Assembly (NCBI GenBank): GCA_016839745.1
Contig: JAEOTS010000099.1
Coordinates: forward strand, 1-36,280
DNA length: 36,280 nucleotides
Direction of reading: 5' to 3'
DNA from: Promethearchaeota archaeon
GTDB taxonomy: Archaea > Asgardarchaeota > Lokiarchaeia > Sigyniarchaeales > SOKP01
Part shown: positions 1 through 36,280 of the stretch, piece by piece
How the letters are laid out: each line of letters begins with the position of its first letter
Position numbering within the stretch: the first letter of the stretch is position 1
Translations under genes and position numbers: made by a program
The notes under the pieces: generated by a model
Database searches by the model: none
What the model saw: the letters and a program-made list of their open reading frames with translations, nothing else
What the model was told of the DNA's origin: nothing

Positions 1-2
1 CT

Positions 3-1478
3 ATTTATGATGATAATTATCCTAAAAAATCCTCTTTAATAGGAGTAATAAATATAACAAATTATGAGATAAATAACACTCGTCATTACCATAATTCCAT
101 AATTCCCATTCAAGGTAAAATTTATGAACCAATTCCACCACCCCCTCCATATAACAACCATTCAAACGTTAATGTTGCAGTTGTTGTTGATGGCATTTTA
201 GATAACAGTTTCACAGCACAATCTAATTCGATTGGAGAATTTCAAATTAATTATCAAATTCCTTACACTTTAGATGTCTATACAAGTCATAAAATTGAGG
301 TAGTCACAACTGACGATTTTGGTGAGGATGATATTATTTCAAATAATTTTATTAATATCAATGTTAGTGCAACATCATTTTTTGATGTGAATTACTTAGA
401 TTCTCCTTACATTCCTGGAGAAGACTTTTATCTTGGAGGATTCTTGAGGTATGATAATATCAACGGTAATGGTATTCCAAACTCACAAATCAATTATATT
501 TGGTATAATACAACTTACATCTGGCCATTAGGTTCGTTCTTTACAAGCCCTATTGATGGTTCTATTTCTGAAACCATTCAAATACCACTTGGTGCATCTA
601 TAGACTCAATTAATTTAAATTTAACTTATATTGGCGATATACCAAGAGTAGATTCTTCTCAAAAGGTTCTAACAAATATAAGATTGTTCAAAAATTTCAA
701 TTGTATTTGGAATACTGTCAGTAATGCTTCAGAAGGAGATTTAATAGCAATTGCGGGTCAACTATCTTCAAGTGAAACTCCCTTACTAAGAATTTATAAT
801 AGATCCTTAAGGATTTTTTATGATGGAAATTTAATTGATTTAGTAGATACAGATATTAATGGAAATTTTCATTATGATTATACAATTCCTGCAGGGATTG
901 GAAATAGAATAATACGTATTGAATTAATTGATACATCTCCCGGTAATCTCCTTAGTTCTACGAGTATTAATGTAACTGCTGGAGTTATTATTTTACCACC
1001 ACCACCTGAGCCACCTCAGCCATTTTTAGGTTTCTTTTTAGTATTTTTCCCCATATTAATAGGTGTTATTGCTGGATTAGCAGTGTATGGATACCATTAT
1101 TATAAAAAACAAGATAAATTATCAAAAGTAATAAATTTACCGCTTGAGAGTAAAATAATAAATCTTAAAATTTTAAAAGAATCTGGAAGATTAGAAGAAT
1201 CCTTATCCTATTTATTTAACGCAATTTATATGGATTTAATAGGAGCTAAATTTGGGAGGATTAGAAAAGGGAATGAGACTATAAGAGATTTTGCGATAAT
1301 TTCAGTAAAGAATTTAAAATTAAGTCCAGCTACAATCTATCCATTTATACAAAAAGTAGAGGAAATTGTATACGCAAAACCCTTTCAAATTACGGATAAA
1401 GAGTTTTACGGTACGATAAATTTATTTTCTCCTATATATTTTGAATTAACGGGTTATAATTTTGAATTGAATTTTTAA
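3..1478 (+). CDS. Membrane-anchored surface protein, 5'-truncated by the window edge: Ig-like extracellular domains, Pro-rich stalk, one TM helix, cytoplasmic DUF4129-like domain
   Basis: The frame of ORF 387..1478 is open back to position 3 with no stop, so the true start lies outside the window. It has a beta-rich N/T/I ectodomain, LPPPPEPPQP, a hydrophobic TM helix, then 'NETIRDFA...VEEIVYA', which resembles DUF4129. Confidence 0.75.
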   Translation: MYDDNYPKKSSLIGVINITNYEINNTRHYHNSIIPIQGKIYEPIPPPPPYNNHSNVNVAVVVDGILDNSFTAQSNSIGEFQINYQIPYTLDVYTSHKIEVVTTDDFGEDDIISNNFININVSATSFFDVNYLDSPYIPGEDFYLGGFLRYDNINGNGIPNSQINYIWYNTTYIWPLGSFFTSPIDGSISETIQIPLGASIDSINLNLTYIGDIPRVDSSQKVLTNIRLFKNFNCIWNTVSNASEGDLIAIAGQLSSSETPLLRIYNRSLRIFYDGNLIDLVDTDINGNFHYDYTIPAGIGNRIIRIELIDTSPGNLLSSTSINVTAGVIILPPPPEPPQPFLGFFLVFFPILIGVIAGLAVYGYHYYKKQDKLSKVINLPLESKIINLKILKESGRLEESLSYLFNAIYMDLIGAKFGRIRKGNETIRDFAIISVKNLKLSPATIYPFIQKVEEIVYAKPFQITDKEFYGTINLFSPIYFELTGYNFELNF

Positions 1479-1585
1479 AAAATTAGATAAGAAAGAATAG
1501 TCATAGTATAAAACAATGTAGAAAGAAATTTAAAATCAAAAAAAAATATTTAATAAATTAAAAAAAACAGAAATAGGTAAAGAAT

Positions 1586-1966
1586 ATGGCAAAAAAGAAA
1601 AAATCAAAAAAGGAACCAGAACCTGAAGTAGACATAAAACAAAAGTTTGAAAATGTGAAGATTTTAACCGATTCAAATAGAGCGAAAGAAGCAATTGCTT
1701 ACATTTACCTTATATACAACGATATAATAACTCTAAAATATAAGAAACCACGATTAGCTTACCAAACAATACGAGAATATGCTATAACTTGCGTCACCGA
1801 TTTAGGCCAAAAGCCAGAAACCATTTATCCCTTCATAAAAAAGATTGAAGATATTATATATGGTGGAATAGAACCAACAGGGAAAGAGCTAAACTTTACT
1901 GTTCAATTATTTTCGAATTTGTACAACGATATAACGGGAAAAACATTACCAACTGTAAGTTTTTAG
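1586..1966 (+). CDS. Small soluble DUF4129-like protein, paralogous to the C-terminal domain of the upstream gene
   Basis: 'QTIREYAI...PETIYPFIKKIEDIIYG' aligns with upstream 'ETIRDFAI...PATIYPFIQKVEEIVYA'. Confidence 0.75.
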   Translation: MAKKKKSKKEPEPEVDIKQKFENVKILTDSNRAKEAIAYIYLIYNDIITLKYKKPRLAYQTIREYAITCVTDLGQKPETIYPFIKKIEDIIYGGIEPTGKELNFTVQLFSNLYNDITGKTLPTVSF

Positions 1967-2019
1967 TTAATTAGCGTCGATCATAAAATATTTCAAAAAA
2001 AAGGTCAAGATTAAACAAA

Positions 2020-3771
2020 ATGCCAAGTGTTGGAAAATCATCTGGAAGTAATATTACTTTCTCAAAGGGATTAGTCATAGCGTTTTTCACGATTTTTCTC
2101 ATAATCTATGGCGTATTTATTAGTAATTTCATTGAGCTTTATCCGTTATATAACATGGGTGAAACGCTTCCAATTTTTGCAACTTATCTGCCCCTCGTTT
2201 GTTATATAGGAGCCGGGTTTTTAGGATTCGGCTTAATCATTTTTATAAGAAATGTAACCGTTCAAAAATCGAGAGAAATACAATCTCGCAAAAAAGAAAA
2301 AACTGGTTCCTTTTATAAAGAAGCCTTATTCTTAGTTATTTTTATATTTGTATTTATACCGTTATTTGGCCCTATATTCGATCAGGGAGTAAACGATCAA
2401 AATTTTTCTATTTACAACAGTGATTGGAATGGAGCAAGTGATTTTAAAGGGAATATAGAAAGTGATGGATATGATGTGATGTCAATTCAATCTAGCTTGA
2501 GTGCTACAGAACGGTTGAATAAATCTATTCTGTTAGTATTATTAGGTCCTAACCAATTTTATAATCCAATATTTGAAATACCATATTTCATAGATTTTTT
2601 CCGTTACGATAATGCGACAAATACAAAAAATTCGTTGTTTATATGTCATGATCATGGTAGTACGAGCACTTTATTATGGGAAATTTATATTGCCAGCTTG
2701 CTAGATCCTTACTTGAGCGGAACAATACCAGTTACAATCTTCGCTAACGGAATCTTACGCGATAATGCATCATACGATACTCAACCAGATTTTCCCGTAA
2801 TAAAATTTAATTCTACTACTCCTCATCCTACGACTAATGGGATTAATCAAGTAATTCTATCGGAAGCATCTACTGTTGTAGGAGGTCCTTTTATCTCATA
2901 TTTTGGTTGGGATTTAGTTGGTTCTAGCACAGATTATGGATATGTCGATAAAAACGGCGATCACATGTATGATTTTGACGACGATTATGTTGATTTAAGC
3001 ATTTTAGGAGGAAGTTTTGGCGTTCCATCAAAATGGCCTCTTGGTGGTTATTCACAAGGTGTATTTATGGCCAAGGACGCGGGAAATTCAAGAGTTTTTG
3101 TTTCCGCTGATGCAAGTTTATTCAATAACGAACTAATGGCTGAACCTACTTATGATAATCGACAATTTGGATTGAATATCATAAATTGGCTTACCTATGG
3201 CGAGCCCAAACAAGATTGGGTTGTTATTTTTGATGAAGCTCATATTCGACCAGAATATTCAAGGGATATGACATCAGCTGGAATCTTTGGGTTTATTACT
3301 CAATATATTATTCATTTAAGTACGAATCCAATTACAGCTTGGATATATCCCCTTTTAGCAATTTATTCATTGAAAAAATATCTACCTAAAAAAGATGAAA
3401 AAGAGGAAAAAAAGAAAGCCCAAGAACAAGATAGAAAGGAAGAAAGAGAAAAATTTAGAACTTCCTCCTTTTTTGCAGAAAAAATTGAGTGGTATAGAGA
3501 GAAAAGCAGATATGGTAAAGCTCTAACTTTACTCTATCGAAGATTAGAGAGGAAACTAAATGCACTTTTGCGCGGGCGAAAAATCACTACCCAAAATGTA
3601 TTAGATTTGGTTATAGCTAAGGAACAAAAGATTACAAAAATTAAAATCAGAAGAATTACCAAATTTATGGACACGATTATCGCAATTAAAGAAGGAAAAA
3701 GTAAAGTAAAAAATGAACAGGATTTTGAAAACCTTTACTACGAAATGGAATGGGTGGTTAATAACATATAA
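2020..3771 (+). CDS. DUF4350/GldG-like membrane protein of a MoxR cluster
   Basis: N-terminal TM helices, 'FSIYNSDWNGASDF', 'RVFVSADASLFNN' and 'VIFDEAH' motifs; lies directly upstream of MoxR. Confidence 0.7.
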   Translation: MPSVGKSSGSNITFSKGLVIAFFTIFLIIYGVFISNFIELYPLYNMGETLPIFATYLPLVCYIGAGFLGFGLIIFIRNVTVQKSREIQSRKKEKTGSFYKEALFLVIFIFVFIPLFGPIFDQGVNDQNFSIYNSDWNGASDFKGNIESDGYDVMSIQSSLSATERLNKSILLVLLGPNQFYNPIFEIPYFIDFFRYDNATNTKNSLFICHDHGSTSTLLWEIYIASLLDPYLSGTIPVTIFANGILRDNASYDTQPDFPVIKFNSTTPHPTTNGINQVILSEASTVVGGPFISYFGWDLVGSSTDYGYVDKNGDHMYDFDDDYVDLSILGGSFGVPSKWPLGGYSQGVFMAKDAGNSRVFVSADASLFNNELMAEPTYDNRQFGLNIINWLTYGEPKQDWVVIFDEAHIRPEYSRDMTSAGIFGFITQYIIHLSTNPITAWIYPLLAIYSLKKYLPKKDEKEEKKKAQEQDRKEEREKFRTSSFFAEKIEWYREKSRYGKALTLLYRRLERKLNALLRGRKITTQNVLDLVIAKEQKITKIKIRRITKFMDTIIAIKEGKSKVKNEQDFENLYYEMEWVVNNI

Positions 3772-3873
3772 AATAAAATCATAGTAATTAATTTATATAA
3801 AAAAATATAACCAAAAATCAAATAATAATAAGATTTAAAATAAAAAATAAAAAAATAGAAGATGTGATAAATA

Positions 3874-4854
3874 ATGGAATCCCCAAATAAAGCAAAATAC
3901 TACGATAGGGAAGAATTAAATGTAGAACCTATTAGAGAAATAGCTCAAGAAGTTCTTTCAGAAGTAAGTCGTGTTATCGTTGGATACGGAGATATTTTAC
4001 AACAACTCTTCATAGCTTTACTAGTTAACGGGCATGTCCTCCTCGAAGGAGTACCTGGCTTAGGAAAAACAGTTATGGCAAAAACATTCGCAAAAACGCT
4101 CGGAATATCGTTTAGAAGAGTCCAGTTTACTCCAGATTTGCTACCAGCTGATATTACAGGTACTAAAATATTTGATCAAAACGAGGGAGCTTTCGTGCTT
4201 CTAAAAGGTCCATTGTTTGCAAATATAGTATTAGCAGACGAAATTAATAGAAGCTCTCCTAAGACTCAAGCAGCTCTCCTCGAAGCTATGGCTGAAAGGC
4301 AAATCACTATTGAAGGAGAAACTCTTCCCCTTGAAAAACCTTTTATGGTTGTCGCAACGGAAAATCCTGTGGAGATGGAAGGAACTTACCCCTTACCAGA
4401 AGCACAACTTGATCGATTTCTCTTGAAACTCTGGTTAGAATATCCAGAAAAAGAAGAAGAAGTAGATATCATGAGGAGACAAATTTCAGGAGACTCTCCG
4501 TCCGTGGAAGCCATAACTAGTGGAGAAGAATTACTTGCTGCTCAAAAATTAATGAATATGGTTTACATAGACGATAGAATTTTAAAATATATAAGAGATA
4601 TTGTATTAAAAACTCGAAATCATCCTCAGATTGCTCTTGGATGTGGTCCACGTGCATCTCTCGTGTTGATGAAGTGTGCTAAAGCAAGAGCGGCAATCTT
4701 AGGAAGAGTTTATGTAACACCAGACGATGTGAGAGCGTTAGTCGTTTCTGCTTTGAATCATCGAATCTTATTGAAACCAGAAGCAGAGCTTGAAGGTCTT
4801 GATGTTATAACTGTGATTAAGAACATTATCGAAGATATACCAATCCCTATCTAA
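3874..4854 (+). CDS. moxR: MoxR family AAA+ ATPase
   Basis: GHVLLEGVPGLGKT (Walker A), RVQFTPDLLPADITG, LADEINR (Walker B), EGTYPLPEAQLDRF. Confidence 0.97.
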   Translation: MESPNKAKYYDREELNVEPIREIAQEVLSEVSRVIVGYGDILQQLFIALLVNGHVLLEGVPGLGKTVMAKTFAKTLGISFRRVQFTPDLLPADITGTKIFDQNEGAFVLLKGPLFANIVLADEINRSSPKTQAALLEAMAERQITIEGETLPLEKPFMVVATENPVEMEGTYPLPEAQLDRFLLKLWLEYPEKEEEVDIMRRQISGDSPSVEAITSGEELLAAQKLMNMVYIDDRILKYIRDIVLKTRNHPQIALGCGPRASLVLMKCAKARAAILGRVYVTPDDVRALVVSALNHRILLKPEAELEGLDVITVIKNIIEDIPIPI

Positions 4855-4928
4855 AATTTTTTTTATGAAATGATATGGTTGAAACTAACTAAAAATAGGT
4901 CTAAATAATTTAGGAAAGGAGCAATAAA

Positions 4929-6257
4929 ATGTTAGGAGGAAAAGGAAGAACATTAATATTATTTTCAGTTTTTTTTCTAACAGCTGGATTTGCATTTGAA
5001 AATTACTTCTTAATTTATTTTGCCATTCTTTTAATATTTAGTACCGTTGTAAGCCTACCTCTTTTCTATTACCAAATGAATATAGAAGAGTTACGCGTTT
5101 ATAGAGAGCTCGAAAAAGAAAAAGTGTTTAAAGACGATTTTGTGCATGTTAAAGTAGTTATTGAGAACAGTGGTAAAAATAGCTTTGATTTCCTTGAAAT
5201 TAGGGATTATTACAATCCTGAGCTTTTCAGGTTGGTGTTAGGAGAAAATTTCATTTCTACAAGAATTGGATCTAAAAAACAAATAAAATTTAGTTATATA
5301 TTAGAACCAAAAGTAAGGGGGGAATATCCCTTAGGGCCACTATCGTTAATAGTTAAAGATAGATTAGGATTTAATTCTGTTGAAAGAATTGTACCTGATA
5401 GTGTTTCCGATATACTGGTATATCCTCCTTACGAAGATATAAAACGAATAGAGATATTGGGATCTAAACGTTCTTTAAGTCAAAATTATGGACTACAGAA
5501 ATCTAAACAAAAAGGTCTTGGCTCAGAATTTTATGGAATGAGAAAATATGTTTTTGGAGACCAATTTAGGCTAATTGACTGGAAAGCGAGCGCTCGAACT
5601 CAAAAGTTAATAGTAAAAGAATTTGAAAGTGAGAGAGATGTCTCTGTTATGATTTTAGTCGATTCATCAAATTCAATGGCGGGAGGAGCGATTGAAAACA
5701 CCAAATTTGAATATGCGATCAGAGCTTGTATGTTATTAACAAAGGTTGCTTTATCTCGTAAGGACAATGTAGGTGTTTTTACATTCTCTGATAAAAAGAA
5801 TTTTAAATTTTTAAAACCAGGAAGTGGAGAAGATCACTTTTATCAAGTATTAGATTTTGTTGCTAAGGTCAAGCCACAAGGGAAATCACGGTTTGTAGAA
5901 GCAATGGGCTATCTAAATAGACGATATCAAAAACGTAGTTTAATTTTCATTCTTTCAGATTTAGAAGCAAATGTTAAAGAAATTGGACAAGCAATTAGAA
6001 AATTAATTCCTTTCAACCATACTGTTATTATTATTAACCCATTCAGTCCTTGGTTTGAGATACACGAAATTGATTTGTCATCAACAGATAAAGCTCTTGC
6101 AGAAGCAATCAGTGAAGAAATGATGGAACATATTATAGGTATTAAACAAGAGGTAAGAAATCTCGGAGTTAACATTATAACAGTAGGCCCAGATGATATG
6201 ATGAATCAAGTCTTAGGTAGATATATGGAAGCAAAGAAAAAAGGGAGTGCGTATTAA
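4929..6257 (+). CDS. DUF58 / vWA-domain protein, MoxR partner
   Basis: N-terminal TM pair, EFYGMRKYVFGDQFRLIDWKASAR, MIDAS-like DSSNS. Confidence 0.93.
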   Translation: MLGGKGRTLILFSVFFLTAGFAFENYFLIYFAILLIFSTVVSLPLFYYQMNIEELRVYRELEKEKVFKDDFVHVKVVIENSGKNSFDFLEIRDYYNPELFRLVLGENFISTRIGSKKQIKFSYILEPKVRGEYPLGPLSLIVKDRLGFNSVERIVPDSVSDILVYPPYEDIKRIEILGSKRSLSQNYGLQKSKQKGLGSEFYGMRKYVFGDQFRLIDWKASARTQKLIVKEFESERDVSVMILVDSSNSMAGGAIENTKFEYAIRACMLLTKVALSRKDNVGVFTFSDKKNFKFLKPGSGEDHFYQVLDFVAKVKPQGKSRFVEAMGYLNRRYQKRSLIFILSDLEANVKEIGQAIRKLIPFNHTVIIINPFSPWFEIHEIDLSSTDKALAEAISEEMMEHIIGIKQEVRNLGVNIITVGPDDMMNQVLGRYMEAKKKGSAY

Positions 6258-6260
6258 AAA

Positions 6261-7688
6261 ATGGCGAGAAATTATATTTTAGTTTTAAAAATAATTAATG
6301 TGTTAGTTTTTGTGTGGATTTTATTTATTTTTCTCTCAATTTTTCATTTCGATACGGTCATTACTACATCAGGTGGAGAACTCGTTTTAACATCATTTCT
6401 CAACAGTTTAAAAAACATTTCAACATATCTTGTATTTGCAGCAGCGTACGGAGTTGCGTTTTGTTGTGTATTTATCGCATCTTTCGCCCAACCGAATTTA
6501 CTTACATTATTAGATGATTTTTTTAGAAGGCTTTTTAGTCTGTGGTTTACATTCCCTAATGGGACAACACCACAATTCGATGAAATTCCTGATTTAATTG
6601 GTCAAGAATTCGCAATTTTTAACGAAAATTTGTATTTAATCGCATTTCAAATTCTTTTTATATTTACAATATACTATGTAATCAAAGCTTTTCTAAAAAC
6701 TGATCCTAAGAACGACATTCGAGTTATAGGTTCTATCGTACTTATGCTGGTAATACCTCTTATGGTATTTGGACTTAAAGATATGCTCGCCCTTTTTTAT
6801 GTTAGTATTCCATATTTGGAGGATTTACCTAATCCTCTTGACCCCTCATTAGAGCAGATTCCCATCGATAATATATTTCAATTTTTCAGTAGCCCAGTTA
6901 TTCTTCTTGCTATAGTATCTTATATATATTTAGAGTTGGCATTTCAAATAAATTATACTTATACAGTTACCAGGCCATCTTTAGAAAGAAGATTAAGATT
7001 AGAAGCTCAATTGCATATACTCGAGAGTGAATCTCATTATATAACCGCAAATGTTGATAAAATCAAAGAAGAAGCTAAAGCAAGAAGACTTGAGTTAGAA
7101 ATCGAAGAGAAAGCTACGATTGGTAAATTTTTCGCAAAAACGGGAGAAAAATTTTCATATGTTAAGGAAATGATAGAAAGAAGAAAATTAGAGGACGAAG
7201 AAAAAAAATTGATAACAGCAGCATCAAAAACAAGAAGGCTTGGAAGATACATACATCAGCTATTTCAAGAAGATTCTGAAGCTCGCGATACTTTAACTGC
7301 TCGATCGTCTGCACCCAAACCAAAAAGTCTTGTAGTATCTACAGTTATTAATTTTGTTTTTAGAGTTGGTTTATTAATAATTATTAGTTTTATTATTATT
7401 CATCCAAAATGGTTTATGGAAAATGTTTTTAATTTACCTCCAGCTATAGTAGAAAGTGTTGCAATGTTTTCTCCTGAAGTAATTGTAGTATTATTAGTTC
7501 CATTAATACTTACATTTCCTGTAATTTCAAAAGTGATTTCTTCAATAAAACATAGAAATCTAATTATACGACTACAACAAGAAGGGAGAATTAAAGAGAT
7601 ATTAGCCTCGGTAGGAGATTATGTTAAAAAAGAAGAAGTAGCTATAGAAGAGGAAAAAGAAATTGAAATACAGGAAACGACTACATAA
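6261..7688 (+). CDS. Polytopic membrane protein with a charged coiled-coil-like cytoplasmic segment, last gene of the MoxR operon
   Basis: Starts 3 nt after the DUF58 stop; multiple hydrophobic helices flank a K/E/R-rich region. Confidence 0.8.
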   Translation: MARNYILVLKIINVLVFVWILFIFLSIFHFDTVITTSGGELVLTSFLNSLKNISTYLVFAAAYGVAFCCVFIASFAQPNLLTLLDDFFRRLFSLWFTFPNGTTPQFDEIPDLIGQEFAIFNENLYLIAFQILFIFTIYYVIKAFLKTDPKNDIRVIGSIVLMLVIPLMVFGLKDMLALFYVSIPYLEDLPNPLDPSLEQIPIDNIFQFFSSPVILLAIVSYIYLELAFQINYTYTVTRPSLERRLRLEAQLHILESESHYITANVDKIKEEAKARRLELEIEEKATIGKFFAKTGEKFSYVKEMIERRKLEDEEKKLITAASKTRRLGRYIHQLFQEDSEARDTLTARSSAPKPKSLVVSTVINFVFRVGLLIIISFIIIHPKWFMENVFNLPPAIVESVAMFSPEVIVVLLVPLILTFPVISKVISSIKHRNLIIRLQQEGRIKEILASVGDYVKKEEVAIEEEKEIEIQETTT

Positions 7689-7706
7689 ACTTTGTAAGCA
7701 TAAGGA

Positions 7707-8642
7707 TTACGCTTTAATATCAATTACAAACTGAGCGAGTTCTTTTTTCTTACTAATTGAATCCATTATAGTATCATAACTGTATGTGTTGATTCCTAAA
7801 TCCTCAATTTCTGATTTCAAATTGCTATCTTTTATGTCAATAACAAAATGACCTAAGATTTCTTGATAGTATTTTGCTACTCCTACGCAAGAAACTTCCA
7901 ATCCAAGACATTTCATTAGTTTATCTGCTGGTCCTTTTACTGTTGCTCCTTCTATAATAGGACTAATCGCAATAACTTTCTGTTTAACTTTTTTTAAAGC
8001 ATTTGTTATTCCGGGTAATCCAAAAATAGTTCCTATTGAAACAATTGGGTTCGATGGACAAATAATAACTCTTTTGGCGTTGTTAATATATTTAAATATT
8101 TGATTAACGGGTTTTGCTTTATCAATTCCCTGGAATTTTACGTCTAATACCTTGGGTTCACATTGATATCTAATATAATATTCCTCAAAATGCATCGTTT
8201 TTGAATCAGTAACAATAAATGTTTGAACTTCCTCATTACTCATTGGTATAAGCTGAGATTTAATACCCAACTTCTCACAAATTATTGCGGTTATTTCTGT
8301 TTTATTATATCCATTCTTAAATAAATTAGTTCGAAAAATATGAGTTGCTAAATCTTTATCCCCAAGATTGAACCATTTAATATCGTAATAGTTTTCAAGT
8401 AGGTTTAAGCAGTTAAAAGTTTCATCTTTAATGCCCCAACCCTTTTGGGTATCGACTATATTCGCTAATGTATACGTGATTATATCTATATCGGGACAAA
8501 TTTTTAATCCGTATAATTCTATATCATCGGCAGTATTAATTACAATTTTTAATAAAGCGGGATCAATTACATTTACTAATCCCTCGATGAATTTAGCTGC
8601 ACCTACACCACCAGCAAATATCAAATAATAGTTTTCACTCAT
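7707..8642 (-). CDS. cofD: 2-phospho-L-lactate/phosphoenolpyruvate transferase (CofD/FbiA), F420 biosynthesis
   Basis: AGGVGAAKF, NTADD, ICPDID, WFNLGDKDLATH, CPSNPIVSIG, VKGPADK. Confidence 0.96.
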   Translation of the reverse strand: MSENYYLIFAGGVGAAKFIEGLVNVIDPALLKIVINTADDIELYGLKICPDIDIITYTLANIVDTQKGWGIKDETFNCLNLLENYYDIKWFNLGDKDLATHIFRTNLFKNGYNKTEITAIICEKLGIKSQLIPMSNEEVQTFIVTDSKTMHFEEYYIRYQCEPKVLDVKFQGIDKAKPVNQIFKYINNAKRVIICPSNPIVSIGTIFGLPGITNALKKVKQKVIAISPIIEGATVKGPADKLMKCLGLEVSCVGVAKYYQEILGHFVIDIKDSNLKSEIEDLGINTYSYDTIMDSISKKKELAQFVIDIKA

Positions 8643-8663
8643 AATTAACTTTCCAATCTTTTT

Positions 8664-10067
8664 TTATACTTCAAATATAATATCTTTAAGGTCTTTTCGG
8701 ATTGTTTTTGGTGGATCTTTCGTTGAATATCCTACAGTAAAAAATGCCATTGGAATAAAAGAATTAGGTAAATTCAATGCATCCTTAATAATATCCTTAG
8801 CAAATAATGGAGCACAATACCAGCAACTAGCCAACCCCTTTATTTCAAAAGCAAGAAGTAAGTAAGTTGCAGAAGCGCTTACACTCTGAACTCCCATTAA
8901 ATACTCATTTCTATCCCGTTCGCTATCAGAGTATTTTTCTAACTCTATTGTGTCTAAGCAGAGAAGGATTAGGAATGGAGAACCAAGAAAACTAGTTTTT
9001 GTTTTTTCAATTTTTCTACGAATAATATCTTCTGATTTACCATCTCTAAGTAAATCATTTCTTAGTTTATTATTCATCTTTTTAATTAGATTTTCACGCG
9101 ATTTTCCTTGTTCCATTATAATATAACGCCAAAATTGACTATTATGTGCACTTGGTGCCCAACGAGCTAACTCTATGCTTTCTTTTATCAATGCTTTATC
9201 TACTTTTCTATCGCTGAACTCGAACTTATAACTTCTACGTGATCTCAATAAATTTTCAAAACTCTTTGTATCTTTCCCTCCTCTAAACAAATCGAGCTCT
9301 TCTTTTCTTAGAATTTGTTTAATAGACGCATTATTATCGATATTAAAGTTGTACCCTCTAATTATTACAATAGGTAAGCCCTCATCTGCTTCTCCCATAA
9401 TTAATTGAGCTGAGGACGCCAAATTATCAATTTGGCCAATTATCGTACTTTTTAATTCTTTTCCGAATAAATCCTTTTCCCCTCTTTTATCCAATATTGG
9501 ATTTATTCCAGAGACTCCTAACGCTACCCCAACTGCTCCAATTCTGAAGGCCCTCCCAAATGAGTCAGAAATTATTACAGCTATTTTTTTTCCAGTTAAT
9601 TTTTGGAGTGAATCTCTGATCTTTTCTGCTTCTTTGTCTGAATCTAAGGGTAACAATGCAATTAAATCTTTACCTCCCACGTTTGATTGGTCAATTCCAG
9701 CATTAGCACATACAAAACCATGGTTGGTCTCAACAACTATAACATGCTTTGCTTTTAATACCTGTTTTGATTCTTCCAGTATAGCTTCGATTAATTCAGG
9801 GGATTTTATTGGTAAACACCTCTCTTTTGTCAGAGGTACCATTTTTTCATAAATCTCAATAGCTCTTTGGCTGGGTTTAATATCAACTAAATTTTTTATT
9901 CTTCCTAGGCTTTTTGAGACGATTGTTTGAGCAATAACTAGAATATCTCCATTTTCTAATGATAAATTGTTGTGCTTTAAAGCATTGAGAATAATTAAAG
10001 GGAGATCATCTCCGGTTTTTATAAGAGGAATATCCTCTATGCCAATCATATTAATTCTTTCATTCAT
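8664..10067 (-). CDS. cofE: F420-0:gamma-glutamyl ligase fused to a C-terminal nitroreductase domain (FbiB architecture)
   Basis: N-terminal GDDL, IVSK, CANAGIDQSN, SDSFGRAFR, GEADEG. C-terminal RRS..F, APSAHNSQFWR, GLASCW, which are nitroreductase motifs. Confidence 0.95.
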   Translation of the reverse strand: MNERINMIGIEDIPLIKTGDDLPLIILNALKHNNLSLENGDILVIAQTIVSKSLGRIKNLVDIKPSQRAIEIYEKMVPLTKERCLPIKSPELIEAILEESKQVLKAKHVIVVETNHGFVCANAGIDQSNVGGKDLIALLPLDSDKEAEKIRDSLQKLTGKKIAVIISDSFGRAFRIGAVGVALGVSGINPILDKRGEKDLFGKELKSTIIGQIDNLASSAQLIMGEADEGLPIVIIRGYNFNIDNNASIKQILRKEELDLFRGGKDTKSFENLLRSRRSYKFEFSDRKVDKALIKESIELARWAPSAHNSQFWRYIIMEQGKSRENLIKKMNNKLRNDLLRDGKSEDIIRRKIEKTKTSFLGSPFLILLCLDTIELEKYSDSERDRNEYLMGVQSVSASATYLLLAFEIKGLASCWYCAPLFAKDIIKDALNLPNSFIPMAFFTVGYSTKDPPKTIRKDLKDIIFEV

Positions 10068-10094
10068 TTTCCTAAATGGGATTTGTTGGTAAAA

Positions 10095-11147
10095 TTATTT
10101 TAGATAATTTTTTAAATCTAAATCTCTACTCTTAGCAAATTTTTCAAATTCATCAGGTATAGCACAACACGCAGAGAAAAAATTGTAGTTTATATCAGGA
10201 TATAATTCTTTTGCCCATTTTAAAGTTTTCTTCGAAGGAATCTCAATTCTATTAATACCTGCTTCAATAGCATATTTCTCTATCTCTATTTTAACATCTC
10301 CTCTTGGTCTCATACATCCTAAAGAGATTTCTGAATAAGGATAAACGAATCTAATAATAGAAATGATTTTTGCTATATCCACTGGCTTGGGTCTAATAAA
10401 TTTTGTTTTAGCATTCTTTGGAGGGATTAACGCAATTAAAACGATTAATGAGGGATTTAACCCCGATTCTTTTATAAATTTGATCGACTCCAGTTCTTTA
10501 TGGAGCTTACCGTAGTGTAACCCAATACAAATGTGGGGAACAATATTAATACCGTATTTTTGCATATAACCAATTGCTCTTTTATAATCATCTAAATCTT
10601 TATCTAGGTGGTAAATATCTCTAATTACATCCATATCCATGTTGATATCAAAAGATACAATATCAACACCTACTTGTGCTAGTTTCCTAGCAGTTTCTTC
10701 ATTAAGTAAACCGGTATGTGCATTTATTATTAAATTAGTTTTCTTTTTGATTTCCTTTATCGAATCTAAATAATTCAATAAAGGAACTGAACCGTCTGGT
10801 AGACAGCCTCCTGATAGTAGGACTCCAATTCCGTCATTATTATGTAAATCCATTAAATATGTTTTTAATTCGTTACTGTTTAAAATTGGTTTCATTCCAT
10901 CAAGATACTTTTTATTACAATGTTCACAATGTAATGAGCATTCACTTCCCGTAATGCTTATTGCCGGAAACCTTTTATTGGGGATGTAAATTTTTAACAA
11001 ATTTCCAAAATTTTTCTTTTTTAGATTATTAGCAAGCGTTAAAAAAGGCTTTAAATCTTTTAAATCAAGACCTAAAATCTCATTATAATCTGACCATGAT
11101 TGAGTACCTGTTTTGAACTTTTTTAATAGTATTTTGTTTTTACTCAT
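10095..11147 (-). CDS. lipS1: Radical SAM protein, archaeal lipoyl synthase subunit LipS1-like
   Basis: CSLHCEHC (CxxxCxxC), GCMR and C-terminal ACC motifs as in Thermococcus-type LipS1; adjacent to a lipoate ligase. Confidence 0.85.
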   Translation of the reverse strand: MSKNKILLKKFKTGTQSWSDYNEILGLDLKDLKPFLTLANNLKKKNFGNLLKIYIPNKRFPAISITGSECSLHCEHCNKKYLDGMKPILNSNELKTYLMDLHNNDGIGVLLSGGCLPDGSVPLLNYLDSIKEIKKKTNLIINAHTGLLNEETARKLAQVGVDIVSFDINMDMDVIRDIYHLDKDLDDYKRAIGYMQKYGINIVPHICIGLHYGKLHKELESIKFIKESGLNPSLIVLIALIPPKNAKTKFIRPKPVDIAKIISIIRFVYPYSEISLGCMRPRGDVKIEIEKYAIEAGINRIEIPSKKTLKWAKELYPDINYNFFSACCAIPDEFEKFAKSRDLDLKNYLK

Positions 11148-11931
11148 ATTTCTCTAACCAGTCCTTATTGGAATATTTCGTTGAAACAAGATTTTTAGCC
11201 ATTCTTAATTCATATTCAGAAAAAGTCCCGTCTTTTAATTTAATTCTTAAAGTTGATTCAAAGCCAGATTTGAGAGAAGATAGAAAACTGCTTTCTTCAT
11301 AAAATTCTAACTTATCTCTTATACCAATACATTTTGCATAAACAGATTTTACCATCTTCGTTTTGCTTACATTATGAGGAGCTTTTAAAACTGAATACAT
11401 AAGTTCCGGATCGAGTTCTAGCAAAATTGTTCCGTGTTGTAAGAGATAACCTTTTTTTCTGACTTGTGCATTTCCAGAAAATTTTTTTCCATCCAAAAAG
11501 ATTGCGGGACAATGAATTACTCCTTTTTCTGTTTTTAATCCATAATGTGTTAAAGCTAAAACAATTCCCTCTTCAATTTTTTCGAATTGCTCAATCACAT
11601 TCTTTGCATTGAGTTTTTCTAGGAATCTAGTAGGACACACAATAGAATATGTGATTTCGCGAGTTTTATCATGAAACACTGACCCTCCGCCTGTAATTCT
11701 CCGAACAATATTAAAATTCCTTTCTTTTGCAAAATTGACATCTACTTCGTTAATAAGACTTTGGTTTCTCCCAATCGATATCGTCGATGGGTTCCATTTA
11801 AAAAATCTGAGAGTATTAGGAGACTCATGGTTAATTACCGCATCTAATATAGCTTCGTCTAGAGCCATATTCCAATATCCATTCCTAGTTTCTAAAGGAA
11901 GAAATCTCCACTCCTTATTATCTTCTGACAT
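11140..11931 (-). CDS. Lipoate/octanoate-protein ligase, catalytic domain only (LplA/LipM family)
   Basis: NMALDEA, VRRITGGGSVFHD, GKKFSGNAQ, LQHGT; no C-terminal accessory domain. Confidence 0.92.
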   Translation of the reverse strand: MSEDNKEWRFLPLETRNGYWNMALDEAILDAVINHESPNTLRFFKWNPSTISIGRNQSLINEVDVNFAKERNFNIVRRITGGGSVFHDKTREITYSIVCPTRFLEKLNAKNVIEQFEKIEEGIVLALTHYGLKTEKGVIHCPAIFLDGKKFSGNAQVRKKGYLLQHGTILLELDPELMYSVLKAPHNVSKTKMVKSVYAKCIGIRDKLEFYEESSFLSSLKSGFESTLRIKLKDGTFSEYELRMAKNLVSTKYSNKDWLEKYE

Positions 11932-12938
11932 TAATTTTTATGAACATAGTTAATTAAACTCTCATATATCTCTTCTTTCTCATTTACAGAGAGATTTCTG
12001 GGGTAATTGTAAATTGGACCTGACGGTCTTGATGTATAATACGGACGATTGCAACCAGAGCATCCTGAAGTCAAAAATGCGTTTGAATTATTTATAATAT
12101 TCCACAAATCTATTTTATTTAGATTGAACATAATAATATCACCAAAATTATTAAATGTAAAGGTGTTAAGATTGTTAAGATCGTTTATTAGAAGATACCG
12201 TCCTAATTGTATTTTTCTAAAATTTAATAGCTCAGGTTGTTGCAAGCTTTCAAGTTTTGTTCCTTTTATTGGCATAAATGCAAATAAACTTACCTTTATT
12301 TTTAGATCGTGGAGATCACTAATCAGCTTCAAGATTTCTTTAGAAGTTTCTCCTAATCCTACTATTAAATGTGTTGTAACAAAACCTTCCGAAAAAAACT
12401 CTAATGCATCTTTAAGATTTTGAAGATGACTTTCCCAATTATAAGGGCTTTTAGCTTCTTTTCCTTTAACATTTTCAAAAATCTCAGGTGTAGCAGCATC
12501 AAGAGCTATACCTATCCTTTCAACACCAATAAGTTTTAAATGTTTTAATTTTTCTTTTGACATTGGTGGTATCGCAACCGATATAGGTATTTCACAGTTC
12601 TTTTTAATCTGAGAAATAATCTCAATAAGATCTTGAAAATTTTGGTAATAATTTAGAGTTTGGATGCAAATTCTCTGAAACCTTTTAGTAGGTGGTAAAT
12701 AATTCAGTTTAGTTAAAAATTCCTTAAAGGAAAAAATTGGCCAACTTACTCTTGAAAGTAGTTCAATTGAGCTCTCTGATTCTCTAGCTTGAGGACAAAA
12801 ACCGCAGTTTGCCATACAATGACCCTCTTTATATGTCATTATATAACATGTCGTAGGAACATCCTTAAATCTCTTACTTTCATATAACCCAAGCACTGAA
12901 GCGCTTCCGATCGACACTCTAATCTTATTTATCGCCAT
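11931..12938 (-). CDS. lipS2: Radical SAM protein, archaeal lipoyl synthase subunit LipS2-like
   Basis: CMANCGFC, LSRVSWP, and C-terminal TSGCSGCNRP (variant of the LipS2 TxGCPxCNRP motif); its stop overlaps the ligase start by 1 nt. Confidence 0.85.
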   Translation of the reverse strand: MAINKIRVSIGSASVLGLYESKRFKDVPTTCYIMTYKEGHCMANCGFCPQARESESSIELLSRVSWPIFSFKEFLTKLNYLPPTKRFQRICIQTLNYYQNFQDLIEIISQIKKNCEIPISVAIPPMSKEKLKHLKLIGVERIGIALDAATPEIFENVKGKEAKSPYNWESHLQNLKDALEFFSEGFVTTHLIVGLGETSKEILKLISDLHDLKIKVSLFAFMPIKGTKLESLQQPELLNFRKIQLGRYLLINDLNNLNTFTFNNFGDIIMFNLNKIDLWNIINNSNAFLTSGCSGCNRPYYTSRPSGPIYNYPRNLSVNEKEEIYESLINYVHKN

Positions 12939-13051
12939 TATTAGGCCAAAAATTATGGTGAGGAATACCTTTTTGATAAGAATATACCTTAATTCAAAAA
13001 AAATTTATTGGTTATATTTCCAAGAATGGAATTTGAAAATCAAAACTCATC

Positions 13052-14974
13052 TTAAATCTTTAGATCATATTGGATTATTTTATTTCTTAGACGATATTGA
13101 TCAATTGCATCATAAAATGGTTTCATTTTCATTTCAAATGCGAATTTTTCATTCTTTCTTTCAGGATCTTTCCCTAACTTTTCTTTAATAGGTAAAATCA
13201 AATATTCTTCGGAGAAAACTTTTTTAAAAGTTTGTTTAAATTTCTCTTTATTTAGGTAAGGGTGATCTCCTCCAAACACAATCTCAGGATAAGTTTCCAT
13301 GAGATTATCTTTAAAATTTTTTTGTGAGAAATCCATTAGAATTTTTTCATACCCTTTGATATCTAAAGTTTTATCTTCTGATGCTAGGAGTCTATTGGAT
13401 TCGTTTTTAGAATTTTTTAAATCAGATAATAATGTTTTTCTCTGATTTTCTTTCAAAGAAGTACCAAGATTATTTATCCACTTATCGTACAAATCAAGAA
13501 TTGCTTCGGGTTCAAAATTCTCAGTTACAAAATCAGGAAAGAAAAATGCTCCATGATTTCCAATTTCTTCTTTTTTCTCATTATATTTTTGCGGATTTTC
13601 ATAGTCTAGGAAAAAGAAATAAATTCGATCTTTTAATGGCCTGTTAACTGTTAGTGCTTGTTTTGTTTTATCAATACCTCCTATATTTTCAACAGAGATT
13701 GGAAATAATAACCATTTTTTTTCAAAATAATATTTCATCAGCGTTTTTTCAGTTCCACCTTCCGTATACAAAATAAAGGGAGTAGATGCAAATAAACCAA
13801 AATCAGCTAGAACTGATTTTCTAAAATCAATCACCTCGGAGTCGTCCTTAAAATACAAATAGGGTTGTTCTTTTTCTTTATTTTTGGGCCAAGGTAAGAG
13901 GTTAATCCCGAATAGTTCCCAAGCTATTCTGGTAAAAGACTTGAGCAATAGAATCATATTAATAGAGATGTTCAAATTACCATAAAGCTCATCTAATTTA
14001 TTATCTTGTATCATCTCAAGTAAATCACCCCATTTTTCGAGGCCGTCAATCTTATTTTTCGAGGAGTGGATATAGAACCGATATATTTCATTATACATAG
14101 TTTTAAGAGTTTTTTTCTCTTCTTCTGATAAAAATTTATTCTTTTTTTCCATCAAAGAGTCTCTCCAGCTATAGTAATTCTTTAATACTAATTCTTTTTC
14201 ACCTTTATCGTATCTAGATTCTGTATTTAAAATGGGTTCAACTTTTACAGTTCCCGGAGTAATTATCCTATCCCGAAATAACATCAACGAATCCAATTTT
14301 ATCCATACTTTAAGAAAATCAAAAGACAACCAATGTGAACCAGTTAAATGTCGAAAAAAATTATCATATACTTTTTTATTCTTAATTGCTTGCTTCAAAT
14401 CGCGGTTATTTTTTCTTATCTGTTGGAATTTTTCCCTAAAAGTCCTGTCTTTAGAGTTCTTGACATTTTTATTGTAGATATCGAATCTTTTTTTAATACT
14501 ACTTTTAATCCATTTTTTTTCTTCATTCTCGATTTTTCTAAGAAATTTGTCTCTCTTTTTTATTTCTACTCCATTTTTGATATATTTCTTTTGTGAATAG
14601 TAATAAAACTTGCTATCTTTATTATAATACTTCTTAAAACTATCCCAATACAGTATGAATTGAAAGAACTGAAAAGGATGGTAAAATTTAATAAAATCTT
14701 TTTCTTTTGGTTCATTTGGAAAAAAACTGAACCTTCCTCTTCTATCTAGTTCCTGTGCATAATCTGAGTCTGCGTCAGTAATATAAATTGGTTGAAATAG
14801 ATTATTTTCTTCCAGATAATCTAATAAATAATAACATTTCGTAATTTCACCTTTATGCATCACATAGCCTAGTTCCTCAGCCCAATTAAATAAGCCTTTC
14901 CTGGAAACTAGAGAACGACGTAAAAATGGGGAAAATTTTTCCCATATATCAAAAACAGATAACCAGTCTGACAT
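13052..14974 (-). CDS. Hypothetical 640-aa protein with a C-terminal OLD-like TOPRIM domain (putative nuclease)
   Basis: ILYTEGGTE ... ENIGG ... FFFLDYE fits the TOPRIM E/G/DxD pattern; no Walker A motif seen. Confidence 0.6.
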   Translation of the reverse strand: MSDWLSVFDIWEKFSPFLRRSLVSRKGLFNWAEELGYVMHKGEITKCYYLLDYLEENNLFQPIYITDADSDYAQELDRRGRFSFFPNEPKEKDFIKFYHPFQFFQFILYWDSFKKYYNKDSKFYYYSQKKYIKNGVEIKKRDKFLRKIENEEKKWIKSSIKKRFDIYNKNVKNSKDRTFREKFQQIRKNNRDLKQAIKNKKVYDNFFRHLTGSHWLSFDFLKVWIKLDSLMLFRDRIITPGTVKVEPILNTESRYDKGEKELVLKNYYSWRDSLMEKKNKFLSEEEKKTLKTMYNEIYRFYIHSSKNKIDGLEKWGDLLEMIQDNKLDELYGNLNISINMILLLKSFTRIAWELFGINLLPWPKNKEKEQPYLYFKDDSEVIDFRKSVLADFGLFASTPFILYTEGGTEKTLMKYYFEKKWLLFPISVENIGGIDKTKQALTVNRPLKDRIYFFFLDYENPQKYNEKKEEIGNHGAFFFPDFVTENFEPEAILDLYDKWINNLGTSLKENQRKTLLSDLKNSKNESNRLLASEDKTLDIKGYEKILMDFSQKNFKDNLMETYPEIVFGGDHPYLNKEKFKQTFKKVFSEEYLILPIKEKLGKDPERKNEKFAFEMKMKPFYDAIDQYRLRNKIIQYDLKI

Positions 14975-14989
14975 TTTGTTTTAATTCGA

Positions 14990-15826
14990 TCAATTTTTCT
15001 TAAATACATTCCAAAATTCCGATGGGATTTTCCCAATATCAGTTGGGAAAAATTTAATCGTATCGGTAGTAATATTGGGGTATCCATGAAATTTAGGGGC
15101 AATTGTTTTCATTAAATCCTCTGAATAATCGTGAAAAAATGCTTTGGGATTAATTTTATACACTTTACGTAAATACCAGCGAACAAGATAAACTACGGCA
15201 TCAACTAACTGAAGTCCATTATACACTTCTGAATCAACAATAAAAGGAAAATTAATTATCCGTTCAGGATATTCATCCCATCCGTGCCCAGTACCGGTTT
15301 CCATGAATTCAATGATTTGCTCTCGTTTCTCAACATCAGTTTTGATGTTCACAGAATCCATTACTAATAAACCTCGATCTTCTTTATTAGTACTATCAAA
15401 TTCAATATAGCGGTTAATTTTTTCAACTAATAGCTCAAACGCCCATTTTTCAACATTTTCTCTCCCTGAATTCTTAAAATCTTCTTTAACAATAACAGTG
15501 CAAATGATCTTGATATATAAGCGCGTTATAAAATCATAGACTTTTGATACAACTTTGAACCATTTCTCTACATCATCCTTTAAATTCTGATAGAGCTTTC
15601 TTCTCCCATTGATGTCATCCATGTGAATCTCAAATTTAGGTGGATATTTTTTAAGATCACTTTTACTTCTGACAATACTCCATATATCTTGTTTTAAAGT
15701 TTCACTTGCACTATGAAGAAAATTTAGCCCTAGATCTTTCATTATAACTGCAGCAAGTACATAGAATTTACTCTCCTTATCCTCAAGGTTCGGAGTTCCT
15801 GATTCATCAATAAATGCAAAGTACAT
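14990..15826 (-). CDS. DUF3800 family protein (RNase H-like fold)
   Basis: N-terminal FIDESG, EIH, LVMD and C-terminal DS..YNGLQLVD signature motifs. Confidence 0.88.
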   Translation of the reverse strand: MYFAFIDESGTPNLEDKESKFYVLAAVIMKDLGLNFLHSASETLKQDIWSIVRSKSDLKKYPPKFEIHMDDINGRRKLYQNLKDDVEKWFKVVSKVYDFITRLYIKIICTVIVKEDFKNSGRENVEKWAFELLVEKINRYIEFDSTNKEDRGLLVMDSVNIKTDVEKREQIIEFMETGTGHGWDEYPERIINFPFIVDSEVYNGLQLVDAVVYLVRWYLRKVYKINPKAFFHDYSEDLMKTIAPKFHGYPNITTDTIKFFPTDIGKIPSEFWNVFKKN

Positions 15827-15944
15827 AATTTATCCTTACCATTGTTATATAATTTGGATTCTCATGAATTTTAATGATGTATTTCCTTTAAACTTTTAAA
15901 AAAATCGAAAAAAAAATGGCAAGACTTCAGACCTTGGATGTAGA

Positions 15945-16142
15945 TTACCTTTCTTGATAAAATTTAAATAAAACTAAAAGGAAAAACATTCCTATAAATA
16001 GTACACCAATAAGAGTAATAGTAGAATAAATCTGCTGACTCTGATTAGGATTTAAGATTGCGACAACGGATAATAATAATAATCCCGCAATTAAAAAAAT
16101 CCATATACTATTTTTAAACTTAAAGATAATATCTACTGACAT
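15945..16142 (-). CDS. Small two-TM membrane protein
   Basis: 65 aa with two hydrophobic helices; starts 14 nt after the GIY-YIG stop; purine-rich GAGGGA upstream. Confidence 0.65.
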   Translation of the reverse strand: MSVDIIFKFKNSIWIFLIAGLLLLSVVAILNPNQSQQIYSTITLIGVLFIGMFFLLVLFKFYQER

Positions 16143-16156
16143 AATTCTTCAATCCC

Positions 16157-16426
16157 TCACTTATTTTCTTTATTATATTTTGGTTTATTATTAGATAATC
16201 TATTTTTTTCCACCTGTTTAGCTTTAGCTTTGGTTTTTGTAGGTGAAACCGACGCAGATGTGAAATGTTTGGTTTTATCATAATGATGTTGCTTAATCCG
16301 TTGGTTCAAGTTTTTAGTCATTCCAGTATAGACTGTCTTTCCTTGACGATTTTTAAGATTATATGCTCCTGCTGTTTTTGGTATTTCACTACGACCCTTT
16401 TTTGTATTTGAATAAGATTTTGTCAA
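16157..16426 (-). CDS. Stand-alone minimal GIY-YIG nuclease
   Basis: GAY...VYTG, R..QH, E...PKYN motifs; TTG start preceded by a GGAGG Shine-Dalgarno. Confidence 0.88.
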   Translation of the reverse strand: MTKSYSNTKKGRSEIPKTAGAYNLKNRQGKTVYTGMTKNLNQRIKQHHYDKTKHFTSASVSPTKTKAKAKQVEKNRLSNNKPKYNKENK

Positions 16427-16464
16427 CCCTAATACCTCCGTATTATTTTATTATTTATAAAAAA

Positions 16465-16513
16465 GATCATTTTTTCATATTTATAGATCGAAAAAAAATG
16501 ATCCATATTTATA
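16465..16513. promoter_or_regulatory. Candidate operator/divergent promoter: 11-bp inverted repeat plus a 10-bp direct repeat
   Basis: GATCATTTTTT (16465-16475) and AAAAAATGATC (16493-16503); CATATTTATA at 16476 and 16504; TATA-like boxes nearby. Confidence 0.45.
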
Positions 16514-16569
16514 TATATTCGTCTAGATTATATAAATACTCGCACGACAAAAAAAGGAGGTTTGCAGAA

Positions 16570-17424
16570 ATGATCAACGAAGAAAGAAAAGTTATGATAA
16601 TACCTATCGGTCTAGAGTTAGATCGAGCTATTTTTGGGATTTCCAAGTATAACCCCGATATCATCTATGTGATATACAGTAGAAAGGAAGAAGAAATTCT
16701 GATAGATAAAGTGGATGTCGAATCCAAAAGATTTATGGAACTCTTTGTTGAAAAGATTAGGGGATTGTGGAAATATGAAATATTAGAGACTGATGTAACT
16801 AATCTATCAAAATGCACTGATCTTCTAATGGAGATCTTCACTAAAGAATTACAAGAATCAGAAGATTGTGTTTTTTATATCAATATTTCAACGTCATCAA
16901 AGATCTTCTCTTTTTCATCTTTTTATCTCGCAGGAAAGTATAGTGGAAATGTATTACTTTTTTATGTGAAACCGGCCGAATATCTAATGGTTGAATTTAG
17001 CGCGAAATTTCAAGATTTAGTTTCTAAACTTAGAAATAGCGAAGATGTCGATATGGATTATCTAACTGAAACAGAAAAGATGATTGAAAGATACATAGAA
17101 CACGGTTGGACCTCTGGAACTTTCAGAATAATCGAAATCCCTTACTATAAAATATCAAAATATCCCGATTATGAAATAAATTTAATGGGAATTATGAATG
17201 ACAACAAAAATAAATATCCTGATGGTTTCACAATAGAAAATCTTTTAGAGCTAAATAGAGAGGTTCAAATAAAAAGCAATAAAATTAAATTAAATTATCA
17301 TCTCACGGAATTAGAAAGGCAAAGTCTTATCGAAAACCATCCAAAGAATCGGAAGAAACATGTCAAATTACAGAAGTCAGGCGAAATTTTTCTTGAAACA
17401 ATCGCTAAGTTGTTAGAAAATTAA
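16570..17424 (+). CDS. CARF-like (DUF6293/Csa3-type) domain plus C-terminal winged-HTH transcriptional regulator
   Basis: IIPIGLELDR, DIIYVI, YINISTSSKI, FYVKP then LNYHLTELERQSLI...KLQKSG. The ATG at 16570 follows GGAGG, so the ORF-track start at 16363 is over-extended. Confidence 0.78.
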   Translation: MINEERKVMIIPIGLELDRAIFGISKYNPDIIYVIYSRKEEEILIDKVDVESKRFMELFVEKIRGLWKYEILETDVTNLSKCTDLLMEIFTKELQESEDCVFYINISTSSKIFSFSSFYLAGKYSGNVLLFYVKPAEYLMVEFSAKFQDLVSKLRNSEDVDMDYLTETEKMIERYIEHGWTSGTFRIIEIPYYKISKYPDYEINLMGIMNDNKNKYPDGFTIENLLELNREVQIKSNKIKLNYHLTELERQSLIENHPKNRKKHVKLQKSGEIFLETIAKLLEN

Positions 17425-17612
17425 ACATTTCTGAAAATTTCTAGATATCTCTACTCGGGACTGAAAATTGTATTTTATACCTTTTCTTATTCAACATAAC
17501 TTCAAATCTCGATTGAAAATCGATTTTGTCAAGATAAGTATAGAACTATTATAAAAATACATTAGCTTTTGAATTAGTTGGATTTATAAACATACATTAA
17601 AATAGGATATTA

Positions 17613-17710
17613 GAAGTGTATTATGTAGCTAGCGTGACTAACACTTCGTTTTTCCTGTGAGAAGCGCCCGCCTTCCAAGCGGGTGGCTGATCACCTATGT
17701 TTTTTTTTTT
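17613..17710 (+). ncRNA. Candidate structured small RNA or IS200/IS605 end relic: two hairpins followed by a T-run
   Basis: GAAGTGT/ACACTTC stem (17613-17647); GC-rich hairpin 17657-17694; TATA-like TTTATAAA at 17583; poly-T at 17700-17710. Confidence 0.4.
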
Positions 17711-17779
17711 CATGAAATTATATTGTGATACAAAAATTTCATTTAACATTCCTTATTGGAATGGCTTATTGGCACCAAA

Positions 17780-17799
17780 TTATTTCGTTAACGAAATAA
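17780..17799. promoter_or_regulatory. Perfect 20-bp palindrome upstream of leuS
   Basis: TTATTTCGTTAACGAAATAA is its own reverse complement. Confidence 0.5.
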
Positions 17800-17865
17800 C
17801 TATTCAACAAGAGATCAAATTTCACCTTTTTAAAATACACTAATAATTGCAAATAATTTGCTTGA

Positions 17866-17937
17866 ATTTAGTTCTATGTAATTAGTAAAAAATTTAATGT
17901 ATTCTATATTTAGCAAATAAATTACATAGCACTAAAT
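17866..17937. repeat. 18-bp inverted repeat (17/18 match, 36-nt spacer) ending 3 nt before the leuS ATG
   Basis: ATTTAGTTCTATGTAATT (17866-17883) and AATTACATAGCACTAAAT (17920-17937). Confidence 0.6.
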
Positions 17938-17940
17938 AAC

Positions 17941-20721
17941 ATGACAGAATATAACCACCAAATAATTGAGAAAAAATGGCAAGAAAGGTGGGAAAAGGAT
18001 AAAATTTTCGAAGTGAGAGATGACAACTCAAAAGAGAAATATTATGTGCTTGAAATGTATCCCTACCCAAGTTCAGACCTCCATATGGGTCACCTTCGTA
18101 ATTATTCAATTGGCGACTCTTTTGCTCGATTCAAACGAATGAAAGGTTTTAATGTCCTATACCCAATGGGTTACGATAGCTACGGTCTACCCGCAGAAAA
18201 CGCAGCGATTGACCACGGAGAGGATCCTGAGGAGTGGACAAACTCTAATATGGCATCAATTCAAAAACAACAGAAACGAATCGGTCTTTCGTATGATTGG
18301 ACCCGTATGATCTATTCTCATGACCCTAATTATTACAAGTGGGACCAATGGTTTTTCCTAAAAATGTACGAAAAAGGTTTGGCTTACAGACAGGAAAGTT
18401 ACGTGAATTGGTGCCCAAAATGCGTAACTGTGCTAGCTAACGAACAGGTTCTAAGTGGCAAATGTTGGCGATGCAGTTCGGAGGTCGATCAAAAATTTCT
18501 GACTCAATGGTTTTTAAAAATCCGGGATTATGCCGAAGAACTTTTGGACGGTTTGAATACGGTTGACTGGCCTGAAAAAGTCAAAACAATGCAACGAAAT
18601 TGGATTGGAAGATCAGAAGGAACGATAATAAAATTCCCAATTGTAGGTGAAGAAAGAACCATCGATATATTTACCACTCGACCAGATACATTGTACGGCG
18701 TCACATTTATGGTATTTGCCCCCGAGCATCCTTGGGTTAAAAAATGGGTAGAAGGGACCAATTATGAATCCGATTTTCAAAACCTTTACGCAGAAACAAC
18801 TAAACAAAATAAATTTCAGAGAACTGATATCGATGTTGAGAAGAAAGGGATATTCATTGGAAAACACGCCATTAACCCGCTAACCAAAGAAGAGATACCT
18901 ATATATATTGGCAATTTTGTTATTTACGAATATGGTGCGGGGGCTGTAATGGCTGTGCCTGGACACGATCAACGGGATTTTGAATTTGCTAAGAAATACG
19001 ATATCCCAATAAAAGTAGTTATTCAACCGTTTGAATACGAACTAAATGCGGAAAAAATGACCAGAGCCTACGAAGAGGACGGAACTTTAGTAAACTCTGA
19101 TGAATTTGATGGTATGGAAAACCGATCCGCGATAAAAGCTATTTCTGAAAAACTTGCGTCAATCGATTTGGGACAGGAAACTGTGAATTACAAACTAAGA
19201 GATTGGCTCATATCCCGACAACGCTATTGGGGGTGCCCAATACCAATTATATACTGCGATAGCTGTGAAATTGTGCCCGTTCCTTATGAAAACCTACCTG
19301 TAGAATTACCTAAAGATGTAAAATTCACGGGAAAAGGAAATCCTTTGAAAACGAGTGAATCTTTTGTTAAAACCTCGTGCCCAAAATGTGGGAATCAAGC
19401 AAGACGGGAAACCGATACCATGGATACTTTCGTAGATAGTTCTTGGTATTTCTTCCGATATTGTGACCCAAATGAGGAAAACTTACCATACAAGAAGGAA
19501 ATTGCCGATTACTGGATGAATGTTGACCAGTATGTGGGTGGGATCGAACATTCGATTCTCCATTTAATGTACGCACGTTTCTTTACCCGAGTCGCTCGTG
19601 ATCTTGGACTTCAATCGTTTAACGAGCCCTTCCAGCGACTACTGACCCAAGGTATGGTTAATAAATCACATCCTTACTGTTCTACATGTGAAGCTTTTGC
19701 TATGAAAGCTGACATGACGAGTGAAAGCTGTAAAAGATGTGGAACTAAATATATTTTAAAAAGCGTTAAGATGAGTAAGAGTTACGGCAATACGATAGAT
19801 CCAATTGGGATGATGAACAAATACGGAGCAGACGCAGCTCGATTTTTTATTCTTTTTGGCGCGAGTCCTCAATCCGGTTTGGAATGGTCTGACGAGGGCA
19901 TTGGTTTTGCTTTTAAATTTATTAGAAACTTTTTTTACCTCCTAACAGAACCAATTCAAATTGAAAGGGAGGAACATACTTTAAGTGATCAGTTAATTCT
20001 TTTTAATTTGCATAAAACTATTAAACTTGTTTCAGAATATTATGAGAACATTGCCTTACGAGACGCAATTAATCATATAATCCAATTTACTTCAGAGCTT
20101 AGAAAATATAAAGAAAATAGCGGACAAAAGGAAGTTTTTAACGAGTGTGTCGAAAAATTACTATTGCTATTTCATCCAATCGCTCCACATGTCACAGAAG
20201 AATTGTGGGAGCTAAAGGGAAAAGCAGGATATGTTACTTTATCACCCTGGCCTTCATACGATGCTGATATTTTGACTCAAGAAAACGAATTTAAATGGAA
20301 ACTCATGAATAAGATAATAGATGATATTGATAGCATAAGACAAGCAACCAAAATTGGTAAACTGAACGAAATTACAATCATTGTAGCTGACGAGTGGAAA
20401 TTTAAGTTCTACGCACAACTGTTAGAGTTAATCGAGAAATCTACAAACCAAGGGGTCATCACAAAAGAACTGATGAAGCACGAAGAATACAAAATTCATA
20501 GTAAATTCGTGGTTCAAACGATAAAAAAAGTGTTGAACAACATAGGAAAATTTTCAAAAGTAACCCTTTTAGCAGGCGAAGAATTTCAATTCTTTGAGGA
20601 CATTACCTCGATTATTGAGAGACGATACGATTGTAAGGTCACGGTATTACTTGAAAAAAATTCCAACGAAACAAAAGCAATTCAAGCGCTACCCGGAAAA
20701 CCAGCTTTAATCATAAAATAA
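17941..20721 (+). CDS. leuS: Leucine--tRNA ligase
   Basis: YPYPS..LHMGH, editing-domain FTTRPDT and [35 protein letters not shown]. Confidence 0.98.
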
Positions 20722-20722
20722 T

Positions 20723-23700
20723 TCATTCTTCTTTTGTATTTTCTTCAGATTTCACATAAACAAAAGCGGTTCCGGAGCAATATCCAATTCTATCTAAAAA
20801 TATTTTATATGTTTCATTAGTCGTTTTAGAAGAGTTAATTTTTTTTATTTTAGTAAAGGTATTATTTCGAAAAACTCTCTCCAATTTTTTAATTAGTGAT
20901 GTTGTTATATTTTCATTTTTTAACCCGTCAAGAGTTTTTAGTAAGAGAACTTCTGATAGGTTTGTTTTTCTTTTTATTTGAGTTGCTATGTGCGTTGCGT
21001 TTTCAGGGACAATTCCTTTATTACTTAAATCTCTCAGTGAAATACCGTGAGTTTTTTGAAGCTCTAAATTTAATTTTCTTATAAGAGCGTGTGTATTTGC
21101 AGCAGTTTTAATATCGCTGGTTGTATAATCGATTTCGGGTAAGTTGTCAAAGATATGTTTTAATTTCTCAAAATTAGAAGAACCTCGAATTACCATTGAA
21201 TAAAGTTTCTTTGAGTTTGGCCTAGTAGAAGGTGGATCATGTACACTAACGCTCATGATAACTCCCAATTTTTTCATAAGCAGATTTAAACCAAACACTA
21301 ATCTTCTTGAAGTAGTCTCAAAATTAAGATCAAAAGTACCTCCCTTAGTTCGGTAATCTCTTTCTGATCCATCACCTTTAAAATAGCTTGAAATAAAACC
21401 TTTCTCACAATCTGGCGTTGAATTATACAAAAACGATGGTAGTTCTTTCAAATATGAGTATGCATGCTTTAAACCTAAACCCTGAGTAAATATTGATTTA
21501 GCTAGCTTAGTTTTTGTCCTTAATTCATAACATTCATTATAAATACCGTTTTCACATTTAGGACATATATTTTGATTACCATTTTCAATTGTTTTGGACC
21601 CACAATTTTTACACTCTTTAACTCTTCTTGCTATTATTTGAAACTCTAGCCCAAATACTTCTTTAACTATTTTTTGAAGCTTTTGAATATATTCATAATC
21701 CGTGCTAACAGAAATTACTGTCGCGGGTTGATATTTGGATGGAAAAGTTCCTTCAGCTTCATATTGACCTAATATCGCTCCTAACTTTGCATTTTTTTTA
21801 ACGAAGCGATACGCTTTCTTATCGAATTGTTCGATGTATTGAACATTGTTTTTAGAAATCATCATCCCACAATTTATTAAATCTAAGGGTTCGTTATTTG
21901 GGTTGATTTTTAAAATTCTTGGCATTAAGATTGGCATTCCAATCTTTAGCTCACTTCCTTTAATTTCAATTATGTTACAGTCATTGTCTATAGTGAAAAG
22001 AAACTGGTCTGGAGTAATTATTACTGATCCATGGTTACAAATAATTTCTAAGGATTCCTGAGGTTTTGTTTTCATAAATCGACGAATATTCACTTTTTCT
22101 GGTTGTAGTTTGTTTGAAATCCCAAGAATTTGAAACTCCTCCATGTTTTTTAAAAATTCTGGATTTTCGAGATCTTTAATGAAAACACATTGATATTGAT
22201 TAGTTTTTGTTTTGAACAACAAGATATATTCATGCGATTGGATTTTCGGATCAAGTGGTAAATCTTCTCGAAAATATTTTCTTTTATACATTTTCATCCA
22301 TCCTTCATAAGATAAATCCGCACCAAAATATTTAGCATATTTATTATTCTGGAAGAACTTTTTTATATGACGCCGAATTGTCGTCTCTCCATAAGTATAG
22401 CCTTGATGATTTTCTAAATTTTTTCTAATAGCAGAGATGGATCCTCCTACTTCTCGATCCTGATAAATTTTTATCCATTTAATAACATCCTCATCGGTGG
22501 CTGTTTGCGTGCTCTTACGATTTCCATGTTTTACTTTAAATTCTTCATAAATCAAGCTATTCTGCTTAAAATATTTTTTCACAAAATATGTCATATCATT
22601 AAATTGATTCGGAATACCAATTTTTCGATTTAAGTGTTTATTGAAATCCCGAATAAAATTAAAAACCTTTGGCCACGATCCGCCATAATACTTTAGTTTA
22701 AATAATTCGATCCAAAATTCTATATCTCCATCAGAATATTTTGAAGAAATCGTATGCTTGTTCTTTTTCTGCAAGTAGGTTTTATCTTGAACGTCAAATA
22801 TAATCTTCTTGAATTTACTTCCAAGTTGTTCAATTATTTTAACTAAATCTCTTGGCGTAAAATTTAGAATTCTAAGAGTTAATTGGTTCTTGCTTGCTTT
22901 CAAAATTCGATTTAATTGCTTTTTTGGAGGGAATTGGGTAAGGAAATGGTTGAGTAATTGCTTCAGTTGCGATTTTTCCAATCTTTGGTGCGATAAATAG
23001 CGTTTAATTGCTCTTATATTGGTGAATAATATTATGTGTTCTGGATTTTTTTCGTAAAGAGTTTTAATTAGTCCTTTTAGTTCTACTTTTTCTTCTTGAG
23101 AGAGTAGCTCAGTTTGTTCTTTTTTGTATAATTCTTGGAACCTTGCTGTTAGTTCGTCGAGTTCGTTATAATCATCCACGATTTCTGTTAGATCCTCCTT
23201 CATTTGGGGGTGTAGTCTTTCTCCTGCATCTTCTTTTACCCAGTTTGAGAGATATTCTAGCCATTCTTTTTCTTTTTCTTGTTCGATGGTATGTTCGTTA
23301 GATTCCGTTTCGTTGGGAGCATCTTGCTCGATTTCTGTTATCTGCTCGAGAGTCTCTTCTAATTCTTGTTGAGGGTCATCTATTTCCCTACGTTTAAATT
23401 CATTAATTTCTAATTCTTCATTTAAATCTTCTAATTCAAGTTCTTCTTGATAAACGAACACGGTTTCAATCTCGTTGCTATCCTGTTCCTGAATCCTTTC
23501 AATTTCCTCTTCTGGATATGCCTCTATCTCCATTTCTTCTAGATCGTTCCCTACTTGTTCTTCTTCGTGCTTCACCTCTCGAATATCCAGATTTTCTTCA
23601 TTAAGTTCTTCGTCAATTTTAGTGCGTTCGAGATCGAACTCTGTAAATTCTTTTGTAGTCTTTTGATGATTTACATCTTCTTCGCTACTGGGAAAATTAT

Positions 23701-24517
23701 CCTCAGTAGAGTAAATTTGTGGATTAACCTCTTTAAATTGTTCTTGTTCTATTGTTTCTTCGTTTAATGCTGGCTCATGGTCGGGATCAATCAAGTCATC
23801 CCGATTCTCTTGTTCTAAATCATTTTCAGCGGCTATAGGTTCTGAGTCTTGTTCCTCACTACCAGTTTTATTTAATTCAGCTTGTTGTTGTTCGAGTTGA
23901 ATTCTTTCTTTCTCTTGTTCTAAAAATTGTTCCAATTCAGAAGGCTCATTTTCCAGAATGTCTGCTTTATTTTCTTCTCCTTGGTTTTCCCGTTCCTTTT
24001 CTAACTGTGCTTGAGCGTATTCCCTAAGATAGGCAATCATTTGGTTTTCCGTGATTAAAATAGTGTTCATAGTTTGAGCATATTGATTTTCGAATTCTCC
24101 GGAGTATCCTTCTTGTCCATAATTATCTCCACGCTCGTAGGGATCATATTGCTCAACATCACCTTCCAAATCGTTTTGGTCAGATTCTTGCTCAGATTCT
24201 TCCTCAGGGTCGTTATGCTCGAACTCATCCCGCTCTTCATTTCCTTCAGTTGCGTCACTAACATCAAGATCAGTTTGTTCAGATTCTTTCCAATCGATCT
24301 CATTCCAAATAGATTCTTGCTCTTCATCACTATTCACTTCGCTCCAATCGATATCACTCCACTTGTCATCGCCACCTGTTTCTAGTTCATCATCACTACT
24401 TTGTTCTTCATTATCATCGCTGTCTGATTCTTGTTCATCATCACTAATTTCGTCTTCATCACTCTTTTTCTCTTCTGATTTAAATTCCTCATCCGTATTC
24501 TCTCTCTCAAATTCCAT
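20723..24517 (-). CDS. 1264-aa multidomain protein: acidic low-complexity N-terminus, helical domain, tandem HTH-like repeats, C-terminal intein-derived Hint plus double LAGLIDADG endonuclease with a Zn ribbon
   Basis: About 410 D/E-rich residues; intein block B-like SVIITPDQFLF and ELKIGMPILMPR; LGQYEAEG and ISSYFKGDG; TTSRRL; CKNC...CPKC. Confidence 0.8.
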   Translation of the reverse strand: MEFERENTDEEFKSEEKKSDEDEISDDEQESDSDDNEEQSSDDELETGGDDKWSDIDWSEVNSDEEQESIWNEIDWKESEQTDLDVSDATEGNEERDEFEHNDPEEESEQESDQNDLEGDVEQYDPYERGDNYGQEGYSGEFENQYAQTMNTILITENQMIAYLREYAQAQLEKERENQGEENKADILENEPSELEQFLEQEKERIQLEQQQAELNKTGSEEQDSEPIAAENDLEQENRDDLIDPDHEPALNEETIEQEQFKEVNPQIYSTEDNFPSSEEDVNHQKTTKEFTEFDLERTKIDEELNEENLDIREVKHEEEQVGNDLEEMEIEAYPEEEIERIQEQDSNEIETVFVYQEELELEDLNEELEINEFKRREIDDPQQELEETLEQITEIEQDAPNETESNEHTIEQEKEKEWLEYLSNWVKEDAGERLHPQMKEDLTEIVDDYNELDELTARFQELYKKEQTELLSQEEKVELKGLIKTLYEKNPEHIILFTNIRAIKRYLSHQRLEKSQLKQLLNHFLTQFPPKKQLNRILKASKNQLTLRILNFTPRDLVKIIEQLGSKFKKIIFDVQDKTYLQKKNKHTISSKYSDGDIEFWIELFKLKYYGGSWPKVFNFIRDFNKHLNRKIGIPNQFNDMTYFVKKYFKQNSLIYEEFKVKHGNRKSTQTATDEDVIKWIKIYQDREVGGSISAIRKNLENHQGYTYGETTIRRHIKKFFQNNKYAKYFGADLSYEGWMKMYKRKYFREDLPLDPKIQSHEYILLFKTKTNQYQCVFIKDLENPEFLKNMEEFQILGISNKLQPEKVNIRRFMKTKPQESLEIICNHGSVIITPDQFLFTIDNDCNIIEIKGSELKIGMPILMPRILKINPNNEPLDLINCGMMISKNNVQYIEQFDKKAYRFVKKNAKLGAILGQYEAEGTFPSKYQPATVISVSTDYEYIQKLQKIVKEVFGLEFQIIARRVKECKNCGSKTIENGNQNICPKCENGIYNECYELRTKTKLAKSIFTQGLGLKHAYSYLKELPSFLYNSTPDCEKGFISSYFKGDGSERDYRTKGGTFDLNFETTSRRLVFGLNLLMKKLGVIMSVSVHDPPSTRPNSKKLYSMVIRGSSNFEKLKHIFDNLPEIDYTTSDIKTAANTHALIRKLNLELQKTHGISLRDLSNKGIVPENATHIATQIKRKTNLSEVLLLKTLDGLKNENITTSLIKKLERVFRNNTFTKIKKINSSKTTNETYKIFLDRIGYCSGTAFVYVKSEENTKEE

Positions 24518-24539
24518 TTACATCTCAAAACCTGATGAT

Positions 24540-26486
24540 TTAAGAGTTGTAATCTTCCGCCGTTTTCATCAAATAGCGTTCAGTATTCGTCATAATTAAC
24601 GCGTATCTGCCTGGTAAATTTAGGAGCATTTCTCTCTCGTTCATAGAACCAGTGAATATTTGGGGGCTTGGATATCCTAATTTGAACAAGATCTTCTGTC
24701 TTGCAGAATCGACGGCCGAAGGAAGTAATGAATGCGGTTTTTGATCCGCCTTAATGATTCCTAAACCTTTTTTTCTACTTTCATTAGCGAACCTGCTAAA
24801 AGAAGAGTTGGTTTTATTTTTCATTATGAATTCCGGAGATTCAGGGTGTTTATCACCTGGTTCTCCTAACAATCGGTGTGCCTCATCTAAAACTAGGATA
24901 TATTTCAGCATATTGGATTTTTCACGATCGATGGGGATTAAAACATCAATCATGTGTAAAATCATCATTCCTATTAAGTGTTGTTCTTCCTCCGTGCATT
25001 TGGTAAAATCAAGCAATACGGTCTCTCCTTCCATCCATTTATTAAACCAATTTGGAATATTCTTCCATTCTCCATCAAGGAGATTGAGCGTATTCATTAA
25101 ATCTTCCCGATAAAACAGTTCGTTAATCCGTCTTTTAAAAGTAGCTCGAACATGTTGTTTATATTCCGGTTCCCACGTTTTTGCTTTCATATTCTCATCA
25201 ACGCAATCAAAAAATTCCTTAAGATTGTCTGGAAATTTGTGAAATTTATTATAACAGATTCTAAGTGTCTCAGAAAATATAGTTGGTCCAATATGTTTTA
25301 ATCCTAAACAGGAAGCAAAGACATTACTCGTTGTTTTGATTGAAATCATAGTTCTTTCAGAAGGAGTAATATAGGGTATTCTCAATTTTTCAGAAGGAAA
25401 CTTAAAAACTTCAGCCATCGGATAATCATCCTCAAGGAATGATGTTGCGAAGTTAATGATTAATATACCCACATCTGGTCGTTTTGATATTATCTGATGT
25501 AGAATTAATTTAATCAATGTTGATTTCCCGGTTCCTTGCAACCCAAAAATGTCTAAATGAGTTACAAGACTATCCAATCCAATCAAACCTATCTCAGTGC
25601 TTAAAACACCTTTGTTCATCTTATCTCCGATATACAGAAAATTAGGATCGTTTTTAGAAAGCTCTAAATTAAAAGTGTTCCGGTTTTCCAAAATGGGTGG
25701 TTTTTTTAGATCCATTCCTTGGGGGATCTCGAAATCAATCATGTTGGGATTAATAAAGTTAGGCATCATTTCGATTGGTAGGTGTCCATATGTTGGTTTT
25801 TCGGGGAACACATCCGAAGTTAGAATTTTCCTCCAAAAAACGGGAGACCGTTCTTGGAAGGTTGCCTTCTGATACGGTGGTATAGAAATATCAGAAATGA
25901 AGTATCTTAAGACCGCTCTTTCGTTTATTCTTTGTTGTCTAGCATCCATAGAGAATTTAGGATTTGCATTTAAGCTTATAAATATCCTAATCATATACTT
26001 CAGTGGATCCGGATTTATGTGTAAATTGTCCTTTTTCCATAATATAAATAGATGTGCATCTAATTTCCTCTGTGGTGTTTTGTAATAATTGATTATTTTT
26101 CTAAGCAAGTGTATACGTATCGGAGGATTAGAGGGTAAGATAAGCTCGAAAATTTTTCTGTTGATATCTAAAAACCCCAAGTAAATTGGATCGACACTCA
26201 CACGTCCATCCAATCCCCTATACTTCTCCTGTAAATTATATAACAAAGCGACTCCAAATTCATTGGCTAATTCATAATCTTCACTAAAAAGAAAAAAATC
26301 CCAACAAAAACTACTTCCTAACTTGAATTCTACACCATAAGTTAAATTTTCTCCAAAAGGGTCATATAACCATGATACATCCATTATTTGCTTTACTTCA
26401 TTATCATGAAATCTCATTAATTCTTCTTGTTCACATGGTAAAGCTTGAGTTATACTGATTTTTGATCGATATCCTATAAGTTCCAT
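24540..26486 (-). CDS. HerA/FtsK/VirB4-superfamily ATPase (DUF87-like) with an unknown N-terminal domain
   Basis: HLDIFGLQGTGKST (Walker A), LVLDEAH (Walker B), ESRKKG...ADQKP (arginine finger and Gln motif). Confidence 0.88.
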   Translation of the reverse strand: MELIGYRSKISITQALPCEQEELMRFHDNEVKQIMDVSWLYDPFGENLTYGVEFKLGSSFCWDFFLFSEDYELANEFGVALLYNLQEKYRGLDGRVSVDPIYLGFLDINRKIFELILPSNPPIRIHLLRKIINYYKTPQRKLDAHLFILWKKDNLHINPDPLKYMIRIFISLNANPKFSMDARQQRINERAVLRYFISDISIPPYQKATFQERSPVFWRKILTSDVFPEKPTYGHLPIEMMPNFINPNMIDFEIPQGMDLKKPPILENRNTFNLELSKNDPNFLYIGDKMNKGVLSTEIGLIGLDSLVTHLDIFGLQGTGKSTLIKLILHQIISKRPDVGILIINFATSFLEDDYPMAEVFKFPSEKLRIPYITPSERTMISIKTTSNVFASCLGLKHIGPTIFSETLRICYNKFHKFPDNLKEFFDCVDENMKAKTWEPEYKQHVRATFKRRINELFYREDLMNTLNLLDGEWKNIPNWFNKWMEGETVLLDFTKCTEEEQHLIGMMILHMIDVLIPIDREKSNMLKYILVLDEAHRLLGEPGDKHPESPEFIMKNKTNSSFSRFANESRKKGLGIIKADQKPHSLLPSAVDSARQKILFKLGYPSPQIFTGSMNEREMLLNLPGRYALIMTNTERYLMKTAEDYNS

Positions 26487-26490
26487 TGAG

Positions 26491-27249
26491 TCACCATTGA
26501 GCTTCTTCTCTTGTTTTTATGGGTGTAACCCGCCTTCGAGTCAGAAATTTTGTTTTTGTTTTTTTTGTAATAAAACCTTGTTTTCTTCTCAGATGATGGA
26601 GATAAACAGTTTTTACTCCCATAGTAGCGGCTTTAAAACCATAGTAAGCGACGAGAATTGCTATGTAAGTTACAATTTCGTGAAATACTTGAATTTGATA
26701 TGAAGTGATAACTAACCAGACGATAGCCACCGATAATAGTAATAAAGTTATTTGATAAAGAGAGTATCTCCAATCGAAATGTATCGTTCCAACAATGGAT
26801 ACTAAGTCCGCAAACGAGGGTGCTGCGCTTAAAACAAGCGATATCATTATAAAGATGTAAATGTAAAAGATAACGACATCCAGACAGGGATTGAGCAAGT
26901 GTTCCCATAACATAAAAAAGAGCCAGAAGGAGATGTATAGTGGGGCTAATCCAATTAACACCGCTTGTAGAAATGTCAACTTCACGTAGTCCGTTAAATC
27001 GACTCTTCCACCGTATTTTAAGCCGAAATTGGCATCTGCATCAGCGCGCTTTACAATCTTAATGCTCCTTATGCGAGTGTTTGTGAGAACGCACATTAAG
27101 GCGTGGGAGAGTTCGTGGATTAGGATCCCTACTACAGCTAGGACTTGAAAAAATTTATCAATTGGGTTAGGTGCCCACTTCAATAGAACATAGGACAGGA
27201 CAACTGACGCCAGTGCAAATAAAACCATAAATACGATCTCTTCGAACAT
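26491..27249 (-). CDS. Membrane-embedded HExxH zinc metalloprotease (M50-like)
   Basis: LIHELSHA, GG.V, LAP, APSFAD motifs among several TM helices. The likely start is the ATG at 27249 rather than 27333. Confidence 0.78.
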   Translation of the reverse strand: MFEEIVFMVLFALASVVLSYVLLKWAPNPIDKFFQVLAVVGILIHELSHALMCVLTNTRIRSIKIVKRADADANFGLKYGGRVDLTDYVKLTFLQAVLIGLAPLYISFWLFFMLWEHLLNPCLDVVIFYIYIFIMISLVLSAAPSFADLVSIVGTIHFDWRYSLYQITLLLLSVAIVWLVITSYQIQVFHEIVTYIAILVAYYGFKAATMGVKTVYLHHLRRKQGFITKKTKTKFLTRRRVTPIKTREEAQW

Positions 27250-27400
27250 TGTAATAAACCCTAATAGTGTTTGTTCTTTACAAAGATATAATTTCGATAT
27301 ATATAAAAGGAAAATTTGAGGAATTTTCACCATAATTATATATTTATATTAAGTTGATTATTATAAAAATAGAATAAAAGACAAATTTATACGCCGCACC

Positions 27401-30400
27401 ATGGACGAGTTTATAGTCAACGACTTTCTCTCTTTGAGATTAGAAGGTGGTAAGACCAATATATACATCAATGGCAAACGTTTTAATCAGTGCAAGTTTT
27501 TAATGTTAGATATTCCAATAGAGGAGACCGCGAGATTCGACGAAATTGATTCTATAGACGAGGTTGCTGACATTTTAGGTTGGAAAGATCGAGGTCAAGA
27601 AGGAGTTAAATACGAAATTGACCCAGAAACGGAATTTTGGGGGCACTGTTCAAACCTACAAGCATGGTATGAAAACGATTACGATACACGATTACTCCAT
27701 AGGAGTATTGCATTTTCTTTACTGAAGAAACTTTCTGAAGTTGGAGATCCCCTTGCTAAAAAAGTGTTCGCAGATGAGATTGCAAAACGTTTCGAGAGTG
27801 AATATCCTAATGTAATTGTGTTCATATTGACTACAGGATTATTAAAGATCTTGAATAATGAAGAACGGGGAGTTCTGATAGAACAGAACATTCCAATTAT
27901 TTTAACTGCAATAGAAAACCTTACAGTTAGTGCAAAACCTAAAGCATTTGTTCACTTAGTCGATACAATTAGAAATACCGTGGTAACAAGCAAAACTTTA
28001 TCTCAGATTGAAGCGAAATTTCTGATTATTTTAGAATCTATAGATAAAGTAGATGAATCTATCAATCTTGAAGTGTTTTCTAACTTATTAAAAATAGCAA
28101 TAGAAACAGAGTGGATAGAAAAATATTTTTCTACGTTCTTGGAGGTTATCGATATTTTGCCTAGTTATCAAAAGAGTAAAGCATTTGTTCATTTGGTTGA
28201 TGCAATTAAAAATACCGATTTAATGAGTAAACATTTATCTCAAATTGAAGCAGAATTTCTGATTATCTTGGAGTCTCTGGATAAATTAGCTGGATCTCTC
28301 AACCATGATGCATTTTCTAACTTATTAAAAATAGCAATAGACACATCTTGGATAGAAAAATATTTTTCTTCCTTCTTAGATTGTTTAGCTACTACATCTC
28401 TTTCTACCTTTATCAGTTTTAAGAAATACAGTGAGTTTTCTGATCTACTTGAAGCGGCTAAGGAAAAAGGATGGATAGAAAGATATTTCAATTCCTTCTT
28501 GGATGTTATAGAGATATTTTCTATTCCCTACAAACTTGAGGCTATTTGTAGTTTGATTTATGCTATAAAAGGTACTAAGTTATTAAATGAAAAATATTCT
28601 CAAATTGAAACCGTATTCTTGGCTATCGTAGAGTCTAAAAATGAATTTATATTTTATGAAACCGAAGAAGAAGAAGAGTCTTTTTTTAATCTCCTTAAAA
28701 TAGCAGAGGAAATAGGATGGATTGATAAACATTTCTCTGTACTCTTGGAGAATCTAAATCTATCGTCAAATCTTGAATTTTCTGCATTGCTTGAAGTAGC
28801 AGACCAAAAAGGATGGGTAGAAGAATATCTTTATGATTTCTTAGAACTTATTCAAAAAATATCTATTTCTTCCCGTTTTCGTGCGTTTTCGGAAATATTC
28901 TATGCAGCTCGAAATAAATATTATTCTCAAAGTGAAACCATTTTCTTGACTATTTTAGAATCAATAAATCAATACGAGGATGAGGATAGGGTAGTTCCTA
29001 CCCTTCTAGATATGGCAAAAGAATTGGGATGGAAAGATGAATATCTCTATGCATTCATACAGAATATTGATAAACTCTTTGGTGAGATAAAATATGACTT
29101 ATTTAAGGGTTTATTAGAAAAACTTAAGGGAACTAAATTATTGGAAAATAATTTCCATCTATTCTTGGAGATTATAGATAATCTCTCAACTAAAATTAAA
29201 TATGACTATTTTAACAGTATGCTTAGGGAACTCAAGAGAACAAAATTATTGGAAAAGAAATTCCTTTTTATCCTGGAGATAGTTAACGAAAGGTTTGGCA
29301 AAGACAAGTATCGTGCATTTAACCAATTAATCACTTCAATTAAAAACACTGAAATAATGACAACATACTTTTCTCAAATTGAGACATATTTTCATAGTTT
29401 GGCTGGGTCTATCGATAGATTACCTGACAAAGAGAAGTATATTGCTATTTATTCTTTAAGCAATTCAATCAGAGAAACTGAGTTATTTGAAAATTTTATT
29501 TCTCAAAATGAAACTCTAATTTTTACTCTATTGAATGGTATTGATAAATTATGCGCTTGCGACGATTATGATTGCGATAATTATCACATGTCAGATGCTT
29601 ATTCCAGTTTGATTGCCACAATCCGAGATACTGAATTAATGAGAAAATATTTTTCTGCTTTTTTAGATATTCTAAGTAAAATTAAAGGTAGACGCCTACC
29701 TTATTATCCTTTTTTAGAACTACTTAGAGTAGCAGAAGAAATGGGATTACTAGAAAAACATTTTCATGATTTCTTAAAGACTTTAAATAATTTACCTGAT
29801 GATGCCCGTTATCGTTCGTTTTCAGAGTTACTTAATGTAGCAAAAAAAGACGGAAAAATTGAAAGCCGTTTCCATGAGTTTTTGAAGATTGTAGATAATT
29901 TACCTAACAAAGAAAAAAGTCGTGCGCTTTCTGACTTGATCGATTCGATAAAAGGTACCTTGTCAATGAGCAAACTATATCCTTATCTTGAAGAGTGTTT
30001 TCTTAACTTCTTGGAGATTATACATAAAAACACTGACACTTTTTTTGACTTAATTAAAATTTTAGAGGAAACGGGTTTAAAAAAAGATTTTATCCCTACT
30101 TTGTTGGATTTTACATTTAAATTACCTCCTGATTGGTCTAAAGATAATAACTTTTCAGCTATACTTAATCTAGTAAAGGGAACAGGAACGATAAGCGAAA
30201 ATCTGCATTCTATCTTGGAAAATTTAGAAAGATTAAACGATTGGGATAGGATTAACGTTTTTTCAGACCTAATTAAAGTTTTAAGCGAAAATGGATTAAT
30301 GGAAGAATTTTTTGCTACCATCATGGAAACAGTAGTCAAACTAGATGATGTGGCCAAGTATAGTGTTTATTCTAAACTTATTAATTTAATCAAAGAAACC

Positions 30401-31492
30401 GAGTTAATTAACAATTATAATTCCCAAATTAAGGCTCACTTTCTCGTATTACTTAAAAATATGGATGAATTACATGATAAAGACAAATTTCAAGCTTTAA
30501 ATTATCTATTTCGGATTGCAATCGAAATAGGTTGGATTGAAGAACACTTTTCTAGCTTGTTAGAGTATTACAAAACATTTGCTGGTCTATACCAATATAA
30601 CTCATTTTCCAAATTGATTAATTTTTTCATTGAAACAAAGCTATTTAAAAAATTTAAATCCCAAATTGGAGAACAATTTCTCATTCTATTGGAAAATTTA
30701 GAAGAACTGCCTGTTAACGACAAGTCTAGTGCTTTTTACACACTATTTGAAGTAGCGAGGAAAACAGGATGGTTGGAAGAATATTTCTCTGAATTCTTGA
30801 AACAGGACTCCTGGTTTTATGATCTGATTTCAACATTAAAGGCTTATGACAAAAATTATTATTTGCTATTAGACAAGCATTATTCTCAAATTGAACCGTT
30901 ATTCCTAGCAAAATTGAATAGAACAGATTATTTATTTGATAATCATGGATATCCCCTTCTTTCCTATTTGCTCGATTTATTCAAAAATACTAAATTAGTT
31001 AAAAACTATTATTCCCAAATTGAAGCTAAGATTCCAATTCTACTTGATAATATAGACACTTTACATGGGTATAACCAGTATAGTGGTTTTTTGGACCTTC
31101 TTGGAAGAACAAGAGAAATGGGATGGATAGAAAAATATTTCCTTAATTTCTTGAAAGCTTTAGATAAATTACAAAATGAAGGTACAGAATACAAATATAA
31201 CGCTTTTAATGCTCTGTTAAAATCAGTCAAGAGTACCAAGTTGATGAGCAAATATTATTCTCAAATTGCTCTTCAATTTTTTTCACTATTGAATAGTATT
31301 GAAAAATTATGTGATTGTAATAATGTCGGAGGGGAAGAATGTTATGAGTATCACCAACAAGATGCCTTTTACAATCTACGCGATGTAATCAAGGATACAG
31401 AATTGGAAAATGATCCTGCTTTTAAAAAATGGAAGAAACTGCAAAGCGAGAATGCTCTTAAGAAATGGGAAGAACATAAAAGTAAATATTAG
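27401..31492 (+). CDS. 1363-aa alpha-helical repeat (HEAT/ARM-like solenoid) protein with a Lokiarchaeia-type N-terminal domain
   Basis: N-terminal FNQCKFL...IDSIDE...EFWGHCSNLQAWYENDYDTRLLH...GDPLAKKVF, then many ~36-43-aa repeats (AFxxLLxxA..GWIEKYF..FL and L..K.YSQIE..F). Confidence 0.8.
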   Translation: MDEFIVNDFLSLRLEGGKTNIYINGKRFNQCKFLMLDIPIEETARFDEIDSIDEVADILGWKDRGQEGVKYEIDPETEFWGHCSNLQAWYENDYDTRLLHRSIAFSLLKKLSEVGDPLAKKVFADEIAKRFESEYPNVIVFILTTGLLKILNNEERGVLIEQNIPIILTAIENLTVSAKPKAFVHLVDTIRNTVVTSKTLSQIEAKFLIILESIDKVDESINLEVFSNLLKIAIETEWIEKYFSTFLEVIDILPSYQKSKAFVHLVDAIKNTDLMSKHLSQIEAEFLIILESLDKLAGSLNHDAFSNLLKIAIDTSWIEKYFSSFLDCLATTSLSTFISFKKYSEFSDLLEAAKEKGWIERYFNSFLDVIEIFSIPYKLEAICSLIYAIKGTKLLNEKYSQIETVFLAIVESKNEFIFYETEEEEESFFNLLKIAEEIGWIDKHFSVLLENLNLSSNLEFSALLEVADQKGWVEEYLYDFLELIQKISISSRFRAFSEIFYAARNKYYSQSETIFLTILESINQYEDEDRVVPTLLDMAKELGWKDEYLYAFIQNIDKLFGEIKYDLFKGLLEKLKGTKLLENNFHLFLEIIDNLSTKIKYDYFNSMLRELKRTKLLEKKFLFILEIVNERFGKDKYRAFNQLITSIKNTEIMTTYFSQIETYFHSLAGSIDRLPDKEKYIAIYSLSNSIRETELFENFISQNETLIFTLLNGIDKLCACDDYDCDNYHMSDAYSSLIATIRDTELMRKYFSAFLDILSKIKGRRLPYYPFLELLRVAEEMGLLEKHFHDFLKTLNNLPDDARYRSFSELLNVAKKDGKIESRFHEFLKIVDNLPNKEKSRALSDLIDSIKGTLSMSKLYPYLEECFLNFLEIIHKNTDTFFDLIKILEETGLKKDFIPTLLDFTFKLPPDWSKDNNFSAILNLVKGTGTISENLHSILENLERLNDWDRINVFSDLIKVLSENGLMEEFFATIMETVVKLDDVAKYSVYSKLINLIKETELINNYNSQIKAHFLVLLKNMDELHDKDKFQALNYLFRIAIEIGWIEEHFSSLLEYYKTFAGLYQYNSFSKLINFFIETKLFKKFKSQIGEQFLILLENLEELPVNDKSSAFYTLFEVARKTGWLEEYFSEFLKQDSWFYDLISTLKAYDKNYYLLLDKHYSQIEPLFLAKLNRTDYLFDNHGYPLLSYLLDLFKNTKLVKNYYSQIEAKIPILLDNIDTLHGYNQYSGFLDLLGRTREMGWIEKYFLNFLKALDKLQNEGTEYKYNAFNALLKSVKSTKLMSKYYSQIALQFFSLLNSIEKLCDCNNVGGEECYEYHQQDAFYNLRDVIKDTELENDPAFKKWKKLQSENALKKWEEHKSKY
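27941..28377 (+). repeat. Intragenic tandem duplication with a 237-nt (79-aa) period
   Basis: AAAGCATTTGTTCA at 27941 and 28178; TTTTCTAACTTATTAAAAATAGCAATAGA and TGGATAGAAAAATATTTTTCT are shared by both copies. Confidence 0.85.
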
Positions 31493-32385
31493 GTAACCCT
31501 AAAAAATCCCCTCTCTTCTAAAAATTCTACCTTTTTTCTGAATCCTTTCACATTATCTTTTATCCCGAGACGATTGAACAATTTATTCTGAATTGACTTC
31601 TGAAGCGAGCTCTGACTAATATTGAACTCTTTACAAATCGATTTCATAGTGCGGTCTTCACACTTAGAGAGGATAATTACAATTCCTGTTACTAAGCCTG
31701 CTATTACGTCGTCTTTTGAGTCTCTTATTAAGTTCCAGAATTTTTTAAGCAACTTTATTGATTGATTGTAGACTCTTCCATAACCAATAACGCCTCCAAT
31801 TCTAGTGCAAATATACTTATATCGATCTCTAACTTTGTAAGCTGACCAGAATCTTTCCATGTGGATTCGAAATGCGTTGAATTCTTTCTTCGATATCTCT
31901 GAGTTTTCAAAAAGTGTTTTAATATCAATAACAATGTTTAATTCTTTAAAGTAAAAATAAATAATGAAAGGAATCAGCTTTTTAGGATTCTGAAATTTGG
32001 AACTTGCTGGAAATTGAGTTCGAACATCTTCAAATTTTTTTAGAATTATTCGAATCTCTTTATTAGAACGCCCCAATTTCTCTAACATGGTTTTAGTTAG
32101 AGTGAAGGCAACCATCATTGTTTTGTTGTTATATGTTTTAATAGAGTCTAGCTTGCTTAGGTATAGGATTTTCATTTTATTTGTAGACATCTTTCTTTCT
32201 CCCTCAGTACCCATTGTAGTCATATTTAATGAATAATTTTGTTCTTGAATCTTATTTCTTTCAATCCTCGTTAATTCTTGGTCAGTTCCGCAACTAGTAC
32301 AAACACTTCCATAAGTTGTTTCTCTAATATGAGCTGATCCACAGTAATAACACAGTACAATGGATTCGTTATCTGTAAATTCCAT
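31489..32385 (-). CDS. Divergent TFB/TFIIB-like protein (Zn ribbon plus cyclin-like repeats)
   Basis: CYYCGS...VCTSCG ribbon, then helical repeats with L...IIY and a C-terminal ICKEFNISQSSL HTH. The likely start is the ATG at 32385. Confidence 0.68.
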   Translation of the reverse strand: MEFTDNESIVLCYYCGSAHIRETTYGSVCTSCGTDQELTRIERNKIQEQNYSLNMTTMGTEGERKMSTNKMKILYLSKLDSIKTYNNKTMMVAFTLTKTMLEKLGRSNKEIRIILKKFEDVRTQFPASSKFQNPKKLIPFIIYFYFKELNIVIDIKTLFENSEISKKEFNAFRIHMERFWSAYKVRDRYKYICTRIGGVIGYGRVYNQSIKLLKKFWNLIRDSKDDVIAGLVTGIVIILSKCEDRTMKSICKEFNISQSSLQKSIQNKLFNRLGIKDNVKGFRKKVEFLEERGFFRVT

Positions 32386-32478
32386 GCAACACTTATAGTA
32401 TATCTCTTTATAAAGAACAAAAAAGACAAGAAATCGGATTTTTCCTTTATAAAGAAATAGAATATATTTCATTTGAAT

Positions 32479-32793
32479 ATGAATGAAACAAACTATTGCC
32501 CCCGATGTGGAAATTGCAATGTGATAAATTATGTTGATACTTTTGAGTGTCCCAGATGTAATTTGGAGTTTTTGAGCAGTTCTCTGCAGAATTTCGAACC
32601 TGAAAACGTTTTATCTATTCAGGAGATAATGGCTTTCCTAAAAATAATTAAGAATCCAGAAGGTTATTGTTTTACAGAGTATTCAGGAGTAAAAATGGGG
32701 ATTCTTTCATTACTTTTTAAGACAAGATCGGAGAGTGTGATTAGTTTGCTTTTATTAGCCTTCATGGTTTTATTGCCTATTTTTTCCCTTTAA
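32479..32793 (+). CDS. Small Zn-ribbon protein with a hydrophobic C-terminus
   Basis: CPRC...CPRC; divergent from the TFB-like gene; ATG at 32479. Confidence 0.62.
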   Translation: MNETNYCPRCGNCNVINYVDTFECPRCNLEFLSSSLQNFEPENVLSIQEIMAFLKIIKNPEGYCFTEYSGVKMGILSLLFKTRSESVISLLLLAFMVLLPIFSL

Positions 32794-32849
32794 ATATAAA
32801 GAGTTTATAGACTAGTTAAAGTCTATAGAAATTGATATAGTGTTTAAAA

Positions 32850-33506
32850 ATGTTAGAAAAGTTGAATAAAAAAAGTATTAAATACAAGTTGAAAGAGGGG
32901 ACACTAGAAAATTTAAGGAGAACCTTAGGATTAGAAGGTGAGGGGACAAGGGAATCACCAATAATAATTGACGATTTGGGCGATGTAGCCCTAAGATTAT
33001 CGTTAAGAACTAAAGGCGTGTTTCTCATTTTAAGAAATCTTGCCATCAGTAAACTGTCGATTATTAACTCTCAGAATATCACTGTTGAGAATTGTTTTAT
33101 AGGTAACATAGAACTATCAGTTTGCCGTAATCTAATTTTTACAAATAATACGATTTTATCGATTCGACAGGTTCTATGTAAAAACTGTCTCTTTGAAAAT
33201 AATACCATAATGCAGAAAGAATATAATAGGTTAATCCATAATGCCCACGAAAGGAGGACATTCATCTCTGTATGGATTTGTCTATTCGTTGGGATATTGT
33301 ATACAGCCTTCGCGGTTATTTCTATTGTGTTTTTGTACGTGACTTTAGATACCGTTGTTTTTCTGGTTTCAGGGGTTCTTCTAGCGATTGCGATGTTATA
33401 TATGTTGTACCTGCGCAGAAAGGTTAATAAAATGCCTCAAAATAAATATATTAACTTTAAACTTCAAGAGAAAGACGTCCTAGTATCTTCTTCTTATTTA
33501 CAGTAA
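32850..33506 (+). CDS. Short parallel beta-helix-like domain plus two C-terminal TM helices
   Basis: GEGTRESPIII cap motif; NITVENC, NLIFTNN and NCLFENN repeats; two hydrophobic helices. Confidence 0.65.
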   Translation: MLEKLNKKSIKYKLKEGTLENLRRTLGLEGEGTRESPIIIDDLGDVALRLSLRTKGVFLILRNLAISKLSIINSQNITVENCFIGNIELSVCRNLIFTNNTILSIRQVLCKNCLFENNTIMQKEYNRLIHNAHERRTFISVWICLFVGILYTAFAVISIVFLYVTLDTVVFLVSGVLLAIAMLYMLYLRRKVNKMPQNKYINFKLQEKDVLVSSSYLQ

Positions 33507-33529
33507 TCTCATATAAAGAGGTAGAATTT

Positions 33530-33889
33530 GTGAGTCGTAGAAAAAAGTCCGGTAATGGTAGGATTTCTAAACTATCTTTATTTCTTATAGTGATTTCCCT
33601 CTTTGTTTTGCTTGTCTTTCCTTTTTTTGGGGATTTCATAAGAGGTACGATTAGTATGGGTTTAGCCCCCCTTCAGAGCGTAGGATCGACTCTTCTGTGG
33701 ATTGGCATACTAGTAGTGGTGGTGGGTGTTGGCATGATGCTTCCGCTAGGCGAAGGCAAGTCATTTGGTAGTAAGCGTTCGTTAAAACTTGTATTAGTGG
33801 GTATCATATTAATTGTGATAGGATTGTTCCTTGAAAATCCCCTAAGCCTGTTCTCCGAGGGCGGTGGGGCCAGTTTAGGTTATCATTAA
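33530..33889 (+). CDS. Small membrane protein, possibly VirB2/TrbC-like propilin
   Basis: Basic plus hydrophobic leader, then a Gly-rich helical hairpin with a basic loop (KSFGSKRSLK); GAGGT upstream of the GTG start. Confidence 0.55.
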   Translation: MSRRKKSGNGRISKLSLFLIVISLFVLLVFPFFGDFIRGTISMGLAPLQSVGSTLLWIGILVVVVGVGMMLPLGEGKSFGSKRSLKLVLVGIILIVIGLFLENPLSLFSEGGGASLGYH

Positions 33890-34104
33890 AACCGAAAATA
33901 CTTAATCCCTGTAGTTACACCAAAGAGAACAAGAAATACCACACTAACAAGTAAGATTTTTAATCCCTTGGTTTTAAAGGGTCTTGACCCAAAAAATAAC
34001 ATATATCCTCCCAAAATTACACCAAATATACCAACGAGGGAACCCAGAGCCATAAGAAACTCAAAACCAGCAAGTACATCCGATAAATACGATCCAGCAT
34101 CCAT
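33886..34104 (-). CDS. 72-aa two-TM protein, VirB2/CedA1-like pilin candidate
   Basis: Amphipathic N-terminal helix, LGSLVGIFGVILGGYMLFF, basic loop SRPFKTKGLK, second TM helix. Confidence 0.55.
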   Translation of the reverse strand: MDAGSYLSDVLAGFEFLMALGSLVGIFGVILGGYMLFFGSRPFKTKGLKILLVSVVFLVLFGVTTGIKYFRF

Positions 34105-34195
34105 TTCTGATCAAAATTACTAAGTCCTTTGATCGCCTTATAAACTGAATCTATTTAAAAGAAAATTATCAGATGATTATTACAGATATTATATT

Positions 34196-34819
34196 TTAGA
34201 GAAATAATGGTAGGCATGTAGTAAATCCCATTAATAATCCTACTACAATGCCCATTATTAAAGAAACTATTGACTTTTTTGATATCTGGCCTTGTTTATT
34301 TATTATCTGCCATAAACTTAATGTAATCGTCAATAGAGCCATAAAGGACGCGATAGCTACCCCGTAGTAAATAGTTTTTTCGTAAGGATAAGTAGCTTTA
34401 CTAATATCTGAAACATTATTAAGCGCGAAGGGATCGATCTCTAATGGGGTGAAAAAGTTAAAAATAAATCGATCTGGTAATGGATCCAAAACAACTAGCA
34501 AGAAGTATGTGAACCAATCGAGTAGAATTCCAAACGCGAAAACGATGTAGAAAGTCCCTAGAATTAGACGAGGCTTCGTCATCGGATTATCTGACAATTT
34601 TTCCTCCTTACTATACCTTATCCGTTCTAAAATGAACTTTCCTCTCAGGGCAAATAAAGTTAAAATTCCGATAATGAGCAGAATTCCAAAGAACACATAC
34701 TTCAAATACCCAAATAATAATTCTATAAATGAATTAATAGAAATAAACACATCATCAAAGTTAGGCAATGGGAAAATACTATTGAAACTTCGTGAGATCA
34801 TTAACATTACCTCTAACAA
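34196..34819 (-). CDS. Four-TM membrane protein of unknown function
   Basis: Four hydrophobic segments; upstream of and co-oriented with the pilin-like gene. Confidence 0.7.
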   Translation of the reverse strand: MLEVMLMISRSFNSIFPLPNFDDVFISINSFIELLFGYLKYVFFGILLIIGILTLFALRGKFILERIRYSKEEKLSDNPMTKPRLILGTFYIVFAFGILLDWFTYFLLVVLDPLPDRFIFNFFTPLEIDPFALNNVSDISKATYPYEKTIYYGVAIASFMALLTITLSLWQIINKQGQISKKSIVSLIMGIVVGLLMGFTTCLPLFL

Positions 34820-34833
34820 TACCTATTTAAATT

Positions 34834-35217
34834 CTACAAATTACTTTCCTTTTTCGTTGCTAGACTTTTTATGGAGGTTCTAGCTTGCCTAATAATTGTG
34901 TATTCGTATAATACAGCGCATACAACTAATAACAGAGAATATACATTGCTTAGAACAACATTAAAAAACGGAACTTCAAAAATATCTAAAAAAAGATAAG
35001 GAATGGAAATGAGAATAAAAATGCTGGCGCTGGATATCAAAAGAAACCTATTAACTACGATCCACATTGAAACCTTATAATTCTTATGCTGAAAGATATA
35101 GACAATCCCGTTTAAAATGCACAATCCTATTAGCCAACCAAGAAATACCAGGTAAAAGAGCTCTGAATCTAAATACCTAATCATTAACTTATTTTTATAA
35201 CGCGACCATAAAAACAC
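34834..35217 (-). CDS. Small three-TM membrane protein
   Basis: Three hydrophobic helices; start uncertain (GTG 35217 or ATG 35184). Confidence 0.6.
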   Translation of the reverse strand: MFLWSRYKNKLMIRYLDSELFYLVFLGWLIGLCILNGIVYIFQHKNYKVSMWIVVNRFLLISSASIFILISIPYLFLDIFEVPFFNVVLSNVYSLLLVVCAVLYEYTIIRQARTSIKSLATKKESNL

Positions 35218-35298
35218 CTACTTTTTTCGACATATCGATTTATGTTATGAAAAACTCTTTTTTTCTCTTTTTCACCAAAAATAAAAAATAAGCTATTA

Positions 35299-35904
35299 TT
35301 AATTTTCTTTAAGTAAACCTAAAATGCCTGAGAAAATGGCGAACCCTCCTGCTAAAAAGGCTAGAATTAATCCAACTGGAACCACTGTAGTTAAAACGGA
35401 CGGATACTGTGGTGGAATTATATAATTTAGTAGAAAAATATTGGTAATAATAAGGATAGCCCCTAATATAATTAAAATAATATTTCTTTTTTTTATGGTG
35501 TCTACATCAAGGCTTTTTGAGTTTTTCTCGACATTAGCGATATTAAAAATCGGTACAAAGAGAATTATGTGGATTATTGCAAAAATTAACACGCTATAAT
35601 GGACGTTGTAATTAAATCCAAATGATAATAACCACCAATACCCCCCAATACTTTGGCTAGGGGGCCCAATAATCAAATAATGAACAAATTGATAAGGAAG
35701 CACTAATGTGGCGGCTATAAAAATAGCAACTGTAAAATTTAATTTCCAAAAATACTTTTTTCTTTTAACCTGATCTGGTTTAAACGCAACTTCTTGGCTG
35801 ATACTATTAATACCTTGTTCTTTTACTAATTGAGCACCACAGGAATGGCACCATTCCCAATATGGCTTAATTGTATTATTACACTCGGGACAAAACATAG
35901 TCAT
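35299..35904 (-). CDS. Zinc-ribbon-domain membrane protein
   Basis: FCPEC...WCHSCG at the N-terminus followed by four TM helices. Confidence 0.78.
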   Translation of the reverse strand: MTMFCPECNNTIKPYWEWCHSCGAQLVKEQGINSISQEVAFKPDQVKRKKYFWKLNFTVAIFIAATLVLPYQFVHYLIIGPPSQSIGGYWWLLSFGFNYNVHYSVLIFAIIHIILFVPIFNIANVEKNSKSLDVDTIKKRNIILIILGAILIITNIFLLNYIIPPQYPSVLTTVVPVGLILAFLAGGFAIFSGILGLLKEN

Positions 35905-35978
35905 TACTCTTTATCAAATATAAGTCAATTGAAGATATATTGAGTAATGATTAGTTCTTTGGTATTTAAAAGTTGTTA

Positions 35979-36280
35979 TTAACCGGAAAAATACTTTCTC
36001 CTGATCGCAATTATAGTAACGAGCGAGAATGCACCAAGCAAGATGATCAAGTTGTATCCAGGAATAGTCGGTGGTTCAGGGGATTCTTTTTCTGGCTCTA
36101 GAGTGTCTTTCCAAACAGTTCGAGTACCACAACCGATATTATCATTTTTTTAACCTAAAAATTACATAACAATTAATAGTCATACCAGTTCCAGCAAAAG
36201 AAATATTAAATACTTCGTAATTTGGGTTTTCAAACCTAAACTGTTCTATTTTTTCATTTACATTCTTCCACTTACAATAC
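35979..36280 (-). pseudogene. 3' end of a surface-protein gene with a Loki-CTERM-like sorting signal, interrupted by an apparent frameshift or truncated
   Basis: Minus-strand frame 36149-35979 reads KNDNIGCGTRTVWKDTLEPEKESPEPPTIPGYNLIILLGAFSLVTIIAIRRKYFSG* with no ATG. A second frame is open from the window edge and stops at 36142 after an A7 run. Confidence 0.55.

Follow-up and report, generated by a model that had tools for sequence, protein, structure and literature searches.

A candidate integrase-less homing-type island beside leuS in a Loki-type Asgard archaeon

Relation of the locus to described systems

The T4 seg and mob genes are free-standing homing endonuclease genes, and yeast HO is an intein-derived LAGLIDADG enzyme that has lost splicing. 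Here, we describe a three-gene operon in 36,280 nt of DNA (hereafter the window) from a Loki-type Asgard archaeon (Promethearchaeota), encoding a membrane protease, an ATPase and a giant protein tipped with a nuclease of the homing family which, as in HO, sits in an intein without splicing. Like free-standing homing genes, the locus adjoins a conserved host gene, some close genomes have it and others do not, and it carries a type of tip that tracks the site. Unlike T4 seg/mob and HO, the nuclease is fused to an acidic leader and stalk of ~550 residues and, judging from sequence, shares its transcript with genes for a HerA/VirB4-type ATPase and an S2P-like protease, within a multigene island of ~10 kb. 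At roughly even confidence, we read the three genes as the core of an integrase-less homing-type mobile island.

A HerA-clade ATPase fold beside a nuclease-bearing partner also occurs in HerA-NurA, a repair pair, and in the defence systems HerA-Sir2, HerA-DUF4297, DndFGH/DptH and MADS, where MAD7 and MAD8 act in an ATPase-nuclease module (PMC13662399). In contrast to these pairs, NurA, Sir2 and DUF4297 are absent here, the ATPase has a different N-domain and is presumably membrane-anchored, and its partner carries repeated acidic-aromatic motifs. VirB4 of type IV secretion and CedB of archaeal Ced DNA import have a similar fold, and an ATPase that either is paired with a small polytopic membrane protein or bears TM helices fused to its N-terminus recalls VirB3-VirB4; however, no VirB6/CedA, coupling protein, relaxase or verified pilin was found among the neighbours scanned, and the role of membrane partner falls to an S2P-like protein with HExxH. 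Type VII secretion by EssC/YueA with LXG toxins shares an FtsK/HerA-superfamily ATPase, Hint modules in the cargo and a conserved N-terminal recognition region on variable C-terminal cargo, but here the ATPase has one such domain only, WXG partners and immunity genes are missing, and the Hint is catalytically dead. Among the Asgard mobile elements of Heimdallarchaeia, the aloposons have giant genes, occupy tRNA sites and encode 3000-6000-aa twin proteins and a MinD/ParA ATPase, and HeimM2 has a homing-endonuclease-like gene that lies, as an insertion, next to a conserved one (PMC8813620). The present locus resembles aloposons as a putative Asgard mobile element with a giant gene and HeimM2 as a homing-type gene beside a conserved one, whereas neither of those has a HerA-like ATPase, an S2P-like protein or an acidic leader. 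A literature search found no description of this membrane-linked system, in agreement with the initial annotation, which had proposed an undescribed Asgard system.

The operon, its protease and its ATPase

The three ORFs lie on the minus strand (26491-27333, 24540-26486 and 20723-24517), with gaps of 4 nt (26487-26490) between the protease and ATPase genes and 22 nt (24518-24539) between the ATPase and giant genes, which confirms the co-oriented operon first proposed. The start of the protease gene was placed at 27249, as supported by orthologues and an upstream TATA-like box (Table 1). A domain scan of most window ORFs of at least 100 aa revealed no integrase, relaxase, NurA, Mre11 or Rad50 domain, matching what had been noted by eye, and no transposase gene; Pfam domains of NurA, Mre11 and Rad50 were likewise absent from the sister loci looked at.

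Table 1. Features of the operon and its surroundings, in window coordinates
Feature	Position	Strand	Remark
leuS (LeuRS)	17941..20721	+	convergent with giant gene; Pfam
Splicing-dead intein (Hint) module with nested LAGLIDADG endonuclease, giant protein P0003 residues ~758-1256	20750..22246	-
Catalytic D1049 of tip	21371-21373	-
Zn ribbon inserted in tip	21554-21613	-
Catalytic E922 of tip	21752-21754	-
Basic HTH-like region of P0003, residues 550-757	22247..22870	-	weak HTH_12 match
Helical stalk domain of P0003, residues 416-545	22883..23272	-	common to partners of several ATPase clades
Acidic leader of P0003 (1264 aa), residues 1-415	23273..24517	-	probably disordered
Two WxxIDW motifs in leader	24344-24361 and 24290-24307	-	18 residues apart
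HerA/VirB4/DndH-type P-loop ATPase domain, residues 261-648	24540..25706	-
Walker B (D534/E535) of ATPase	24882-24887	-
Walker A (G315-T323) of ATPase	25518-25544	-
Family-specific N-terminal alpha/beta domain of ATPase, residues 1-260	25707..26486	-
S2P/M50-like polytopic membrane zinc protease	26491..27249	-	252 aa, 5 predicted TM
D148 of protease, candidate third ligand	26806-26808	-
HExxH codons of protease	27103-27117	-
Helical-repeat protein, 1363 aa	27401..31492	+	divergent from operon
Zn-ribbon + HTH-like putative regulator, 298 aa from M30	31489..32385	-	synteny
Two membrane proteins (218 aa, C-terminal TM; 119 aa, 3 TM)	32850..33889	+	travel with module

The first gene had been annotated as an HExxH membrane protease, and this identification is upheld by the invariance of H45, E46, H49, P144 and D148 across nine orthologues, with D148 held in an A-x-P-S-x-x-D motif. 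The arrangement is that of site-2 (M50) proteases, namely HExxH in a TM helix and a distal Asp ligand in a second TM motif. Pfam M50B / M50 matched seven of the nine family members, under the gathering threshold (best E 6.3e-6). When an AF2 model (pLDDT 66.9) was compared with 48,161 chains, the four top matches were SpoIVFB, RseP (twice) and MjS2P, at Z 6.7-7.6.

Walker A and Walker B of the second protein are conserved in 33 homologues (invariant G315, G320, K321 and E535), as expected from its annotation as a P-loop ATPase with both motifs intact. Pfam DUF87 (PF01935) matched at 25.3 bits against a cut-off of 23.2, giving the central domain of the HerA superfamily; fold comparison gave Z-scores of 29.4 for DndH-C, 26.8 for VirB4, 25-26 for HerA and 22.4 for TrwB, and the A1 profile found SsoHerA in the PDB at 2.4e-6. 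By its fold, the ATPase probably assembles as a hexamer. NCBIfam equivalogs of the transfer systems were far from matched (VirB4_plasma, 14 bits vs 590; CedD, 15 vs 600), and no VirB3, VirB6 or CedA partner family was found among the window neighbours scanned. TM helices are fused to the ATPase in six loci, as a feature of other clades than that of the window. The N-domain had no structural match in fold searches with the whole ATPase model, and in a HAS-barrel check by such whole-model searches, with the domain within the full model, only two strands before the P-loop overlaid the HerA N-region. Across 1.84 billion representative clusters, the N-domain turned up in just 49, and each time it either opened a protein of ~630-720 aa or followed a TM extension; it is a candidate docking site for the leader repeats described below.

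The acidic leader and dead-intein tip of the giant protein

The disordered acidic N-terminus first proposed for the 1264-aa protein P0003 was borne out in composition, with 30-50% D/E over the first ~415 residues, and its disorder is probable. WxxIDW at an exact 18-residue period was present in all eight partners of window-clade ATPases, vs none of 12 other partners. In BLAST, the stalk matched partner proteins of the L031, L030 and L036 ATPases at 23-38% identity over ~110-137 residues, while the partners of L022, L027, L078, L084 and L086 matched the stalk region of L031/L022 and not P0003 directly. An acidic partner accompanies the ATPase at ~24 of 36 loci, across most clades. The pair is syntenic across many Asgard loci, and the protease also lies in conserved synteny. 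A survey of Asgard ATPase homologues, as suggested in the initial annotation, showed that the acidic leader and central helical domain are kept and the C-termini vary: the leader co-varies with the ATPase clade, and the tip goes with the chromosomal site.

At the C-terminus, LAGLIDADG_3 (PF14528) matched P0003 with E 8.7e-11 (42.4 bits vs a cut-off of 22.5). Two LAGLIDADG motifs, each with a catalytic acidic residue, are present in the sequence, and these residues, E922 and D1049, are invariant among relatives of 35-38% identity (alignment A2). The LAGLIDADG module originally noticed is therefore present, but it does not stand alone; it is nested in a whole intein which has lost its splicing residues and kept those of the nuclease. 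Intein_splicing PF14890 spans residues 776-1237 at 33 bits, slightly below the 35.8 cut-off, Hint-fold blocks A, B, F and G are all represented, and a true NrdD intein shares 33% identity with the module across 491 residues. An active intein has an N-terminal Cys/Ser nucleophile, a terminal His-Asn and a +1 nucleophile with a C-extein; here, K758 occupies the Ser1 position, block B reads TPDQ, and the module ends in ...VYVK followed by eight residues and the stop, with no terminal HN. Given that the nucleophile is absent, this Hint would be unable to self-cleave, and the relatives L079 and L080 are likewise without the splicing residues. The tip also occurs by itself, since the free-standing 754-aa protein P0059 aligns to P0003 550-1262 at 64% identity, and a related tip, 42% identical to an NrdD intein, abuts an intein-less nrdD.

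Insertion sites and the function of the island

The stop codon of leuS lies 1 nt from that of the giant gene, and all eight examined carriers of a P0003-type tip adjoin the leuS 3' end, with five different N-termini and identity down to 47%. The same tip without any ATPase occurs at this site; of 17 genomes of the genus, 15 have nothing inserted there. The ATPase module is patchy and multi-copy, with decayed fragments, being found in 8/24 genomes of the genus, 31/68 of the family and 36/301 of the phylum. We regard leuS as the host gene marking the insertion site and as a candidate target of the nuclease. A duplicated leuS end was looked for at the window locus and none was found; the far border of the island is outside the window because the contig ends. 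The 3' part of leuS grouped the occupied genomes on a long stem, and the 5' part grouped the same genomes, weakly, so that vertical descent of a variable hotspot is also possible.

A sister element in genome G004, with the same gene set as the island (its genes other than the giant named by BLAST likeness to window genes), is a clean 9.8-kb insertion into rpS8 (L022 5056-14893), bounded by a duplicated 66-bp stretch from the 5' end of rpS8, and the rpS8-rpL6 site lacks this element in five other genomes. As a lead only (Pfam E 0.28), the tip of its giant protein appears to be of the GIY-YIG type, resembling GIY-YIG+HTH homing enzymes. No integrase, transposase or relaxase match was obtained in this giant protein, the sole gene of the insertion scanned.

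Gene structure, folds, synteny, the leader/ATPase and tip/site associations and the insertion polymorphism are direct observations, whereas we infer that the nuclease cuts and homes, and likewise all that the ATPase, protease and leader would do. The giant protein would be a fusion of an ATPase-clade leader (acidic WxxIDW tract plus stalk) with a site-linked homing-type endonuclease, which may cut element-free alleles at or near the leuS 3' end, and repair from the occupied copy would bring the island in, as homing by gene conversion. The S2P-like protein (in other clades, TM helices fused to the ATPase) would anchor the motor to the membrane, and the ATPase would bind the repeated leader motifs through its N-domain and then thread, unfold, deliver or gate the nuclease, or pump DNA, and the protease may release the giant protein. 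Loki-type Asgard archaea would then carry a family of integrase-free mobile islands whose homing nucleases are interchangeable and in some cases derive from inteins. Essential genes, among them leuS, nrdD and rpS8, would house these islands or have them as neighbours, and the islands would also encode a motor ATPase, an intramembrane protease and a giant acidic protein. The ATPase N-domain and the short repeated acidic-aromatic motifs would also offer a tractable pair for studying how HerA/VirB4-type motors recognize their partners.

Given that the same tip is found free-standing, homing, if real, needs no ATPase, and the operon's own role is thus not accounted for by homing. A further-reaching and less likely reading is that a membrane-anchored HerA/VirB4-like hexamer threads the polyanionic, DNA-like leader, exporting the homing nuclease or element DNA, or handing it on, to other cells or genome copies. 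Such export would unite horizontal transfer and site-specific homing in one integrase-less element, and would make the locus a novel type of archaeal machine for transfer or secretion and, at the same time, a new mobile-element class.

An ATPase-nuclease defence system, in a defence island beside leuS, is an unlikely alternative with several points in its favour. The HerA-like ATPase would sense or load on foreign DNA and license the nuclease-tipped partner, with the leader as an autoinhibitory DNA mimic. In PADLOC, the best match (7.7e-16) was mad8, from the ATPase-nuclease module of MADS, with HerA models of defence systems next, structural neighbours of the ATPase include DndH, HerA-Sir2 and HerA-DUF4297, the flanks encode defence-like proteins (CARF, TOPRIM and DUF3800 in the window; PycTM and MT-A70 in relatives), and the distribution is patchy. 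However, a PADLOC-type check matched no complete known defence system, membrane anchoring is unusual among HerA defence complexes, and homing enzymes of the LAGLIDADG and GIY-YIG kinds, being specific for long sites, are ill suited to act as general effectors. The 8/8 correlation of tip with host site and the sister copy inside a ribosomal-protein operon with target duplication also argue against defence.

Quite unlikely, in our view, is the export of polymorphic nuclease toxins by a dedicated membrane ATPase that would know them by the acidic leader at their N-terminus, with processing by the protease, following a T7SS/LXG-like logic. Polymorphic toxins of T7SS are known to use Hint domains as processing modules (PMC3482391), the ATPases are membrane-linked, and the leader motif follows the ATPase clade while C-termini vary. 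The polymorphic-toxin-like effector of the initial annotation is nevertheless not supported: an immunity gene is lacking (here the giant gene ends against leuS, and housekeeping genes follow other giants), spare toxin cassettes were not seen, the Hint has no nucleophile, and the tips are homing-type nucleases (dead-intein LAGLIDADG; probable GIY-YIG). Moreover, the same tip lies at the same locus without leader or ATPase, and the sister copy is a discrete insertion with target duplication.

More doubtful still is a minimal Ced- or conjugation-like module, compatible with homing, in which the ATPase and small membrane proteins move DNA through the membrane and the nuclease-tipped protein is a relaxase-like pilot. 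VirB4 and TrwB rank among the best structural matches, CedD matches weakly, membrane partners or TM fusions are present, and small TM proteins travel inside the G004 insertion. Against this, neither VirB6/CedA, VirD4 or a relaxase domain nor a verified pilin was found among the neighbours scanned, no relatives were found on plasmid or viral contigs, and the 50%-identity relatives lack adjacent membrane genes.

An ordinary chromosomal repair HerA beside these genes by chance is scarcely credible, since the above-cut-off DUF87/HerA central domain is set against the lack of NurA, Mre11 and Rad50 nearby, absence from most genomes of the genus, the rare family-specific N-domain and conserved synteny with the partners; that synteny likewise removes the other ground, an arrangement not repeated elsewhere, on which the initial annotation would have been abandoned.

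Returning to the preferred homing-type island, the gene for the 1363-aa helical-repeat protein probably belongs to it as well; in its N-domain this protein shares 54% and 34% identity with proteins of the sister elements L089 and L030, both encoded beside the upstream giant membrane protein. The gene for the putative Zn-ribbon + HTH-like regulator, whose identity as TFB was checked and not confirmed, adjoins the protease gene in five sister loci (L022, L024, L025, L031 and L072). Homologues of the two small membrane proteins lie inside the G004 insertion (L022 13274-14333), and further homologues are encoded near the L029 and L090 ATPases.

The window operon and its membrane protein and ATPase

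The window comes from a 3.5-Mb Promethearchaeota genome of ~31% G+C. The operon as a whole was confirmed as first observed: three linked, co-oriented genes lie on the minus strand with intergenic gaps of 4 nt and 22 nt, encoding an S2P-like membrane protein (P0001), a HerA/VirB4-fold ATPase (P0002) and a giant acidic protein of 1264 aa (P0003). The initial annotation had ended P0001 at 27249, and this is right, since the orthologues begin at M29 of the longer ORF and a TATA-like box lies ~45 nt upstream of the M29 ATG. It had also seen no nurA/mre11/rad50, relaxase or integrase, in agreement with our Pfam search, which covered most window ORFs of at least 100 aa and matched no integrase, relaxase, NurA, Mre11 or Rad50.

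Coordinates of the features in the window and in other loci
Feature	Sequence	Position	Strand or note
P0001 ORF	window	26491-27333	minus; ORF call
P0002 ORF	window	24540-26486	minus; ORF call
P0003 ORF	window	20723-24517	minus; ORF call
leuS	window	17941-20721	plus
Zinc ribbon in LAGLIDADG domain	window	21554-21613	
1363-aa repeat protein	window	27401-31492	
CARF/DUF3800 cassette	window	13052-17424	
Housekeeping blocks	window	3874-6257; 7707-12938	
Partner gene with NrdD-intein-like tip	L079	8517-12772	ends 4 nt inside nrdD 3′ end
Partner gene with NrdD-intein-like tip	L080	7504-12298	ends 4 nt inside nrdD 3′ end
~1280-aa membrane protein	L027	5721-9545	
~1280-aa membrane protein	L030	9327-13172	
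G004 insertion	L022	5056-14893	
Second leuS fragment	L092	1-1146	
TOPRIM-like gene	L111	6336-8258	

P0001 has 252 aa and five predicted TM helices, and its H45, E46 and H49, together with an A-x-P-S-x-x-D motif (D148), are invariant among nine orthologues of 39-62% identity. Pfam M50B matched seven and M50 six of nine family members, all below the gathering threshold (best E 6.3e-6), and the named ESM neighbours were M50B or DUF3267 zincins. When the AF2 model (pLDDT 66.9) was compared with 48,161 chains, the top four were SpoIVFB, RseP twice and the M. jannaschii S2P (Z 6.7-7.6). P0001 is probably a minimal S2P-like intramembrane metalloprotease. Close orthologues (at least 40% identity) were restricted to genomes that also have the ATPase, and a paralogue of 28-33% identity was nearly universal in the genus. 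S2P-like genes accompanied ATPases of four clades; homology of this protein to the TM domains that other ATPases carry as fusions was rejected (hhalign probability 0.4).

P0002 (648 aa) matched DUF87 above the Pfam cut-off, and its Walker A and Walker B motifs are kept in 33 homologues. In its AF2 model (pLDDT 80.7), residues 260-648 matched DndH-C (Z 29.4), VirB4 (26.8), defence and repair HerA (24-26) and TrwB (22), with the structure scores for HerA, VirB4 and DndH tied. The best library matches, all partial, were PADLOC mad8 (7.7e-16) and HerA models. No match was found for the N-domain (residues 1-260) in the fold searches; across 1.84 billion representatives, searched exhaustively, it occurred in only 49 clusters, where it always opens a protein of ~630-720 aa or follows an extension of 150-250 residues. 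The named P0002 homologues were exclusively Asgard, from Promethearchaeota, Odin- and Thorarchaeota.

Leader, stalk and tip of the giant protein

P0003 begins with an acidic leader (residues 1-415, 30-50% D/E) in which WSDIDW and WNEIDW are spaced by 18 residues. BLAST matched the helical stalk (416-545) directly to three other partners, that is, acidic proteins encoded beside an ATPase, and five further partners reached this region only via those three. Residues 550-757 are basic and HTH-like, followed by an intein (~758-1256) with a nested LAGLIDADG domain; the C-terminal LAGLIDADG module of the initial annotation is thus present, as an insert within a splicing-dead intein. The intein module aligned at 33% identity with a genuine NrdD intein, which places the Ser1 position at K758 and led us to reject C777 as the first residue. 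Block B reads TPDQ, and neither the terminal His-Asn nor a +1 nucleophile is left, the protein ending 8 residues later; lacking its nucleophiles and these terminal residues, the module was rejected as an active intein or self-cleaving Hint. Relatives of 35-38% identity all keep the LAGLIDADG acidic residues E922 and D1049. Because the splicing residues are lost and these acidic residues kept, the tip reads as a domesticated, splicing-dead intein nuclease, alike in logic to yeast HO. A CxxC...CxxC zinc ribbon sits inside the LAGLIDADG domain of leuS-linked tips; neither the nrdD-linked relatives nor the true NrdD intein has it. Most other giant proteins had no Pfam match.

The initial annotation had asked whether the acidic N-terminus stays constant while the C-terminus varies. 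Within the ATPase clade of P0002, all eight partners carry WxxIDW at an exact 18-residue period whatever their C-terminus; none of 12 partners of other clades has this motif, and they carry acidic-aromatic tandem motifs of their own (FDPND, YDPFSL, DFEPI, DDLPEIF, QWPDGDW). Within the first ~150 residues of the leaders at L078, L088, L031 and L027, several repeats have NPF-, DPF- or DPW-like cores (FNPND, YNPFE, FDPND, YDPFSL), which recall eukaryotic endocytic short linear motifs in resemblance only.

A free-standing 754-aa protein is 64% identical to P0003 550-1262, and the same tip module is joined to four other kinds of N-terminus. In all eight carriers examined (the window, G009, L092, L093, the P0051 contig, L111, L112 and L113), down to 47% identity, the tip adjoins the leuS 3′ end; in 15 of 17 genus genomes a conserved 285-aa gene directly follows leuS instead. 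Leader type thus goes with the ATPase clade, and tip type with the chromosomal site. At L079 and L080 a related tip, 42% identical to the NrdD intein, abuts an intein-less nrdD; the descent of this nuclease matches the gene next to it. Housekeeping genes of other kinds abut giants at other loci. The initial interpretation of the operon proved right in part, and its polymorphic-toxin reading was unsupported. The best reading, a homing-type mobile island that includes the ATPase, protease and leader machinery, has in our judgement an even chance of being correct.

Distribution and locus types

Eight of the 24 genus genomes have the ATPase, as do 31 of the 68 in the family and 36 of the 301 in the phylum; it often occurs in several copies, with fragments that contain stops, and frequently at contig ends. 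A quick tree gave six ATPase clades; about 24 of 36 loci had an acidic partner, and one clade of six had none. The order Zn-ribbon/HTH gene, S2P-like gene, ATPase, giant was shared by L022, L024, L025, L031 and L072. In a second locus type (L027, L030, L032, L033, L089), belonging to one ATPase clade, a conserved membrane protein of ~1280 aa, predicted to have 2-4 TM segments and lacking any Pfam domain, stands upstream in place of the S2P-like gene; in a third, the ATPase is fused to 3-6 TM helices (L026, L079-L082, L087). A pattern scan of genome contigs returned only 4 loci, and viral contigs and plasmids yielded no relatives except one weak E. coli match. The literature searched describes other Asgard elements and not this module.

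The N-terminal ~150 residues of the window's 1363-aa repeat protein recur in shorter proteins of L089 and L030 (54% and 34% identity), encoded beside the ~1280-aa membrane protein. The repeat-protein gene probably belongs to the island. A 327-aa neighbour was rejected as TFB, with no TFIIB/cyclin signal in Pfam or PDB profile searches.

Insertion sites and the leuS neighbourhood

DNA alignment revealed a 9.8-kb insertion in the rpS8 5′ end of genome G004, and a 66-bp duplication marks its two borders; the rpL5-rpS8-rpL6 stretch of five genomes, the window's own among them, lacks it. This element carries a giant, an ATPase, an S2P-like gene, a Zn-ribbon/HTH gene and two membrane genes. For its tip, all ten best named ESM clusters were GIY-YIG+HTH homing enzymes (0.87-0.89), Pfam gave E 0.28, and inspection by eye shows GIVY...IQIG...R...E motifs; we treat the likeness to such enzymes as a lead only.

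At leuS, the island extends to the contig end in the window and the 285-aa gene is on contig C127, so the far border lies outside the window. No second leuS fragment, or replacement end, was found in the window, nor an nrdD replacement end in L079 or L080. In L092 a 6.6-kb island separates the full leuS from another, diverged fragment of it (residues 537-910, 55% identity); this fragment could be a gene end that was displaced, or one that serves as a replacement. In trees, the leuS 3′ part grouped the occupied genomes, those with a tip gene or island beside it, on a long stem; the 5′ part also grouped them, weakly.

The island flanks contain defence-like genes. In the window's CARF/DUF3800 cassette, the 640-aa TOPRIM-like gene is 74% identical to the L111 gene; the homologue is placed between leuS and the dead-intein nuclease gene in L111, in L112 and in the P0051 contig, and in the window it is on the opposite side of leuS and the opposite strand. 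This change of side and strand marks the leuS neighbourhood as a rearranging hotspot. The window's housekeeping blocks are ordinary ones that share synteny with L092 and L093; they comprise MoxR AAA+/DUF58-VWA, CofD, a CofE-nitroreductase fusion, two radical-SAM genes and LplA. Finally, leuS is broken by an in-frame stop close to codon 80 in G024, G006 and G023 (L107, L109, L110) and by three stops in G009 (L094), which could reflect a pseudogene, recoding or assembly error.

Follow-up and report, generated by a model that had tools for sequence, protein, structure and literature searches.

The 36,280-nucleotide stretch of a Promethearchaeota contig analyzed here (the window) raises the question of why an intein-derived endonuclease is encoded outside any conserved host protein, directly next to a leucyl-tRNA synthetase gene. 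The open reading frame 20723-24517 on the minus strand encodes a protein of 1264 residues (P0001), with the intein-derived nuclease at its C-terminal end. The initial annotation had regarded it as an independent archaeal domestication of an intein, in the manner of the yeast endonuclease HO. Our analysis favors a different role, in which P0001 is the nuclease of an archaeal, independently evolved, free-standing homing element that resembles the WHO elements of yeasts; we assign this reading a probability of about 0.68.

Overall architecture of the nuclease protein

P0001 starts with an acidic, low-complexity tract rich in Asp and Glu (23228-24517, minus strand; approximately residues 1~430), which varies in length and is missing from the 750-residue family members. 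Further downstream is a conserved all-helical domain (22247-22885, minus strand; approximately residues 545~757), which is kept across clade A and contains an HTH-like GETTIRRHIKKFF stretch. The C-terminal intein-derived module (20747-22246, minus strand; residues 758~1257) has a Hint fold split by a two-motif LAGLIDADG endonuclease and a helical region of the DNA-recognition type. The initial annotation had assigned the span 20723-22250 to this module; the intein part is indeed there, but it runs from 20747 to 22246, the annotated start at 22250 being 4 nt off.

When queried alone, the last 508 residues of P0001 matched Pfam LAGLIDADG_3 (PF14528) with an E-value of 1e-11 and Intein_splicing (PF14890) with 38.0 bits, the threshold of the latter being 35.8 bits. 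The AF2 model of the nuclease domain has a pLDDT of 87.6 and a pTM of 0.88, and structural similarity search with this model using Foldseek revealed the TliVMA intein (PDB 7qss) as the best match (E-value 3e-22), in addition to PI-PkoII, PI-PfuI and PI-SceI. In a sequence search of P0001 against the PDB, PI-PkoII was the sole match, and a weak one. These profile and structure matches confirmed that residues 758~1257 comprise a complete Hint and LAGLIDADG intein, which bears out the intein scaffold recognized in the initial annotation. The Hint, LAGLIDADG and DNA-recognition architecture is shared with TliVMA (PDB 7qss), PI-PkoII (PDB 2cw7), PI-PfuI (PDB 1dq3) and an NrdD intein (P0032). Compared to these archaeal inteins, P0001 lacks the N-terminal nucleophile, the TxxH His, the HN pair and the C-extein, and stands outside any host protein. 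No in-frame insertion into a conserved host protein was found for P0001, the N-terminal part of which consists of the acidic tract and the family-specific helical domain. The N-terminal parts of the family proteins vary from clade to clade. The fusion of a 203-residue ORF, found upstream in other loci, into P0001 was rejected, as this ORF is not fused.

The N-terminal helical domain was modeled by AF2 with a pLDDT of 78; it matches HTH_12 weakly (E-value 0.005), and a search for a confident fold match in the PDB returned none. We presume that it is an extra DNA-binding module. In addition, a zinc-ribbon insert of the CxxC...CxxC type (21554-21613, minus strand; C969-C988) is found within the first LAGLIDADG half, as indicated by the alignment and by weak matches to zinc-ribbon Pfam families. 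In the alignment, this insert is confined to the leuS-associated clade and is missing in both the nrdD clade and the true intein P0032.

Splicing residues and endonuclease residues

The closest true intein of P0001, together with its host gene, is P0032 within a Promethearchaeota NrdD (E-value 5e-64), which has the junctions PAE|SLGSNELV...IYAHN|STSG-RFA. Alignment to P0032 puts K758 at intein position 1, in the place of Ser, so the initial annotation was correct in starting block A at this Lys. The degenerate block A, KIQSHEYILL, covers residues 758~767 (22217-22246, minus strand). S761 as an alternative position 1 was ruled out by extein length, as the intein-less NrdDs have four residues between PAE and RFA. 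P0001 has no position-1 nucleophile (Cys or Ser, rarely Ala) but K758 instead, and this position is occupied by Lys, Glu, Ile, Thr or Asp throughout the non-splicing members. Block B (TPDQ; 22004-22015, minus strand; residues 835~838) departs from TxxH, with Q838 aligned to the block B His of P0032; [ST]xxH is still present in some members of clade B. Preceding TPDQ is a C827-x-H829-G830 segment that is invariant across clades A and B. Blocks F and G read TYKIFLD...AFVYVKS (20747-20812, minus strand; residues 1236~1242 and 1251~1257), in which HN is replaced by KS: K1256 aligns with the penultimate His of P0032 and S1257 with its terminal Asn. The C-terminal His-Asn and the Cys, Ser or Thr at +1 are missing from P0001, which has Glu at +1 and terminates seven residues (EENTKEE) after VYVKS, leaving no C-extein. 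The clade B proteins stop exactly at the last intein residue (...IYIKN*).

The initial annotation had described every splicing position as substituted, and K758, TPDQ, the TYKI of block F, the VYVKS end and the seven trailing residues were all located in P0001, at or near the positions then reported. With these substitutions, the intein domain of P0001 is unable to splice. LAGLIDADG motif 1, LGAILGQYEAEGT (21746-21784, minus strand; residues 912~924), carries the catalytic acid E922 at 21752-21754, and motif 2, GFISSYFKGDGSE (21362-21400, minus strand; residues 1040~1052), carries D1049 at 21371-21373, invariant in clades A and B. Both acids, which had also been annotated as kept, are invariant in the non-splicing family at identities down to 33%, whereas the second motif of the true intein P0032 is degenerate (GKK) and has lost one metal-binding acid. 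The LAGLIDADG endonuclease of P0001 thus looks to be in working order, and we infer that it cleaves DNA.

Homologs, selection and origin

A search with the last 508 residues of P0001 found 29 homologs sharing identities of 33-80%, and the nuclease domain forms approximately 11 clusters at 50% identity in Promethearchaeota. The dN/dS ratio is 0.17-0.34 for the whole domain, 0.13-0.28 for the LAGLIDADG part and 0.18-0.34 for the Hint fold, and all 11 copies of clade A are intact. Purifying selection on the nuclease domain is therefore supported, and the domain is not the unique, decaying fusion that would have undercut the initial annotation. In the same genus, apart from the genome of the window, an intact gene was found in two of the 36 genomes searched, and a decayed remnant or pseudogene in one. 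The fixed, syntenic presence across the lineage that is expected of an HO-like host function was not observed.

P0032 shares 43-47% identity with clade B and 34% with the domain in the window, and its grouping with clades B and C has 100% support. The clade B genes are placed between nrdD and nrdG, where they are convergent with an intein-less nrdD (L019, L020, L064, L065 and L067-L070). At a further locus (L021), a decayed relic of the nrdD 3' end begins no more than about 15 codons from the point of intein insertion, its boundary lying between codons ~544 and 571. When element-bearing and empty alleles were compared, no clear split in identity between the 5' and 3' parts of nrdD emerged; this single decayed relic marks the nrdD site. 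Because the nearest relative of P0001 is the archaeal NrdD intein, an origin independent of yeast HO, as first proposed, is upheld; the domestication that went with it is not.

The leuS locus

The presumed host gene leuS (leucyl-tRNA synthetase; 17941-20721, plus strand) converges with the nuclease gene tail-to-tail, their stop codons being 1 nt apart. At every locus with that flank, namely the window, L016, L017 and L055-L061, the clade A gene is downstream of leuS; a gene of 640 residues separates the two in L017, L055 and L056. Four long relic fragments of leuS, one each in L057 and L058 and two in L060, start at codons 537-539, just after GGIEH, and shorter relics are found in L016, L017, L018 and L056. 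The boundary in L057 and L058 is possibly common by descent, and does not necessarily represent separate events. The duplicated segment comprises about 390 codons, and its copies have diverged to 57-73% amino-acid identity. As all the long relics begin within codons 533-542 (GGIEH|SILHL; 19537-19566, plus strand), this segment is the presumed homing (cleavage) site; from the relic boundaries, codon ~538 would be the exact target.

Identity profiles and trees indicate that the 3' part of leuS (codons 538-926; 19552-20721, plus strand) moves along with the element and derives from outside the lineage of this genome. In the leuS 5' tree, the group of the window is sister to G014, G015 and their relatives. 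In the tree of the 3' part, the five alleles that bear the element make up one clade at 100% support, far from the G014/G015 group. General recombination contributes to this conflict, as the mosaicism of leuS extends to comparisons of 'empty' genomes in this genus (G008/G002 with G032/G011, 83% identity in the 5' part and 87% in the 3' part). The DNA at the leuS site showed no simple difference between occupied and empty alleles.

No second leuS fragment was found within the window. Another contig of the same genome (G000:C127:3439-3629) carries a leuS 3' end with 84% amino-acid and 87% nucleotide identity to that of a related species (G014), compared to 66% nucleotide identity to the leuS of the window. 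Judging from these identities, it is the displaced original leuS 3' end of this genome. It lies about 1.7 kb upstream of a gene of 285 residues (C127:5327-6181) on the same strand, with one ORF on the opposite strand in between, and this gene follows leuS in 30 'empty' genomes. A search for overlaps between the contig of the window (C68) and C127 found none joining them, and the link is unassembled; at its right end, C68 has 127 nt in common with C191.

Neighboring genes and alternative explanations

The genes around P0001 could suggest a nuclease that, like HO, was domesticated by its host and forms a cellular anti-virus defense or DNA-processing module with a HerA-like ATPase and a membrane protein, with leuS as a mere island hotspot. 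The nuclease gene lies 22 nt downstream of the co-oriented HerA/DUF87-like ATPase gene (24540-26486, minus strand), the product of which matches Pfam DUF87 and the HerA and mad8 models (PADLOC mad8, 7.7e-16), and a co-oriented gene for a 280-residue membrane protein is also upstream (26491-27333, minus strand). In L019 and L020, a similar ATPase gene extends into the beginning of the clade B gene. Moreover, defense-type genes are nearby, with a CARF protein and DUF3800 upstream of leuS in the window and HD-CE/GHKL genes in L057 and L058, and the purifying selection on the gene would suit a host function. However, the ATPase pairing is found in just three of the approximately 25 loci with an upstream flank, the others having unrelated genes; P0001 itself has no PADLOC match, the gene is present in few genomes of the genus, and such a module would leave unexplained both the leuS relics with a common start and the displaced original 3' end. 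We therefore consider a host nuclease module unlikely, and the ATPase and the membrane protein are probably cargo rather than core parts.

Less probable still, the leuS 3' duplications might result from ordinary site-specific integration of an island that restores its target gene, with the nuclease as a passenger. Beyond leuS lies an island of 15 kb or more that is not syntenic, accessory genes flank leuS on both sides, and leuS is generally mosaic in the genus, all of which would fit. Nevertheless, the ORFs of the window and the complete 7.2-kb elements at L057 and L058 yielded no integrase or recombinase family, which makes the LAGLIDADG protein the only DNA-cutting candidate; a duplicated segment of such length and divergence is unlike a short identical att repeat; and the same protein family adjoins nrdD, the host of its closest intein. 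No tRNA gene that might serve as an att site was found within the window. The island, at 15 kb or more, is large for homing co-conversion.

A catalytically dead, WhiA-like DNA-binding regulator derived from a LAGLIDADG enzyme is very improbable: the helical HTH-like domain and the zinc ribbon would suit it and nuclease activity is only predicted, but the conservation of both metal-binding acids, one of which the true intein has lost, the patchy distribution and the relic host-gene fragments all speak against it. Least probable of all is a Hint domain with remaining autoprocessing activity, such as an N-terminal cleavage comparable to that of Hedgehog or of bacterial intein-like domains, which would free the N-terminal part, since the fully preserved, constrained Hint fold and the invariant C827-x-H829-G830 are set against the substituted position 1, the Gln in place of the block B His, and the loss of both the terminal Asn and the C-extein.

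Comparison to yeast elements and a proposed mechanism

WHO elements have been described in Torulaspora and Lachancea yeasts (Coughlan et al. 2020, PMC7282813; Osborne et al. 2026, bioRxiv 10.64898/2026.08.13.744650), where they account for how HO arose. Both WHO and the archaeal element consist of an intein-derived LAGLIDADG endonuclease without exteins or splicing, encoded by a free-standing gene just downstream of an essential host gene (here leuS, or nrdD for clade B) and antisense to it in some cases. Both bring along a 3' part that substitutes for that of the host gene and leave old 3' parts behind as relics with one start site, as in L057, L058 and L060 (two relics), the genome of the window having a shorter one. 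In both, the 5' and 3' trees of the host gene disagree; here it is the 3' part that is tied to the element, with leuS mosaic among empty genomes as well. Their copies are also clustered, and some are pseudogenes.

The archaeal element differs from WHO in its independent origin, with the archaeal NrdD intein rather than VDE as its nearest relative; in its hosts, leuS and nrdD instead of FBA1; and in having a helical domain at the N-terminus and a zinc ribbon inside the protein, compared to the C-terminal zinc finger in yeast. It also carries cargo (HerA-like ATPase, HD-CE/GHKL), one of its clades still adjoins the host gene of the ancestral intein, and its cleavage is only predicted. P0001 has no C-terminal zinc finger and its nearest relatives are archaeal inteins, which argues against common descent with yeast WHO or HO. 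By analogy, the archaeal element would work like WHO while standing outside the WHO gene family.

HO of Saccharomyces is likewise a non-splicing, extein-less intein relative with retained LAGLIDADG activity and an added DNA-binding domain, both of which are predicted for P0001. Whereas HO is fixed and has a host function in mating-type switching, the P0001 gene occurs sporadically, some of its copies are pseudogenes, and it is linked to the replacement of a host-gene 3' part. Its patchy presence and constant adjacency to a host gene with a duplicated, replaced 3' part are the signature of WHO rather than of HO. A permanent nuclease or DNA-binding domain, as initially annotated, is thus at odds with an intact gene in so few other genomes of the genus and with that adjacency.

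In the mechanism we propose, the nuclease would cut 'empty' leuS alleles at the conserved coding site GGIEH|AILHL, around codon 538, and the break would be repaired from an element-bearing copy. Repair would bring in codons 538-926 of a foreign leuS together with the nuclease gene, which is antisense to it, and cargo that varies, shifting the resident 3' part downstream as a relic, which in other donor copies might be usable as the far homology arm. The lineage would have originated from the intein of the anaerobic ribonucleotide reductase gene nrdD, next to which, without its intein, clade B still lies. The clade in the window, found at leuS, would have acquired the zinc ribbon and the helical N-terminal domain. 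The direction of these events is inferred.

More tentatively, and with rather less than even odds, the family might trace a whole path from a splicing NrdD intein, through non-splicing copies beside nrdD, to copies re-aimed at leuS by the zinc ribbon and the helical domain, in which nuclease-driven gene conversion, using the displaced 3' end as the far homology arm, moves multi-gene cargo islands of the defense or DNA-transfer type (at least 15 kb here). Homing elements of the 'third class' would then have a fourth independent case, which would also be their first in prokaryotes. The family offers stages that are missing in yeast, with a true intein and its non-splicing relatives at one host gene. 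If the homing-element reading is true, the same design has arisen in Asgard archaea from a different intein, suggesting that this way of leaving the intein life style is a general one. Long-site nucleases would gain a new family, the predicted target of which lies within a universally conserved leuS motif. Moreover, the reading would explain how housekeeping genes become mosaic in archaea and how islands come to be inserted next to them, and would indirectly attest to DNA exchange among Lokiarchaeal cells.

In a literature search of incomplete coverage, such elements were not reported in archaea or bacteria, and non-splicing homing elements that restore the host gene via a spare 3' part were found, in the searchable literature, in budding yeasts only. 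Partial parallels exist elsewhere. In T-even phages, free-standing homing endonuclease genes adjoin their target gene (intronless homing), with the flanking sequence co-converted or replaced, and fungal mitochondrial endonuclease genes can bring a duplicated 3' end of a gene. These phage and mitochondrial enzymes are of the GIY-YIG, HNH or plain LAGLIDADG type, and are not whole inteins.

Non-splicing intein scaffold of the nuclease

The putative nuclease ORF (20723-24517, minus strand; 1264 aa) lies in a window with a G+C content of ~30%, and its homologues are annotated as Candidatus Lokiarchaeota or Promethearchaeota. Two Pfam families hit its C-terminal 508 residues: LAGLIDADG_3 with E 1e-11 and Intein_splicing with a score of 38 bits, which exceeds the cut-off. 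A confident AlphaFold2 model of the domain (pLDDT 87.6, pTM 0.88), computed from a family alignment of 29 rows, has endonuclease-bearing archaeal inteins as its top PDB matches, led by TliVMA (7qss, E 3e-22) and followed by PI-PkoII, PhoVMA, PI-PfuI and then PI-SceI. Therefore, the intein scaffold recognized in the initial annotation is real and complete.

The closest true intein resides in P0032, a 1162-residue protein named anaerobic ribonucleoside-triphosphate reductase (NrdD) from a Promethearchaeota MAG. Since PAE and RFA are separated by four residues in NrdDs that lack an intein, its junctions are placed at PAE|SLGSNELV...IYAHN|STSG-RFA. Alignment to P0032 upheld the claim that all splicing positions are substituted in the window protein: Ser at intein position 1 is replaced by K758, block B TNSH by TPDQ (Q838), the final HN by K1256-S1257, which seven residues and the stop follow, and the +1 Ser by Glu. 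The LAGLIDADG acids are kept as claimed, namely E922 in LGAILGQYEAEGT and D1049 in YFKGDGS, both invariant throughout the leuS-associated clade A, which includes the window, and the nrdD-associated clade B; the second motif of P0032 is GKK. Judged from the alignment, the loss of splicing residues is graded over the family: several clade B members retain [ST]xxH, and clade B proteins stop precisely at the final intein residue (...IYIKN-stop), whereas clade A and a further non-splicing clade C are more degraded. The only other LAGLIDADG_3 match in the window's genome is a true intein in the P-loop of UvrB (G000:C100:21457-24705, L001; GATGTGK|S...VFVHN|TFTV).

Among 1.84 billion cluster representatives searched with the nuclease domain, 11 clusters matched at E<1e-30, with true inteins appearing only past them, and a word-index search gave 29 proteins of 33-80% identity. 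Pairwise dN/dS for residues 757-1256, from mutually related pairs and by an approximate method, is 0.17-0.34 and lowest in the LAGLIDADG part, and all 11 clade A copies have open reading frames. The domain is thus neither unique nor decaying but under purifying selection; neutral decay is excluded. The proposed permanence was not supported, as the nuclease gene is not fixed: besides the window's own, the gene is intact in two of 36 same-genus genomes and a remnant with three stop codons in one (G019). Nothing comparable was found in 24 more genomes of the order and class.

Chimeric leuS and displaced 3' ends

In the window, leuS and the nuclease gene are convergent, with stops 1 nt apart, as also at loci L016 and L057-L061. 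In 30 same-genus genomes without the nuclease gene, the order is radical-SAM gene, leuS, 285-aa gene and ~150-aa gene; the 285-aa gene of the window's genome lies on a separate contig (C127:5327-6181). tblastn with LeuRS as query located additional leuS fragments beyond the element, starting at codon 538 (L057), codon 537 (L058) and codons 538 and 539 (two relics in L060). All four long relics begin right after GGIEH, at |AILHLLYARFF, and the DNA 5' of them is unrelated and AT-rich; some boundaries may reflect common descent. In L016, L017, L018 and L056, shorter relics cover the last 30-65 codons and match leuS ends of particular empty genomes, which lack the nuclease gene, at 92-98% identity.

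The window's genome has such a relic at C127:3439-3629, on a contig not joined to the window contig C68 in the assembly. It encodes the last 62 LeuRS residues plus stop. Its identity to leuS of the empty genome G014 is 84% (aa) and 87% (nt), against only 66% (nt) to the window's own leuS 3' end. G014 and G015 are the closest empty relatives also by the leuS 5' part and neighbouring genes. A tree built from leuS codons 150-532 places the group with G014 and G015 as sister to the window, L017, L055 and L056. In the tree from codons 545-926, the five element-bearing alleles, now with L016, form a clade with 100% support; its branch is long and lies in the opposite half of the tree to the G014/G015 group. 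This conflict, together with the C127 relic, indicates that the window's working leuS is chimeric; its 3' part would thus travel with the nuclease gene, the original 3' end surviving as a relic. leuS is mosaic among empty genomes too.

A 640-aa gene, 73-74% conserved and without Pfam match, lies upstream of leuS in the window (13052-14974, minus strand). It separates leuS from the nuclease gene in L017 (7161-9083), L055 (3049-4971) and L056 (6336-8258), where it is flanked by leuS on one side and a 30-codon leuS relic on the other, resembling a second insert at the leuS 3' end. Genes for a CARF-domain protein (16363-17424, plus strand; PADLOC CARF3 2.7e-16, Pfam HFX_2341_N) and a DUF3800 protein (14990-15826, minus strand) separate leuS from the radical-SAM gene; in empty relatives this interval is only about 130 nt, which points to a second accessory insert 5' of leuS. 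The last 127 nt of C68 (window 36154-36280) are identical to those of contig C191, marking either a junction in the assembly graph or a repeat at the island's far side.

Relationship of the nuclease to nrdD

In the tree of the domain, P0032 clusters with clades B and C with 100% support; it shares 43-47% identity with clade B and 34% with clade A. Clade B genes are convergent, tail-to-tail with an intein-less nrdD (PF13597, E 1e-139), often across its stop (L019, L020, L064, L065, L067-L070). The nuclease gene of L064 is located between nrdD and a radical-SAM (NrdG-like) gene, which are direct neighbours at the empty locus L078. In L021, a decayed piece of the nrdD 3' part, interrupted by stop codons, abuts the nuclease gene 3' end; its start is placeable only to codons about 544-571, the intein insertion site being at codon ~554. 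The four residues at this site, bounded by invariant flanks, are the most variable spot of NrdD, the rest being 80-85% conserved; codons about 552-557 (L064 numbering) read SESASN, SEQAAN, SEHTAR, AESSSG and others across L019-L106. Such hypervariability could reflect escape from homing nucleases. The case for a probable origin of the family at nrdD draws on gene adjacency, a single decayed relic and the kinship with the NrdD intein; comparing the 5' and 3' parts of element-bearing and empty nrdD alleles was uninformative.

Many NrdD genes of relatives are interrupted in frame by large inserts around residues ~178 and ~220, giving open frames of about 1190 aa (G014:C36, G015:C211, G144:C15) or about 1660-1690 aa (G125:C21, G083:C45). 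They are presumably other inteins, at sites unlike that of P0032.

Similarity to yeast WHO elements and cargo genes

In yeast WHO elements, a LAGLIDADG gene that derives from an intein and lacks exteins adjoins an essential gene, for which the element brings a replacement 3' part; relic 3' fragments start at the cleavage site, the host-gene halves differ in phylogeny, and clusters arise from successive homing. The window element has the same architecture. By analogy, the proposed target of the nuclease is the GGIEH|AILHL coding site of empty leuS alleles, and repair of the break would copy the element into the cut allele. Besides the antisense nuclease gene and an HD-CE/GHKL gene, the complete 7.2-kb elements in L057 and L058 contain leuS codons 538-926. 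As no recombinase family was found in these elements or the window, the LAGLIDADG protein is the sole candidate mobility enzyme. A zinc-ribbon insert (C969-C988) and a helical N-terminal domain (AlphaFold2 pLDDT 78, no PDB match) occur in the leuS clade only and are plausible candidate re-targeting modules.

Full-text literature searches of incomplete coverage found WHO elements in yeasts only, and nothing like them for archaea or bacteria. This analysis adds that the nearest relative is the NrdD intein, that one clade adjoins nrdD, that the residue states form a graded series, that leuS relics share a start at codon ~538 and that the window's genome itself retains a displaced leuS end.

Alternatively, the nuclease, the HerA-like ATPase encoded upstream of it (24540-26486; DUF87, PADLOC mad8 7.7e-16) and the upstream membrane protein might form a defence module. 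In the window, the ATPase gene and a 280-aa membrane protein gene look operonic with the nuclease gene, and in L019 and L020 an ATPase 26% identical to the window's is encoded ahead of the clade B gene. However, most other loci have different neighbours, such as a conserved 203-214-aa ORF in both clades or HD-CE/GHKL genes, and we therefore treat the ATPase as cargo. The HD-CE plus GHKL (HATPase_c) ATPase gene of the complete elements (L057:598-3255, L058:951-3374) looks defence-like. The 203-214-aa ORF, which is absent from the window and has no Pfam family, immediately precedes the nuclease gene, running into its start, in the leuS (L056:2530-3141, L018:320-931) and nrdD clades (L065:266-907, L066:3-584, L069:209-853), with 38% identity between them. 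In L020, the C-terminal 60 residues of the ATPase are encoded a second time by a short segment upstream of the ATPase gene (3979-4159), which suggests duplication and replacement there too.

Six same-genus genomes, though not the window's leuS, have a 30-nt insert between the PMGYD and GLPAEN codons of leuS (L046, L047, L048, L042, L016 and L052, in G006, G023, G024, G035, G009 and G036, respectively). It folds as a 9-bp hairpin, GTATTTCTC-AATAA-GGGAAATAC, with an in-frame stop in the loop in most genomes but none in G036, and its removal restores D-S-F-G. L016 and L052 have a second leuS insert, about 11 codons with a stop, between NYYK and WDQWFF. These inserts may be mini-introns or bypassed inserts in an essential gene.
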